The notes under the pieces: model-generated
Databases searched by the model: none
The model's input: the letters and a program-made list of their open reading frames with translations, nothing else
What the model was told of the DNA's origin: nothing
In this document: positions 1 through 25,434 of the stretch, in pieces
How positions within the stretch are numbered: position 1 is the first letter of the stretch
Layout: the number at the start of each line of letters is the position of its first letter
Translations under genes and position numbers: made by a program
Assembly: GCA_900315165.1 (NCBI GenBank)
Contig: OMXZ01000026.1
Coordinates: 1-25,434 of the forward strand
DNA length: 25,434 nt
Direction of reading: 5' to 3'
From: an uncultured Actinomycetes bacterium
Lineage (GTDB): Bacteria > Actinomycetota > Coriobacteriia > Coriobacteriales > Atopobiaceae

Positions 1-156
1 CGCGTAGGTGCGCTCCAGGACCTGGTTGTGCTTCTCGACCTTCTCCGTGAGGGCGTCGAGCTTGACCTCCATGACGGCTCTGCTCTTAGAGTTGGAAAGG
101 ATCACCCCAATCAGCGTTACGACACCGGTAATGCACGCCACGATGATTGACTCCAT
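1..156 (-). CDS. small membrane/coiled-coil protein, C-terminal part lost at window edge (N-term MESIIVACITGVVTLIGVILSNSKSRAVMEVKLDALTEKVEKHNQ...)
   Basis: The ATG at 156-154 on the minus strand is preceded by GGGAGG 8-9 nt upstream. There is one hydrophobic helix followed by a charged helical segment. The frame stays open to position 1. It is absent from the ORF track only because it runs off the window. Only the topology is holin- or XhlA-like. Confidence 0.3.
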   Translation of the reverse strand, partial: MESIIVACITGVVTLIGVILSNSKSRAVMEVKLDALTEKVEKHNQVLERTYA

Positions 157-163
157 AGAAGAA

Positions 164-202
164 CTGCCTCCCGAGATCGACTTTTCGTCCTCGGGAGGCA
201 GT
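164..202. terminator. 12-bp perfect inverted repeat hairpin (ctgcctcccgag ... ctcgggaggcag) between two co-directional minus-strand genes; it also contains the GGGAGG RBS of the downstream gene
   Basis: The stem and 15-nt loop are read directly from the sequence. It lies 40 nt downstream of the stop of the 244..912 gene. Confidence 0.35.
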
Positions 203-243
203 TTCTGACTGCGTCACAAATTCAGTTTTTGCTGGCGAAAGCG

Positions 244-912
244 TTAATCGTCTACAAGGTATTTCTCCGCAAAGGCATCCGCGTCGTAATCGTCCTCTTC
301 GGGCTCATAGACCGTTGCAAGCCCACGCTCAACAAGGTAGTCGAGCATTGCCTCGTAAACGTCCCGCTCAGTCTTCCACTCCATGGCTTCCTGCATGTCA
401 ATGAAATATTCGGGTGTGCAGTTGGGAAACCATGCGCTAAGCACCTTAGTCGTCATGCGGTCTAGTTGGTCCTTAATCCTTTGTTGTACGTTCACAGGCT
501 TGGAGCTGAATTCTTCCCATGAGATTCCGTGCAGTAGCAAGGTATCCTTGAGGTGGTCTCGAACTGCCACACCTTCTTGCTCGCGATGTAGGTATGGGAA
601 GTGCTTTGGATCCAGGTAAGTGTCTCGCCAGTAGTCACGAACCCCCTCTTCGTCCATGACTGGCAAAGCCATTGTCCAGGAATACTTACCGGCAAGATAA
701 TCGGGGTGTACGTTTATACGACGCGCGATTCGTTCGAGCAGATCGGCGTCAATCTCTTTCGCCTTCACGGCCCTGCCTATAGTCTTGTCCGTCTTCCCAA
801 TCTCCTCGTCCTTGCCAAGCTGGCGGATGCTCGATCCTTGCTTTTTGATGACCCATTTGAACCATTCGGGATCTATCGGGACGCTGAATTTCTTGTTTGC
901 GCTGTCGTCCAT
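244..912 (-). CDS. hypothetical protein with N-terminal XRE/Cro-C1-type helix-turn-helix and an acidic C-terminal domain
   Basis: This is the 227-aa ORF in the track, trimmed to the ATG at 912 (GAGGAT RBS 9 nt upstream). The 927 start is a GTG. The segment SIRQLGKDEEIGKTDKTIGRAVKAKEIDADLLERIARRINVHPDYLAG matches the XRE HTH pattern. GC is lower than in the prophage core. Confidence 0.5.
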   Translation of the reverse strand: MDDSANKKFSVPIDPEWFKWVIKKQGSSIRQLGKDEEIGKTDKTIGRAVKAKEIDADLLERIARRINVHPDYLAGKYSWTMALPVMDEEGVRDYWRDTYLDPKHFPYLHREQEGVAVRDHLKDTLLLHGISWEEFSSKPVNVQQRIKDQLDRMTTKVLSAWFPNCTPEYFIDMQEAMEWKTERDVYEAMLDYLVERGLATVYEPEEDDYDADAFAEKYLVDD

Positions 913-1083
913 ATCTTTTATCCTCACAATGCCGACATTTATTTGTCTGCAACTGTAGCGTTCTGATTCGGTTTGGTGTACTATGCCCTTGGGCCCATTG
1001 CAGACTTTCTAATGTCCGCAGTCAGATAATAACCGATAGACGAGTCTCACACAAGACCATCAACAAGTAGAGAGGCATGATAC

Positions 1084-1410
1084 ATGAACACCGTTTGTTC
1101 CCCTGAGTATTCCGACAATAGGCGCTATGAGTTAATCCGGGCAAACAACCTGGACATGGCGAAAAGCGTCCTGGGCAAGGCTTTGGATGCTAACCAGGCC
1201 ATTGCAATGCGCCAGCTTGACGTTTATTCCATGCAGGCAGACGAGGCAGAAGCAGCAGCGTTGAGTGATAACCTCGACGAGAGCCAGAAGATTGCTGCAG
1301 TTAAACGCAGCTACGCGATAAGGGCTGATATGAATCACCAGGTTCAACGCCATACGGCACTGAATACGCTGATTGCTTTTGGCTCCATGGTGCTGGAGGC
1401 CGTGGTCTAG
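1084..1410 (+). CDS. hypothetical small protein (108 aa)
   Basis: ATG with an AGAGAGG RBS 8 nt upstream and coding-like composition. No recognisable domain. Confidence 0.4.
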   Translation: MNTVCSPEYSDNRRYELIRANNLDMAKSVLGKALDANQAIAMRQLDVYSMQADEAEAAALSDNLDESQKIAAVKRSYAIRADMNHQVQRHTALNTLIAFGSMVLEAVV

Positions 1411-1447
1411 CGACAAGACAACACATCAACACGACGATCCAAGTTAA

Positions 1448-1478
1448 TTGCCGGCGCCCAACTAATGAGCGCCGGCGA
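1448..1478. terminator. GC hairpin (gccggcgc / gcgccggc, 8-bp stem, 12-nt loop) between convergent genes
   Basis: Read directly from the sequence. It sits between the stop of 1084..1410 (+) and the stop of 1483..2835 (-). Confidence 0.45.
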
Positions 1479-1482
1479 AGCT

Positions 1483-2835
1483 TTATGCAGCAGTAAGGTA
1501 CCCCGCCTGGCCGCTTCGGTCGATCTTCATGTACGTGTATCCCGTGTTCGAGCTCGACCAGACCGTCCCGTTGCCACCCACGAGCGAGCGGCAGTTGTAG
1601 AAGCACTGCGAGCCAGAGATTCCGCTCGAGGGAAGCGTCCAGGTGCTGTCCGCGTAGATCGTCGTGAGCGACGAGCAGCCCGAGAAGCAGTAGAACAGGT
1701 CCGTGAGCGTCGATGGGTCGAAACCTCGGAAGTCGAGCGTGGTCACCGCGCAAGAGCTGAATGTGTAGCGCATCTGTCGGACACCTGAGAGGTTGCCAAG
1801 CCCGTTGATGCTCGCGAGATTCGTGCAGCTGTAGAACAGGTAAATCAGGTTCAGGTAAGAGAACGTCGACATGTCCGCAGCGAAGGTCGCGCTCGTGAGG
1901 TATTGGCGGTGCGTCGGCCCGGCCATGCCGTCCCAGGGAGTGAAACCGGAGGCACGGAGTGTACGCGTCGGATCAGGGATGGAGGAAGCCGTCAGCACCG
2001 CCTCGCCATCGTCGTAATAGTGAGCCCAGAACCACGTTCGCGCATCGGCGTTCGGGTCGGTGAGCACGCCGCCGGCCCCGATCTTGCACACGGTCGCCCC
2101 GCTAGTGTTGGAAGGAACGAAGCCGTCGGTGCCGCCGACGAGGCGGCTGCACCCGTTGAACATGAGCGAGCCCGAGAGCCCCGTGTTGTTGAACGAGGTC
2201 GCGTAGATTGTCTCGAGAGAGGGGCAGCTGCTGAACATCTGCGCCGCGCTCGTGATTCCGGAGAGGTTCTCGAAGCCGGAGACCTCGGTCATGCTCTGGA
2301 AAGCGTTGAACAGGTAGTCCGCCTTCCTCATGCCGACCTGTGGCCAGGAGGAGTGGATCACGACCTTCTTCACCTGCAGCTTGACGGAGTCATACGGTCG
2401 AGCCGCCGCCGACGAGTAGCCTGCAGGGTCGATCTCCCAGGCGTTAACGGGCACGCCGCCGGAGTAGCAGTGTCGCCCGTCCACGTAGTTGAACTCCAGG
2501 GTGCCGAGGGAAGTCAGCACGGCCCTCGGCTTCAACCCGACGTCCCACTCGAGCGCCAGGATGGCTGCAGCCATGTCTCCCGGCTGGTAGCGGGTGGAGA
2601 GCCCGTTCTGCCCGCGAATGGCAGCGGCGATGTCCGAGAAGATCGACTCGGGCAGCACGCCGGACTCGAGCGCCATGTACGGCTGCTCCTGGTAGTCGCC
2701 GGCGTCGGTTCCGTCGAGAGCCGACACTGCGGCAGCCATCTCGCGGGGCTTGTACAGCGTGGCCACGCCGGCCTTGTAGCGGATCGCGTTGGCGATGTCG
2801 GTGAGGATGGATGTCGAGACGGTTCCAACAGCCAT
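1483..2835 (-). CDS. phage tail fibre / receptor-binding protein: N-terminal tandem 'IANAIRYKAG..Y.P.EMAAAV.AL' repeats plus C-terminal BspA-type leucine-rich repeats (F..C..L..I motifs)
   Basis: The 450-aa ORF starts 2 nt after the stop of the collagen-like gene. The N-terminus has two copies of the AIRxKxG...YxPxxMAAAIxAL motif common in gut prophage fibre N-termini. The C-terminal about 300 aa carries repeated FSSCxSLxxI / FxGCSxLxxI units (LRR_5/BspA-like). Confidence 0.7.
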   Translation of the reverse strand: MAVGTVSTSILTDIANAIRYKAGVATLYKPREMAAAVSALDGTDAGDYQEQPYMALESGVLPESIFSDIAAAIRGQNGLSTRYQPGDMAAAILALEWDVGLKPRAVLTSLGTLEFNYVDGRHCYSGGVPVNAWEIDPAGYSSAAARPYDSVKLQVKKVVIHSSWPQVGMRKADYLFNAFQSMTEVSGFENLSGITSAAQMFSSCPSLETIYATSFNNTGLSGSLMFNGCSRLVGGTDGFVPSNTSGATVCKIGAGGVLTDPNADARTWFWAHYYDDGEAVLTASSIPDPTRTLRASGFTPWDGMAGPTHRQYLTSATFAADMSTFSYLNLIYLFYSCTNLASINGLGNLSGVRQMRYTFSSCAVTTLDFRGFDPSTLTDLFYCFSGCSSLTTIYADSTWTLPSSGISGSQCFYNCRSLVGGNGTVWSSSNTGYTYMKIDRSGQAGYLTAA

Positions 2836-2837
2836 GA

Positions 2838-4331
2838 CTAGAACTCCTCTTCTTCGAGGTTCGCCAGCGCCGCGATTGCGTCGTCGACGTACTGCTTGGT
2901 GGCGTAGCTCGTCAGGTCGATCGAGAGCGTGCCGCCAGAATAAGAGAGCGGGCTCTGCGCGTTGATGGTGGGCGTCGTTCCCGCCGGCCCCTGCGGACCC
3001 TGCGGTCCCGTGGCCCCCGTCTCGCCCTTGAGGTTGTGGAAGGCGAATGCGAACGTCCTGGCAGACGCCGTGCCGCCGAGCGTGACGTTCACGGAAGGCG
3101 TGCCGGTAGACGAGTCGACGGTGGCCGAGGCGCCGGTGATGGTCGCGTCCGCGCCGTCGTCGCCCGTGTCGCCCTTGGGTCCCTGCGGTCCTGTGGCGCC
3201 GGTCGCGCCGGTCTCGCCCTGTGGCCCCGTCTCACCCTGGGGGCCGGTCTCGCCCTGGATCCCCTGGATGCCCTGTGGCCCACGAAGGTCGGCCGAGCTC
3301 GTTCCCGACGCGCTTGTCACGGTCAATACCGAGCCGTTCCAGCTGTGCGTGCAAGGCGTGCCGTCGGCGCCGGCAGGCCCCGTCGCTCCCTGCGGCCCAG
3401 TCGGACCGGTCGCGCCGGTATCTCCCGTGTCGCCTTTTGGCCCTTGCGGTCCTGTGGCACCAGTCAACCCTTGGATTCCTTGCGGTCCCTGCTCGCCAGT
3501 GTCGCCCTTCGGCCCTTGCGGTCCCGTGGCGCCAGTGGCTCCCGTATCGCCCTTGTCACCCTTCGGGCCGGTGAGGCCCTGGATGCCCTGTGGCCCCTGC
3601 TCGCCCGTGTCACCTTTCGGGCCCTGGGGGCCGGTCTCGCCGGTGTCACCCTTGTCGCCCTTCACGCCCTTGGCCACGTCGGCCGTAGTCGTGCCGTTCT
3701 TGTCGGTGATCGTGATGGTGCAGCCGCCCTCGGTCTGCGTGACGGTGGCCGTCGGGCTGAAACCATCCGCGCCGTCGTAGTCTCCGCGCTGCGCAGCGGC
3801 CTGGATAGCAGCCGCGACAGCACTCGCGCTGTCCGCCGCATCCTCAGCGGCCTCGGCCGCCTCGTTGGCGGCGTCAGCGGCCTCGTTGGTGACCTCGATC
3901 GCGCCCTCGTAGCGCTTGATGGTCTCGACGAACAGTGTGAAGCCGTCCTCGCTCTCGGTGCCGCCGATGATGACGGGCTCAACCCGGATCGTGAACGCCC
4001 TCGTGGAGATGGACTTGTCATCCCAGCTCACCATGCACTGCGCGTCGACCGCGCCCTCGGTCTCCTGCATGGCCGCCGGATAGTAGACAACGTACTGCCC
4101 AAGCGAGGCGTCTATCTCCGCCATGGGCTCGCAGCCGCGCCTGCCGGTCGCCTTGTGCCGCCAGATGAAGTAGACCTCGGCCCCCGTCAGGTCGGATGCG
4201 CGTCCGCCCTGCCGAACGTGCAGCTCAAGGCCGCGCCCCGTGGCGTCCGCAGGCAACGCCACCAGGAAGTCGCCCAGCCGCTCGTCGGCCGAGTCCCATA
4301 TGATCGTGTGAAGTCCGTACCCGTCGAGCAT
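2838..4331 (-). CDS. collagen-like tail fibre with BppU-like N-terminal domain (baseplate upper protein family)
   Basis: The track ORF 2838..4778 is trimmed to the ATG at 4331, which has a GGAGAGGGGGG RBS. The upstream 150 codons are Arg/Gly read-through across the TetR gene. An alternative start is the GTG at 4379, which overlaps the TetR stop. There are more than 60 G-X-Y triplets ([22 protein letters not shown], repeated) and a C-terminal Thr/Ser-rich domain ending EEEEF. Confidence 0.7.
2990..3700. repeat. DNA-level tandem/direct repeats produced by the collagen G-X-Y coding region (e.g. duplicated block encoding [17 protein letters not shown])
   Basis: Repeated ggtcc/ggccc/cttgcggtcc 9-mers are visible in the sequence. 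They give rise to the spurious Pro/Cys/Gly-rich plus-strand ORF 2962..3780. Confidence 0.6.
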
Positions 4332-4375
4332 GCCGCCCCCCTCTCCGTAGTTGCCGAGAAGAGCATCCGCCCATG

Positions 4376-4936
4376 TCACATACTGGCCCCGCCGGCCCCC
4401 TCGAGCGCGGCCATGGTCGCCACCGCGCCGGAACCCAGCGGGCGCGATGCGAACGCGACCATCTGCCCGGCGTCGGGGGCCAGGGTCTCGTCGCCCAGCA
4501 CCGCGACGATGCCGCCGAATATGAACGTGAGGTCGCGGCGCTGCGCGTCGCCCAGATCGGACTCGGCCACGCCCGCGCCCTCCAGCCAGAGCGCGCGCAG
4601 GGAGGATGCGAGCATGCTGGTGAGCTCGGCCGACCCGCTTCTGGCAGCCAGGGTCACCCGCCGCAGGCGCCGCTCCCGCATCGGGTCCGGGTAGGGCGGC
4701 GCGCCGGCCAGCAGGTCGGAGACGAGCCTGGCGTCGAGCTCCGCCTCCAGCGCGTAACGCGCCAGGTCGGCCACGCATCCGAAGTGGTAGTAGAGGGTGT
4801 TCGGGCTCGCCCCAGCCCGCCTCGCGAGCGACACCACCTTGATTTCCGAGTAGGGCATCTCCGAAAGCATCCCCCAGAAAGCCTCGGCCAGGCGCTCCAC
4901 GGCGCCCGGGCTCGACCCCTTCGCCGGCCTCGCCAT
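4376..4936 (-). CDS. TetR/AcrR-family transcriptional regulator
   Basis: ATG at 4936 with GGGAGG 8 nt upstream. The N-terminal HTH ([17 protein letters not shown]) fits the TetR signature. Length is 186 aa. The track ORF is extended to 5002 by a non-start Met. Confidence 0.8.
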
Positions 4937-4946
4937 ACGCGCCACC

Positions 4947-5011
4947 TCCCGTAATAGTAAAGATCCGCAGGTTCTTTCAGTTTTCCCGTAATAGGAAAGC
5001 AATTACTATTT
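4947..5011. promoter_or_regulatory. tetR 5' region with two 16-bp direct repeats (tcccgtaatagTaaag at 4947-4962, tcccgtaatagGaaag at 4984-4999) and an AATAGTAA/TTACTATT inverted pair; candidate operator/promoter
   Basis: The repeats are read directly. The first repeat abuts the tetR Shine-Dalgarno sequence. The region is AT-rich and intergenic. Confidence 0.4.
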
Positions 5012-5044
5012 GAAGCAGCATAGCACAGGAAGAAGGAGGAAAGC

Positions 5045-5131
5045 ATGAGCATGGCTGACGTGTTCTGGTACGCGTGGCCCTGGGTTGTTGAACGACAAAT
5101 TGCGGACACCTCCCGGCCTCGCATTATTTAA
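5045..5131 (+). CDS. 28-aa Trp-rich small ORF (MSMADVFWYAWPWVVERQIADTSRPRII) divergent from tetR; possible leader/upstream ORF of the HXXEE gene before transposon insertion
   Basis: A perfect AGGAGG lies 5 nt upstream of the ATG. The TAA stop overlaps the proposed transposon insertion point. It is too short for the ORF track. Confidence 0.25.
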   Translation: MSMADVFWYAWPWVVERQIADTSRPRII

Positions 5132-5157
5132 TATGCGCCGCCGTTCCCTGCGCATGA

Positions 5158-5191
5158 GTTGCGGGGGCTGCCATGCGGCGGCCCCCGCAAC
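5158..5191 (-). terminator. strong GC hairpin (gttgcgggggctgcc atgc ggcggcccccgcaac, 14-bp stem with 1 mismatch) just downstream of the last gene of the transposon operon
   Basis: Read directly. No U-tract, as is common for terminators in high-GC bacteria. It lies inside the proposed left end of the element. Confidence 0.4.
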
Positions 5192-5208
5192 GTAGGCCGG
5201 TCATCGTC

Positions 5209-5472
5209 CTAGTCCACGAGGTTGTAGCGCGCAAGGCGGTCGGCGAACGCCCTGAGCCTCCTCGCGACGTCCGGGAAGTCGAGGTCGAAGCCGCGGACGG
5301 TGACCTCGATGACGGGGTCGGCCGGGAACCCCGACACGCCGAACGCCCAGTCCTCGACCTCGAAGTCGATGTCGGGGAGCCTCACCCTGACCCTGACCGG
5401 CGTCCCCGGCGGGCACTCCGCGAGCCACTCCGACAGCCACCCGGCCTCGTTCGCGCGCACCGCCCCCGTCAC
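5209..5472 (-). CDS. small hypothetical protein (87 aa, VTGAVRANEAGWLSEWLAECPPGTPVRVRVRLPDIDFEVEDW...) translationally coupled to the ATPase
   Basis: The GTG start overlaps the ATPase TGA stop as GTGA. This is the C-terminal part of track ORF 5209..6090. Its sequence looks protein-like, in contrast to the Arg-rich upstream part. No recognised domain. Confidence 0.35.
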   Translation of the reverse strand: MTGAVRANEAGWLSEWLAECPPGTPVRVRVRLPDIDFEVEDWAFGVSGFPADPVIEVTVRGFDLDFPDVARRLRAFADRLARYNLVD

Positions 5473-6281
5473 AGTATCGCCAGCTCGTCGGCCGCGCAGC
5501 GCACCATCTCGGCGTCTATCGCCCTCGCCCTCTGCTGCGCGCCTATGGTGAGGGCGTTGGTCAGCACCGAGTTGAGCCGGCGCACCGAGCCGCCGGAGCA
5601 GCCGTGGGCGCCGGCGAGCGCCGCGTCGTCGAAGATCTCGGGGTCGGCGCCGACCCTGAGCAGCATCGAGCGCGCGTAGTCGGCGGCCTCGGCCCCGTCG
5701 AGCCCGCGCATGCGGTAGCTGGCCACGAGGCGCTGCCTGAGCGACTCGTGGGGCTGGCGCGACAGGTACTGGGCGAGCACCGAGTGGCCCACCAGCACGA
5801 TCGCCAGCATGTCGCGGGAGTCCATGTCGAAGTTGGCGATCATCTGCAGGTCCCGGAGGACCGACGACTGCAGGTAGTGGGCCTCGTCTATGACCAGGGT
5901 CACGCGCTGGCGCCTCTCCTCGACGAGCGAGCGCACGCACGCCTGCACGTCGCGGAACATGTCCGACTTCTTGAAGCAGGGCTCCACGCCCAGCCCCTGG
6001 CAGAGCTCGCGGTAGAACTCCATGTTGGTGACGGTCGACAGGCACAGGTAGACCAGGCGGTTGGCGTTGGGGTTGAGCCCGTCGGCCCACGTGCGCACGG
6101 CGAAGGTCTTGCCCACGCCGGGGTCGGCGGTTATGAGGCCGATCCCGCCCGTGCGGGCGAGGTGGCCCAGGCGCGCGTGCACCTGCCTCAGGTCCTCGGT
6201 CGGGTGGGCCATGTCGGCCGGCAGCCCCTTCGCGAACGGGTTGCGCGACATGTTGTAGAAGCGCAGGAACTCCTCGGCCAT
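5469..6281 (-). CDS. AAA_22-type transposition ATPase (TniB/TnsC/ExeA-like)
   Basis: Walker A DPGVGKTF and Walker B LVIDEAHYL are present. Length is 270 aa. It lies immediately downstream of the transposase with a 4-nt gap. Confidence 0.75.
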   Translation of the reverse strand: MAEEFLRFYNMSRNPFAKGLPADMAHPTEDLRQVHARLGHLARTGGIGLITADPGVGKTFAVRTWADGLNPNANRLVYLCLSTVTNMEFYRELCQGLGVEPCFKKSDMFRDVQACVRSLVEERRQRVTLVIDEAHYLQSSVLRDLQMIANFDMDSRDMLAIVLVGHSVLAQYLSRQPHESLRQRLVASYRMRGLDGAEAADYARSMLLRVGADPEIFDDAALAGAHGCSGGSVRRLNSVLTNALTIGAQQRARAIDAEMVRCAADELAIL

Positions 6282-6285
6282 GCCG

Positions 6286-7590
6286 CTACGCCCCCTCCCC
6301 GGCGCCCCAGTCGATCGAGTACGGCCGCACCCGCGGGGCCTCGGAGTTGGCGGCCTTGTCGGTGGGCGCGAGCCGCCGGCGCGAGCCGTCGGGCATGGCC
6401 AGCCACACGTCGCCCTCGCGGCCCGGCGTGAAGCGCAGCTCGACCCGCTCGCCGACGAGCCCCATCGGCACGTCGTAGAGCACGTGGTCGACGCGCACGG
6501 TGGCGTCGTTCGCCACCTTGCGCGTGACCCGGTTGCGGAAGGCCTCGTCGAGGGCCCCCTCGCCGCCGTCGAGGAAGCGCAGGCGGTCGGCCTCGGCGGC
6601 GAAGGCCTCGTTGGGCGCCAGCCCGGTGGACGAGTGGACCGCCGAGTTGTATGCGGCGACCCACCTGGCCAGCGCCGAGTTGAGGGCGTCCAGCGACTCC
6701 CTCGCCTCCTCGGGCAGCACCGACAGGAAGCGCATGCGGATCGTGCGGTTGAGGCGCTCGACCTTGCCCTTCGCGGCGCCGTCGCGCACCGCGGCGTGCA
6801 GCAGCACGATGCCCAGGCCGCCGCAGATGAGCGAGAGCTGGGCGTTCCTGTACGGCCCGCCGTTGTCGACGAACAGCCTCTCGGGGACCCCGTGCGACGC
6901 CACGGCGGCGCGCAGCGTCCCCTGGAAGCTGGCCGCGTCGTCGCGCGCCACGAAGCGGGCGGCCACGACCTTGCGCGACCTGTCGTCGATGATCGCCTGC
7001 AGGTAGGCGCGCCGGGGCGGCTGCCCCACGTGGGGGCCGTGGAGCGTGTCGGCCTGCCAGATGCCGTTGACGCGCGCCGCCTCGAAGGCGCGCCGGTCCT
7101 TGGCGGGCGCCTCCCCCCCGGGCAGGGGGTTGGCCCTGAACCACCGCTGCACAGTGGCCACCGAGAGCTCGCCCGCGGCCACGTAGCCCTCCTCCACCAG
7201 CCGCTCGTGGACCATCTTGGCGCTGATGCCGGGGTGCTCGGCGCGCATGGCCTGCACGTCGGCGCCGAGGTCGGCGTCGATCCGCCTGCTCGTGCCCAGG
7301 TCGCTGCGGCCCTTGGGCATGAGCCCCTCGAAGCCGAGCTTGAGGTACCTGCGCCTCCAGCTGGCGAGCGTCGAGGGCTTGAGCCGCACCCTCGTGCCGT
7401 CGGGCAGCCCGACGGGCTCGGCGCACACCCTCCTGAAGTACTCGGCCATGCTGGCGTCCGGGTAGGTCCCGTTCACCGCGGGCGCTACGAGCCCGAACTT
7501 GTACTCGGCGAGCTCGACCCGCCTCTTCTCCTTGGCGTCCACCGCCACACACCGTCCTCTCGGTCGCGTCGCGCACCATTGCGCGCACAC
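6286..7590 (-). CDS. DDE (rve-fold) transposase with Mu-transposase-type C-terminal domain (TniA/TnsB/Tn552 p480-like)
   Basis: The catalytic triad context is WQADTLHGP ... FVDNGGPY ... KGKVERLNRTI. The C-terminal segment ATVRVDHVLYDVPMGLVGERVELRF resembles the Mu C-terminal beta-barrel domain. The true start may be an internal GTG (VAVDAKEKRR...). Confidence 0.8.
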   Translation of the reverse strand: MCAQWCATRPRGRCVAVDAKEKRRVELAEYKFGLVAPAVNGTYPDASMAEYFRRVCAEPVGLPDGTRVRLKPSTLASWRRRYLKLGFEGLMPKGRSDLGTSRRIDADLGADVQAMRAEHPGISAKMVHERLVEEGYVAAGELSVATVQRWFRANPLPGGEAPAKDRRAFEAARVNGIWQADTLHGPHVGQPPRRAYLQAIIDDRSRKVVAARFVARDDAASFQGTLRAAVASHGVPERLFVDNGGPYRNAQLSLICGGLGIVLLHAAVRDGAAKGKVERLNRTIRMRFLSVLPEEARESLDALNSALARWVAAYNSAVHSSTGLAPNEAFAAEADRLRFLDGGEGALDEAFRNRVTRKVANDATVRVDHVLYDVPMGLVGERVELRFTPGREGDVWLAMPDGSRRRLAPTDKAANSEAPRVRPYSIDWGAGEGA

Positions 7591-7633
7591 GCGCGATGAT
7601 GGGGCAGGCGGGGGGCGGCCGCCAGGCGCCGAC

Positions 7634-8152
7634 CTATGTGGAGGGCCCCGGGGCCGGCGGCGAGGGCCCGCGCGGATTGTTTAATCTGACGCGCTCGGCG
7701 AAGCGCGTGCCGTAGGCGGCCGCGTGCAGCGCGGGCACGGCGCCCACGCCGGCCGAGGCCAGCGCGGCGTCGACGGCGGCCCTCGAGGCGCCGCAGGCGA
7801 GCAGCGCGCAGGCCCGCCTCCTGGCGCCGGACAGCAGTCGCCTGCGCGTCGTCTCGGATATCCCGAACGTACGCCTGACCTCGGCGTTCGAGGCGCCGGA
7901 GGCCCACGTGGCCAGCACGGCGAGCACGAGCGCCTCCGAGTGCTGCAGGTAGGGGACGACGCCCGGCGGGATCAACGCGTGCGTGGCCAGGCAGCTCATG
8001 CACCGCACGCGCCTGACGGCGATGCGCTCCTCGCGGCCCCTGTGGACGACGTGGCGCAGGTAGCTGCCGTGGGGCGCGTAGTTGCCCGGGCAGCCGCAGC
8101 GCGGGCAGGGCAGTGCCAGCGGGTTGCCGCCGCGGCCGTCTTCTCTTAGCAT
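7634..8152 (-). CDS. Zn-ribbon (CPRCG...HGSYLRH...RCMSC) plus C-terminal HTH (AEVRRTFGISETTRRRL) protein, probable accessory/regulatory component of the transposon
   Basis: It is the first gene of the co-directional four-gene block, with a Cys4/His pattern and an HTH-like helix. The C-terminal tail overlaps the inverted repeat TTAATCTGACGC at 7681-7692. Confidence 0.5.
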   Translation of the reverse strand: MLREDGRGGNPLALPCPRCGCPGNYAPHGSYLRHVVHRGREERIAVRRVRCMSCLATHALIPPGVVPYLQHSEALVLAVLATWASGASNAEVRRTFGISETTRRRLLSGARRRACALLACGASRAAVDAALASAGVGAVPALHAAAYGTRFAERVRLNNPRGPSPPAPGPST

Positions 8153-8374
8153 GGTGGCAGGCCTCCCGGGCGATCGCCCGCGGTCGGGGGCGGCGCGCGT
8201 TCAGCTTGCCGGCGTGGTGCGCGCCGCCCGTGCTTGCGTTGTGGTGACAAGCATAGCGGCGTGCGTATTAATTAATTAATTAATGTGCAAAGCTGCGTCA
8301 GATTAATTAATGCGTCAACAAGAGGCCGGAAACGGCGTCAACAGACTGCAGCTCTACACTGGGTGGGTCTGGGG

Positions 8375-9055
8375 ATGGGGATTGTGATGCTCGTCCTGCT
8401 CTTCGCCACGGACCTGTTGCGCGGGTCGGACGCGCCGCGCGTGCGCGACCCCTACTGGCTGGCGTGGGCCGCCATGCCGGCCTACCTCGTCCACCAGTTC
8501 GAGGAGTACGCCCTGAACATAGCGGACGGCAACTACGTCATTGTCGAGCAGGTGTTCGTCAACGCGGGTGGTATCATGGACCTCTCGGCCCTGCCCTTGT
8601 TCCACTTCCCGCTCGTGAACATCGCGCTGGTGTGGGCGGGCGTGCCGCTCGCCGCTTGGCTGGGCGCAAGGCTGAGTAACCCCGTCGTGGCGCTCTCGCC
8701 CTACGGCTTCATCCTGGTCAACGGCCTCATGCACTTCGCCATGACCGTCGTGCGCGGCGTCCCCGTGGCCCTGAACCCCGGCTTCTTCACCGGGACGCTG
8801 CTGTTCTTGCCCCTCGTGGCCGTCGTCATCGTGGCGTGCGCCCGGGGCGGCCTCGTGCGCGGCGGCGGCATCGCGGCCTTCCTGGTGGCGGGGGCCATCG
8901 CGCACGTGCTGCTGGGCGCGGGATACGCCATGTCGGCCGTCGGCGGCCCCGCAGGCGTTGCCGTGCTCGACCTCCTCGCAGGGCTCTCGCCGGCTCTCCT
9001 GGCCTGGGCCTTCTGCAGGATCTTCAAGGTGAAGCTTCCGGGTGGGGATCGCTAG
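8375..9055 (+). CDS. HXXEE-motif polytopic membrane protein
   Basis: The YLVHQFEEY motif is followed by multiple hydrophobic helices. The track ORF begins at 8285 inside the (TTAA)n tract. A start at ATG 8375 or GTG 8363 is more likely. It converges on the Tal-like pseudogene with a 4-nt overlap. Confidence 0.6.
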   Translation: MGIVMLVLLFATDLLRGSDAPRVRDPYWLAWAAMPAYLVHQFEEYALNIADGNYVIVEQVFVNAGGIMDLSALPLFHFPLVNIALVWAGVPLAAWLGARLSNPVVALSPYGFILVNGLMHFAMTVVRGVPVALNPGFFTGTLLFLPLVAVVIVACARGGLVRGGGIAAFLVAGAIAHVLLGAGYAMSAVGGPAGVAVLDLLAGLSPALLAWAFCRIFKVKLPGGDR

Positions 9056-10282
9056 AAGTCCAGGTCAGCCAGCTCGTCCAAATCGTCAATCGCGGTGGTC
9101 ACCGTGCTCTCCACGACCTGCACCGAGGTCGCCACGCTCAGGTTGCCGTCGATGCCGGCCACGTCGTTCTGCAGAGCGGCCACGTCGGCGGCAAGCGAGC
9201 TCGTCACGGCGTAGTCGACCTGCCGCACCGTGCCGATGGTCACGCGGCAGACGACGGCATCCCCGAACGTGCGCACGCGCTTCACGACCCGCGCCTTGAG
9301 CCGCCACTCGGGAGTCATGCTCGAATCAACGACCGCAACCTCGTCGCCCAGCCCACACTCGCCGCCGTCCAGGGCCGCAACATCTATCTCGTAGGAGACC
9401 TTCGGCTGCACCGCATCCACGAACGCCTTCCTGGTGAGCGCGAGCAGCCTGGCAGGGTCGTCGCACTCCGAGAAGATCACCTGCCCGAACGAATGAACCT
9501 TCGCCGTCCTGTCGGCGTTCCAGCGGCCCCACACGAGCCGCGCGTCCTCGTCGCCGACCCAGTTGACGCCGCCGTTGACCTCGCCGAAGGTGAGCTTCTT
9601 TACGGTAGCCGCCCGTGTAACGCCCGTCCTCGTCGGTCACGGGAAGGCCCGCGCCGAACCCGTAGAGCGCCGTGTACACGTCCTGCTCCAGGACCGTGCG
9701 CGTGCATCCTGCCATGTTCTTGCCGTAGGTGAAGCGAAGCCCACGCCAGCTGCCGAGCCTTTGTCTGAAACGGATGGACCGGGAAGCCACGCGACCGCCA
9801 GCAACCATTATCACCGGCTCCACCTCGCCGCCCCAGACCTCGGCCACCCTTCACAGTGCCCAGAGCGCGTTCACGTGATAGAGCACGCATCCAGCCGTCC
9901 CAGCCACGTCGCACGACGCAACCGTCCAGCGCGTGGGAGCTAGCACGACCGCCAACGCCTGCGCCGCAGTGCGCGAGACCAGATGCTGCTCCTCGATGAA
10001 GTCGTCAAGCAGCTCGCACAGCGAGGACTCCGCATAAACCGAACGCAGCCCCTCAAGCGGCTCGTCGGTCCTCACCACCACATGCTCGCACCATACGCCG
10101 TCGTTAAGCCACAGCAGCCTATCGCCCTTCGCAGGTACCTCGCGGCACTCGAACTCCAGCGTGTCCTCGCCGTTAAGCTCCTCGGTGTGCACCAGCTCCC
10201 CAACTACGGGCAGCATCCCGATCCGCTCGTCGAACCGGTCGAACCACCACAGGACCGGAACCGCGCCCGCCATCACAGCCAC
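9052..10282 (-). pseudogene. Tal-like tail-associated/minor structural protein gene disrupted by an in-frame TGA (9851-9853) and a +1 frameshift near 9596-9603
   Basis: Three track ORFs (9851..10282, 9326..9847, 9052..9534) join into one protein-like sequence. The first two are in the same frame and separated only by TGA. The junction of the second and third is at cgtAAAGAAGctc, where frame A stops looking like protein and frame B starts. The N-terminus contains TEELNGEDTLEFE, typical of the N-terminal region of phage minor structural (anti-receptor) proteins. Confidence 0.5.
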
Positions 10283-10992
10283 CTCTCGGAGAACCGCGTC
10301 TCAAAGTAGCTGCAGCCGGCAAACGAAAGCGTGCATGCCCCAGGCTCAAGCGAGAAGAAGTCGCTCCCCAGCGTCACCACGTCACGTGCGTCAATGCCGA
10401 CAATCTCCACGGACTCGTCCTCGCAACGAATCACGACCGGCTCTCCACCCGCAAACGTGTAGTCCAGCGAGATCGCCTTGCCCTGCGCCAGGCATGCCAC
10501 GGCAAGGCCGTCGCCGGCAGACGCCACCAGACGGAACTCCGGCCACTTCGCCCACGACCCGCCAACCTCGAAAGAAGATGTCCGCTCCACGCACGAGCGC
10601 CCGTACGCCACGGGGTCGAATAGCGTGAAGGTCACGTCGCACTGCCCGTCGCTAAACAGCTTCGACCATTCGCCGATGTTGACCAGCAGCGCGTCGCGGT
10701 AAGCGTGCTCAGGCTCGTCGGGAAGCACCAGCTCGCCGCCGCCCGGCACGCACAGCAAGAATGCGAGCTTGTGCCGCGCCTCGGCAAGACCATTTACGTC
10801 AGCCTTGAAACCCAGGTCAAGGAACAGGCGCACCGTCACGTCCGACGCCGCCACACGCGAGGACACGGGCAGCGCCCCGGCCCGCCCCGGCACCTCCATC
10901 GCCGTGGCAACGAGCGAGTTCACGGATCGCCCGACCACTTCGGCGCTGCAGAGCTCCGAGAAGTCGTGCCCGGCGTAGACTATCGACCTCAT
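10273..10992 (-). CDS. siphovirus distal tail protein (Dit / Sipho_tail family)-like
   Basis: Length is 239 aa. It lies immediately upstream of the Tal-like gene, and its N-terminus fits the Dit pattern (MRSIVYAGHDFSE...IP.R.G). The ATGA start overlaps the upstream micro-ORF. Confidence 0.55.
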   Translation of the reverse strand: MRSIVYAGHDFSELCSAEVVGRSVNSLVATAMEVPGRAGALPVSSRVAASDVTVRLFLDLGFKADVNGLAEARHKLAFLLCVPGGGELVLPDEPEHAYRDALLVNIGEWSKLFSDGQCDVTFTLFDPVAYGRSCVERTSSFEVGGSWAKWPEFRLVASAGDGLAVACLAQGKAISLDYTFAGGEPVVIRCEDESVEIVGIDARDVVTLGSDFFSLEPGACTLSFAGCSYFETRFSERWL

Positions 10993-11135
10993 GCCCGCCC
11001 CCTCGCACGCCCGTATGCCACCGAGCGCCGCTGCGATTCCAGGGCCGCCTTGTCGTCTTGCCTGCGCGGTTGTTCACGCCGCACCACGGGCTCGGCCTCC
11101 CGCCCGCTCGCGTTAACGCGCTTCTCCTTATCCAT
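10989..11135 (-). CDS. 48-aa Arg/Glu-rich micro-ORF (MDKEKRVNASGREAEPVVRREQPRRQDDKAALESQRRSVAYGRARGRA)
   Basis: It fills the gap between flanking genes exactly, with ATGA overlaps at both ends and a GAGGGAG RBS. It is below the track size cut-off. Confidence 0.3.
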   Translation of the reverse strand: MDKEKRVNASGREAEPVVRREQPRRQDDKAALESQRRSVAYGRARGRA

Positions 11136-11521
11136 CAAAGCTCCCTCGCCACCGTGCAAACCACCTTGAACGACCAGACGCTGTGCCCGGAGTCGTCGTC
11201 GCCTTCGCAGGCGGGCACCGTCGTGTCTATGCCCACGATGCGGTATGGCGTCGCATCCGCATAGGGCTCCCAGTCGCCGCGCCTCACGGTCTGCTCCGCC
11301 AGGAGGGCCACGCGCCCCGCCTCGGATGCGACATCGCGCACCACGAGCACGGTCGCCGTCACGGTCCCGCGCTCCTCATCCGTCATGCGCGACTCGCGCT
11401 CGAACGGCCCCTCCGCCACGACGATCGGCTCTTCGCAGAGCAGCGCCGATACAGGTTTTGTGAAGCAACTTGTGAAGTCGGCGTCTACCAGCAGTTTTGC
11501 AATCGAATCTTTCACGCTCAT
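11135..11521 (-). CDS. phage head-tail joining / tail-completion-type protein (128 aa)
   Basis: The ATG at 11521 overlaps the upstream stop as ATGA. The track ORF is extended to 11578. It sits in the head-tail connector block. Confidence 0.45.
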   Translation of the reverse strand: MSVKDSIAKLLVDADFTSCFTKPVSALLCEEPIVVAEGPFERESRMTDEERGTVTATVLVVRDVASEAGRVALLAEQTVRRGDWEPYADATPYRIVGIDTTVPACEGDDDSGHSVWSFKVVCTVAREL

Positions 11522-11844
11522 CGCACGTCCAGCTCCCAGTGGTGAATGTGCCCGTTGAAGTCCTCGCACCGCGTACACCCAGCTACGAGGTAGGTGTTGC
11601 CGCCGATCGTCACCCGTGATCCGGCGGGCACCTCGAAGGCTCCGCCCGAGCTCACGGCATCAACGAACACTTTGCCCGCGCCCGCGTCGGCTGCACGGTG
11701 GGCGTCGTCGCAGATGGACTGGACGCGCTGGAACCTCACGCGCGAGATCGTCACGGGCTCGGCGAGCGTCCCGTCTTCAAGCGGCACGCGCACGCTCATG
11801 ACGTCCGGCAACAGCCGCACCGGTATCGGCCTCAGCCCGCCCAT
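11518..11844 (-). CDS. phage head closure / head-tail adaptor-type protein (108 aa)
   Basis: A coupled small gene between connector and tail genes. The call rests on size and position. Confidence 0.45.
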   Translation of the reverse strand: MGGLRPIPVRLLPDVMSVRVPLEDGTLAEPVTISRVRFQRVQSICDDAHRAADAGAGKVFVDAVSSGGAFEVPAGSRVTIGGNTYLVAGCTRCEDFNGHIHHWELDVR

Positions 11845-12185
11845 CAGCGCACCCCGCTGAACAAGAGCGACGTGCCCACCAGCTCCTTCAGCGCGGCGGA
11901 AGTCGCCATCTCCTCGCCGGTCGTGCCCTCATCCTCGTAATGCGTCACCTTGAAGTCGCCCAGGGCGAACCCGCCGACCTGCCCCTCGCCGAACTCCGCG
12001 AAGGCGTCCACAGCTGCGCACACGGACCGTTGGTAGGCTTCCAGCTCCAACTCCGCTGGCTCGGCGGCATTCACCAGCCACCGCACGTGGCGCGTCGCAG
12101 CTGGCAGCGAAAGCCCGAAGGCGGCCTCGGAAAGACTGCCCCCGTAAACTTCCGCATAGAACTGGTATGTCACCGCAGCGGCCAT
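11844..12185 (-). CDS. phage head-tail connector (gp6-like) protein (113 aa)
   Basis: First small gene after the major capsid gene. The call rests on position. Confidence 0.45.
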   Translation of the reverse strand: MAAAVTYQFYAEVYGGSLSEAAFGLSLPAATRHVRWLVNAAEPAELELEAYQRSVCAAVDAFAEFGEGQVGGFALGDFKVTHYEDEGTTGEEMATSAALKELVGTSLLFSGVR

Positions 12186-12187
12186 GG

Positions 12188-13219
12188 CTACGCGCTCGGT
12201 GCCGCGCTCACGTGGATGCCGTCGAGCTTGTTGTCGAACAGCTCCACGATGCCGTACTTGCGGTACTTCATCATGTAGCTGTCCAGGCTCTCCAGCTCGT
12301 CGGGCGAGAATACACGCGACGCCACGTGCTTGTCGAACTTAATAACCGCGCTTTTCTCAACCACCATGAAGTTGATGTCGCGCCCGGCCGCGCTCACTTG
12401 CTCGTAGTAGCCGGAAAGGCCGCTCTTGGTCGGGGAGGCCACGGCGCTGTAGGTGTAGCTGCCCTCGCTGCCGCTGCGCGTGTAGTAGGTCTTCGAGGAA
12501 TCGACCTCGGTGTCGCTCGTCAGCTCGTAGCTCGCCGCGCCCCTCTGGTATCCGAACTGGTCGTCGTCGCCGGAAAGCAGGTCGATGGCCGTGTAGAAGC
12601 GCACCTGCGACACCTCCACGATGCGGCTGAAGCGTTCCAGCACGCGGTTGGAGCGCGTGGGGTTGGCGTAGGAGAAGTCGTCAAGCACGCCCTTGAGCGT
12701 CGGCGTGATGAACAGGATGCGGCTGCCGGTTGACACCTGGCGCTCGTCCATCGTGCTCGTAACGGCGCGCAGGGCGGCAAGCACGTCGGTCGCTGCGGCC
12801 TCGGAGAGGTCTGCTGAATCCACTGTCACGCCCGCATGCGACGCGATCTTGGCGAAGGTGAAGGCGTCTGCCTCAGGTGCCACCTGGGTGCGCTGCAGCT
12901 CGGCTCCCGCCTCCACGAAGCAGTCCAGGACCCCGGCTTCCTCCACGTCCATGACGTCCGCGAACAGGCGGATGCCGCGATCGTAGTTGAAGGTCTTGGT
13001 TTCGAACTCGTAGGTGATGGCTCCGGTCTTGTAGCCCACGTTTCGGGTGTAGTCGCCAAGGCCCGTCACGGACATCTTCGGAATCATGATCTCCTTGGCG
13101 TTGTGCCCGGCCCTCACCATGCGCCGTCCTGAGTTGAGCACGTTGCTCACGCCCGCGCGCTGGTAGACCTCGTCGATGATGGAAGTGTAGTTCTTCGCGA
13201 ATGCGATGCTGTTAGGCAT
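12188..13219 (-). CDS. major capsid protein
   Basis: Length is 343 aa, with AGGAGG 8 nt upstream of the ATG. It follows the scaffold gene and has no TM helices. The call rests on position and composition. Confidence 0.65.
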   Translation of the reverse strand: MPNSIAFAKNYTSIIDEVYQRAGVSNVLNSGRRMVRAGHNAKEIMIPKMSVTGLGDYTRNVGYKTGAITYEFETKTFNYDRGIRLFADVMDVEEAGVLDCFVEAGAELQRTQVAPEADAFTFAKIASHAGVTVDSADLSEAAATDVLAALRAVTSTMDERQVSTGSRILFITPTLKGVLDDFSYANPTRSNRVLERFSRIVEVSQVRFYTAIDLLSGDDDQFGYQRGAASYELTSDTEVDSSKTYYTRSGSEGSYTYSAVASPTKSGLSGYYEQVSAAGRDINFMVVEKSAVIKFDKHVASRVFSPDELESLDSYMMKYRKYGIVELFDNKLDGIHVSAAPSA

Positions 13220-13237
13220 GCCTCTGCCCTCCTGTTC

Positions 13238-13756
13238 CTACTGCTTGTCGGTATCGTCTGAAAGCCCGGCGACCTCGCGCCAGTGCTTGAGCGTCTTGCC
13301 CTCGTCGGTTGCGGCACCGGCGTTGGGAAGCCCTGTCGCACCGGCAGCGCCCTCGTTCGCCATGTGCTTGGCGAACAGCCACGGCTCGCCAGCCTTGAGC
13401 TTGTCGATGTCGCCCTCGTAGTCGGGCAGCACGGCGCGCGCCGCCTTCACATTGCGGCATCCCGCGAGCTGAAGCGAGAAGTCAACGCGCTCGTCGGCGG
13501 ACTGCTGCTTGAGTGACGCGATCTCGCCACGAAGCTGCTCTGCCGTCTCGGCGTTCTTCGCCGCCTCGGCCACCTGCGCCTCAAGGGCCGCGATTTTCTC
13601 GTCGCGCCCGGCTATCTGCTTCTCGTAGTCGGGAGTCTGGCCGCCTACCTGCGGCTGGCCCTCCTGCTGTGTTTCCTGCTGCTCTTGGCCCTGCTGTTGC
13701 GACGCGTTCTCCGAACCCTGCGTGGCTTCCTGGCCGCCATTGGTCTCACCGTCCAT
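13238..13756 (-). CDS. head scaffolding protein (Gln/Glu-rich, coiled-coil)
   Basis: ATG at 13756 with an AAGGCGG RBS. The track start at 13792 is a TTG. It has a QQQGQEQQETQQEGQ low-complexity tract and coiled-coil character, and lies immediately upstream of the capsid gene. Confidence 0.65.
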   Translation of the reverse strand: MDGETNGGQEATQGSENASQQQGQEQQETQQEGQPQVGGQTPDYEKQIAGRDEKIAALEAQVAEAAKNAETAEQLRGEIASLKQQSADERVDFSLQLAGCRNVKAARAVLPDYEGDIDKLKAGEPWLFAKHMANEGAAGATGLPNAGAATDEGKTLKHWREVAGLSDDTDKQ

Positions 13757-13912
13757 GCTGTACCGCCTTTCGTTTCCTTGGACGGCCAACAAGAAGGCAG
13801 CCCACCAACCTGCGATGAGGTTAGCGGGCTGTCACAAGGTGGCTAAGCCAGGTATCGGATAGGCTTTAATTACCGTTTTACAAACGTGTCTGAAATGTTG
13901 CTGATCATTGGG

Positions 13913-15166
13913 CTACTTCCAGACTCGATCATTGTAAGGAGTGGATTCAACCCCTTCGGCCTGCAGGTTTTTAACCATCCGGTCTAGCTTTCCTCGCCAC
14001 ATGGCTTTAAACCAGCGAGTGTCACCGAACCAGCGAACGAGTGTTGGGCTTATAGCATAATATGCCTTGATGAACGCACGGCCACGACGAGTCTCTGCGA
14101 GAGTGTAATCGCGGTAACGTCGAAGCGTCCATACCTGCGGGCAATCATATGAACCGTATACCGCGGTAGCAACATAACAGCCGCCGCTTTGAGGTGTGGG
14201 CCTTTCAGGTATGGTGTAGGTTGGGTCTATTTTCTTGATTGCCTCATGCCATTCCATGATTTTGTCTGTACGCCCCTGTTTGGCAGCAGGAGTGAGTGTA
14301 TATTCATGTACCCATGAACCGCTAGACAAGGTCCACGACCACGAATTGATGAGTTTGTCTTGTACGCCAATCAAATTCTTATATCTGACAACGTCTGCCT
14401 CATCGTCACCATCATCTAGACCAATTGCGACCTCTAGTAGATTAAGGACGCAATCACCACGCTCGATATATTTCTCCCAACTGTACTTCATGGGGTGATC
14501 TTCGCCCCAGAAATCTGGCATGATATGATCGTTCCATGCGTCCATCGCACTATTGTTGATCATTGTGGCGAGCTGTGCATTGATGTCATCTGTAGACGTT
14601 CCACATTTGATTAAGAGTGCAAGCGCGGATGTTTTAACTTCTACTAAGCAAGAAAGAATCGTCGTCGCCTGTTCTTTGTAGCCTGTTTTGCCGAAGTTTC
14701 CACAACACAATCGCATGAGAGCGAGAGACAGCTTGGTTGTCTCCTCGCTTACGGTCTTTTTAACATCTTCAGACTTGTTTTCAGGAGCGTTCTCTACTGC
14801 GTTTGAAAAACAGTTTATCGCCTCGCCTATGCGCAGATTTGCGATGGTCGACTGCCAGCCAGCCGCTTTTCCCTTCAGGAGCCAGGCTTCGTAATTCTTA
14901 TCGTCTACTTCCAGGACCCTGTTGCAGTATTCCTCCGCTTCCTTTTGATTGTCTGCATCGTAGGCTTTTTTAGCTATAGACAGGTAGTTTTTAATTCGGT
15001 CCGACCTATCAACCTTAACGGTTCCAGTAACCTCTACGGTTCCCTCGACCATCATCTTCTTAGCTTCTTCGATCGAATACTTGCAGCCACACGATTGGCA
15101 GACAAACACACCTCCGTCTTTCATAAGGTCTGTGCTTCCGCACATTTCACAGGTCAACTGCTTCAT
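13913..15166 (-). CDS. Zn-ribbon (CEMCGS...CQSCGC) / TPR-like / conserved Cys-containing C-terminal domain (GGCYVATAVYGSYDCPQVWTLRRYRD) protein; last gene of the candidate defence operon
   Basis: Length is 417 aa. The ATG overlaps the upstream TGA as ATGA. GC is low, about 45%. Confidence 0.65.
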   Translation of the reverse strand: MKQLTCEMCGSTDLMKDGGVFVCQSCGCKYSIEEAKKMMVEGTVEVTGTVKVDRSDRIKNYLSIAKKAYDADNQKEAEEYCNRVLEVDDKNYEAWLLKGKAAGWQSTIANLRIGEAINCFSNAVENAPENKSEDVKKTVSEETTKLSLALMRLCCGNFGKTGYKEQATTILSCLVEVKTSALALLIKCGTSTDDINAQLATMINNSAMDAWNDHIMPDFWGEDHPMKYSWEKYIERGDCVLNLLEVAIGLDDGDDEADVVRYKNLIGVQDKLINSWSWTLSSGSWVHEYTLTPAAKQGRTDKIMEWHEAIKKIDPTYTIPERPTPQSGGCYVATAVYGSYDCPQVWTLRRYRDYTLAETRRGRAFIKAYYAISPTLVRWFGDTRWFKAMWRGKLDRMVKNLQAEGVESTPYNDRVWK

Positions 15167-15651
15167 TGATGTCTTCCTTTCTGGTTGTTTGTCTTTCCGA
15201 CTTCCACCTCTCTATAGATGCGATAGATAGAATCCAGGTAGCCTACGGGCATTGCAATATAAGATGTTTGCCCGTATTTCCCGAAATCCCTAAGCTCGGC
15301 GTAAGCTTTTCCGTTTACCATGTAAATCTCTACTTGCCCATGTGCGATTGCATTTCTAACGTGGCGAACGAACTCCTGGCCCTCGGACCCGTCACAAGAG
15401 AAGAGCGCGAAGGGAGTGCGCTTCCTGTTTCTCTTCGTACGAATGACGGGATAGCTATCAGCATTTGTCTTCCTCTTGAAGGTTCTGTCACCAAAACCCT
15501 CCAAGCGTTTCAGCTTCTTTGTAAATCTCCCTTTGCTCACCGCGTCCCAAGGCGTACCCGTAAAACGAGCATCATCAAACAGCCAGTCATAAAGAGCAGG
15601 CGCGTCCTCTAACAGCTTCTTTTCGTCAACCTGCTGGAAGAAAGACCCCAT
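15163..15651 (-). CDS. small HEPN-like protein (Rx4-6H motif RHVRNAIAHG), putative RNase effector
   Basis: Length is 162 aa. The RN..AH motif is characteristic of Abi/HEPN families. It is tightly coupled to both neighbours. Confidence 0.55.
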   Translation of the reverse strand: MGSFFQQVDEKKLLEDAPALYDWLFDDARFTGTPWDAVSKGRFTKKLKRLEGFGDRTFKRKTNADSYPVIRTKRNRKRTPFALFSCDGSEGQEFVRHVRNAIAHGQVEIYMVNGKAYAELRDFGKYGQTSYIAMPVGYLDSIYRIYREVEVGKTNNQKGRHQ

Positions 15652-15652
15652 C

Positions 15653-16321
15653 CTATTTCGACCCCTTTAAGACCATGCTTCTTTCGTCGATTAATCGGGA
15701 AAGCTCTCTCAGGCGATCCACCTCTAGGTCGCTATCAGCTTCAATAGCGCTTATTTGATCGCTGATCATCGCGTCGAGCTCGACAACTGCAGAAGTGCTT
15801 CGCTGGTCAGCAAAGCGCACCTTCTCAATAATCTCGTAAATCAACTTGCCGGATCCGTCGCTTGCGTCTACGGCAACGCTCAGGCGATTCAAACGCAAGA
15901 GCGCATCGCTCATGGCATTCGTTTCGTTCGAGACGTCTTGATCGACCTTGTTCGCATAATCCATGGCCTTGTCAGCGCCGATAGTGCAGGCGCAGCATAC
16001 TGCCAACAGCAGTATGCCGACAATGGCTAAGACAGCGATGCTGTCTGGCGCAATAAGGCAGATTGCCAGTCCGACAACCATTTGAACGACAAGGCATATC
16101 GCGGCGATTGCAAGCCTCGGATATGACCTGAACAGCCCCTCGGCACCAGGCTCGCGACGAGAAAGGCTTACTGCCAGGATCGATGCCTGCAAGACAGCGA
16201 ATAAGAGCGCGAGCCAAGTGGTGGTGTCGCAAACAGTCCCGATGACAAGTACGGCGGTGTACGCCACGACTAGGACCACGATGATGAGTAGTGAGGTGGC
16301 TTTGCCTTTCGCGCTTGCCAT
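15653..16321 (-). CDS. membrane protein with 4 N-terminal TM helices and a C-terminal coiled-coil domain
   Basis: Length is 222 aa. AGGAGG overlaps the SPFH stop codon. Hydrophobic segments are clear in the sequence. Confidence 0.6.
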   Translation of the reverse strand: MASAKGKATSLLIIVVLVVAYTAVLVIGTVCDTTTWLALLFAVLQASILAVSLSRREPGAEGLFRSYPRLAIAAICLVVQMVVGLAICLIAPDSIAVLAIVGILLLAVCCACTIGADKAMDYANKVDQDVSNETNAMSDALLRLNRLSVAVDASDGSGKLIYEIIEKVRFADQRSTSAVVELDAMISDQISAIEADSDLEVDRLRELSRLIDERSMVLKGSK

Positions 16322-16327
16322 ACGTTG

Positions 16328-17464
16328 CTACCTCCTTGTCCCGCATTCAGGGCAGAACTTCTCGGAAGGCTGGAACGGCCTGCCGCATTCGGAGCAGAAC
16401 TTCGCAACGGCGCCTGATGATGGATTTCCTTCCGATTCCGTTGCTTCTGGTTTAGGAACACCGCCTGGGCCAGCCGCTAGGTTAACCGTCCCCATGGCGT
16501 CCGACATCGCGCCGCCGACCATGTTGCCGACCGGCCCGCCAACGCCGGCAATCATGCCGAGGCCGATGCCCATGTTCAAGAATTCCCCGACGCCCTCGTT
16601 TGCAGCTACCTTTTCGGCCACATCGAAACCGCGCTCCTGCTGGTACGTGTAGCCCTCTATGCGACGTTTGTCCGCCGTGGCCGTAGCCTCGATGACCGTC
16701 TTCTTAGCCTCGGTCTCTTGGTTGATGACACCTACCTGCTGTTCGATTTGCGCCTCCCTTACATCGGCATACTGCCGGAAGTAGAGCTCGCGAAAACGCT
16801 CGTATATGGGGTCGCCCTCCGGTCGTATGACGGTGGTCACGAGGAACTGGGTCAGCTCGATGCCATACTCAGCAAAATCGGGACGCAACCGGTCCTTCAC
16901 GTCATCGGACAGCTCGCCAAGATGGGCATCCAGCTCGAATATGCTCAGCTTCTGCTGCTGTATCGCCTGGACCAAAGCGGCTTTGACCCTCGTCTGGAGG
17001 AACGCCTTGAAGTACGCGATCAGTTTGTCTTGGGAGAGAATCGCCTCGGTCCCCACGATCTTGACGAGGAGTTTCTTCGCTTCGCGCACGGCGAGCGCCA
17101 TCTCGCCCGAGACCCCGATGGAGAGGGGGAACCCGAATTCGGGCTCCATATACTGCACTTTGGAATTGGTGCCCCAGGCGATGCCCATCTGCTCCGTGAG
17201 GTTGATGAAGTAGACCTCGGCATGGAACGGCGACACGCCACCACTGGGGAGGTTGACAATCTTGTTCACGAGCGGGAGATTCTGGGTCTCGAGCGTGTGG
17301 CGTCCGGGACCGAACAGGTCGAGAGCCTGTCCGTTCAGGAAGAATATCGCCTCCTGCGACTCATGGACGATGAGCTGGGAAGCGGTGTTGAAGTCCTCGC
17401 TTGGATGCTTCCAGACGAATGTGCGGTTGTCGCCCTCATACTTGATGACGTCTATGATGCTCAT
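16328..17464 (-). CDS. SPFH/Band-7 domain protein with Gly/Met-rich linker and C-terminal double CxxC zinc ribbon (COG4260, B. subtilis YdjI-like)
   Basis: It is trimmed to the ATG at 17464 (MSIIDVIKYEGDNRTFVWKHP...). The 17494 start is a GTG. The N-terminal pattern and the C-terminus KFCSECG...KFCPECG match YdjI-type proteins. Confidence 0.8.
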   Translation of the reverse strand: MSIIDVIKYEGDNRTFVWKHPSEDFNTASQLIVHESQEAIFFLNGQALDLFGPGRHTLETQNLPLVNKIVNLPSGGVSPFHAEVYFINLTEQMGIAWGTNSKVQYMEPEFGFPLSIGVSGEMALAVREAKKLLVKIVGTEAILSQDKLIAYFKAFLQTRVKAALVQAIQQQKLSIFELDAHLGELSDDVKDRLRPDFAEYGIELTQFLVTTVIRPEGDPIYERFRELYFRQYADVREAQIEQQVGVINQETEAKKTVIEATATADKRRIEGYTYQQERGFDVAEKVAANEGVGEFLNMGIGLGMIAGVGGPVGNMVGGAMSDAMGTVNLAAGPGGVPKPEATESEGNPSSGAVAKFCSECGRPFQPSEKFCPECGTRR

Positions 17465-17480
17465 GTAAAGTAGGCCCCCA

Positions 17481-17620
17481 TCGAAAACGTACACGTTTTG
17501 GAGGGGCGAAAAACTTGGTCGGGCAGGGTTGCAGTTGGCCTATTTGCTGGGCATATGCAAAGGTCGCTAGCGTATAATGACCCACTAAGTGACAAAAGCA
17601 AAACGTGTAGTTTTTGGTGC
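17481..17620. promoter_or_regulatory. two about 24-bp imperfect inverted repeats (tcgAAAACGTacACGTTTTggagg at 17481-17504; gcAAAACGTGTAgtttttggtgc at 17598-17620) flanking a roughly 90-bp spacer that carries a perfect TATAAT (17573-17578) on the plus strand and a perfect TTGACA (complement of 17621-17626) on the minus strand
   Basis: Read directly. It lies between the SPFH operon start and the 3' end of the serine invertase gene. It is a candidate for hix-like recombination sites or repressor operators. Confidence 0.3.
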
Positions 17621-17658
17621 TGTCAAATTCTCCGCTTTACCTGCTAAGACGCCATTAT

Positions 17659-18273
17659 TCAGTCATTGCCATCATCGGTGGCATCTTCCTTGAGCCATCG
17701 ATCGAAGGTGCTTGCAGAAACCTTGAGTCGCGTGGCCGCCTCTTGCCTTGTCAGGTGCCCTCCGAGGTAGGATTCCTTCGTGCTCGTATAGCACGCCGGA
17801 CGCTTCTTTTTCGGTCTGCCGAATCGCACACCACGTGCCTGAGCTGCGGCGATGCCCTCCGCCTGCCGCTGCTTGATGTTCTCTCGCTCCATCTGGGCAA
17901 CGTAGGATAACAGTTGCAATACGATGTCCGAGATGAGCACGTTCGTCAGCCCGTCGCGGTGGTTGCGCGTGTCGAGCAGGGGCATGTCGAGAACAACTAT
18001 GGCAGCGCCGCGCTCCTTCGTGAGCAACCTCCACTGCTCCAAAATCTCATCGTAATTGCGCCCGAGTCTGTCGATGCTCTTGATGACGACCACGTCTTCT
18101 GGTCGGAGCGCTCTAAGGAGACGCTGGTATTCGGGACGTGCAAAGTCTTTGCCGCTCGCTTTGTCCATGAACACGTTATCCCGATTGACGCCGAACTCTG
18201 CAAGCGCGTCGAGTTGCCTGTCGAGGTTCTGGTCGCGCGTGGATACACGCGCATAGCCGTATACGCTGCCCAT
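17659..18273 (-). CDS. small serine recombinase, DNA invertase/resolvase type (Hin/Gin/Pin-like) with C-terminal HTH
   Basis: The N-terminus YGYARVSTRDQNLDRQ carries the catalytic Ser. Length is 204 aa, and the C-terminal HTH is RQEAATRLKVSASTFDRWL. Confidence 0.85.
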   Translation of the reverse strand: MGSVYGYARVSTRDQNLDRQLDALAEFGVNRDNVFMDKASGKDFARPEYQRLLRALRPEDVVVIKSIDRLGRNYDEILEQWRLLTKERGAAIVVLDMPLLDTRNHRDGLTNVLISDIVLQLLSYVAQMERENIKQRQAEGIAAAQARGVRFGRPKKKRPACYTSTKESYLGGHLTRQEAATRLKVSASTFDRWLKEDATDDGND

Positions 18274-18496
18274 ATGATTGCCTTTCTGCTAGGTTACCTT
18301 TGTCCAAGAAAGGCGATCAGTTGCAACATCTGGCTGTTTTTCATACCGCTCCATTTGCATCTCGTACCAGCTCCGATGCTGCATTGGCGCATTCCTCGAA
18401 CCTTAGAACTCGCAGCGTAGGCGGTGGTCACAAGCGGGAGTTTTGAAGAGCGGTCACAGCAGTTAATGCCTCTTTGCATGTTGCCGTAAGAGGCTC

Positions 18497-18525
18497 TTGA
18501 CTTCTTACGTGTAACGTCTTACTGT
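18497..18525 (+). promoter_or_regulatory. candidate promoter of the RHH-YfbU gene (TTGACT, 17-nt spacer, TACTGT) with an ACGTGTAACGT motif in the spacer (operator-like)
   Basis: Read directly. The AGGAAGG RBS follows at 18553-18559 and the ATG at 18565. Confidence 0.35.
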
Positions 18526-18564
18526 ATGACACGACAAGTATTGCACATACGAAAGGAAGGCTTC

Positions 18565-19284
18565 ATGCCAACCGTGTCAATCAGAGTAAGCGACGAGCTC
18601 AAGTCTCGGCTCGACACGCTTGCGCAGGAAAGCGAGAGCACGCTGTCGGGTGTCATCGTCGAAGCGCTCAACTCCATTACCGGACTCGGCCGCGAGGACT
18701 ATCCCGAGGAGACGGCGCCCTACACCATCAACAACGCGAACCGACTCATCCTTCGCAACACCGAGCTGCTGCTCGCGCACTGCTCGGACCTTGACGAGGA
18801 CGAGCGCGAGTCCCATGCGAAGAACGTCACAATCCTTGAGGAGGGCTTCACGGGCGAGTATCACCACGTCTTCGCCGCGCTGCGCCCGGAGATTCCCAAC
18901 GCGCGCTGCGACGAGCTCTTCGACATCCTCGACATGTTCCGTGTGCTCAGGGCGTCATACAACAAGCTCCCAGACGACGAAAAGGTGCAGATCGAAGAAC
19001 GCGACATCTCGTTTCGCGGCTTCGACTACAGTGACGACGAGGAGACGGCCCTTCCCGGTTACGTCGAGTACCTGTTCGCCGACGACCGCTACACCGAGCT
19101 CGCCGAACCGCTTTCCCGCTTCTCTGACGGCGGCAACTCTCACCACCGCAACCTCGACATCTACCGCCGGATGCTGCGCTGCTTCAACCAGCTGTGGCGC
19201 AAGCACATCATCAGCTTCGACCTGCTAAGCCTCGACGAGATCAAGCAGGTCGTGTCCGCCGCCCCCTACAATTCCGGCTATTAG
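18565..19284 (+). CDS. fusion protein: N-terminal ribbon-helix-helix (CopG-like) DNA-binding domain plus C-terminal YfbU (UPF0304) family domain
   Basis: It is trimmed to the ATG at 18565 with an AGGAAGG RBS. The N-terminus VSIRVSDELKSRLDTLA has the RHH signature. The C-terminus (NNANRLILRN...ERDISFRGFDYSDDEE...YRRMLRCFNQLW...LSLDEIKQVVSA) appears collinear with E. coli YfbU, which is recalled from memory. Confidence 0.65.
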   Translation: MPTVSIRVSDELKSRLDTLAQESESTLSGVIVEALNSITGLGREDYPEETAPYTINNANRLILRNTELLLAHCSDLDEDERESHAKNVTILEEGFTGEYHHVFAALRPEIPNARCDELFDILDMFRVLRASYNKLPDDEKVQIEERDISFRGFDYSDDEETALPGYVEYLFADDRYTELAEPLSRFSDGGNSHHRNLDIYRRMLRCFNQLWRKHIISFDLLSLDEIKQVVSAAPYNSGY

Positions 19285-19296
19285 GAGGCGATCGAA

Positions 19297-20298
19297 ATGG
19301 CAGGCAACGCCAATCTGGCCCAGGCGAAAGCAGCGCACAAGAGGCCGATGCTCAGCGTGAGCCAGCAGATTGAGCGCCTGAAGGAGAAAGGCCTGACGTA
19401 CGACCTGTGCGACGAGGCCCAGGCTGCCGACATCCTCGCGAAGAAGAACAACTACCTACGCATAACCTCGTACCGAAAGCTATACGAGCGTCAGATGGAA
19501 GGCCCCAACGTCGGCAAGTACGTCAACCTCGATTTCGGCGACCTCGTGGCGATTTCGTCACTCGACAGGCAGCTGCGCGAGGCTTTCCTCACGATGACAA
19601 TCGACGTCGAGCATTTCGCCAAGTTGAAGGTGCTCTCGCAGCTCGAGAAGGAGGGCGAAGACGGCTACGCAATCGTCACGGACTTCTACGCAAGCCTGAA
19701 CCATGCAGGGCGCAACGCCATCCAAGGCGCCATGAAGGTTCGCGGCGGCGAGGGCGAGCGTCACGACGCGTACGCCGGGGACCTCATAGCCCATCACCTG
19801 CAAGACATGCCGGTCTGGGTGTTCCTGGAGGTTATCGACTTCGGGACGTTCGTCGACTTCTACCTGTTCTGCGCAGGCCGATGGCACAACGACGCAATGC
19901 TGCAAGAGCACTACGCGCTCAAGAGCGTCAAGGCGCTGCGAAACGCCACGGCACATAACCATTGCATTCTGAACGGTTTCACGAGGGCCGAGGCACGCGC
20001 AGGGTACACCACGCCGCAAGCCATCACCGACTCGCTGAATGCGGCGGGCATGCCAAGGACGAAGGCCAGGCGCGCCAAGCTCTCCAACCTCCGCATCGCC
20101 CAAATGGCAGCAACCCTGTACTGCCTGAGCACGCTCTGCACGAGCGAGTCCGCCATGGCGCGGCATGCCCGGAGACTCGCCGCGGTCCATGCCGCATACG
20201 AGGCCCATATTGACCGTTACCGCCTGAACAGCTCGTTTGTGTCGTTCTTCGACTTCCTGTTCCGTCTCGTTGACATCTGGGTGCCATGCGGGACATAA
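19297..20298 (+). CDS. abortive infection protein, Abi_2 (AbiD/AbiF-like) HEPN family
   Basis: The N-terminus has the typical motif KRPMLSVSQQIERLKEKGLTYD...NNYLRITSY. The HEPN motif LRNATAHNHCIL is present. Length is 333 aa. Confidence 0.8.
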   Translation: MAGNANLAQAKAAHKRPMLSVSQQIERLKEKGLTYDLCDEAQAADILAKKNNYLRITSYRKLYERQMEGPNVGKYVNLDFGDLVAISSLDRQLREAFLTMTIDVEHFAKLKVLSQLEKEGEDGYAIVTDFYASLNHAGRNAIQGAMKVRGGEGERHDAYAGDLIAHHLQDMPVWVFLEVIDFGTFVDFYLFCAGRWHNDAMLQEHYALKSVKALRNATAHNHCILNGFTRAEARAGYTTPQAITDSLNAAGMPRTKARRAKLSNLRIAQMAATLYCLSTLCTSESAMARHARRLAAVHAAYEAHIDRYRLNSSFVSFFDFLFRLVDIWVPCGT

Positions 20299-20310
20299 TG
20301 GCATCACATG

Positions 20311-20327
20311 AAAAACCTTCGGGTTTG
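20311..20327 (+). terminator. short hairpin with UUCG tetraloop (aaacc ttcg ggttt) 13 nt after the Abi_2 stop
   Basis: Read directly. The U-tract is weak (uuugu). Confidence 0.35.
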
Positions 20328-20602
20328 TAGGGGCGGGGTCGCGCAAGCGGTCTCGCTCCAGTTTTTTGTGCCTCGGTCAGGCTTAATGACCTGAAGAAGC
20401 CGCACGTCAACCATCGCTGCGCGGTAATACGACAAGCAATCCTCACGTTGTCGAATTTATCTATGCCGCCAGTCCTGGCCGCTGGCCCGCGCGCGTGCTG
20501 CCAACCACGGGCTGGGCCGCAGCCCGGCCGCCCGCGCTCCGGGTGTGCGCTCGGGCCGTTCGTGCCGCATGCCGTCCATGGCGCAGGCAAGTCTCCCGTT
20601 AC

Positions 20603-20707
20603 GGCCACAGGGGCAAACGGTGCGCGTCTTCACCACGGCTACGCCAGCCGCTTCGCGTCTGGCTCCGCAGCATCGGGTTCAGCCACGCACCGTTTGCCCC
20701 TGTGGCC
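20603..20707. repeat. perfect 22-bp inverted repeat (ggccacaggggcaaacggtgcg at 20603-20624 / cgcaccgtttgcccctgtggcc at 20686-20707) enclosing a 61-nt loop, inside an about 850-bp GC-rich tract with no convincing ORF
   Basis: Verified base by base. ORFs in this tract are mutually overlapping and have junk-like composition. Confidence 0.6.
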
Positions 20708-21074
20708 TACTGCAGCTCTCACTGATGCGCCATGGCCGCCATGCGTCACGCCCGGCCAGCGGCGCACACCCTACGCGCGGTCGTCCGGTCTGCTGCGTTT
20801 TCCGGCTCGTCCGCACGCACACGGTCCATCGTCCAGGGCGGGCGGCATAGACCTCTCGCCAGCCTCCATGTCCGGCTCCCTTGCCAGCGGCAGCTGCAGC
20901 GACACCCAGGGCACTAGCGGCCGCCAGCGCGTCCCAGACAGCCCCATATGAGGCCGTATCGGACCCGTGACAGCTCCACCAGCCAACGCACGCCACCCCA
21001 AATGCTGCCGAACCTGAAACCCGCTCCTACGGGCTTGCGACGGCCCCGTCAGGCCACCCACTGCGCCAAACATA

Positions 21075-21125
21075 AAGCACCCCGCACGGGAGGCTCCCAG
21101 CCAGCCGTACGGGGTGCTGTGTCGG
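21075..21125 (-). terminator. rho-independent terminator of the portal gene (9-bp stem agcaccccg/cggggtgct with nested GGGAG/CTCCC, followed on the minus strand by TTTATGTTT)
   Basis: Read directly. It lies about 28 nt downstream of the portal stop. Confidence 0.5.
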
Positions 21126-21145
21126 CTCGTGATGCTCTTGCAAAC

Positions 21146-22630
21146 CTATTCGGTGCCATTGCGCATGCCGACGCTCCCGACGCCCACCTCGGAGGCGCGA
21201 GAACGAGCGACGGCCTCCTCTTCTCCGTACCACTTGGCGCGGTACTCCCAGGCAGCCATGGTGACACCAACCTCGCGCATGTCCTGCTCCTTCTCGGCGG
21301 CGGTGTCCTGGATGATGCTGTCGTCATACTGCACGCGCACGGAACCCTCCTCGGGGATCTGCTCGCCGAACCCGCGCGACACTGCCATGACGGCGCGCGC
21401 GATGCCCGCGATGGCCCCCTCCAGGCTGTTCTCATGCCGGCGGATGTTGCGCATCAGGGCCGAATTGTCCGAGCTCACCTCGGTAGCCGTCTTGACGTAC
21501 CCGCGCGAGTCGTCCATGTCGAAGTAGTTGATGCCGAAGCCGGTGAGGTCGCCGAGCATCTGCAGGGCCACGCGGAACGCCTCGATCTGCCCGCTGGTTC
21601 TAAGCGCAGGCGCGAACTCCTGGATGGTGTCCTCCGTGCTCATGACCTTGCGGAAGACGGTGCAGTCCTGCTTGCCGAACGGGATGGTGACGTTCTTATT
21701 CCCGTCCTGCTCGCGGTCGAAAAGGACATCCGACAAGAACACCCTCATCTTGCTCAGGTCGATCTCGTTGATGAGAGCGTCGAAGGTGAGGTCCACGGCC
21801 TGCACCGCATCCACCGCATCCGCGAAGACGCTCTGGCCATAGGGCGACATATCCACGCGAGTGTTTGTGACCGCCGGCTTGACGATGCCGAAGGTGGGGA
21901 AAGGGCAGCCCGTATCATAGATCGGGAGGATGCCCACCGGCGCGAGCTCGTTGCCCTCGTGGTCGAAGCACACGGTGACGATCCTATAGGTCTCCTCGCT
22001 TTCATTGGTGAGAAGACCTTCCGCGCATTCAGGTGAAGGTGTGGAAGGTGAAGAAGAGTCAGGCGAGAAGACCATGCCGCCCTTGAGGTGCATCTGCAGC
22101 TGGTCCACGGCCTTGCCACGGTAGAAGGCACGCGTGACGAAGGCGCATTCGCTGATGCCGTCCTCGTCCCAGCTCAGGGGAATGACCATGCGAGCGTCAT
22201 AGTGGCGGATGCGAACCTTCCTCTTGCCCAGGTCGATCCACAACGCCCAGGCACCGGTGCCGAGCCCGAAGGCACGTACCACGGTGGCCTGCGCCGCGTT
22301 CATGAAGTTCGTGGAAGAGAAGAACGAGTTGATCCAGTCGGTGGCCTTCTGGTTCTCGCAGACGACCTTCACTTACTCGTTGAGGAGAAGGGATCCCCAC
22401 TCCTTGCACACGCGCATAGCCGGGTGAATGCTCCTACGGTGAACCGCATACACGCGCCCCATACCGTCTTTGTCCCTGTAATCGTAGAATTCCCCGCGCG
22501 CGCTCATCCAGTCATCCCACGAGCGGATCCACGGCTCCATGTCATCCAGGGGAAGAACAAACCCGAGCTTGCGCAGATAGTCCTTAACATGCTCCGGCAC
22601 CCAGTATTCGTCGAGACCATTAGCGCCCAT
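21146..22630 (-). pseudogene. phage portal protein gene (SPP1 gp6-like family) interrupted by an in-frame TAA at 22373-22375
   Basis: Track ORFs 22373..22630 (85 aa) and 21146..22372 (408 aa) are in the same frame and separated by a single TAA. Combined length is about 494 aa. The portal-like segment is VKTATEVSSDNSALMRNIRRHENSLEGAIAGIARAV. A strong GGAGGTGACGC RBS lies before 22630. Position between terminase and scaffold fits. Confidence 0.6.
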
Positions 22631-22751
22631 GCGTCACCTCCGATAGTCCGGCCGATAAGGTCAGGTGAAGTGTCCGCTGCCGTCACAAACAGCCGCGTGC
22701 CTTAGAATGTCGAGAAGAGCTTTCTGTTCGATAAGAGAAGCCGAGGAGAAC

Positions 22752-23501
22752 ATGCAGAACAGGTACACGGGCGACATAGGCGACTACAGCAAGCTGGGCC
22801 TGCTCCGGGCTCTGCAGTCGGCAGGCTTCTCGATAGGGCTCAACTGGTACCTCACGCCAGACGAGACGCACAACAGCGACGGCCGCCACGTTGGCTACCT
22901 TTACCAGGACGAGTATCGCGAATGCGACCCAGGCCTCTGGCTCGGCCTCAAAGCAATTGTCGATGGAAAGAACCGAGAAGTTCGTTACATGGAAAACGAC
23001 AACATCCTGCAGGCAACGTTCTTCTCCGACTGCCTCGACTTTTCCGATGATGATGGATGCGGAAAGCGTAAGTGCAAGCCAAAAGCCGAGAGAACCGCGC
23101 TTCGTGGTGATTGGTTCGGAAGATCTCTCGCCCTGTTGGCGGGAAAAGACATCGTGTGCGTTGATCCAGACAACGGCCTGGTCGTACCCTCCGCCTTGGG
23201 TAGGCCGAAGGAGAACAAGTACGTCCTACCCGAAGAGCTCGCCAGGTACTACGCCCAGGGCTCCACGGTCGTCTACTACCAGCACAAGGCAAGGCGAAAG
23301 GACTCCTTCTACACGGATCAGCTAAAGGCGCTGTTGAGAAGAGAAGACCTCCTCGGAGCTTCTGGCATTGCGTTGAAGTTCGAGAAGGTCTCGCAGCGCT
23401 ACTACATGTTCATCACCCAGCCAAGGCATAGGGAGATGGTCGAGAAGACCGTGAGGGACATGCTTTCGACTGACTGGGGAAAGCACTTCCGCCAGCTCTG
23501 A
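22752..23501 (+). CDS. hypothetical protein (249 aa; motifs GDIGDYSKLG, VCVDPDNGL) encoded opposite to the phage late genes between terL and portal
   Basis: It is trimmed to the ATG at 22752 with GAGGAG 4 nt upstream. Coding-like composition. No domain recognised. Confidence 0.5.
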   Translation: MQNRYTGDIGDYSKLGLLRALQSAGFSIGLNWYLTPDETHNSDGRHVGYLYQDEYRECDPGLWLGLKAIVDGKNREVRYMENDNILQATFFSDCLDFSDDDGCGKRKCKPKAERTALRGDWFGRSLALLAGKDIVCVDPDNGLVVPSALGRPKENKYVLPEELARYYAQGSTVVYYQHKARRKDSFYTDQLKALLRREDLLGASGIALKFEKVSQRYYMFITQPRHREMVEKTVRDMLSTDWGKHFRQL

Positions 23502-23512
23502 CACGCAATCGC

Positions 23513-23647
23513 TTAGGCGCCAATAAGGGCGAGAAGAGCCAACGTCACCAAGGCGCACGCCAGCAGCCGCATGAACTCGAGCACTGCGAGAAGAGCACAG
23601 ATGCCGACGGCAATAAGAATGGCGAGAAGAACGATGAGAAAAGCCAT
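23513..23647 (-). CDS. 44-aa hydrophobic peptide (MAFLIVLLAILIAVGICALLAVLEFMRLLACALVTLALLALIGA), two predicted TM segments
   Basis: The ATG is 3 nt after the terL stop, with a GAGGT RBS. It is below the track cut-off. Confidence 0.3.
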   Translation of the reverse strand: MAFLIVLLAILIAVGICALLAVLEFMRLLACALVTLALLALIGA

Positions 23648-23650
23648 TGC

Positions 23651-24940
23651 CTAACCTCGCAATACGTCGTCCATCATGGCATAGCGAACAGCGTCAATGC
23701 TGTGATCGTTGCCATCCGGGATCTCGTCGATCCAGTTGCCCTCCTTGTCCTTCTCGAACTCCTTCAAGGTGAATTCGGAGAAGGTCAAGGGGCACCGCTC
23801 TGGGTCAATCACGATCTCGCGCAGCCCTGCCAGCCATTCGTAAGACAAGCGCCTCATCCTGGCCTTCCTGGCCGCATGCACGCGGATGCCGAGCTCGCGT
23901 CTCCACACGTTCATCTGCACTTTGCTGTCCGGCGTGTCGTCGCAGTAGACAATCTGGTCGTGAAAGTACGCCTCCGCGCCCTGCTCGTCTGGGAAGGTGA
24001 GAGAATCGACCACGATCTTGCCCGTCTCCGCCGGCATCATCTTGTTCGCCGAGTGCTCCTCGAAGATGAGAAGGCGTCGCGCGTCAGGCTCCCAGGCACA
24101 GCGGACAAAGCGCCAGGGATCCGGGAACCAGCCCCAGTCCACGCCATTGCGAATGCGTTGGAAGGTGCGAATGCGAGAGTCGGAGAGCTTCGCCTCGTGC
24201 ACGTTGTCGAAGACGGCGCCGCCGGTCCCGGTGATCTCTCCCAGATACTCCCAACGCCAGGCCTGCTCGTTCGTGTCGCGCAGGTACTCCGCCTCCTCGA
24301 CGAACGGCGCTCCCAGCCAGTCGGGGTGCGTCTCGATCACATCGAGATAAGAGCTACCGCGCACAAGGGTGTCATCACGCCTCACACGTTCCAGGCGCTC
24401 CACGTTCACCCAGCTCCACATCGTCTTCGGCGGGTTGTAGGAATAGAAGATCCAGAAGCGGTCGCCGCCACGGCGCAGAGAATTCAGAATCGAGCGAACC
24501 GCCTCCACGCCCTCGAACTGGTCCAGCTCCTCGAACCACACGACAGAGCAATAGCCCTTGGTGAACTTCACGCCCTTGAGCTTGAGCGGGTCGTCCGCAC
24601 CGCGGAACACGATGCGCTGCCCGGTAGGGGTGTAGGTGATCTCCATGGGAGAAACGCGGCAGCGGAACACGCCCTCCAGGCCAAGCACCTCGATGGCCCA
24701 CTGTATCTGCTGGTACACCGAGTCACGCAGGGTGTTGGAGAAGCGCCTCACCACCACCGCGTTGGCCTTCGGGTTGGCGATGATGAGAAGTACGATCGCA
24801 ATGCTGATGAAGGAGGACTTGGTCGAGCCGCGCCCGCCCGGCAGCCAGTAGTGCGTGTGGCCGTGGGCCATCACGTCGCCAAGCACCGGGTGGAAGCGCG
24901 GGATGACGAAGTCGGAGACGTTAGTCGCCATTCGCGTCAC
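23651..24940 (-). CDS. terL: terminase large subunit (PBSX/XtmB-type)
   Basis: Walker A HYWLPGGRGSTKSSF. Length is 429 aa, with a C-terminal nuclease-type region. It overlaps the terS 3' end. Confidence 0.85.
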   Translation of the reverse strand: MTRMATNVSDFVIPRFHPVLGDVMAHGHTHYWLPGGRGSTKSSFISIAIVLLIIANPKANAVVVRRFSNTLRDSVYQQIQWAIEVLGLEGVFRCRVSPMEITYTPTGQRIVFRGADDPLKLKGVKFTKGYCSVVWFEELDQFEGVEAVRSILNSLRRGGDRFWIFYSYNPPKTMWSWVNVERLERVRRDDTLVRGSSYLDVIETHPDWLGAPFVEEAEYLRDTNEQAWRWEYLGEITGTGGAVFDNVHEAKLSDSRIRTFQRIRNGVDWGWFPDPWRFVRCAWEPDARRLLIFEEHSANKMMPAETGKIVVDSLTFPDEQGAEAYFHDQIVYCDDTPDSKVQMNVWRRELGIRVHAARKARMRRLSYEWLAGLREIVIDPERCPLTFSEFTLKEFEKDKEGNWIDEIPDGNDHSIDAVRYAMMDDVLRG

Positions 24941-25355
24941 CGCCCCCGGCCTCGCCGTCGGAGTCGTCGGCCATGGGCTCGATGACGAGCCCGAGCGTCA
25001 GCTGCACCGGCGCGTTGTCGGCCTCCTCGGCCTTGCGCTCCATCTTGCCGTACTCCATGGGGTACTTGCGCTCGAGCAGCCAGGCGGCCGCCGTCCAGTA
25101 CTGGGCGCGGGACTCCGCCGCCGACTTGATGGTCGTGAGCAGGCATCTCTTGTACTGCGCCTCGGCCTTTTTTAGTTCTTCGTATAACGCGCGCTTCACT
25201 CCGGTCTTGGCGTTCTCGCCTTCTTTCAGCCAGCGGTAGAACGTCGCCTGGTGCACGCCGATCGCGGCGATGATGTCCGCGTCGCACAGTCCGTCGCGTT
25301 TCAGTTCCACGATCTGCTCGACGAGCGCGTATGTCAGCTTCAACTTCGCGGGCAT
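24921..25355 (-). CDS. terS: terminase small subunit (HTH-containing)
   Basis: Length is 144 aa. The HTH is DADIIAAIGVHQATFYRWLKEG. GAGGAGG lies 7 nt upstream of the ATG. It overlaps the terL start. Confidence 0.6.
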   Translation of the reverse strand: MPAKLKLTYALVEQIVELKRDGLCDADIIAAIGVHQATFYRWLKEGENAKTGVKRALYEELKKAEAQYKRCLLTTIKSAAESRAQYWTAAAWLLERKYPMEYGKMERKAEEADNAPVQLTLGLVIEPMADDSDGEAGGGDANGD

Positions 25356-25434
25356 GGTGCCACCTCCTCACGGTGGCATGTTCCTAGCGCGTCACAAACT
25401 GGGGCTAACAAGGGGTGAAAGGGTGCAAAGGCCG

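Follow-up and report, generated by a model that had tools for sequence, protein, structure and literature searches.

The interrupted locus and its genes

In the window analyzed here (the whole 25.4-kb stretch of DNA), a divergent tetR/HXXEE gene pair is interrupted by four co-directional genes on the minus strand, all with intact reading frames: a DUF6431 gene (172 aa, 8152..7634), a DDE transposase gene (434 aa, 7590..6286), an AAA+ ATPase gene (270 aa, 6281..5469), and orf87 (87 aa, 5472..5209), whose GTG start overlaps the TGA stop of the ATPase gene (GTGA). A preliminary description had recognized this block correctly, including the GTGA coupling, the domain content of the proteins, and a GC content of about 72%. 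The measured value for the complete element, as delimited below, is 71.8% versus 60.9% in the rest of the window, and the element was derived from a higher-GC background.

The transposase reading frame starts at a GTG (7590); a 420-aa form of the protein appears in the output of gene callers. An N-terminal HTH_32 domain is followed by an rve core with the residues D181, D242, and E278 (DD35E), which are invariant among relatives, and by a C-terminal Mu-type barrel (Pfam Mu-transpos_C_2, 29.6 bits against a cut-off of 27). The ATPase matches Pfam AAA_22 (E 9.5e-22), with a Walker A motif at residues 52-59 (ADPGVGKT) and Walker B residues D132/E133; both motifs as well as R184 and R234 are invariant in relatives. 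Its score against TIGR03015 (ExeA-like), 101 bits, is under the cut-off of that model. The DUF6431 protein is strongly basic (pI 11), and a CxxC...CxxC zinc ribbon (C16, C19, C51, C54) precedes a four-helix HTH resembling those of LuxR, GerE, and sigma-4.

All four genes are under purifying selection when copies of the element are compared with one another rather than within the lineage of the present copy (dN/dS 0.18-0.49), and the ATPase gene is the most constrained of them (0.18). The preliminary description had set apart two small accessory genes. Both are real, but the DUF6431 gene belongs to the conserved core of the family and is no peculiarity of this copy. The acidic orf87 product (pI 4.6), on the other hand, is a real protein, and orf87 is what this lineage has in a fourth gene slot of variable content. 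Its frame has a dN/dS of 0.27-0.46, versus 0.98-2.37 for the other two frames, and homologues of 80-87 aa form 21 clusters, one of them present on 369 contigs. No match to orf87 was found in Pfam, NCBIfam, or PHROG, and its AF2 model is poor (pLDDT 59). The fourth slot, coupled to the ATPase gene, is always occupied, with unrelated small proteins in other lineages.

Ends, target duplication, and insertion site

Comparison with an empty site had been suggested in the preliminary description, and it placed the ends elsewhere than that description did. Three independent contigs (L031, L032, and L033) carry the uninterrupted tetR/HXXEE locus with a single CTGGGT each. Their alignments to the window stop at 5085 and resume at 8359, with an overlap of 6 nt that corresponds to CTGGGT. 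From these junctions, the element therefore comprises 5086-8358 (3273 bp), and the boundaries originally proposed (5133-8267) fell short of its ends by 47 nt on the left and 91 nt on the right. The target-site duplication consists of the two CTGGGT copies at 5080..5085 and 8359..8364, and the 5-bp TTAAT duplication first put forward is not what flanks the element. The same limits are found in two independent full-length copies (L036 and L038), which are 88% identical over element positions 1-3273 and lose similarity at exactly those positions. Relatives are also often found on contigs of ~3 kb that start or stop precisely at the termini (e.g. L042, L010, and L013).

The termini have the form TGT...ACA, running from 5'-TGTAGAG to TTCAACA-3'. 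The left, gene-proximal inverted repeat lies at 8347..8358 (plus strand TGCAGCTCTACA; element start 5'-TGTAGAGCTGCA) and has the form TGTAGA(A/G)CTGCA in ten relatives (L003, L004, L006, L036, L038, L040-L042, L044, and L046). The right, gene-distal repeat lies at 5086..5097 (plus strand TGTTGAACGACA; element end ...TGTCGTTCAACA-3'), and the same end is kept as TG(C/T)(A/C)GTTCAACA in L002, L003, L006, L036-L039, L041, L044, and L047. The two termini match at 8 of 12 positions. Clean duplications of 7 bp flank five relatives (L003, L006, L044, L011, and L084). No duplication was found in three short metagenomic contigs of relatives (L036, L038, and L041), which we tentatively attribute to chimeric assembly of the repeat.

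The insertion lies within codon 13/14 of the HXXEE reading frame, 40 nt downstream of its true start codon (ATG 5045), and the element is oriented opposite to that gene. The divergent promoter at 4937-5044, where the element had first been placed, is intact. What remains upstream of the element (5045..5085, plus strand) is a severed 5' end with its Shine-Dalgarno sequence AAGGAGG, the ATG, and 13 codons; upon translation it runs into the element and meets a stop after 28 codons. The remainder of the gene (8359..9055, plus strand) is separated from promoter, ribosome-binding site, and start codon, so that the HXXEE membrane-protein gene has been inactivated by the insertion. An open reading frame listed from GTG 8285 is an artefact of ORF listing, its start lying within the end of the element. 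Removal of the element in silico does not join two AT-rich upstream regions, as had been thought, but restores an intact HXXEE frame of 243 aa. The restored protein is 97% identical to the intact homologue P0001 over 100% of its length, with an identical N-terminus (MSMADVFWYAWPWVGLGMG in both P0001 and a second homologue, P0002).

AT-rich boxes and the state of the present copy

The AT-rich motifs previously read as the ends of the element are real but subterminal. The pattern ATTAAWYAAT occurs at four places in the window, all of them within the element, with 0.00 matches expected by chance, and the element has no AT-rich sites besides these. Box R1 (CGCATTATTTAATATGCG; 5120..5137, core 5123-5132) lies 34 nt inside the right terminus and corresponds to the former left inverted repeat; a box is found at this position in 8/8 Coriobacteriia elements. 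Box L2 (8267..8284) corresponds to the former right inverted repeat and (TTAA)n tract. Box L1 (GCGTCAGATTAATTAATGCGTCA; 8295..8317, core 8302-8311) lies 47 nt inside the left terminus. The fourth, box I (7676..7685; GTCAGATTAAACAATCCG on the gene strand), falls within the 3'-terminal part of the DUF6431 reading frame and precedes the transposase start by ~90 nt. It codes for the conserved VRLNN motif of the DUF6431 protein and is found in the corresponding place in L003, L036, L038, and L041. Box positions in general are conserved among relatives, and Bacilli relatives carry related TTGCGAA(A/T)TAA repeats, 3 + 3, at their ends.

These findings bear directly on the original picture of a Tn7/Tn5053/Tn552-type element bounded by TTAATAyGC repeats at ~5133 and 8267, flanked by TTAAT, and inserted into the divergent promoter. 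In its favour, the AT-rich motifs are mutually inverted, and similarity to TnsB, TnsC, and MuB is real for the transposase and the ATPase. Nevertheless, the three empty sites, with their junctions at 5085/5086 and 8358/8359 and a duplicated CTGGGT, have already refuted it, and its remaining probability is practically nil: full-length relatives reach the same outer termini, the same box also occurs internally at 7676-7685, the restored sequence is an intact reading frame with N-terminally identical homologues, and relatives duplicate 7 bp rather than 5 bp.

A GC-rich sequence between orf87, the last gene, and box R1 (5160..5190, minus strand) is predicted to fold into a hairpin. In 8 related elements of differing sequence, stems of 9-12 bp are predicted at the corresponding place, and no T-run follows the hairpin in the present copy. 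By this folding, it is likely to be a terminator or an insulator.

Whether the present copy is still active is a separate matter. It could be a fixed, immobile relic, possibly domesticated by the host, which we regard as unlikely. The identical variant was found at one junction only, in all 16 contigs from several samples, as would suit a relic. Box L2 has also been stretched by added TTAA units, whereas relatives have a single box (e.g. CACATTAAATAACTCGC in L036), and this expansion could impair the function of the end; moreover, no consensus promoter was found. Set against this are four intact reading frames, a perfect duplication, both termini, and flanks 98.6-99% identical to the empty site, which together point to a recent insertion. 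Purifying selection leaves the question unsettled because it was measured between copies and not within the present lineage.

Affinities, proposed mechanism, and distribution

Among curated transposase families, the transposase scores best against IS481 (NF033577, 159.6 bits; other families ≤66), under the family cut-off of 224, and no TniA or TniB model matched, contrary to the TniA/TniB-like label first given to the element. Profile searches against PDB sequences returned the TnsB of the type V-K CAST ShCAST as the closest solved transposase (7.5e-30), with a match spanning the DNA-binding, catalytic, and barrel domains, followed by IS21 IstA (6e-14); Tn6677 TnsB also matched (1.9e-10). For the ATPase, the closest solved protein is phage MuB (8xvb, 4.2e-10, nearly full length), followed by ShTnsC (9e-8) and VchTnsC (1e-6); no IstB chain was among the matches at E ≤ 0.1, and there was no Pfam IstB_IS21 match. 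Judged from these profiles, the ATPase has its nearest relatives in MuB and TnsC and not in IstB. The pairing of a Mu-type DDE transposase with an AAA_22 ATPase, as recognized at the outset, is thus borne out.

Taken together, 5086-8358 is likely a single, complete DNA transposon, compact and IS-like, from an undescribed ATPase-regulated family. A rival view is that it is an ordinary IS481 insertion sequence whose transposase acts alone, with the ATPase, DUF6431 protein, and orf87 as dispensable passengers or regulators. Like IS481, the element has an HTH and DD35E rve core, and its TGT-starting ends agree with the ISfinder description of that family: terminal repeats starting with TGT, and a short duplication of a few bp that includes 6 bp and fits the 6-7 bp seen here. 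IS481 also leads the other curated models by far, and a Geobacillus relative bears its name. Classical IS481 elements, however, are ~1-kb, single-gene elements, whereas this one has 3273 bp and four genes, three of them conserved across phyla, and adds a conserved AAA+ ATPase to a transposase bearing a Mu-type barrel. Passengers would not be expected to keep their order in three phyla while transposase identity falls to ~30%, the best solved relative, TnsB, is an ATPase-dependent transposase, and the ATPase gene is the most strongly constrained. We therefore consider solitary action of the transposase quite unlikely.

Membership in IS21 would account for the transposase/ATPase logic, here as IstA with its helper IstB, for TG...CA ends with subterminal repeats, for a duplication of a length between 4 and 8 bp, and for the second rank of IstA among solved relatives. 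The transposase nevertheless reaches only 64.8 bits with the IS21 model (NF033546, cut-off 160), the ATPase resembles MuB and TnsC, and IS21 lacks a DUF6431 gene, making this assignment very improbable.

The element also shares parts with other known transposons. Tn552 of staphylococci (p480, p271, and BinL), a Gram-positive element of the Mu/Tn7 superfamily, likewise has adjacent genes for a DDE transposase and a ~270-aa ATPase and duplicates 6 bp of target (PMC3276174). Similarity in sequence is weak, however: in tblastn searches against the Tn552 of pMW2, the transposase was 22-30% identical to p480 in two segments (E 4e-15, small database), while the ATPase matched p271 only at Walker A (21 residues, E 0.025). 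The element differs in having a DUF6431 gene and another gene order, in lacking BinL and a res site, and in its terminal repeats, which span ~12-14 bp with separate AT-rich boxes further in, rather than ~120 bp. With Tn7-like elements it shares a TnsB-type transposase with a C-terminal barrel and a TnsC-type AAA+ regulator, but no TnsA endonuclease and no TnsD/TniQ or TnsE target selector was found within it. The preliminary description had been right that TniQ/TnsD and a resolvase are missing. Tn5053/Tn402 elements have TniA, TniB, TniQ, and the TniR resolvase with a res site, whereas Pfam searches of 5086-8358 gave no match to TniB, TniQ, or a resolvase, and the sole resolvase of the window (17659-18273) is 9 kb beyond the element. 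The element and its five relatives, with 6 and 7 bp, also depart from the 5-bp duplications of Tn7 and Tn7-like elements, Tn5053, and Mu. ShCAST, like the element, encodes a small zinc-finger DNA-binding partner alongside. Mu shares the C-terminal domain of the transposase and the presence of several sites at the ends, and the internal site recalls the Mu enhancer/operator, although the element is non-phage, 3.3 kb long, and has precise ends in a host gene.

Based on these similarities, the transposase, whose HTH and DD35E core resemble those of IS481 and which bears the barrel typical of ATPase-partnered transposases, would pair both TGT...ACA ends and expose their 3'-OH groups. The ATP-bound ATPase may coat target DNA, hand it to the transposase, and activate it; this role in target delivery is inferred from homology at E values of 1e-6 to 1e-10. 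Strand transfer at a stagger of 6-7 bp, followed by host repair, would yield the duplication. The four near-palindromic AT-rich boxes are putative sites most likely bound by a dimer of the basic DUF6431 protein, an assignment that is pure inference. N-terminal HTH domains of transposases usually bind subterminal sites themselves, which counts against it. The left end has two of the boxes, over the DUF6431 promoter region, and the right end has one; the remaining box precedes the transposase gene by ~90 nt. The bound protein could recognize the ends or serve as an architectural factor there, control expression of the transposase, or do both. The element, which has neither a resolvase nor a TnsA-like nuclease, may move by cut-and-paste, copy-out/paste-in, or a replicative route.

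Some 70 loci, from Coriobacteriia, Bacillota, and a Cupriavidus plasmid, keep the three core genes in the order DUF6431, transposase, ATPase. Every scanned locus long enough to display this order has it, which amounts to 29 of 30 loci from the genome scan, most of 42 metagenome loci, and four annotated plasmid loci. The order is kept across Actinomycetota, Bacillota, and Pseudomonadota. Plasmids carrying the cassette come from Clostridium, Geobacillus, Metabacillus, and Cupriavidus; the transposase of the Geobacillus relative is named 'IS481 family transposase' by PGAP. No relatives were found in IMG/VR. Clostridium sp. JS66 contains 15 dispersed copies of a DUF6431/DDE-type integrase/AAA family ATPase cassette (bioRxiv 10.64898/2026.08.16.744336), and with these and the five independent 7-bp duplications the family is mobile. 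The same three-gene cassette is listed beside the nan cluster of Ruminococcus gnavus (PMC12323340). The family is widespread, and the searchable literature appears to hold gene annotations of it only, with neither a name nor a functional study, though a named member may exist; ends, duplication, binding sites, and mechanism are left undefined in the published reports. The present element has the same DUF6431, DDE transposase, and AAA_22 ATPase genes in order within ~3 kb, and differs from the published cassettes in belonging to a high-GC Coriobacteriia lineage with a fourth gene of its own.

Ends, target duplication and the interrupted gene

A discrete element with TGT...ACA ends has moved into the HXXEE membrane-protein gene and duplicated 6 bp of its target. 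Relatives of its transposase were gathered from species-representative genomes and metagenomes, and in L003 and L006, two long-flanked loci from Coriobacteriia, the similarity runs well past the TTAAT motifs that the preliminary description, which placed a TniA/TniB-like transposon at 5133-8267, had taken for both termini and target duplication. The termini in both loci are 5'-TGTAGAACTGCA ... TGCAGTTCAACA-3', with 7-bp direct repeats on both sides. The window has the same termini at 8358..8347 and 5097..5086, with CTGGGT beside each. The tetR/HXXEE locus is empty on three contigs (L031, L032 and L033); blastn of the window against them aligned up to 5085 and resumed at 8359, with a 6-nt overlap in all three, and the junctions match base for base. 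Two independent full-length copies (L036 and L038) correspond to element positions 1-3273 at 88% identity, and the similarity ends there. The empty-site junctions and full-length copies thus place the element at 5086-8358 (3273 bp), with CTGGGT, not TTAAT, as the doubled target sequence, and show that it is a real, complete transposon.

Clean 7-bp duplications were found in five independent insertions of relatives. For the window copy, 7 bp would fit only with a mismatch or if one terminus were shortened, and the value of 6 bp was kept. Three copies with both termini and flanks without a match (L036, L038 and L041), which are probably chimeric short contigs, were left out for duplication length. 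An automated scan also returned 6-bp, AT-only matches in AT-rich Bacillota (L009, L021, L034, L051 and L060), which have poor terminal repeats and were rejected as chance.

Removal in silico of 5086-8358 together with one CTGGGT restores a 243-aa HXXEE protein from the ATG at 5045, with an AAGGAGG ribosome-binding site ahead of it. The restored protein is 97% identical over 100% of its length to an intact public homologue (P0001) and has the identical N-terminus (MSMADVFWYAWPWVGLGMG). The insertion point is at codon 13/14, 40 nt downstream of the start codon, and the divergent tetR/HXXEE control region (108 bp, 4937-5044) is unbroken. It was therefore the HXXEE coding sequence that was hit and not the tetR-HXXEE divergent promoter, as had been proposed. 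The cut-off 5' piece now codes for a 28-residue peptide, and the ORF from GTG 8285, which starts within the element end, is an artefact of ORF listing. HXXEE is thus a transposon-disrupted pseudogene here rather than a gene with an unusual N-terminus, and annotations that start it at 8285 are wrong. The empty-site comparison suggested in the preliminary description consequently bore out the transposon itself but neither its proposed ends, nor its duplication, nor its insertion site. Within the intact intergenic region, an inverted repeat (GTTTTCCCGTAATAGGAAAGC, 4980-5000) is a plausible TetR operator.

The identical variant was found only at the window junction, on 16 contigs from several samples, and an empty site exists with flanks 98.6-99% identical. 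This single junction and the near-identical empty site indicate that the insertion is evolutionarily recent and common to one lineage.

Core proteins and classification

The element carries four genes, all on the minus strand: a 172-aa DUF6431 protein (8152..7634; Pfam DUF6431), a 434-aa transposase (7590..6286; HTH_32, rve and Mu-transpos_C_2), a 270-aa ATPase (6281..5469; AAA_22) and the 87-aa orf87 (5472..5209), which has no Pfam match and whose GTG start overlaps the TGA stop of the ATPase gene. The ORF listing and Pfam agree with the four co-directional ORFs and the sizes originally reported. The GC content of about 72% given for the block is likewise accurate (71.8%, compared with 60.9% in the remaining window).

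Residues D181, D242 and E278 of the transposase are invariant, with DD35E spacing. By far the top IS family in NCBIfam was IS481, at 159.6 bits, which is under the family cut-off of 224. Searching the PDB with the single sequence gave spurious matches only, and a profile was required. With a profile of 22 family members, the closest solved protein was ShCAST TnsB (E 7.5e-30), the match covering DNA-binding, catalytic and barrel regions, followed by IS21 IstA (6e-14) and then retroviral integrases. The ATPase, which has invariant Walker A and Walker B motifs and two invariant arginines, gave MuB as the best match over nearly its full length (profile of 21 members, E 4.2e-10), then ShTnsC (9e-8), VchTnsC (1e-6) and Cdc6/Orc1; IstB was not among the profile matches. 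The DUF6431 protein, which combines a zinc ribbon with a LuxR-type HTH, has four invariant cysteines, a pI of 11 and a confident predicted model (pLDDT 85.8), and its N-terminal 100 residues are similar to the N-terminus of ISL3 transposases. Foldseek of this model against the PDB returned nothing significant, the top match being the ISCth4 transposase (E 0.07).

Assignment to the Tn7/Tn5053/Tn552 superfamily, as in the preliminary description, holds in part. A Mu/TnsB-like transposase is paired with a MuB/TnsC-like ATPase, and the element resembles Mu, Tn7, Tn5053 and Tn552 in its way of working. However, each of these is distinguished by features that the element lacks: its duplication is not 5 bp long, and genes for TnsA, TniQ and a resolvase are all absent. 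Similarity to p480 and p271 of Tn552 is weak. That TniQ and a resolvase are missing had been noted from the start and was borne out, since none lies in the element and no TniQ-like match was seen for DUF6431. Because the ATPase is not of the IstB type, the element is not an IS21 either. IS481 is nearest for the transposase, yet with four genes the element is no single-gene IS. We accordingly assign it to an unnamed DUF6431-transposase-ATPase family, of which ISfinder may already include a named member; no named family was found in the searchable literature. Members of this family would constitute a minimal system of about 3 kb, with a MuB/TnsC-like ATPase and an IS481-like transposase and without TniQ, TnsA or a resolvase.

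In Mu, Tn7 and IS21, DDE transposases with a retroviral-integrase fold act with AAA+ partners. By analogy with these systems, the ATP-bound ATPase would bind target DNA and activate the transposase, which would pair both ends and use their terminal CA-3'-OH groups in staggered strand transfer. As the element is without a resolvase and a TnsA-like nuclease, three candidate routes may be considered: cut-and-paste, the copy-out/paste-in mode of IS3 and IS481 relatives, and replicative transposition followed by resolution by the host.

AT-rich boxes and the fourth slot

The sequence ATTAAWYAAT occurs at only four places in the whole 25.4-kb window (0.00 expected by chance), all of them within the element, which has no other AT-rich sites. 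In element orientation, the left end has two boxes, whose distances from the terminus are about 47 nt (8302-8311) and 73 nt (8267-8284). The third (7676-7685) is contained in the DUF6431 coding sequence at its 3' end and precedes the transposase start by about 90 nt, and the fourth (5123-5132) is about 35-50 nt from the right terminus. The TTAAT-containing inverted repeats noticed earlier are thus real motifs, but they are not terminal: they lie inside the element, and one copy is internal. The left- and right-end boxes recur in seven related Coriobacteriia elements, except that L006 is without the second left-end box, and the internal box is present in four of the seven. Several boxes are near-palindromic, for example GCAGATTAAATAATCTGC in L003. 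The second left-end box of the window reads ATTAATTAATTAATTAAT where close relatives have a single ATTAAATAAC, and is a small tandem TTAA expansion in a presumed protein-binding site. In relatives from Bacilli, either end has three copies of a related repeat, TTGCGAA(A/T)TAA. All eight elements, the window copy and its seven Coriobacteriia relatives, have a GC-rich hairpin that separates the last gene from the right-end box, the stem being kept while the sequence varies. A promoter consensus scan gave no match.

We infer that DUF6431 binds the palindromic boxes as a dimer, because LuxR/GerE-type HTH domains typically read such sites and because two boxes cover the region upstream of its own gene and one precedes the transposase gene. 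Alternatively, the HTH_32 region of the transposase could read the boxes instead of DUF6431.

The last gene, orf87, codes for an acidic protein (pI 4.6) with no family assignment and a poor predicted structure (pLDDT 59). Measured in its own frame, dN/dS is 0.27-0.46, compared with about 1 or above (0.98-2.37) for the remaining frames, and homologues of 80-87 aa form 21 clusters, one of them on 369 contigs. These two observations show that orf87 is a real gene nevertheless. The same slot is occupied in most copies long enough to show it, by a gene whose start overlaps or abuts the ATPase stop, and at least seven unrelated types of small protein are found there. Counterparts of the window gene (5209-5472) lie at L002 2344-2622, L005 6193-6363, L044 5567-5737, L049 2905-3084, L064 2972-3415, L066 3786-4232, L068 4451-4888, L073 1681-2136 and L076 1645-2088. 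No match emerged when orf87 and the fourth L002 ORF were compared by profile, and Pfam searches with seven other fourth-slot proteins gave DUF6618 for one type only. Four unrelated types finish with an acidic run and (I/L/P)PF (DDWEIPF, DDGEIPF, DDEPPF/DEDPPF and DDDLPF/DDGLPF); orf87 itself is without this tip. These endings resemble the conserved C-terminal tip of bacterial SSB, which suggests that replication or repair proteins might be recruited to transposition intermediates, or that forks might be targeted as by TnsE. A reading that joins these features, and that we regard as rather unlikely, places the element in a separate, previously uncharacterised lineage of ATPase-regulated transposons, where DUF6431 replaces TniQ-type partners and the fourth-slot gene is a swappable host-factor adaptor. 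DUF6431 would then organise the transposition complex, or its expression, through the four near-palindromic boxes, the internal one included.

Distribution of the family and surroundings of this copy

The order DUF6431-transposase-ATPase is kept in every locus long enough to show it. Members are 70-90% identical in Coriobacteriia and about 30-40% identical in Bacilli, Clostridia and Tenericutes, and the cassette is present on annotated plasmids of Clostridium tagluense, Geobacillus thermodenitrificans, Metabacillus and Cupriavidus necator. Many copies are on contigs of about 3 kb that start or stop exactly at the termini, the usual signature of collapsed repeats. Comparison across the family gives its termini (TRTAGA...), a 6-7-bp duplication, repeated end boxes, an internal box, a core of conserved genes and a fourth slot of variable content. 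Its members are common among Coriobacteriia and Bacillota from gut and rumen. Searchable publications mention the cassette as annotation labels only, with no account of its ends, duplication or mechanism. It is listed in a Ruminococcus gnavus table (PMC12323340), and a case of deletion between copies is reported in Clostridium sp. JS66, which has 15, two of which recombined with loss of 63 kb (bioRxiv 10.64898/2026.08.16.744336).

Several members are nested or decayed. The L003 element (1-4080) lies in an apparent IS21-type istA gene, with the 7-bp duplication GGCAGGC, and is thus a case of nested mobile elements. L004 (154-2438) keeps both termini around 2285 bp with an internal deletion, and in L030 (6001-9826) about 3.4 kb of other DNA splits the transposase gene.

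The element had no megablast match in phage and plasmid collections. In IMG/VR, an exact search for the restored junction found none, and no relatives of the restored HXXEE protein or the transposase were present. The IMG/VR results argue that the element is not a phage-borne module, despite its prophage-like structural gene neighbours. Two neighbouring minus-strand ORFs align with phrog_12312, a 784-position virion/tail protein profile: 9851-10282 with positions 3-144, and 9052-9534 with positions 251-406. Their matches to a single profile suggest a frameshift in this gene, which is also truncated at the end of the convergent HXXEE gene. The split and shortened gene indicates that the tetR/HXXEE cassette sits within a phage tail module that has decayed. 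Between Dit and the head genes, no gene of tape-measure size can be seen.

Two other loci differ in their surroundings. In L033 (1-10530) the empty cassette is beside ordinary metabolic genes, for a short-chain dehydrogenase, an enoyl-CoA hydratase and a CoA-transferase, not phage tail genes, and about 330 nt of the tail-fibre gene 5' end is kept. L089 (560-4149) has the same element/HXXEE junction followed by a shortened tetR, an MFS transporter and a Y-family polymerase, with no tail-fibre gene there, which points either to rearrangement of the locus or to chimeric assembly. Other genes of the window, 8-12 kb outside the element, code for an SPFH/Band-7 protein that has a zinc ribbon (16328-17494), a serine recombinase (17659-18273), which is not the missing resolvase, and a protein resembling Abi_2 abortive-infection proteins (19297-20298).

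Follow-up and report, generated by a model that had tools for sequence, protein, structure and literature searches.

The interval of about 7.3 kb between the portal and scaffold genes of this prophage is very probably a built-in accessory-gene hotspot, devoted to defence, of a temperate phage-like lineage of Coriobacteriia. Throughout this lineage, the slot comprises a GC-rich structured element, 5–10 kb of interchangeable cargo, and a border immediately before the scaffold gene formed by a YTTGTGACR motif and a stem-loop. The cargo carried here is a mosaic, in which a resolvase-SPFH-membrane-HEPN-zinc-ribbon/TPR mobile cassette is combined with a YfbU-AbiD gene pair.

In the stretch of DNA analyzed (25,434 nt, hereafter the window), the portal gene ends at 21146 and the scaffold gene starts at 13792 (TTG) or 13756 (ATG), and the wide separation reported in a preliminary description of this DNA is real. 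The ORF-less, GC-rich tract that it placed in the interval was likewise recovered, as positions 20436–21145 contain no credible ORF at 68.9% GC. Its figure of about 4.7 kb of DNA at 45–50% GC was too high: in 200-nt windows, GC content falls below 50% in only ~1.65 kb of the interval and below 55% in ~2.9 kb. The variable cargo (13843–20435) averages 54.8% GC, compared with 62–66% in the phage backbone; the third-position GC of the YfbU and AbiD genes (0.81–0.83) is phage-like. Three small hairpins, at 21076–21118, 20330–20359 and 13831–13798, all fit the definition of a Rho-independent terminator, and the first is also present in a related locus, L013. A tRNA/tmRNA scan returned none. Neither positions 12000–25434 (megablast) nor the GC-rich tract (blastn) matched any of 50,697 deposited phage genomes.

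Table 1 Features of the portal–scaffold interval and its surroundings in the window
Feature	Positions	Strand	Basis or remark
YTTGTGACR motif	25390..25398	-	35 nt upstream of TerS start; putative late-unit regulatory or promoter element
YTTGTGACR motif	22681..22689	-	51 nt upstream of true portal start (22630)
Portal gene, 494 codons, pseudogene here	21146..22630	-	phrog_533 E=1.8e-67, profile positions 89-477
Terminator-like stem-loop	21076..21118	-	directly 3' of portal stop codon, followed by CTTTATGTTT; inverted repeat I5
ORF-less structured tract, 69% GC, containing the giant hairpin	20436..21075	-	folding
Giant imperfect hairpin, class 1, ~400 nt	20450..20852	-	~75-83% identity in relatives
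Apical module GGCTGAAC...CAGAC-stem-loop-...GTGAAGAC with invariant G.A mismatches	20626..20684	-	46 copies
Intrinsic-terminator-like hairpin and T-run	20330..20359	+	ends YfbU-AbiD unit
AbiD/Abi_2 (HEPN) abortive-infection gene	19297..20298	+	Pfam Abi_2 E=2.2e-21; PADLOC AbiD E=7.9e-21
YfbU-domain gene, directly upstream of AbiD	18526..19284	+	Pfam YfbU E=1.6e-34
Mobile cassette	15030..18455	-	DNA identity to non-phage elements; Pfam matches
Serine resolvase (small serine recombinase), in cassette	17659-18273	-	Pfam
SPFH/Band_7_1 protein with zinc ribbon, in cassette	16328-17494	-	Pfam
Membrane protein, in cassette	15653-16321	-	within cassette 15030..18455
pEK499_p136-type HEPN protein, 162 aa, in cassette	15163-15651	-	HEPN assignment through homologues
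417-aa zinc-ribbon/TPR/CFI-box-CTERM protein	13913..15166	-	NCBIfam NF041770 E=3.2e-21; weak TPR matches
Right border of hotspot: CTTGTGACA motif (13838-13830), then stem-loop (13831-13798) and T-rich run	13798..13838	-	just upstream of scaffold
Scaffold gene, conserved right flank	13238..13792	-	Pfam Phage_scaffold E=6e-6

As a query, the portal protein recovered relatives at 22 viral and 35 genome loci; the major capsid protein, adopted after the Dit protein had yielded no close relatives in viral contigs, recovered 48 loci. According to record titles, they derive from Olsenella, Atopobiaceae, Gordonibacter, Raoultibacter and Eggerthellaceae. The portal–scaffold gap measures 4961–10181 nt in every one of the 16 in-group loci with both genes present, as against 2108–2709 nt in seven outgroup loci. 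The uninterrupted junction that the preliminary description hoped to find among related prophages was found in none of the 16. In its place, an order recurs in which the GC-rich tract is followed by lower-GC cargo and then by the scaffold gene, whose product shares 44–80% identity across relatives. The slot is therefore flanked by the same core genes, portal and scaffold, in 16/16 in-group loci, while its content differs between close relatives as the cargo sets vary from locus to locus. The loci related by portal or capsid protein contain none of the window's own cargo genes.

Recognised defence systems were detected in 9/9 related cargo sets scanned with PADLOC (E 1e-30 to 1e-239), including restriction–modification systems of types I, II, IIG and III as well as Mza, IetAS and PDC-S06. 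The combinations encountered were IetAS with a methyltransferase, PDC-S06 with a PglX-like methyltransferase, type IIG, type I/MADS-like with HEC-05, type III with a methyl-directed restriction enzyme, Mza, type II with a Ppl-like protein, and HKD+Snf2 with type III. The slot is thus enriched in recognised defence systems across these nine sets; in the window, AbiD is the sole cargo gene that PADLOC recognised. An integron-like attC cassette system was considered and rejected, as no integrase is conserved at the slot and the crossover point at the hairpin is not fixed. The resolvase found in the window is part of the mobile cassette and has no counterpart in relatives, and homology breaks down at ~8 to >100 nt past the hairpin depending on the locus, which argues against a site-specific swapping mechanism.

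The mobile cassette also takes in the first ~45 codons of the next gene. Across 3431 nt it is 88.7–88.9% identical in DNA sequence to three non-phage integrative elements, in which the gene order is unchanged. Its DNA homology to loci L122–L124 ends at 15030, and the C-terminal 380 codons of the 417-aa protein are unlike its counterpart in the cassette elsewhere. The AbiD protein (333 aa) scores 77.5 bits against Abi_2, compared with a Pfam gathering cut-off of 25.6, and carries the HEPN motif (RNxxxH, Rx4-6H) as LRNATAH. The N-terminus of the YfbU protein shows a short match to YlcI/YnfO (NCBIfam). As initially proposed, accessory anti-phage cargo is present in the interval. The stronger statement that it holds only defence-type genes and a recombinase was not confirmed: AbiD is the one established defence gene of the cargo, the 162-aa protein falls in a HEPN family, and the SPFH, membrane, zinc-ribbon/TPR/CFI-box and YfbU proteins lie outside the established defence genes.

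The GC-rich tract is a structured element conserved in relatives rather than wreckage. Positions 20436–21075 fold at -491.8 kcal/mol on the minus strand (z=-14.4) and at -428 kcal/mol on the plus strand (z=-5.9). The hairpin was searched for with nhmmer profiles; in some relatives it takes a Y-shaped form of ~515 nt. In the class-1 form, 97.5% of the cells in 110 pairs are paired, compared with 22–42% in slid controls, and 32 pairs have changed on both sides, a count reached by 0/500 shuffles. The apical module was found in 46/46 copies on the portal strand and in 46/46 within post-portal tracts. It contains an invariant 8-bp GA-rich motif between covarying stems, and covariation supports a tandem-GA internal loop. 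A kink-turn was rejected for this motif, since covariation at columns 11/83, 12/82 and 19/75 points to a symmetric register in which a 2x2 tandem-GA loop is accompanied by one G.A mismatch, while the three-nucleotide bulge of a kink-turn is missing. The giant hairpin is also not a Rho-independent terminator, its 3' base being followed by the A-rich GGCGGCAUAGAUAAAUUC, with no U-run, in the window and in relatives.

At gathering score, the whole window matched no Rfam family, and permissive scans gave only weak matches, to miRNA-type hairpins, Pseudomon-Rho, Pyrobac-1 and ZMP-ZTP, each falling well short of its cut-off; families such as GOLLD, ROOL, group II intron and 6S were discarded, as no covariance model came near its gathering score. 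An 18-mer motif scan of IMG/VR returned 17 matches, of which 13 represent the element behind portal genes of this family; the other four are fortuitous, lying within unrelated ORFs. With a degenerate apical-module pattern, which proved too loose to be informative, none of the matches listed in metagenome contigs (at least 120) fitted the module profile or adjoined a portal gene. The element is truncated or half-deleted in 17/45 distinct in-group loci, indicating that it is not needed for prophage persistence.

In outgroup phages (L056 and L108–L121), the position after the portal gene is occupied by Phage_min_cap2 (PF06152, minor capsid protein 2; E 1e-49 to 1e-92), in line with the general expectation of a minor head gene at this site. 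The in-group shares the genomic slot, but the gene is absent, without a detectable remnant in any in-group locus or in the window. When four min_cap2 proteins of the outgroup served as tblastn queries (E up to 1), the window gave no match, and the four chance ORFs of 20436–21145 had no matches in PHROGs. The search proposed for 20.3–21.1 kb thus recovered no residual translated similarity, and a degraded gene of the gp7/MuF or min_cap2 type was rejected for this tract. A coding reading of the tract in general fails on the missing PHROGs matches and on alignment indels of 1–2 nt. Because the gene is missing across the in-group and the gap is present in all 16 loci, its loss is old and affects the whole lineage, and the window's island is not its cause.

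The present copy of the prophage carries several lesions. An in-frame TAA at 22375–22373 interrupts the portal gene (translation LLLNE*VKVV), where L001 has GAA and 18 relatives encode E, D or N; the 408-codon portal ORF used in the preliminary description is the part downstream of this stop. The Tal-like tail gene contains a TGA at 9853–9851 and a 1-nt insertion near 9601 that shifts the frame. The Tal-like and fibre genes, direct neighbours in relatives, are separated here by ~4.3 kb with transposon genes, so that a transposon sits within the tail module. These portal and Tal-like lesions, together with the transposon, led us to reject an intact, inducible prophage; the copy is a decaying prophage whose cargo genes are still intact. 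The preliminary description, which regarded it as a carrier of anti-phage systems and not a viable virus, was probably right about viability and wrong about the cause, given that non-viability follows from the portal nonsense mutation, the Tal-like lesions and the tail transposon, not from the island.

The defects of this copy, the lower GC of the cargo relative to the backbone and the minor capsid gene held after the portal by outgroup phages would all agree with the explanation given originally, namely that a one-off insertion of a defence island destroyed or replaced the minor head gene and left a GC-rich wreck. This account has very little probability left. It is contradicted by the gap in 16/16 in-group loci and the recurring tract–cargo–scaffold pattern, with cargo in every locus that is different from and unrelated to the window's; no minor capsid remnant is detectable in any of these loci or in the window, and the supposed wreck is conserved, showing compensatory changes as well as indels of lengths not divisible by three. 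A second alternative concerns the lineage as a whole, which might be a domesticated or satellite-like particle-forming element that mainly carries defence cargo. Its missing minor capsid gene, the ubiquity of defence systems in the cargo sets scanned, and the failure to recognise any tape-measure or major-tail gene between the capsid gene and Dit in ~30 loci point in this direction. However, most relatives keep conserved, intact genes for packaging, head, Dit, Tal-like and fibre proteins, and many copies are called viral contigs in IMG/VR, which makes such an element unlikely. A hotspot inherent to a temperate phage-like lineage remains the preferred interpretation.

For the giant hairpin, we infer that transcription into RNA, at the 3' end of the portal unit, is most likely; the RNA may protect that end, serve processing or provide insulation, or it may be an ncRNA in its own right. 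Alternatively, it could act as DNA, in the form of a long imperfect palindrome or cruciform or of a single-stranded fold, which would prime or stall replication or provoke breaks, thereby making the adjacent site recombination-prone and creating the hotspot. Class-2 copies are near-perfect nested palindromes, almost perfectly Watson–Crick paired and without strand asymmetry (9 G.U and 7 A.C cells), and suit a DNA palindrome as well as an RNA. The frequent internal deletions and one-arm losses are those expected of unstable palindromes, GCGAAGC, which as DNA forms a mini-hairpin of great stability, is present in many of the apical loops, and the lack of a U-run after the hairpin sets it apart from a canonical terminator. 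Against this, 16/16 class-1 copies fold better on the late-gene (portal) strand, by 15–37 kcal/mol, and in their mostly Watson–Crick pairs G.U outnumbers A.C (42 vs 11 cells; 18 vs 6 pairs, p=0.02), although G.T wobble is also tolerated in single-stranded DNA and the strand test therefore separates RNA from single-stranded DNA only partly. The invariant GA-rich motif between covarying stems further suggests a specific fold rather than a generic palindrome. On balance, we consider a DNA function the less likely of the two, while giving it appreciable weight. More speculatively, and with a low probability, the 400–600 nt hairpin could represent a new class of large structured phage RNA that occupies the min_cap2 slot and perhaps partly its role, either as a portal-associated or packaging RNA like the phi29 pRNA or in controlling the expression or exchange of the defence cargo, with the GA-rich apical module as a recognition site for a phage or host protein.

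The YTTGTGACR motif occurs five times in the window, always on the late strand, compared with 0.57 copies expected; in relatives, 108 copies lie on the late strand and seven on the other. It is found upstream of 17/23 distinct TerS starts and 17/19 distinct scaffold starts in relatives, its strict form upstream of only 14/46 distinct portal starts, and upstream of 0/139 distinct starts of MCP, orf113, Dit, Tal and LRR450. This distribution suggests separate late units, TerS-TerL, portal, and scaffold onwards, each preceded by the motif, with the hotspot between two of them. Under such an arrangement, which is read from motif positions, cargo placed between two late units would leave late expression uninterrupted, could rely on signals of its own for expression in the lysogen while closed off by terminators on both sides, and would be swapped by recombination in the conserved flanks.

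These observations extend phage-borne defence hotspots to gut Actinomycetota (Coriobacteriia) and indicate that the head-gene block itself can house such a hotspot, at a position vacated when a minor capsid gene was lost. Its sharp conserved borders, GGCGGCA(A/G)A at the base of the hairpin and YTTGTGACR with a stem-loop at the opposite end, offer a simple handle for mining new defence systems from Coriobacteriia. One candidate defence system is the resolvase-SPFH-membrane-HEPN-zinc-ribbon/TPR cassette, given that other mobile elements carry it as well. The giant hairpin, conserved, supported by covariation and uncatalogued, is a concrete new object for RNA and DNA-structure biology.

P2-like phages and P4-like satellites encode hotspots of antiviral systems whose cargo protects the host of the prophage (Rousset et al. 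2022, PMC9122126), and there, too, conserved phage genes flank a variable, defence-rich slot. The present hotspot, whose cargo may be protective likewise, differs in its Coriobacteriia host and phage lineage, in its location between portal and scaffold, where outgroup phages hold a minor capsid gene, and in its borders, a 400–600 nt structured element and a short motif with a stem-loop. The window's AbiD protein shares the Abi_2 domain, the PADLOC AbiD model and the RNxxxH motif with AbiD/AbiD1/AbiF of Lactococcus, and the Abi_2 family has been assigned to the HEPN superfamily (Anantharaman et al. 2013, PMC3710099). Unlike its Lactococcus counterpart, the gene, whose activity is putative, comes after one with a YfbU domain, and the prophage that carries it has a high-GC Gram-positive host. 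GOLLD and ROOL are large, ornate phage-associated RNAs (Rfam; PMC12286853) that resemble the giant hairpin in being several hundred nucleotides long, non-coding, prophage-carried and conserved in structure. In contrast to them, the hairpin, a putative RNA, matches no Rfam family in sequence or structure, forms a very long near-continuous helix, Y-shaped in one version, instead of folding into several domains, and holds a fixed position just downstream of the portal gene.

The gene map of the window, given in the table, was drawn from the ORF listing, third-position GC and family scans. The preliminary description had reported a 7.3-kb separation of the portal and scaffold genes and an ORF-less, GC-rich tract after the portal, and both are real. 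Its account of the intervening DNA as low in GC was overstated, since the variable cargo is 54.8% GC and lies below 50% in only about 1.65 kb; the third-position GC of the YfbU and AbiD genes is phage-like.

Features of the window, by position
Feature	Position	Strand	Remark
YTTGTGACR	25390-25398	-	upstream of TerS
TerS	24921-25355	-	
TerL	23651-24940	-	
278-aa gene	22665-23501	+	no family match; between TerL and portal
YTTGTGACR	22681-22689	-	upstream of portal
Portal	21146-22630	-	
ORF-less tract	20436-21145	-	69% GC
Portal terminator-like stem-loop	21076-21118		precedes giant hairpin
Giant hairpin arms	~20460-20634, ~20676-20851	-	
Terminator-like hairpin	20330-20359	+	closes off cargo
AbiD/Abi_2	19297-20298	+	
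YfbU-domain protein	18526-19284	+	
Small serine resolvase	17659-18273	-	
SPFH/Band_7_1 protein with zinc ribbon	16328-17494	-	
Membrane protein	15653-16321	-	
162-aa protein	15163-15651	-	
YTTGTGACR, fifth copy	15390-15398	-	inside cargo HEPN gene
417-aa zinc-ribbon/TPR/CFI-box-CTERM protein	13913-15166	-	
YTTGTGACR	13830-13838	-	upstream of scaffold
Terminator-like hairpin	13831-13798	-	closes off cargo
Scaffold	13238-13792	-	
Major capsid protein	12188-13219	-	
Tal-like gene (phrog_12312)	9052-10300	-	
HXXEE protein (+), DUF6431 protein, rve/Mu-type transposase, AAA_22 ATPase	5469-9055		between Tal-like and fibre genes
20-nt inverted repeat	7673-7692 / 8295-8314		
Fibre gene	2838-4778	-	9-nt periodic direct repeats at 2967-3699
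YTTGTGACR	212-220	-	upstream of next unit, left end of window

Relatives were retrieved with the portal protein (22 IMG/VR loci and 35 genome loci), and a capsid protein search yielded 48 further loci. According to their record labels, the relatives found with the portal all belong to Coriobacteriia (Olsenella, Atopobiaceae, Gordonibacter, Raoultibacter and Eggerthellaceae). Among the in-group loci, all 16 that hold both genes have a portal-to-scaffold gap of 4961-10181 nt. Their layout is constant, running from the portal through a tract of 70-78% GC and a cargo of 47-58% GC with large ORFs to the scaffold. The window's own cargo genes were found in none of the portal- or capsid-related loci. 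PADLOC recognised defence systems in all nine of the related cargo sets scanned: IetA/IetS with a methyltransferase (L038), PDC-S06 with a PglX-like methyltransferase (L044), type IIG restriction-modification (L013), type I/MADS-like with HEC-05 (L034), type III restriction-modification with a methyl-directed restriction enzyme (L017), MzaB/C/E (L018), type II restriction-modification with a Ppl-like protein (L003), HKD+Snf2 with type III restriction-modification (L001) and a weaker type II restriction-enzyme match (L010). Judged from these comparisons, the portal-scaffold interval is a hotspot common to the whole lineage, rather than a one-off insertion.

The slot after the portal had been described as normally occupied by a minor head gene, which the island was thought to have replaced or destroyed. 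In the outgroup loci (portal 22-33% and capsid 35-47% identical), the portal-scaffold gap is only 2.1-2.7 kb, and the gene directly 3' of the portal is Phage_min_cap2 (PF06152, E=1e-49 to 1e-92), so the premise about the slot holds. Searches by tblastn with four outgroup Phage_min_cap2 proteins found the gene in L056 and L108-L121, the outgroup, and no remnant of it in the window or any in-group locus at E up to 1. Because the loss is common to the whole in-group, the window's island is not its cause.

The ORF-less tract, previously read as wreckage, is a conserved structured element with covariation, and the novelty of the region lies mostly in its core, an imperfect giant hairpin of about 400 nt. 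The interval 20300-21145 folds at -491.8 kcal/mol on the minus strand (z=-14.4) versus -428 kcal/mol on the plus strand (z=-5.9). Many loci have a hairpin homologue (75-83% identity) downstream of the portal, and the element matched no Rfam family. The consensus of a 16-sequence alignment comprises 110 pairs, with 97.5% of cells paired; in 32 pairs both partners have changed, a number reached by none of 500 column shuffles, and sliding the partners by 1-3 columns lowers pairing to 22-42%. Alignment gaps of only 1-2 nt speak against a coding reading of the tract. In 16/16 copies the fold of the late-gene (minus) strand is more stable, by 15-37 kcal/mol. Within those pairs that are mostly Watson-Crick, there are 42 G.U cells versus 11 A.C cells (18 pairs versus 6, p=0.02), a strand test that is suggestive and short of decisive because the sequences share ancestry. 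Along the stem, A.G mismatches recur at intervals of 3-5 bp.

A second hairpin form, class 2, occurs in L001-L006, L010, L012, L014, L023, L029, L044, L049 and L054. The five full-length copies aligned measure about 515 nt and form a Y with two apical arms and 207 pairs, and some others are shorter; pairing is nearly perfectly Watson-Crick, and strand bias is absent. Common to both classes is a module of about 60 nt at the apex, GGCTGA(A/G)C...CAGACC-stem-loop-GGGCTG...G.GAAGAC, present in 28 of 45 distinct in-group loci; all 46 copies lie on the portal strand and in post-portal tracts. Its covariation favours a tandem-GA internal loop and one G.A mismatch between covarying stems. A kink-turn reading of the module is unsupported by covariation. 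Deletion derivatives include an apex-less, shortened stem (L007, L009, L039, L013, L032) and the 3' arm alone (L041, L046); L041 shares cargo with L044, whose element is complete. A specific 18-mer matched 17 times in IMG/VR: 13 matches are the element, found only downstream of the window's portal family, and the remaining four fall within ORFs by chance. The closest portal relatives of the window (L001 and L023, 94% identical) have the class 2 hairpin, whereas its closest hairpins (L072 and L074, 83%) follow portals only 67-68% identical. Hairpin class is thus at odds with portal phylogeny, and the modules therefore reassort. In five loci with a long portal-hairpin gap (L007, L027, L039, L044, L057), a small conserved ORF ending ...DPDGKVGFRLVK lies 0-770 nt after the portal; it has no Pfam match and is missing from the window.

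The hairpin base reads GGCGGCA(A/G)A.AAA, and homology past it ends at variable distances, from about 8 to more than 100 nt, which argues against a fixed site-specific crossover. On the scaffold side, homology restarts at a conserved YTTGTGAC(A/G) motif (YTTGTGACR), followed by a stem-loop that is variable in sequence and always present, a T-rich run and the scaffold start. The window holds five copies, all on the late strand, versus 0.57 expected, and none of 100 shuffles reached five. Four lie 34-75 nt upstream of the TerS, portal, scaffold and next-unit starts; the fifth, within the cargo, may be due to chance. Related loci have 108 copies on the late strand versus 7 on the other, and the motif precedes 17/23 TerS, 17/19 scaffold and 14/46 portal starts, with none upstream of 139 distinct MCP, orf113, Dit, Tal and LRR450 starts. 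It may represent a late promoter or regulator site. The late genes would fall into several units, every one preceded by a copy of the motif, and the hotspot would sit between two of them, a position that would explain the tolerance of 5-10 kb of foreign DNA. The TerL-portal slot would be another such inter-unit gap. About half of the relatives share its 278-aa gene (61-95% identity), and in the others different sequence takes its place; the gap resembles a second variable slot of smaller size.

Within the window's cargo, AbiD is the sole PADLOC-recognised system, and together with YfbU it makes up a second segment that has a terminator of its own. The remaining cargo includes 15030-18455, which over 3431 nt matches three non-phage elements (L122-L124) at 88.7-88.9% identity; two of these have a tyrosine integrase and one a relaxase. 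Gene order is the same in all three (resolvase, SPFH, membrane protein, 162-aa protein, fifth gene), and the neighbours there are AIPR, Z1/DUF4420, GmrSD and methyltransferase genes. PF18736 (pEK499_p136 HEPN family), a family linked to conflict systems (PMC3710099), occurs in homologues of the 162-aa protein, and the window's protein carries an RNAIAH motif. In the fifth gene (13913-15166), the C-terminal 380 codons, in the region 13913-15030, differ from the 357-aa counterpart in the other elements, the window having TPR and CFI-box-CTERM, which suggests a swappable module. The resolvase-SPFH-membrane-HEPN-zinc-ribbon/TPR cassette is mobile and a candidate defence system; PADLOC has no entry for it, and SPFH was mentioned in none of the top literature results on SPFH, HEPN and anti-phage defence.

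The prophage itself carries several lesions. An in-frame TAA (22375-22373, minus strand) divides the portal gene into stretches of 85 and 408 codons, at a site that is GAA in L001 and encodes E, D or N in 18 relatives. The Tal-like virion gene, one ORF of 427-449 codons in relatives, has a TGA at 9853-9851 (CGG in L090) and a 1-nt insertion near 9601. It is adjacent to the fibre gene in relatives and about 4.3 kb from it in the window, where transposon genes intervene (third-position GC of DUF6431, transposase and ATPase genes, 0.94-0.98); 5469-8152 is 73% GC. The cargo genes are intact, those of the cassette equalling or nearly equalling their homologues in length. Together, the lesions and the intact cargo point to a prophage that is probably in decay while still carrying defence genes, provided that the lesions are not errors of assembly. 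The non-viability proposed earlier is thus probably right, with its cause wrongly assigned to the island; the preliminary description was largely correct in its observation and in the identity of the slot, and mistaken about cause and the GC-rich tract.

Gene order across 9052-13219 and in comparison loci L075-L107 is capsid gene, three small genes, Dit, Tal-like, collagen-like fibre and LRR protein; the window's fibre gene has long collagen-like Gly-X-Y repeats. Neither a tape-measure nor a major-tail gene was recognised in the window or in about 30 relatives, an unusual situation for an element with a Dit protein.

The Coriobacteriia portal-scaffold slot follows the same pattern as the P2/P4 hotspots (PMC9122126), the likeness being a defence-rich slot whose cargo differs between relatives.

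Follow-up and report, generated by a model that had tools for sequence, protein, structure and literature searches.

What kind of system is encoded by a compact four-gene operon lodged in the head module of a prophage? In the window (the whole 25,434-nucleotide stretch of DNA that was analysed), four minus-strand ORFs are present and translationally coupled, spanning positions 13913-17464. An earlier note on this DNA had described four coupled genes, and all four ORFs were confirmed, with the junctions exactly as stated: the AGGAGG abuts the TAG of g1 (16328-17464) with the ATG of g2 6 nt further on, the junction between g2 (15653-16321) and g3 (15163-15651) reads TAG-G-ATG, and an ATGA at 15163-15166 is common to g3 and g4 (13913-15166). 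The upper limit of 17494 was not upheld. The ORF table lists g1 as 16328-17494 starting from GTG, whereas all homologues, and the gene calls made for identical contigs, have their start at the ATG at 17464, which is therefore the upper end of the operon. On the other side it is closed by a terminator-like hairpin on the minus strand (13798-13831; 14-bp stem with 8 GC pairs and a T-rich tail) that starts 82 nt 3′ of the g4 stop codon. The drop in GC content that had been reported is real, although its size (~45% against 60-72%) was overstated: values are 47.8% for g4, 48.5% for g3, 53.8% for g2 and 58.8% for g1, giving an operon mean of 52.6% that lies below the flanks at 62-68%.

The genomic context was as described previously. 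By PHROG matches, the island sits in a Coriobacteriia prophage, where it separates the portal gene from the scaffold gene: one flank holds the scaffold together with the major head protein, the other the portal together with the terminase. The operon is preceded by a gene, read in the same direction, for a small serine recombinase of the DNA invertase type (17659-18273, minus strand; 204 aa). Outside the operon, the island contains plus-strand genes for a YfbU-domain protein (18526-19284; Pfam YfbU, E=1.6e-34) and an AbiD/Abi_2 HEPN protein (19297-20298; Abi_2, E=2.2e-21; PADLOC AbiD, E=7.9e-21); this pair is found in L001-L003 and is missing in the other lineages with the four genes. In the L001 prophage, a tyrosine-recombinase trio is inserted in the head gene.

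The first gene encodes a soluble SPFH (Band_7_1) protein of 378 aa (MSIIDVIKYEGDN) that matches Pfam PF13421 with E=1.9e-40. Its Gly-rich linker is followed by a C-terminal CxxC...CxxC zinc ribbon, for which zinc-ribbon families gave sub-threshold matches only, and no TM segment was predicted. The proposed YdjI architecture was thereby recovered in full (Band-7 domain, low-complexity linker, C-terminal zinc ribbon, TM-free; compare PMC8581546 and PMC11237479). g1 is the most conserved component of the operon, with homologues at 94% (L006), 75% (L023) and 56% (L024) identity in which C357, C360, C371 and C374 are invariant; 343 relatives were found in metagenomes and, by sequence, none in the PDB.

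The second gene encodes a 222 aa membrane protein, in agreement with the 4-TM coiled-coil protein noted earlier. Hydropathy and the AF2 secondary structure place TM helices at about residues 4-29, 33-54, 68-90 and 95-115, and the cytoplasmic domain is helical and carries the conserved motif E-K-x-R-[FY]-x-D-x-x-S. No match to g2 was found in Pfam, PADLOC, NCBIfam or PHROG. The TPM domain is absent and Pfam matches are zero, and an identification of g2 as a YdjH homologue was rejected on these grounds.

The fourth gene (417 aa) begins with a zinc-ribbon module (aa 1-55), which leads into a TPR-like unit and then a middle part that varies. Its C-terminal domain (aa 330-398, nt 13973-14179) is a CFI-box-CTERM, scoring 74.9 bits with NCBIfam NF041770 (cutoff 40). 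The zinc ribbon and TPR had both been recognized before, the TPR match being weak; the CFI-box-CTERM domain was absent from that description. The N-terminal module is carried by at least 288 protein clusters, C6, C9, C23 and C26 are invariant, and in one locus these 55 aa reach 76% identity, against only 48% for g3. The C-terminal parts are of 28 types among 64 homologues, including CFI-box, GmrSD_C nuclease, ribosomal bL12 C-terminal domain, LRR (LRR_5), ankyrin and coiled coil. Judged from these homologues, g4 combines a constant head with C-terminal modules that can be exchanged, a property that the first reading missed. YdjG was rejected as a homologue of g4, since one zinc ribbon plus TPR stands against two ribbons, an NTF2-like domain and a TM segment. 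Zinc-ribbon/CFI-box proteins of the g4 type were also found without g1 and g2 (L025, L112-114), indicating that the parts of the operon are not strictly interdependent.

The third gene (162 aa) bears the sequence RHVRNAIAHG, containing the motif R99-N-A-I-A-H104, on which an assignment to HEPN RNases had been based. Across 118 members of the g3 family, which comprises about 210 representative clusters, R-N-x3-H shows little or no variation, and 76 of these 118 match PF18736 (HEPN pEK499_p136; best E=5e-9), while g3 itself scores 15 bits, below the gathering score of 26.6. The AF2 model (pLDDT 78), predicted to consist of helices and a three-stranded sheet, gave no significant fold match and resembles no solved HEPN structure. 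The motif and the family bridge to PF18736 speak for the assignment, and the structure search did not confirm the fold; g3 is a predicted RNase and a putative divergent member of the pEK499_p136 family. This family has been tied to R-M and Pgl loci (PMC3710099), and the literature searched contains no report of a member encoded within an SPFH/membrane operon. Like AbiD/AbiF (Abi_2), HEPN-MNT and pEK499_p136 proteins, g3 is small and stand-alone, its wider family overlaps PF18736, and an Abi_2 HEPN gene lies in the same island; unlike them, it falls below the Pfam threshold, lacks a structural match, and has neither MNT nor another known partner.

Do the four genes form a unit? The full quartet was found in L001-4, L006-11, L023 and, with g3 broken, L022, and L012-15 carry g2-g3-g4 on contigs that end at g2. 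The quartet is conserved as a unit: its order is kept in at least three Coriobacteriia lineages and in three backgrounds (prophage, integrase/relaxase element and chromosome), and the unit as a whole is mobile among prophage, integrative-mobilisable and chromosomal locations. Within it, g2 and g3 diverge fast (27-48% identity) and g1 stays at 75% or above. A census of 83 loci sampled from the 343 metagenome relatives of g1 gave a broader picture than the earlier note's. About 70 of the 83 contain g1, g2 and the g4 head in this order (g1 identity 52-71%), g2 always following directly after g1, and the same triad occurs in L024, L116 and on the Butyrivibrio plasmid pNP21. The putative HEPN gene g3 was present in none of the 83 loci. 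Judged by gene order, the conserved unit is a widespread, tightly packed g1-g2-g4 triad, which had been overlooked, g3 is an insertion between g2 and g4 that is specific to certain lineages, namely some Coriobacteriia, and the operon is a rare variant of a three-gene membrane module, bearing a putative HEPN gene. The suggestion that a membrane module had gained a HEPN gene is upheld by this distribution. No PADLOC v2 model matched any of the four proteins and no description of the quartet or the triad was found in the literature searched, in line with the view that this is not a described system; within that literature, the module is previously undescribed. For the proposed link to defence islands the outcome was mixed, as about 8% of the clusters flanking triads are defence-related (a raw share, with no background rate) and the others include housekeeping genes.

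The explanation that we tentatively favour, at a confidence slightly short of an even balance, is that the operon, a four-gene variant of the mobile triad, would work as a conflict system, probably anti-phage or abortive infection. Two features are hallmarks of such systems: the constant g4 head with its 28 tail types, including the GmrSD_C nuclease, and the fast divergence of g2 and g3 beside a conserved g1. As in polymorphic or modular conflict proteins, g4 homologues share a conserved N-terminal 55-130 aa and have unrelated tails (nuclease, repeat-type binding domains, membrane anchors); unlike polymorphic toxins they have no secretion signals or immunity genes, and are cytoplasmic and tied to the SPFH/4-TM pair. 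In L022, g3 alone is a pseudogene while g1, g2 and g4 are intact, and in L005 the cytoplasmic C-terminal domain of g2 alone (domain match E=3e-25) lies beside an intact g3; both fit a toxic g3 restrained by g2. Counting against a defence role are the lack of PADLOC v2 matches, the mixed flanks with their low raw share of defence-related clusters, the occurrence of g4-type proteins without g1 and g2, and the role of the single g1 relative that has been studied, which lies in envelope-stress signalling and not in immunity. From the earlier interpretation, the HEPN gain, the YdjI-like g1 and the quartet as a unit are retained here; the YdjH and YdjG identities are not.

The soluble YdjI/SamI protein depends on its membrane partners, a complex that recruits it, and restrains them (PMC8581546; bioRxiv 10.64898/2026.02.06.704340). 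By analogy, oligomeric g1 would dock on g2 at the inner face of the membrane and keep the system silent, and g4 would join the complex via its constant zinc-ribbon head, its variable tail acting as sensor or effector. An envelope perturbation or phage cue would release this brake, and in the quartet the output would be the g3 RNase, otherwise restrained by the cytoplasmic domain of g2, with RNA cleavage leading to cell arrest. We infer all protein-protein contacts in this model. The arrangement resembles SPFH scaffold-client pairs (HflK/C-FtsH, QmcA-YbbJ/NfeD, YqiK/YuaG-YuaF), in which an SPFH gene lies beside a dedicated membrane partner over which its product presumably assembles, controlling its activity. 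In contrast to g1, those SPFH proteins are membrane-anchored and belong to Band_7 (PF01145) clades, their partners are proteases or NfeD proteins, and the pairs are chromosomal housekeeping genes.

Expression would probably be set by the invertase flipping a promoter segment of about 130 bp. The recombinase matches Pfam Resolvase (E=1.6e-34) and the PHROG 'DNA invertase' (E=3e-58), with an NCBIfam Mpi-family match below cutoff. Between it and g1 lies a putative invertible switch (17484-17615) composed of dyad-symmetric inverted-repeat arms at 17484-17500 and 17599-17615 and a 98 nt spacer (17501-17598). The arm site occurs nowhere else, only these two arms being found with 0.03 expected by chance, and in a second lineage the arms are conserved and the spacer diverged. 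In 15 of the 83 triad loci an invertase homologue immediately precedes g1, and most of these 15 have equivalent repeats with the core GTGTAC(T/G)TTTTG and spacers of 80-113 nt. The arms may resemble the repeat consensus published for Mpi. A perfect TATAAT at 17573-17578 on the plus strand points away from g1, and at other loci the spacer TATAAT faces g1 in some and away in others; a strict scan found no full sigma-70 consensus in the window spacer. The invertase and the conserved repeats suggest an invertible promoter, and the copy in the window is apparently oriented OFF. As in invertons of the Hin/Gin/Mpi type, a small serine recombinase adjoins a segment of <300 bp, bounded by inverted repeats with internal dyad symmetry, directly upstream of the controlled genes, although inversion was not seen here. 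Invertons in gut bacteria commonly govern costly or phage-exposed functions.

Alternatively, the invertase and repeats could be mobility or cassette-exchange sites that move or swap the operon, which we consider rather unlikely. The invertase, at 92% identity, and the quartet have moved together between a prophage and a different, integrative element, and in L022 homology to the window stops inside the proximal arm, with a different spacer and a transposase upstream. Moreover, only 15 of 83 triads have an invertase and no flipped copy was found in >20 assemblies, an observation that, together with the lack of a strict sigma-70 match, counts against the switch. However, inverted sites 80-113 nt apart, exactly between recombinase and first gene, are the classic inverton layout, the sites are kept across distant loci with unconserved spacers, the orientation of the TATAAT varies by locus, and no second site pair was found flanking the whole cassette. 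An expression switch remains our preferred reading of these repeats.

Could the triad instead serve membrane maintenance? It would then be a PspA-independent analogue of YdjGHI/SamGHI carried as mobile cargo, with the HEPN gene a chance selfish or toxin-like insert; we judge this unlikely. As in pspA-ydjGHI (samGHI) of Bacillus subtilis, an unanchored SPFH protein of YdjI/SamI build is encoded beside a membrane protein with a coiled-coil or helical cytoplasmic part and a protein starting with a zinc ribbon, and for SamI a model in which it restrains its membrane partners has been published. YdjI acts in sigma-W/Psp envelope stress, housekeeping genes flank many triad loci, PADLOC matches none of the proteins, and in every one of the 83 sampled loci the triad works as a unit that lacks g3. 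Unlike that operon, however, PspA is absent here, the SPFH gene is first rather than last, the 4-TM g2 lacks the TPM domain of YdjH, and g4 has one zinc ribbon, TPR and a swappable tail where YdjG has an NTF2-like domain and TM segment. The 28 tail types in 64 proteins including a nuclease, the invertase control, and the repeated location on plasmids, prophages and mobilisable elements would be unusual for a housekeeping stress module. Furthermore, g3 shows translational coupling to both neighbours and has been inherited together with g2 and g4 at identities as low as 41%, which argues against a chance insert.

A narrower proposal, which seems quite improbable, is that the functional core is an addiction pair of the TA type, with g3 as toxin and the cytoplasmic domain of g2 as antitoxin, stabilising the island or prophage, and with g1 and g4 separate. 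HEPN proteins are common as TA toxins (PMC3710099), a single base separates g2 and g3, L005 keeps only the C-terminal domain of g2 with an intact g3, and the sole broken gene of L022 is g3. Against this, g2 homologues are common in triads without g3, suggesting that the primary role of g2 is not that of an antitoxin; MNT or another known HEPN antitoxin is absent, g3 of L016 has an unrelated protein upstream, and the quartet order with g1 and g4 holds down to 41% g3 identity. Finally, a chance juxtaposition of four functionally unlinked genes in a decaying prophage, such as one that gathers insertions like the recombinase trio of L001, is extremely improbable and already contradicted by the conservation data, because the same tightly coupled arrangement is found again in independent backgrounds and among deeply diverged loci.

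The four minus-strand genes proposed in the earlier note were present across 13913-17494: g1 (SPFH protein, 16328-17464), g2 (protein with four transmembrane (TM) helices, 15653-16321), g3 (putative HEPN protein, 15163-15651) and g4 (Zn-ribbon/TPR/CFI-box protein, 13913-15166). Homologues and independent gene calls place the start of g1 at the ATG at 17464 (378 aa), versus 17494 in the ORF listing. The coupling described for these genes was exact: an AGGAGG abuts the g1 stop with the g2 ATG 6 nt further on, the g2/g3 junction reads TAG-G-ATG, and an ATGA is common to g3 and g4. A strong terminator-like hairpin with a T-rich tail (13798-13831) was found at the end of the operon. The GC content of the operon was lower than that of the flanks (62-68%), but the drop was smaller than the note had claimed, with values of 47.8% for g4, 48.5% for g3, 53.8% for g2 and 58.8% for g1.

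The operon forms part of an island of ~6.5 kb that is inserted, as had been proposed, in the head module of a siphovirus-like prophage, flanked by the portal and terminase genes and, at its other end, by those for the scaffold and major head proteins. The island further contains a serine invertase gene (17659-18273, minus strand), a YfbU-domain gene and an AbiD/Abi_2 gene. Direct repeats at 13731 and 20733 were considered as attachment sites and rejected, since a match of 16/20 nt is too weak. Rfam gave no match anywhere in the window, and the phage genome collection gave none to the DNA or to the g1 protein. Related contigs were of gut or rumen metagenome origin or belonged to Coriobacteriaceae and Eggerthellaceae MAGs.

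The YfbU-domain protein has an N-terminal YlcI/YnfO/DUF7557-like segment and is followed 12 nt on by the AbiD/Abi_2 HEPN protein (18526-20298, plus strand); the pair is kept in L001-L003 (here and below, L-numbers denote the compared loci from other contigs, MAGs and a plasmid) and might form a separate two-gene unit. Between the AbiD-like and portal genes, at the edge of the island, lies a long imperfect palindrome of ~390 nt with nested inverted repeats (20460-20851, ~72% GC), which has a single-strand fold energy of -140 kcal/mol (z = -9.1 versus shuffles) and neither an Rfam match nor a convincing ORF. Prophage siblings carry three tandem tyrosine-recombinase genes at the 3' end of the major head gene (L001, 13512-16775; also L003 and L004); the head proteins compared measure 328 aa against 343 aa. 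The recombinase trio inside the head gene indicates a prophage that is decaying and gathering insertions.

The quartet g1-g2-g3-g4 held as a conserved unit within Coriobacteriia, in several lineages, as the earlier note had supposed. Exact g3 occurs on many prophage contigs with its neighbours unchanged, and an Eggerthellaceae chromosome encodes a 41%-identical g3 in the order g1-g2-g3-g4, adjoining recG and rsmD and lacking the invertase. A 48%-identical g3 has g2 on one side, where the contigs end, and on the other a g4 homologue whose tail is a BspA-type LRR with a TM anchor; the first 55 aa of g4 are 76% identical at a locus with g3 at just 48% identity. A g1-alignment search of metagenomes returned 343 relatives; 80 loci were kept and, together with three viral contigs, gave 83 loci that were scored with local HMMs of the proteins g1, g2 and g3, of the g4 head and of the CFI-box. 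At ~70 of the 83, the gene directly after g1 encodes a g2 homologue and the next one a protein carrying the g4 head (the triad). The triad was also found in L024 (43% GC, on a relaxase element), in L116 and on plasmid pNP21 of cultured Butyrivibrio fibrisolvens D1, where the annotation reads only SPFH protein and hypotheticals. The g3 HMM detected its target at 0/83 of these g1-type loci. Because the triad is widespread without it, g3 is a lineage-specific addition, inserted between g2 and g4 of a widespread module that existed before it. Seeming disruptions of g2/g3 in L119 and L120 were scaffold N-gaps rather than biology. On pNP21 (L110, NZ_CP146965.1, 20.5 kb) the triad (6700-10053, within the stretch 4925-10053) sits beside a recombinase-family gene, a type I R-M S subunit and a YoeB/RelB pair. 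None of its three genes has been given a functional name, and the cultured host makes this plasmid a tractable source for experiments.

In the modular g4, a Zn-ribbon at the N-terminus is followed by a TPR-like unit and, at the C-terminus, by a CFI-box-CTERM (aa 330-398 against NF041770: 74.9 bits, cutoff 40, full model length). Its head recurs in at least 288 protein clusters at 67-82% identity with four invariant cysteines, and is encoded without g1 and g2 in L025 and L112-114. Past ~130 aa, g4-type proteins (64 analyzed) split into 28 types. The tail is the CFI-box at ~15 loci, the C-terminal domain of ribosomal bL12 at 13 and a GmrSD_C His-Me nuclease at 11; others include LRR_5, ankyrin, coiled coils and a TM segment of the glycine-zipper kind. 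In human-gut triads the bL12 C-terminal domain (E=7e-21), which in the ribosome binds translational GTPases, and GmrSD_C (E=2e-20) are the commonest tails of g4-type proteins (example loci: L042, 4022-5776, and L062, 3632-4936). A shufflon in which the invertase swaps g4 tails was considered and rejected, as inverted repeats were found neither inside nor after g4.

Inverted repeats were instead found between the invertase gene and g1, where two arms (17484-17500 and 17599-17615) match at 15/17 positions and lie 98 nt apart. Each arm is dyad-symmetric (AAAACG-TACA-CGTTTT), with the arm cores oppositely oriented, and the site occurs nowhere else in the window (0.03 expected by chance). In L006, the second quartet lineage, the arms are conserved while the spacer has diverged. 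In 15 of the 83 loci the gene immediately upstream of g1 encodes a homologous invertase, and most of the 15 intergenic regions contain inverted repeats with the core GTGTAC(T/G)TTTTG / CAAAA(G)TACAC around an 80-113 nt spacer of otherwise unrelated sequence. Thus, a serine recombinase adjacent to inverted repeats that bound a short segment upstream of the operon is conserved in homologous loci. This is the layout of invertons, most of which are <300 bp (PMC11602134). A perfect TATAAT in the window spacer (17573-17578, plus strand) points away from g1, as it does in the L006 lineage; the motif faces g1 in L098 (11/12 with its -35), L037, L046, L101 and L022. A strict promoter consensus scan had no match in the window. 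The arms may also resemble the Bacteroides Mpi repeat consensus, a likeness not counted as evidence.

Among more than 20 assembled contigs (eleven copies, plus ten contigs encoding exact g1 or the invertase), none had the flipped orientation. Since a single orientation is seen throughout, the arms might be recombination sites for mobility or cassette exchange rather than for switching; we regard this as somewhat unlikely. In L022 (1990-2172), similarity to the window stops inside the proximal arm, and an unrelated spacer and a transposase-like ORF replace the invertase upstream of g1. In L118, a metagenome copy of this locus, an 88-nt deletion or rearrangement (~1113-1200) cuts the invertase to 141 aa and leaves the switch and operon unchanged.

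SPFH proteins are universal, and their bacterial functions are mostly unclear. The YdjI architecture that had been claimed for g1 was borne out: a Band_7_1 domain (PF13421; 139.2 bits versus cutoff 24, E=1.9e-40), a low-complexity Gly-rich linker (aa 293-335) and a C-terminal ribbon with CxxC at 357-360 and 371-374, invariant in four homologues, on which Zn-ribbon Pfam families scored at E about 1e-4, under cutoff. No hydrophobic segment that could serve as a TM anchor was found in g1. This is the published architecture of B. subtilis YdjI/SamI. The absence of PspA was likewise upheld, with no match to the family among the scanned window ORFs or in any related locus. The proposed likeness of the partners failed. 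YdjH has a TPM domain and YdjG two Zn-ribbons, an NTF2-like domain and a TM segment (PMC11237479), whereas g2 is a four-TM protein without a Pfam or NCBIfam match or a TPM domain, and g4 has one Zn-ribbon, TPR and the CFI-box and lacks a TM segment. The pspA-ydjGHI operon is the closest studied system, but its defining PspA, TPM and NTF2-like features are missing here. An envelope-stress module into which an unrelated toxin has been inserted would account for the YdjI-like g1 and for the absence of g3 from all 83 loci; given the missing features we consider it unlikely.

The four TM helices of g2 are accompanied by an all-helical cytoplasmic domain with a conserved motif, E-K-x-R-[FY]-x-D-x-x-S, and the protein matched none of the family libraries scanned. 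Its AF2 model was poor (pLDDT 57, pTM 0.39), and a fold search was therefore not justified.

The HEPN motif reported for g3 was present (R99-N-A-I-A-H104), and in an alignment of 118 family members N100 and H104 never vary, while at least 90% keep R99. Against PF18736 (pEK499_p136), g3 itself scored below the gathering threshold (15.0 bits versus 26.6, E=0.021) and its nearest relatives scored 12.6-24.2 bits; 76 of the 118 aligned members match at E<=1e-3 (best 5e-9), and one matches the KEN/RNase 2-5A (RNase-L) HEPN family. The pEK499_p136 family was placed within the HEPN superfamily by Anantharaman et al. and linked to R-M and Pgl loci (PMC3710099). On the strength of motif and profile matches, g3 is probably a HEPN protein. 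The AF2 model of g3 (pLDDT 78, built from six sequences) contains helices and a three-stranded sheet and gave no significant structural match. An exhaustive profile search recovered 210 representative clusters, consisting almost entirely of 145-185 aa proteins that stand alone; a scan of viral contigs found no g3 relative.

Natural remnants bear on the activity of g3. In the Coriobacteriaceae MAG L022, g1, g2 and g4 are intact (83-97% identity) and g3 (3986-4474) has an in-frame stop at the invariant Tyr67. At L005 the g2 cytoplasmic domain (E=3e-25) and an intact g3 are all that is left, and L016 has kept g3 and a trace of the g4 ribbon; a 442-aa protein upstream in L016 was considered as a g2 relative and is not related. 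These remnants would be consistent with g3 being harmful but tolerated alongside the g2 cytoplasmic domain. A g2-g3 addiction pair could be drawn from the same remnants, and we think it very doubtful; g1, g2 and g4 gave no NTase-family match of the kind expected for a HEPN-MNT antitoxin.

The combination appears, as had been suspected, to be undescribed: triad and quartet are absent from PADLOC v2, unnamed in RefSeq and without a description in the literature searched, and g1-g4 had 0 matches at E<=0.01 in PADLOC-DB v2.0.0, where only the neighbouring AbiD gene matched. All of the domains come from known families. Linkage of the genes, modularity, mobility, conservation of motifs and recombination sites that are themselves conserved were observed directly. 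The best-supported reading treats the quartet as a conflict module that probably serves defence. The model that follows takes SamI, which restrains SamGH, and the abortive-infection proteins of the HEPN type as its analogues: an SPFH oligomer of g1 would dock on the four-TM g2, and this assembly would gate g4, whose tail would act as an exchangeable sensor or effector. The quartet lineage would add g3, a putative HEPN-family RNase, as output, and the invertase may phase-vary expression of the operon.

More tentatively, the triad may represent a new and widespread anti-phage immune family of gut Firmicutes and Actinobacteria. An SPFH assembly would then guard the membrane and gate exchangeable sensor or effector heads (nuclease, bL12 mimic or CFI-box; in the quartet a HEPN RNase from a gene of its own), with a dedicated invertase phase-varying the whole system. 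If so, this would be the first direct role of an SPFH scaffold in prokaryotic immunity. The gut microbiome repertoire would gain membrane-scaffold guarding as a new way of sensing, together with a new defence that is phase-variable. If the triad is not an immune system, it offers a natural variant series for working out YdjI-type SPFH function. Either way the module is concrete and widespread, with hundreds of gut and rumen loci including the cultured Butyrivibrio plasmid, in which the genes of an SPFH protein, a membrane partner and a tail-exchanging protein are linked and to which one lineage adds a predicted RNase. The quartet, its decay products (the g3-broken MAG and the locus with the g2 tail and g3) and the candidate switch are directly testable constructs.

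The genomic context of the triad was surveyed in 148 non-redundant flanking ORF clusters. Defence-type clusters included AAA_21/AbiLi (4), Abi_2/AbiD (2), SIR2 (2), PBECR4 (2) and mad3 (2), and the others included MobA/MobL, integrases, rve, resolvase and housekeeping genes. Overall the triad is an accessory, frequently mobile module whose surroundings hold a moderate share of defence genes. In the Firmicutes triad L024 (4727-7401), two g4-type genes stand in tandem, one of 410 aa and then a copy split into 121 + 306 aa, and genes for an AAA_15/AAA_21 ATPase and a PBECR4 nuclease-like protein come after them on the relaxase-bearing element.

Follow-up and report, generated by a model that had tools for sequence, protein, structure and literature searches.

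A cassette of low GC content is located between the portal gene and the scaffold and major-head genes of a Coriobacteriia prophage. It carries a small serine recombinase gene, an operon of four cargo genes and, between them, two short palindromic sites. The locus belongs to the window analyzed here (the whole stretch of 25,434 nucleotides), and it raises the question of what the recombinase does at these sites. The reading that we favored, with a probability of about 80%, is a cis-acting phase-variation switch, in which the adjacent recombinase would invert a 116-bp promoter segment and thereby set the operon ON or OFF.

17659..18273, minus strand: small serine recombinase (invertase) gene, 204 aa; Pfam Resolvase

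The initial annotation had placed a Hin/Gin-type invertase gene at 17659-18273. The gene proved to be genuine; it lies on the minus strand, outside the putative invertible segment, and its transcription is directed towards the segment. Residues 4-149 of the protein matched Pfam Resolvase (PF00239, E = 1.6e-34), and residues 169-195 gave weak C-terminal HTH_23/28/29 matches (E = 0.002-0.006) under the Pfam cut-offs. In an alignment with gamma-delta resolvase and Sin, YARVSTRDQ corresponded to the motif of the catalytic serine and SIDRLGRN to the DRLGR motif; the catalytic domain is that of a small serine recombinase, with both the nucleophile-serine and the DRLGR motifs. The Hin/Gin-type label was imprecise. 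The nearest solved structures were resolvases (Sin, gamma-delta, and Tn3), with Sin/Bin3 (2r0q) as the closest relative (E = 4.9e-28) and gamma-delta resolvase at E = 3.8e-22, whereas Gin (4m6f, 3uj3) was weaker (E = 5e-15). On these scores, the recombinase did not group with Gin and Hin rather than with the resolvases. It is also not an Mpi orthologue by the curated equivalog cut-off: it scored 60.6 bits against the NCBIfam Mpi family NF009949, below the cut-off of 272, in an alignment that was full-length (residues 4-198 against profile positions 2-197 of 203).

17482..17501, unstranded: recombination site S1, CGAAAACGT-AC-ACGTTTTGG; crossover dinucleotide 17491-17492
17598..17617, unstranded: recombination site S2, GCAAAACGT-GT-AGTTTTTGG; crossover dinucleotide 17607-17608

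Both sites are located 3' of the recombinase gene, and each comprises 20 bp and is near-palindromic. S2 is the recombinase-proximal site, 40 nt from the recombinase stop codon; S1 is the recombinase-distal site and adjoins the first cargo gene, which encodes an SPFH protein. There are 16 nt between the ATG of that gene at 17464 and S1, in agreement with the claim that the operon starts near this site (17 nt had been given). Two dyad-symmetric sites with an inverted shared core had been described, and both were recovered, with CAAAACGTGTA common to S1 and S2 in inverted orientation (inverted-repeat pair I2, 17 nt, 88% complementary). Their centers are 116 bp apart, and the AC of S1 and the GT of S2 are reverse complements, as had been stated; the two sites are thus inverted relative to each other. 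When the 16-mer site pattern was searched with up to three mismatches, only S1 and S2 were found in the 25.4-kb window, and none of 100 shuffles reached the observed match count. The family site consensus was AAAANGT-NN-ACNTTTT. S1 fitted it at 12/12 specified positions, and it was kept in three of the four half-sites of the window element. The exception was the outer half-site of S2, which is the most degenerate and departed from the consensus at an otherwise conserved G (AAAAACT-AC vs AAAACGT-AC).

17491..17608, unstranded: putative invertible segment, 116 bp center to center; predicted promoter directed at the recombinase gene (operon OFF)
17573..17578, plus strand: -10 hexamer TATAAT of the predicted mobile promoter, 28-29 nt from S2; conserved geometry
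17543..17549, plus strand: conserved TTTGCTG block, 23 nt upstream of the -10 hexamer

A TATAAT and a TTGACA had both been assigned to the spacer between the sites. The TATAAT is present there, at 17573-17578 on the plus strand, and the TTGACA was found on the minus strand at 17626-17621, 4 nt outside S2. The TTGACA was rejected as the -35 of a hybrid promoter, since by eye no usable -10 followed it in either orientation. In the present orientation, the TATAAT points across S2 at the 3' end of the recombinase gene, in antisense. Flipping of the segment would place it at about 17526-17521 of the minus strand, where the ATG of the SPFH gene would follow 57 nt downstream. In a promoter scan, no -35/-10 pair scored as a sigma-70 promoter and no canonical -35 was recognizable, and the TTTGCTG block is too far upstream to serve as one. 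After alignment by promoter direction, TTTGCTG was common to both orientations (the window, L116, L148/149, and L041), with near-matches in L115, L129, and L177. A -10-like hexamer, mostly TATAAT, was located 26-30 nt before the center of the exit site in 16/17 independent Coriobacteriia elements, the exception being L048, in which none could be placed, and the distance to the exit site was constant whichever way the hexamer faced. In 12 elements, the hexamer was directed towards the recombinase gene; in L040, L041, L045, and L177, it was directed towards the cargo, and the element P0062 had it in both directions. The TATAAT is a candidate for an active promoter.

A third related motif, at 18505-18517 on the other side of the recombinase gene, had been proposed as a partner for an inversion of about 1 kb including that gene. 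The string exists, but it scored at most 7/12 on the site model, a background value that about a quarter of all 60-nt windows reach, and it had no counterpart in relatives. The 1-kb inversion was rejected because the motif is at background level and not conserved. The recombinase gene and the first downstream gene were also co-directional in every switch locus with downstream sequence, which spoke against this alternative.

We propose the following mechanism. The 204-aa recombinase, as the probable enzyme, would bind S1 and S2, which directly follow its own gene on the 3' side, and double-strand exchange at the AC/GT centers would invert the 116-bp segment with its outward-reading promoter, predicted from the TATAAT. 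In the ON state, the promoter would read through S1 into the minus-strand operon (SPFH, membrane, HEPN-like, and TPR/CFI-box genes); in the OFF state, it would cross S2 and run antisense into the recombinase gene at its 3' end. Expression of the HEPN-type module, which is probably costly, would then be limited to a subpopulation of lysogens. The persistence length of DNA is about 150 bp. A loop of 116 bp is shorter than this, and synapsis would therefore need strong bending by some factor.

16328..17464, minus strand: SPFH (Band_7_1) protein, first cargo gene, 378 aa, C-terminal zinc ribbon
15653..16321, minus strand: putative membrane protein, second cargo gene, 222 aa, membrane-spanning by eye
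15163..15651, minus strand: HEPN-like protein, third cargo gene, 162 aa, candidate RNase effector
13913..15166, minus strand: TPR-like and CFI-box-CTERM protein, fourth cargo gene, 417 aa, NCBIfam NF041770
18526..20298, plus strand: YfbU-domain and Abi_2/AbiD-like neighbor pair, divergent; not downstream of the switch

The first cargo protein matched Pfam Band_7_1 (E = 1.8e-40), with zinc-ribbon matches at residues 354-377, and an SPFH gene also followed the switch in L039, L115, L116, L148, and L177. The 222-aa protein had several hydrophobic stretches in its N-terminal half and no family match above threshold. RNAIAH (Rx4H) was invariant in eight homologues of the 162-aa protein, and 7/8 members of this family matched Pfam PF18736 (HEPN pEK499_p136, best E = 3.1e-5); the score of the window protein was 15 bits, below the cut-off of 26.6. 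The invariant motif and these matches make the earlier label of an SPFH-HEPN operon plausible. The 417-aa protein matched NCBIfam NF041770 (E = 3.2e-21), and its TPR matches were weak. The description of the cargo as a defense operon fared less well: PADLOC matched none of the four operon proteins, its AbiD match was limited to the neighboring Abi_2 protein, and PADLOC, PHROGs, and NCBIfam offered no function for the SPFH or the membrane protein. The cargo may act in defense, but this role is an inference. The neighbor pair (Pfam YfbU, E = 1.6e-34; Pfam Abi_2, E = 2.2e-21; PADLOC AbiD, E = 7.9e-21) is found within the same low-GC cassette as the switch. In other Coriobacteriia members, the first cargo gene was NusG-like (by eye) and was followed by a sugar-transferase-like gene.

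The site pair was not confined to the window. A pair with reverse-complementary centers occurred directly 3' of homologous recombinase genes at 47/104 loci, compared with 2/613 control windows; among these were all 14 of the Coriobacteriia genome loci (L034-L049) whose downstream sequence was long enough. In relatives, the stop codon was followed at the corresponding position by a homologue of S2. The centers were AC/GT in most loci, AG/CT in L048 and L104, and GT/AC in L067 and L089; this covariation is how a crossover dinucleotide that fixes the inverted orientation should behave. The 25-kb window contained a single site pair, and in the relatives, over as much as about 3 kb on each side, the only pair was beside the recombinase gene. 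The pair was absent in L139 (a Collinsella aerofaciens record with a 65% identical recombinase) and in the P0113 set (C. tanakaei, 73% identical), which indicated that not every close homologue has the switch. The viral-contig relatives L003-L033, which are too distant, had no recognizable sites. When the segments of different species were aligned all against all, a single group of near-identical members came together, and the comparison succeeded once segments were oriented by the -10 box. The spacing of the sites gave no more than a suggestive signal of helical phasing, because its values cluster by common descent. Two homologues of the recombinase (47-48% identical) were seen on Enterococcus plasmids in gene maps.

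Comparison of homologous loci for the inverted arrangement, which the initial annotation had named as a check, revealed both orientations in the element P0062 and an oppositely oriented homologous segment in the element P0059. In P0062, the recombinase was 77% identical to that of the window and the cargo also began with an SPFH gene. It was represented by 10 contigs from different samples and assemblers. Over flanks of about 3 kb, 8/9 other contigs were 0-1 base from the reference contig; in contig L157, the upstream flank was identical and the downstream flank was out of register, with the SPFH gene split there. The 109-bp core was the exact reverse complement in 5/10 contigs, between practically identical flanks. 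In P0059, the recombinase was 76% identical and the operon was laid out as in the window (379, 221, and 162 aa), and the predicted promoter was directed towards the SPFH gene in 8/8 complete contigs. Two contigs ended inside the site at ...AAAACGTACACGTTTTG, the last base common to both orientations. Judged from the assembled sequences, both orientations with practically identical flanks thus occur in nature in P0062, and the contig breaks support the same in P0059. The core of the window aligned with the reverse complement of the L177 (P0059) core at 70/102 positions (score 35.5), compared with a score of -10 in the same orientation and a maximum of 9.5 in 500 shuffles. The two sister elements support the earlier proposal that the segment of about 110 bp is an invertible promoter module, which would face the operon in one orientation. 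The adjacent recombinase can most likely invert the 116-bp segment of the window as well.

Contig breaks were also seen elsewhere in the family. In L057, L059, and L066, the contig stopped within the proximal site, the L076 contig folded back on itself, and within 300 bp of the recombinase match 12 contigs ended downstream vs 3 upstream. The breaks in P0056 were rejected as a sign of heterogeneity, since they were caused by an inserted repeat. P0001, P0002, P0021, and P0090 (27 contigs) displayed one orientation throughout. In one of these contigs, L126, an IS replaced the distal site.

Two explanations without promoter inversion were weighed against these data. Being near-perfect palindromes, each located near a start codon, the two sites might be operators at which the HTH of the recombinase or another regulator represses the operon without DNA rearrangement. 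However, the inversion between homologous sites was seen directly in P0062, the center dinucleotides covary as reverse complements, and the -10 box keeps a constant distance from either site; operators as the sole explanation are refuted, and we gave them almost no weight. Binding of the sites may nevertheless repress transcription in addition to inversion. The other explanation is that the sites are res-, six-, or att-like and that the recombinase excises, integrates, or resolves the low-GC cassette. It would fit the resolvases (Sin, gamma-delta, and Tn3) as nearest solved relatives and the presence of the cassette in different genomic backgrounds, and small serine recombinases beside defense genes have been proposed as mobilizers of these genes (PMC13552941). 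Sites with reverse-complementary centers, however, would give inversion rather than deletion, and P0062 displayed an exact inversion and no deletion. Both sites lie 116 bp apart on one side of the recombinase gene and bracket the promoter only, and no third site was found at the cassette borders. This reading was largely refuted and is very improbable.

All 11 copies of the window's own element that were read were OFF (the window, L001, L002, and L158-L165; 16 further copies exist), compared with half of the contigs in P0062, and the closest variants L115-L118 (recombinase 92-96% identical) had the same single orientation. Orientations were read from assembled contigs, which give the majority orientation only. 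With all 11 copies OFF, we can only infer that the window copy still flips. The departure in the S2 outer half was shared by L034, L039, L115, and L116, all of which were OFF; flipping may therefore be rare or absent in this lineage. After inversion, the junctions of the window element would contain ...CCAAAAACTACACGTTTTGGAGGGG... and ...AAAAGCAAAACGTGTACGTTTTCGATG..., and the flipped-orientation junction strings for window positions 17440-17660 were CCAAAAACTACACGTTTTGGAGGGGCG and GACAAAAGCAAAACGTGTACGTTTTCGATGG. A 21-mer common to both orientations had 0 matches in IMG/VR and one chance match in JGI metagenomes, in unrelated AT-rich DNA (L114).

These observations could mean that the window element descends from a working inverton and is now locked OFF by its degenerate proximal half-site or by low recombinase activity; the operon would then be silent, or expressed via read-through from the recombinase gene only. 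The uniform OFF state and the loss of the conserved G would fit such a locked copy, and a truncated recombinase in L159 (141 aa) and disrupted cargo genes in L160 and L161 suggested decay. However, most copies have an intact recombinase ORF that retains the catalytic motifs, the consensus is kept in three of the four half-sites, the 11 copies are not all copies of the element, and an ON subpopulation of 1-10% would be invisible in assemblies because they give only the majority orientation. We considered a locked copy unlikely and retained the working promoter switch as the preferred reading.

For prophage biology, such a switch would be a concrete case of a phase-varied accessory toxin-like (HEPN) operon, the cost of which is borne by part of the lysogens. 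The site consensus, spacing, and promoter geometry are now defined, so that such loci can be found from sequence alone, and the family is hosted by abundant, little-studied gut Actinomycetota and Clostridia. Among substrates of serine recombinases, a loop of 116 bp would be exceptionally tight, and it could inform the architecture of the synapse. We speculated further, as a tentative idea that is less likely than not, that the recombinase gene and the promoter switch of about 115 bp on its 3' side make up a portable phase-variation cassette, repeatedly fused to costly cargo, and that this is a general reason why small serine recombinases mark defense islands (PMC13552941). If this were true, the cargo would include HEPN/SPFH modules, helicase-like and FtsK-like ATPases, and capsule-like loci (NusG-like first gene). 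The cassette would occur in Coriobacteriia of the gut and in some of the Clostridia, prophage structural operons among its locations, and antisense transcription of the recombinase gene in the OFF state would feed back on the switching rate.

The kind of switch proposed here is already known, and the family is apparently undescribed. At the capsule loci of Bacteroides fragilis, the serine recombinase Mpi flips short promoter-only invertons in ON/OFF phase variation, and it acts in trans on many distant loci. The window element resembles this system in the small serine recombinase and the short, putatively promoter-only segment between inverted repeats, and the NusG-like first cargo gene of other Coriobacteriia members parallels UpxY at the Bacteroides capsule loci. 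In contrast to Mpi, each recombinase gene of the window family has one switch of its own directly at its 3' side, and the segment of the window is shorter (116 bp), in an actinomycetotal host and within a prophage.

Hin, Gin, Cin, and Pin (the Salmonella H segment, phages Mu and P1, and e14) are serine recombinases, often phage-borne, that act on two inverted, imperfectly palindromic sites with an asymmetric 2-bp core and A-tracts in the half-sites. Hin moves a promoter, and the phage invertases switch tail-fiber genes; their segments of 1-4 kb depend on a Fis-bound recombinational enhancer. The window likewise has two inverted imperfect palindromes with 2-bp cores, AC and GT, and A-tracts in the half-sites. 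Its segment, however, has 116 bp and contains no gene, in place of the roughly 1 kb of the Hin type, and the switch would move a promoter for an accessory operon instead of tail-fiber genes. Dependence on Fis and an enhancer seems unlikely for so small a loop.

The Sin and beta recombinases of Gram-positive plasmids use very compact sites with DNA-bending help from HU/Hbsu. Their natural role is resolution between direct repeats with accessory subsites, and beta can also invert. Sin/Bin3 (2r0q) is the nearest solved relative of the window recombinase, and of the possible models for the mechanism at a loop of 116 bp, Sin and beta would be the most plausible. Unlike at their sites, no accessory subsites were identified at the window locus, and the natural product of a switch of this type would be inversion.

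With respect to the cargo, the SPFH protein YdjI of B. subtilis has the membrane partners YdjG/H and is encoded in the pspA operon (PMC8581546). The SPFH gene of the window similarly adjoins a gene for a protein that looks membrane-spanning, which suggests that the two products may form a membrane-associated complex; the window operon differs in having no PspA and in adding HEPN-like and TPR/CFI-box proteins. Small serine recombinases have also been reported to mark antiphage defense systems (RADS; Andersen et al., 2026, PMC13552941). In the founding example the recombinase is co-transcribed with the defense gene, and that work left the role of the recombinase open, with inversion merely speculated (PMC13552941). 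The window recombinase is similarly placed on a mobile element between an AbiD-like gene and an HEPN-like operon. It differs in that a concrete, putatively invertible promoter separates the recombinase and the cargo, which offers a testable mechanism for small serine recombinases beside antiphage genes.

The window is a prophage. It encodes a terminase large subunit, a portal and a major head protein, together with head-tail adaptors and a tail-fibre-like protein. A cassette (~13900–20300) lies between the portal and the scaffold/major-head genes; its G+C content is 47–60%, that of the phage flanks 64–74%. Its plus strand carries genes for a YfbU-domain protein and an AbiD-like Abi_2 protein, its minus strand a recombinase gene, the switch and a four-gene operon.

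23651–24940, minus strand, terminase large subunit
21146–22372, minus strand, portal
17659–18273, minus strand, small serine recombinase of 204 aa (Pfam Resolvase, E = 1.6e-34)
17598–17617, site S2 (proximal), 20-bp near-palindrome GCAAAACGT-GT-AGTTTTTGG
17482–17501, site S1 (distal), 20-bp near-palindrome CGAAAACGT-AC-ACGTTTTGG
16328–17464, minus strand, SPFH Band_7_1 protein with zinc ribbon, ATG at 17464
15653–16321, minus strand, protein with hydrophobic stretches, membrane-spanning in appearance
15163–15651, minus strand, HEPN-like protein, RNAIAH invariant in its homologues
13913–15166, minus strand, TPR-like protein with a CFI-box-CTERM domain
12188–13219, minus strand, major head protein

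Identical cassettes were found in two gut-metagenome contigs (L001 and L002) with different adjoining phage genes. The relatives (Senegalimassilia, Olsenella, Eggerthellaceae and Collinsella) point to a Coriobacteriia host. The switch with SPFH cargo was also found next to integrase and HTH_17 genes in L116 and in apparently chromosomal contexts, with LysR in L148 and GntR in L177; it therefore moves between backgrounds. An Abi_2 (AbiD/F-like) gene lies divergently upstream of the recombinase gene both in the window (19297–20298) and in the otherwise different element of contigs L141–L143, and thus the recombinase-Abi_2 neighbourhood recurs.

Both sites are placed directly beyond the 3′ end of the recombinase gene, and their central dinucleotides, AC and GT, are reverse complements located 116 bp from each other. 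The 16-mer site pattern (≤3 mismatches) occurred in the window at S1 and S2 only, and 0 of 100 shuffles reached an equal number of matches. Together with the Pfam Resolvase match, this bore out the initial annotation of a recombinase with two such dyad sites at its 3′ end. A third related motif, which it had placed at 18505–18517, gave a background score on the site model, was absent from relatives and was discarded. The closest solved structures to the recombinase were Sin/Bin3 (E = 4.9e-28), gamma-delta resolvase (E = 3.8e-22) and Gin (E = 5e-15), and HTH profiles matched its C-terminus weakly. In the outer half of S2, AAAAACT stands in place of AAAACGT; L034, L039, L115 and L116, each of them OFF (promoter facing the recombinase gene), have lost the G in a similar way. 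A T-rich motif (AATTTGACA, TTTTGA or TTTTGG) was observed at 17621–17632 and at the equivalent position in L036, L115, L116, L119 and L129. It lies 4–8 nt outside the proximal site only, with none at the distal site, and resembles an extra half-site that might serve as an accessory binding site.

Across the family, site pairs were defined by a match to AAAANGT-NN-ACNTTTT, reverse-complementary centres and a distance of 70–300 bp. Of 104 homologue loci, 47 have such a pair directly 3′ of the recombinase gene, compared with 2 of 613 control windows from the same loci. All 14 Coriobacteriia genome loci (L034–L049) with enough downstream sequence possessed it, and it was absent from two other close homologues, L139 and the P0113 set (65% and 73% identical, respectively). 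Among distant Firmicutes homologues, 20 of 54 loci had an inverted repeat at the corresponding place, versus 23 of 162 control positions. The centres covaried: most loci have AC/GT, Gordonibacter L048 and L104 have AG/CT, L067 and L089 have GT/AC, and L060 has AT/AT. Some Firmicutes relatives (L060, L066 and L085) had the palindromic centre GT-AT-AC, which would leave orientation unfixed, so that deletion besides inversion should be possible. The centre-to-centre spacing in 22 elements was mostly 114–118 and 125–127 bp, with others at 107, 157 and 180 bp and an outlier at 141 bp. These classes, one helical turn apart, hint at helical phasing, the values of the 22 elements being non-independent.

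The initial annotation had reported TATAAT and TTGACA in the spacer. TATAAT was confirmed between S1 and S2 (17573–17578, plus strand), and TTGACA lies outside it (17626–17621, minus strand). Of 17 independent Coriobacteriia elements, 16 have a −10 hexamer, mostly TATAAT, 26–30 nt before the centre of the exit site; the exception is L048, in which no such hexamer could be assigned. The hexamer points to the recombinase gene in the window, L034–L036, L038, L039, the L043 group, L115, L116, L119 and L129, to the cargo (ON) in L040, L041, L045 and L177, and both ways in the P0062 element. Once oriented by promoter, the segments align and have the −10 box in common; therefore, the same module is attached to either site, as inversion predicts. 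Several elements, of either orientation, have a TTTGCTG block 23–24 nt before the −10 (window 17543–17549, L041, L116 and L148/L149), with near-matches in L115, L129 and L177. It is too far upstream for a −35 and could be a site for a regulator or a DNA-bending protein. A terminator-like hairpin was noticed at 17662–17683 on the plus strand, antisense to the recombinase gene and ~85 nt past the promoter in its OFF orientation; the OFF state could yield a short antisense RNA.

Inversion was seen in sister elements. The P0062 element, in a chromosomal context, has a recombinase 77% identical to that of the window and SPFH as first cargo gene. Ten contigs from different samples and assemblers were compared. 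Over ~3 kb of flanks, eight of the nine others differed from the reference contig by 0–1 base; L157 matched exactly upstream and fell out of register downstream, in the part with its split SPFH gene. In L149, L151, L152, L155 and L156, the 109-bp core was the exact reverse complement of that in the other five. Counting shared half-sites, the inverted stretch is 139 bp, and TATAAT points towards the SPFH gene in those five. Gene calls next to the element fall into two sets (198/128 aa and 206/131 aa), and either set occurred with both orientations, which argues for recurrent switching, although the flank sequences are practically identical.

The P0059 element has a recombinase 76% identical to the window's and an operon (379, 221 and 162 aa) laid out as in the window. 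All eight complete contigs had the promoter facing the SPFH gene. Another two (58x and 23x coverage) stop at ...AAAACGTACACGTTTTG, the final base shared by both orientations; an assembly graph branches at the last base common to two orientations if both are present. The window core matched the reverse complement of the P0059 core at 70 of 102 positions (score 35.5), versus a score of −10 in the same orientation and 9.5 for the best of 500 shuffles. Genome contigs L057, L059 and L066 stop inside the proximal site, and twelve contig ends fell within 300 bp downstream of the recombinase match versus three upstream. Of the two segments that had been proposed to flip, the ~110-bp promoter segment is supported by the sister-element inversion, and the ~1-kb segment including the recombinase gene was rejected. 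Another assembly sign is Synergistaceae contig L076 (760–1037), which runs through the segment and then back along the reverse complement of the recombinase 3′ end, a perfect inverted repeat of >100 bp; such a fold-back is the kind of assembly expected with both orientations present.

The recombinase would bind S1 and S2, pair them and exchange strands at their 2-bp centres; given the inverted orientation of these centres, the product would be an inversion. TATAAT would then lie on the minus strand at ~17526–17521, 57 nt upstream of the SPFH ATG, and the transcript would pass through S1. In the present state, the promoter would read via S2 into the recombinase gene from its 3′ end, and antisense feedback on the recombinase is possible. 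A loop of 116 bp implies that the DNA is strongly bent. Among the closest solved relatives are enzymes that act on compact sites with the help of HU-type bending proteins.

In the window, L001, L002 and another eight contigs (L158–L165), the promoter always pointed towards the recombinase gene, and the closest variants (L115–L118) were also OFF. This uniformity could be read as a switch that is locked or very slow. Because an assembly shows the majority state alone, a minority ON population may exist. We consider a locked or very slow switch unlikely; that the window's own copy switches actively is an inference, none of its 11 copies being in the ON state. Some copies appear to be decaying: L159 has a truncated recombinase (141 aa), downstream genes are altered or missing in L160 and L161, and L157 has a split SPFH gene. 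The invertible segment has also received mobile elements. In L126 (3112–4500) it is interrupted by an IS110-family transposase gene, and in the P0056 element (L141–L147) an apparent repeat end, ~110–240 bp past the recombinase stop, replaces the sequence after the −10 box; 14 of 14 P0056 contigs stop there.

Pfam HEPN pEK499_p136 was matched by seven of eight homologues of the 15163–15651 protein (best E = 3.1e-5), and the window's own protein scored below threshold. PADLOC gave no match for any operon protein. For the operon, a defence or abortive-infection role is suggested by its HEPN-like motif, by the neighbouring AbiD-like gene and by its location in a prophage. Elsewhere the same switch precedes an FtsK-like ATPase and, by eye, helicase-like and surface proteins. 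In L034, L038, L040, L043, L045 and L050, the distal site is followed by a NusG-like gene, called by eye (RWYL[IV]xVxEG), and then a sugar-transferase-like gene. These capsule-like loci, again called by eye, resemble the UpxY-led phase-variable capsule loci of Bacteroides.

A recent study reported that small serine recombinases mark antiphage loci; their role was left open and inversion was named only as a possibility (2026; PMC13552941). Of the published large inverton catalogues, those consulted give no description of this switch family, and mention neither serine recombinases nor prophages. The window recombinase fell short of the Mpi equivalog cut-off (60.6 of the required 272 bits) and, by its E-values to structural relatives, lies outside the Gin/Hin group. 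In function, an invertible promoter run by a serine recombinase is like Hin and most of all like Mpi of Bacteroides. It differs in being strictly cis-paired with its own recombinase gene and in its very short segment. Systems of this kind are known; apparently new examples are the family itself, its location in the head-gene module of a prophage and the HEPN/SPFH cargo.

Follow-up and report, generated by a model that had tools for sequence, protein, structure and literature searches.

What would a gene of the YfbU (UPF0304) family do directly in front of an abortive-infection gene? Crystal structures of YfbU have been available since 2004, and we know of no biochemical function for the family. 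In the window analyzed here, by which we mean the whole stretch of 25,434 nt, a YfbU gene with a predicted N-terminal RHH domain (gene A) immediately precedes a gene for an AbiD/AbiF-type HEPN protein (gene B). The features of this operon are as follows.

18497-18535, plus strand: operon promoter region (-35 TTGACT at 18498-18503, 17 nt, candidate -10 TACTGT at 18521-18526)
18565-19284, plus strand: gene A, RHH-YfbU fusion of 239 aa (predicted RHH at about residues 2-40, low-confidence linker at 41-54, YfbU at 55-232)
19297-20298, plus strand: gene B, AbiD/AbiF-type (Abi_2) HEPN protein of 333 aa (motif R215-N-A-x-x-H220)
20311-20368, plus strand: two-hairpin intrinsic terminator after gene B (AAAACC-TTCG-GGTTT, then GGGGCGGGGTCGCG...CGGTCTCGCTCC, then a T-run)

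Two genes behind one promoter region

Gene A runs from an ATG at 18565 to a TAG at 19282-19284 and gene B from an ATG at 19297 to a TAA at 20296-20298, with a gap of exactly 12 nt between them; the Shine-Dalgarno sequence before gene B (AGGAGG, 19283-19288) overlaps the stop codon of gene A. There is an alternative in-frame ATG for gene A at 18526, but every homolog begins with MPT or MAT and AAGGAAGG is found 5 nt ahead of 18565, where the start was therefore placed. A terminator scan detected a hairpin and T-run at 20330-20368, downstream of gene B, and none between the two genes on the plus strand. The coordinates and the operon layout agree with the first-pass annotation, which had described two plus-strand genes, 12 bp apart, behind one upstream promoter. 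A strict sigma-70 consensus scan does not call the proposed gene A promoter.

Within the promoter region, an operator-like near-palindrome, GTCTTACTGTATGAC, is found at 18516-18530, flanked by TCTTAC repeats, together with a direct repeat (ACTTCTTAC/ACGTCTTAC). Upstream of gene A homologs of 53-94% identity, a near-palindrome of the GTCATACAGTAAGAC type is present, and a TTGAC box and GT(C/A)ATACAGTAA(G/T)AC / ACAGTAA repeats are kept, with or without an Abi_2 gene downstream. From this conservation we infer that the RHH domain binds the near-palindrome as a putative operator; the conserved element could also reflect conservation of the promoter alone.

The identical A-B pair occurs on 23 public contigs, all of the same phage. 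Three genomic contexts share the 11-12-nt junction, namely, this phage (23 contigs), locus L094, and locus L271, where the pair adjoins a DDE transposase. As a separate observation, the 60-nt two-hairpin terminator element recurs at other Coriobacteriia loci; downstream of B-type Abi_2 genes its copies are 79-96% identical, while the proteins share just 50-70% identity.

Gene A encodes a YfbU-family protein

The C-terminal part of gene A matches Pfam YfbU (PF03887) at residues 55-232 with an E value of 1.4e-34 (120 bits; cut-off, 25), covering profile positions 3-166 of 166, and a search of PDB sequences returned 1WPB/4LR3 (E=1e-10). In the AF2 model (pLDDT 85), the two-domain all-helical fold of 1WPB/4LR3 is present, and Foldseek aligns it with 1WPB over 182 columns (E=1.6e-5; TM(target) 0.85; rmsd 2.6 A). 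The claim that the C-terminal domain is YfbU-like is thus upheld by both sequence and fold. Structural comparison with YfbU was the test that the first-pass annotation had set against itself, and the domain passed it. Against NCBIfam NF003936, the enterobacterial YfbU equivalog, gene A scores 85.6 bits where the cut-off is 90; it is thus a member of the YfbU family and not an equivalog of the enterobacterial protein.

The N-terminal domain is probably an RHH domain, as suggested by sub-threshold HMM matches and a local fold match. RHH_1 scores 15.1 bits (E=0.023; cut-off, 20.5) and YlcI_YnfO_N scores 20.2 bits (4.6e-4; cut-off, 30); the homolog from Xanthomonas reaches 0.0012 with RHH_1, and other homologs have weak matches to PF21983 or PF01402. 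The modeled N terminus consists of an extended stretch followed by helices at 10-22 and 27-39, and its first 43 residues superpose on the RHH of VapB 5x3t (local match; prob 0.95, E=3). We collected 87 gene A homologs, and none was found among INPHARED phage genomes.

Gene A shares its fold with E. coli YfbU (UPF0304; 1WPB, 4LR3) at 27% identity, but the E. coli protein is encoded by a chromosomal core gene and lacks the RHH domain. Nor does it keep the N191-S192-H193 triplet, which is invariant across the mobile-element YfbU clade. E. coli yfbU has been reported as a "death gene" required for killing by way of the RNase toxin MazF after DNA damage (PMC2646832), so that YfbU had already been connected with the pathway of an RNase toxin. 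A second comparison is Kamadhenu, a 180-aa YfbU-only protein of the Lactococcus plasmid pUCCL624 that confers an Abi phenotype alone (Grafakou et al. 2024; PMC11381338) and whose escape mutants carry changes in a Sak-like SSAP of the phage (PMC12184496). Like Kamadhenu, which is co-localized with other defenses on its plasmid, gene A encodes a YfbU-domain protein on a mobile element. Compared by description, it differs in its added N-terminal RHH domain and in heading an operon with a HEPN gene, and it therefore falls outside the single-gene, YfbU-only definition of that system.

Gene B encodes an AbiF-like HEPN protein

Gene B matches Pfam Abi_2 (PF07751; E=2.2e-21; 77.5 bits against a cut-off of 25.6), PADLOC AbiD (7.9e-21), and phrog_2158, "abortive infection resistance protein" (2.9e-33). 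Its HEPN motif is R215-N-A-T-A-H220, in which R215, N216, A217, and H220 are invariant among 23 homologs. The top and sole significant PDB match of its AF2 model (pLDDT 89) is 8VZ6_A, the "PbAbiF dimer bound to ncRNA" (E=3.5e-4; prob 1.0; TM 0.58/0.64). These profile matches, the invariant motif, and the AbiF fold bear out the earlier assignment to the Abi_2/AbiD/AbiF HEPN proteins. Gene B resembles AbiF, AbiD, and AbiD1 (PbAbiF, 8VZ6; C. difficile AbiF-RCd22, PMC12373285) in its Abi_2 domain, R-x4-H motif, and fold, and it is prophage-borne, as is C. difficile abiF.

AbiD/F toxins are type III toxin-antitoxin (TA) toxins with an RNA antitoxin (PMC12373285, PMC13064643). Neither this RNA control nor the Abi activity of Kamadhenu figured in the first-pass annotation. 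In these systems the toxin is preceded by an ncRNA with abiF motifs, whereas gene B is preceded by the RHH-YfbU gene, which leaves only 12 nt of non-coding DNA upstream. No Rfam RNA reached its gathering score anywhere in the window, no abiF RNA motif was found in 17500-21200 even at E<=10, and neither an abiF motif nor any other Rfam RNA was found in 26 gene B homolog loci. A conserved upstream ncRNA for the close homologs of gene B was also considered and rejected, as their upstream regions fail to align across the clade; standalone B-type Abi_2 genes have promoters of their own and leaders of ~25 nt. Characterized AbiF/AbiD toxins need an RNA antitoxin, and no Rfam RNA is present here. An RNA antitoxin outside Rfam is conceivable, and gene A may instead act directly as a protein antitoxin, through contact between the two proteins.

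The operon lies in a phage defense hotspot

Next to the operon are a recombinase and the other genes of a low-GC cargo island.

17659-18273, minus strand: small serine recombinase (resolvase/invertase; Pfam Resolvase 1.6e-34; phrog_125 DNA invertase)
13913-17494, minus strand: remaining island genes (TPR-like protein of 417 aa, two unknowns of 162 aa and 222 aa, SPFH/band-7 protein with zinc ribbon)

The island has a GC content of 47-60%, compared with 65-74% for the phage backbone, and its SPFH/band-7 protein matches Pfam Band_7_1 (1.9e-40) in addition to carrying the Zn ribbon. Phages with 77-94% identical portals have differing cargo at the same place as the A-B operon, including type II, IIG, and III R-M systems, HKD+Snf2, Ppl, and MzaB. 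The operon is therefore situated in a phage defense hotspot. At L094, the SPFH, resolvase, YfbU, and Abi_2 genes have moved together (91% identity over 16331-19994), while L273 has a syntenic SPFH/resolvase/Abi_2 cassette that lacks YfbU.

The recombinase gene is divergent from the operon and is a recurrent companion of the cassette. A serine recombinase occurs no farther than ~450 nt from the YfbU-family gene in the window lineage, at L048/49, L061-64, L066, L068/69, and L072, on pCG4, and on R. ruber, M. intracellulare, M. abscessus, M. farcinogenes, and Enterococcus plasmids; one is also found directly upstream of gene B homologs at L111-113 and L273. We considered and rejected the possibility that the neighboring invertase flips the promoter or a segment, since neither the promoter nor the operon has convincing inverted repeats on its flanks.

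Recurrence and separability of the pairing

Abi_2 and YfbU genes were detected in loci with home-built HMMs on six-frame ORFs, with YfbU clusters defined at 80% identity, a neighbor range of 6 kb, and no matched set of background loci. With an HMM of gene B homologs, B-type Abi_2 was absent from 74 species-level loci seeded from RHH-YfbU. This result at first pointed to a unique pairing, an idea that was dropped once a divergent family of short Abi_2, PD-T4-5-like proteins was recognized through the annotation of pCG4 and an iterated HMM. An Abi_2-like HEPN gene lies within 6 kb of a YfbU-family gene in 9 of 26 clusters, and the two are immediate neighbors in the window lineage, on pCG4, pVAPN1572, and pCdoos1, and at L044, L057, and L083. 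The linked loci include Corynebacterium, Prescottella, and Mycobacterium plasmids, whose Abi_2 proteins form a different, PD-T4-5-like clade. A cluster of "Abi-like" ORFs of ~95 aa that follow YfbU genes in mycobacteria proved to be an artefact, a repeated element translated in frame.

PD-T4-5 is a single-gene Abi_2 defense system in PADLOC, and the short Abi_2-like proteins beside RHH-YfbU on actinobacterial plasmids match it (PADLOC, 7.9e-16 and 2.5e-11), the former being the pCG4 neighbor annotated as "Abi family protein" (Pfam Abi_2, 1.4e-7). Unlike these, gene B belongs to a longer, AbiD-like clade and is not matched by an HMM of the short family. At the actinobacterial loci, the YfbU and Abi_2-like genes have 150-270 nt between them, converge, or are interrupted by further genes, and the Abi_2-like gene is sometimes upstream of YfbU or behind a recombinase. 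Any abiF/abi_2 gene is present in 7,828 of 46,864 genomes, mostly in one or two copies (PMC12373285). The association across phyla-level distances appears to be far above this per-genome frequency, taken here as an unmatched baseline.

In the opposite direction, a YfbU gene was found in 0 of 127 metagenomic or viral loci seeded from gene B homologs, and B-type Abi_2 genes of 25-74% identity were never adjacent to YfbU. Most RHH-YfbU genes have no Abi_2 nearby; gene A homologs that stand alone include one 82% identical to gene A and a Collinsella clade, and L095-99 lack gene B. The recurrent linkage of YfbU to Abi_2/HEPN genes anticipated in the first-pass annotation thus holds for a minority of clusters and for several plasmids and loci, but not for most RHH-YfbU genes. 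The antitoxin-like, obligate partnership was not supported, given the 0 of 127 loci, the YfbU-free cassette at L273, the solitary 82%-identical homolog, and the actinobacterial arrangements.

Other YfbU genes often have tightly coupled but variable downstream genes, with -4 overlaps in Dietzia, Gordonia, Nocardioides, and L079, a 6-nt gap in Enterococcus, and an NYN domain partner in L046; Pfam and PADLOC gave only weak DUF3800 matches and one NYN match for these partners. YfbU genes also occur beside ParA/Rep/res regions of small plasmids, and YfbU is the sole accessory gene on plasmids of 3.4 kb and 5.4 kb; besides it, one of the two has genes for just a tyrosine recombinase and a putative Rep.

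Proposed role of the operon and alternative explanations

Our preferred reading, held with intermediate confidence, is that the operon is a composite antiphage cassette, carried with a serine recombinase as hotspot cargo of Coriobacteriia (pro)phages, in which RHH-YfbU autoregulates the shared promoter. Gene A would be a YfbU of the mobile-element type (the domain of Kamadhenu) that gained an N-terminal RHH DNA-binding domain, and gene B would encode an AbiF/AbiD-type HEPN RNase whose activity arrests or kills the infected cell. In the window lineage, gene B would have lost its own promoter, and because it now lies without one at 12 nt behind gene A, both genes are probably transcribed from the gene A promoter. 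The RHH domain most likely binds the operator-like near-palindrome as an autorepressor, and RHH-YfbU would set the dose of itself and of the HEPN toxin, possibly gated on infection. The modules can be separated, each occurring by itself, and their repeated co-localization suggests that they cooperate: one could regulate or sense and the other act as effector, or each could form a layer of abortive infection. The co-localization could also arise from simple clustering of defense genes on resolvase-borne cassettes. Overall, A and B look like co-travelling, co-regulated defense modules and not like a strict TA pair, which is disfavored because both gene families also occur alone.

BrxR and CapW are WYL-type transcriptional repressors of defense islands. 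Gene A resembles them in combining a predicted DNA-binding domain with a putative sensor domain, in standing first in a defense operon, and in its predicted self-repression, but it has no sequence or fold relationship to them.

A type II-like TA/Abi pair, in which the YfbU domain inhibits the AbiF-like HEPN RNase, the RHH domain represses the operon, and the protein replaces the RNA antitoxin, is an unlikely alternative favored by the classic layout. As in type II systems with RHH antitoxins (VapBC, CcdAB, ParDE, RHH/MNT-HEPN), an upstream RHH-bearing gene, a short gap, one promoter with a palindromic operator-like element, and a nuclease-type downstream gene make up a bicistronic unit. Gene B folds like PbAbiF, an antitoxin-requiring toxin (PMC13064643), the abiF RNA motif is absent and an upstream ncRNA has no space, YfbU is repeatedly close to Abi_2 genes, which belong to two distinct clades, and the tightly coupled, variable genes downstream of YfbU fit the pattern of a promiscuous antitoxin domain. 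However, consistent co-inheritance of the partners, which marks type II systems, is lacking (0 of 127 loci, L273, L095-99), and solitary members of both families, the B-type ones with their own promoters and ~25-nt leaders, as well as the variable actinobacterial arrangement, speak against such a pair. The C-terminal part of gene A is, furthermore, a 180-residue well-folded YfbU domain, unlike those antitoxins, and YfbU by itself is an active Abi system elsewhere (PMC11381338).

It is equally improbable, in our judgment, that two independent single-gene defenses, a Kamadhenu-like YfbU and an AbiD/F-like HEPN, were merely stacked and that their adjacency has no mechanistic meaning. Published cases of both families act without a protein partner, both are common alone, serine recombinases flank each family independently, and the site is a hotspot with interchangeable cargo. 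Stacking is harder to reconcile with a gene B that lacks its own promoter here, with a junction of 11-12 nt kept in three contexts, and with linkage over phyla-level distances and two Abi_2 clades at a level far above the per-genome Abi_2 frequency (an unmatched baseline).

Also doubtful, to the same degree, is a broader role in which YfbU, bare or RHH-fused, would be a promiscuous partner in two-gene systems of immune or TA-like type on mobile DNA, sensing a phage cue and controlling interchangeable effectors. The cue would perhaps be SSAP-dependent recombination intermediates, as hinted at by analogy with the Kamadhenu escape mutants. The effectors, controlled or neutralized, would comprise two Abi_2 HEPN clades, an NYN nuclease, DUF3800-like proteins, an HExxH protein, and several unknowns, and in the window the gene A protein would take the place that an RNA antitoxin has with AbiF-type toxins.

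Finally, although YfbU genes adjoin a recombinase at least as often as an Abi_2 gene and YfbU lies beside ParA/Rep/res of small plasmids, on two of them as the sole accessory gene, it is very unlikely that RHH-YfbU serves chiefly as a maintenance or recombination accessory of the neighboring recombinase or mobile element (a resolution/inversion regulator or stability factor) with Abi_2 as unrelated cargo, considering the anti-phage phenotype of the cloned Kamadhenu gene alone (PMC11381338), the many YfbU loci without any recombinase, and the lack of inverted repeats for an invertible segment around the promoter or operon.

Implications for YfbU and AbiF/AbiD biology

The pairing of RHH-YfbU with an AbiF-like HEPN protein is undescribed in the literature that we searched, in which no link between YfbU and HEPN proteins was found, as the first-pass annotation had supposed. 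The only functional leads for YfbU have been a role in MazF-dependent death, which is disputed, and, recently, Kamadhenu as an Abi system of one gene. To these the present analysis adds three clues: YfbU genes are widespread as cargo of mobile elements, often with a fused, predicted RHH domain and a conserved putative operator; they are found repeatedly beside Abi_2-type HEPN RNases and serine recombinases; and they are often the first of two closely coupled genes, the second of which varies.

For AbiF/AbiD biology, the locus offers a natural AbiF-fold toxin that lacks a recognizable RNA antitoxin and probably is transcribed from the promoter of a partner gene that encodes a protein. If gene A regulates or neutralizes gene B, two Abi families would be linked, with a hint at how HEPN toxins change between control by RNA and control by protein. 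If it does neither, the operon would be a clean example of defense-gene stacking in a newly delineated phage hotspot. Should YfbU prove to be a promiscuous partner domain, the long-orphan UPF0304/YfbU fold would gain a biochemical role.

Gene identity and layout

The genes encoding the RHH-YfbU protein (gene A) and the Abi_2 protein (gene B) lie on the plus strand 12 nt apart behind one upstream promoter, exactly where the first-pass annotation had placed them. Loci around homologues of gene A, gene B, or the portal gene carry L-numbers below.

Features of the window
12188-13219, minus strand, major head protein
13238-13792, minus strand, scaffold
17659-18273, small serine recombinase, divergent from the A-B operon
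18565-19284, plus strand, gene A, ATG to TAG, 239 aa
19297-20298, plus strand, gene B, ATG to TAA, 333 aa
21146-22372, minus strand, portal
23651-24940, minus strand, large terminase

The proposed YfbU identity of gene A is borne out by both sequence (Pfam YfbU, 120 bits against a cut-off of 25, E=1.4e-34; E. coli YfbU chains 1WPB/4LR3 in the PDB, E=1e-10) and fold, with an AF2 model (pLDDT 85) that superimposes on 1WPB with a TM of 0.85. The RHH assignment is the weakest element among these identifications. N-terminal HMM matches are subthreshold (RHH_1, E=0.023; YlcI/YnfO, 4.6e-4), and homologues give weak PF21983 or PF01402 matches. The N-terminal sequence MPTVSIRVSDELKSRLDTLAQESESTLSGVIVEALNSI reads as a canonical strand-helix-helix, and the model is extended there and then forms two helices, with a local match to the RHH of a VapB antitoxin. 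Gene B is likewise the AbiD/AbiF-like HEPN protein that had been proposed, as judged by Pfam Abi_2 (77.5 bits, E=2.2e-21), PADLOC AbiD (7.9e-21), the PHROG annotation “abortive infection resistance protein,” and the motif R215-N-A-x-x-H220, which is invariant across 23 homologues. The only significant PDB match of its AF2 model (pLDDT 89) is 8VZ6, “PbAbiF dimer bound to ncRNA.” This domain and fold evidence shows that A and B are real genes.

AbiF/AbiD systems are type III toxin-antitoxin systems, in which the HEPN toxin, a relative of the Cas13 ancestor, is preceded by a noncoding RNA antitoxin that carries abiF motifs (PMC12373285, PMC13064643). Gene B shares the fold, but an Rfam search of the window found neither abiF motif nor any other family, even at E<=10, and the motif was also absent from 26 loci of B homologues.

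Transcription signals

The ribosome-binding site of gene A, AAGGAAGG, lies 5 nt upstream of ATG 18565. The ORF listing includes an alternative in-frame ATG at 18526; all homologues (87/87) begin at the MPT/MAT equivalent to 18565. An AGGAGG overlaps the stop codon of A, and a strong hairpin with a T-run 3' of B (20330-20368) is the sole plus-strand terminator-like site in the A-B stretch. B lacks a separate promoter in the window, and its transcription is therefore tied to the promoter of A. In the 70 nt upstream, A homologues (53% to 94% identity) have in common a TTGAC −35 box and a near-palindrome, GT(C/A)(A/T)TAC(A/T)GTA(A/T)GAC, over the −10 region, with repeated ACAGTAA half-sites; the window has the reverse-complement version, GTCTTACTGTATGAC (18516-18530). 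The near-palindrome is found whether or not an Abi_2 gene follows and thus belongs to A. It resembles what the operator of an RHH autorepressor would look like.

A two-hairpin terminator element of ~60 nt (20311-20368; AAAACCTTCGGGTTT plus GGGCGGGG...CTCGCTC and a T-run) also follows other B-type Abi_2 genes (L100, L108, and L111-L117), where it is 79-96% identical while the proteins are only 50-70% identical, and it occurs elsewhere in Coriobacteriia (L024/L026; L116, on the other strand). It may be no more than a widespread terminator, or its RNA may matter for the toxin.

A defense hotspot in a prophage

The window covers the head-morphogenesis genes of a siphovirus-like prophage (GC 65-74%), interrupted between portal and scaffold by a ~7-kb island of 47-60% GC (13900-21146). 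In addition to A and B, the island encodes the serine recombinase, a TPR-like protein of 417 aa, a zinc-ribbon SPFH/band-7 protein, and two unknowns (222 and 162 aa). The whole arrangement is identical on 23 public contigs. Phages with portals 77-94% identical carry wholly different cargo at this position (L249-L267), including type III and type II restriction-modification systems, a type IIG enzyme, an HKD+Snf2 protein, Ppl, and MzaB, and the portal-scaffold gap varies from 7 to 10 kb across the family. Because related phages hold other cargo at the same place, the island occupies a defense hotspot of the phage family, a location that lends independent support to an anti-phage role for its genes.

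The SPFH/band-7 protein, with its C-terminal zinc ribbon (16328-17494, minus strand), recurs beside the resolvase/(YfbU)/Abi_2 cassette in L094 and L273 and near another RHH-YfbU gene in L006, which suggests that it and the 417-, 222-, and 162-aa proteins form a further cotraveling, possibly defense-related module. A GC-rich nested inverted repeat of ~390 nt (20460-20851), 295-686 nt past the portal 3' end, folds as one long hairpin (−280 kcal/mol; z = −12.8 versus shuffles). It is 73-76% identical beside the portal gene in related phages with other hotspot cargo, both sides are changed in 35/139 pairs in a five-sequence alignment, and an Rfam search with it gave no match. It may be a structured RNA, on either strand, or a DNA palindrome at the hotspot boundary. 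The PHROG portal profile matches the portal ORF only from position 89 of 495, and related contigs have an 85-aa gene called directly upstream; the portal N-terminus may be split or its start misplaced.

Linkage of YfbU and Abi_2 genes

The resolvase/YfbU/Abi_2 unit was found in two contexts besides the window phage. In L094, 91% nucleotide identity extends over window positions 16331-19994 to a breakpoint that truncates Abi_2, with chromosomal genes adjoining; in L271, A is 92% and B 86% identical, the junction is 11 nt, and a DDE transposase adjoins. Seen from B, none of 127 loci of homologues (25-56% identity) has a YfbU gene within 4 kb, and homologues at 68-74% identity are solitary, with their own promoter and a ~25-nt leader. 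In L273 the SPFH...resolvase arrangement recurs, with a 69%-identical Abi_2 gene divergent from it and YfbU missing in between; the cassette thus exists naturally without A. Seen from A, a gene 82% identical is solitary in a chromosomal context, the Collinsella clade (60% identity) is mostly solitary, and in Atopobiaceae relatives the genes that come next encode a 95-aa protein and a 260-aa protein with HExxH.

A B-type Abi_2 HMM had no match in 74 species-representative loci of A homologues. This negative is misleading. Corynebacterium glutamicum plasmid pCG4 is annotated with a YfbU family protein between a divergent recombinase and an Abi family protein, the order seen in the window, even though the two A proteins share just 36% identity. 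Its Abi protein scores above the Pfam Abi_2 threshold (E=1.4e-7; PADLOC PD-T4-5, 7.9e-16), and an HMM iterated from it revealed a short (220-270 aa) HEPN family near YfbU genes. Its members lie directly downstream (L044, P. equi pVAPN1572; a remnant in L057) or upstream (C. doosanense pCdoos1), behind an intervening recombinase (M. abscessus pGD25-2/L068), convergent at 50 nt to 2 kb (L067, L070, L075, L076, and Rhizobium L083), or about 4 kb away (L061/62 and L074). When all YfbU homologues were grouped at 80% identity, 9 of the 26 clusters had an Abi_2-like gene within 6 kb, and it was the immediate neighbor at seven loci in seven clusters. Since abiF/abi_2 genes occur in only 7,828/46,864 genomes, mostly in one or two copies (Saunier et al., PMC12373285), this proximity is far above a naive expectation taken from genomes at large; some of the enrichment may stem from a general tendency of defense genes to cluster on mobile cassettes. 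The anticipated linkage is thus recurrent but facultative, given the 0/127 loci on the B side and the solitary A homologues.

In several Mycolicibacterium genomes, a repeated element of ~250 nt (in-frame reading “MRNQISTQWVLIEAIQADDVLFDQDSQSS...”) lies between YfbU and a nearby Abi_2-like gene, downstream of mycobacterial RHH-YfbU genes (L061-L063, L067, L070, L075, L076, and L078). The pair was probably disrupted or separated here by a small element of mobile or repetitive nature.

A small serine recombinase sits within about 450 nt of YfbU in the window lineage, at some dozen mycobacterial loci, and on plasmids of Corynebacterium, Rhodococcus, Mycobacterium, and Enterococcus; some B homologues also have one immediately upstream. 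YfbU-family genes, RHH-fused or bare, are often carried on plasmids (198-222 PLSDB records), and on plasmids of 3.4 and 5.4 kb they are the sole accessory gene. They often open a tightly spaced gene pair with a variable second member: unrelated 177- to 350-aa proteins with a −4 overlap (Gordonia, Dietzia, Nocardioides, and Rhodococcus), an NYN-domain protein, proteins weakly like DUF3800, a 170-aa protein after a gap of 6 nt (145 Enterococcus plasmids), or an overlapping 160-aa protein (Photobacterium). The Enterococcus unit (E. faecium pVVEswe-S4 26158-28089, L244, and 144 other plasmids) comprises a YfbU-only gene, the 170-aa gene, and a serine recombinase, flanked on both sides by IS1216 copies with resistance genes adjoining, and is widespread on clinical plasmids. 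In Atopobiaceae/Collinsella (L001-L004 6737-7819, L005/L006, and L013-L021), a conserved 93- to 114-aa protein starts 12-44 nt after RHH-YfbU, followed in L001-L004 by a 260-aa protein with a HELTH (zincin-like) motif; these are an alternative partner set for the RHH-YfbU first gene.

Possible roles of the pair

Kamadhenu, encoded on a lactococcal plasmid, is a YfbU-only protein of 180 aa and an abortive-infection system when cloned alone (PMC11381338). Phages that escape it have a Sak-like SSAP changed at G22, the position at which the HEPN protein AbiJ is also escaped (PMC12184496). E. coli yfbU is a reported “death gene” needed for MazF-dependent killing after DNA damage (PMC2646832). Unlike Kamadhenu, gene A is an RHH-YfbU gene cotranscribed with a HEPN gene.

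Our preferred reading, held with roughly even confidence, is that A and B form a composite defense cassette. RHH-YfbU would be a mobile-element YfbU protein with Kamadhenu-like potential of its own, autoregulating a promoter from which an AbiF-like HEPN RNase is also expressed in the window lineage. The two modules are separable but would cooperate, either with A as regulator or sensor of the effector B or with each forming one layer of abortive infection, and the whole unit would enter defense hotspots together with the serine recombinase.

It is doubtful that RHH-YfbU is the antitoxin of the HEPN toxin in a type II-like toxin-antitoxin system. Such a role would explain how an AbiF-fold toxin is restrained without an RNA antitoxin, and it fits the classic layout and the pattern of a conserved first and variable second gene, but the L273 cassette lacks A, many partners are solitary, and the geometry at actinobacterial loci is loose. 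Of the first-pass proposal that YfbU may modulate, sense for, or neutralize HEPN toxins, the linkage is real, recurrent, and facultative, and the antitoxin role is neither shown nor favored. We also consider it unlikely that two independent systems lie side by side by pure coincidence, given the preserved 11- to 12-nt junction and the recurrence across phyla with two Abi_2 clades. A function for YfbU in maintenance or as a recombinase accessory, suggested by the adjoining recombinases and the tiny plasmids, conflicts with the Kamadhenu phenotype and is highly improbable.

In the literature searched, YfbU was not linked to HEPN/Abi_2 and no RHH-YfbU fusion was described; the first-pass annotation had likewise known of no description of the pairing. 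The locus joins two known Abi families in a new combination, and both the RHH-YfbU architecture and the YfbU/Abi_2/serine-recombinase association are undescribed. The locus gives a concrete handle on the orphan YfbU fold and bears on the control of AbiF-type toxins without their RNA.
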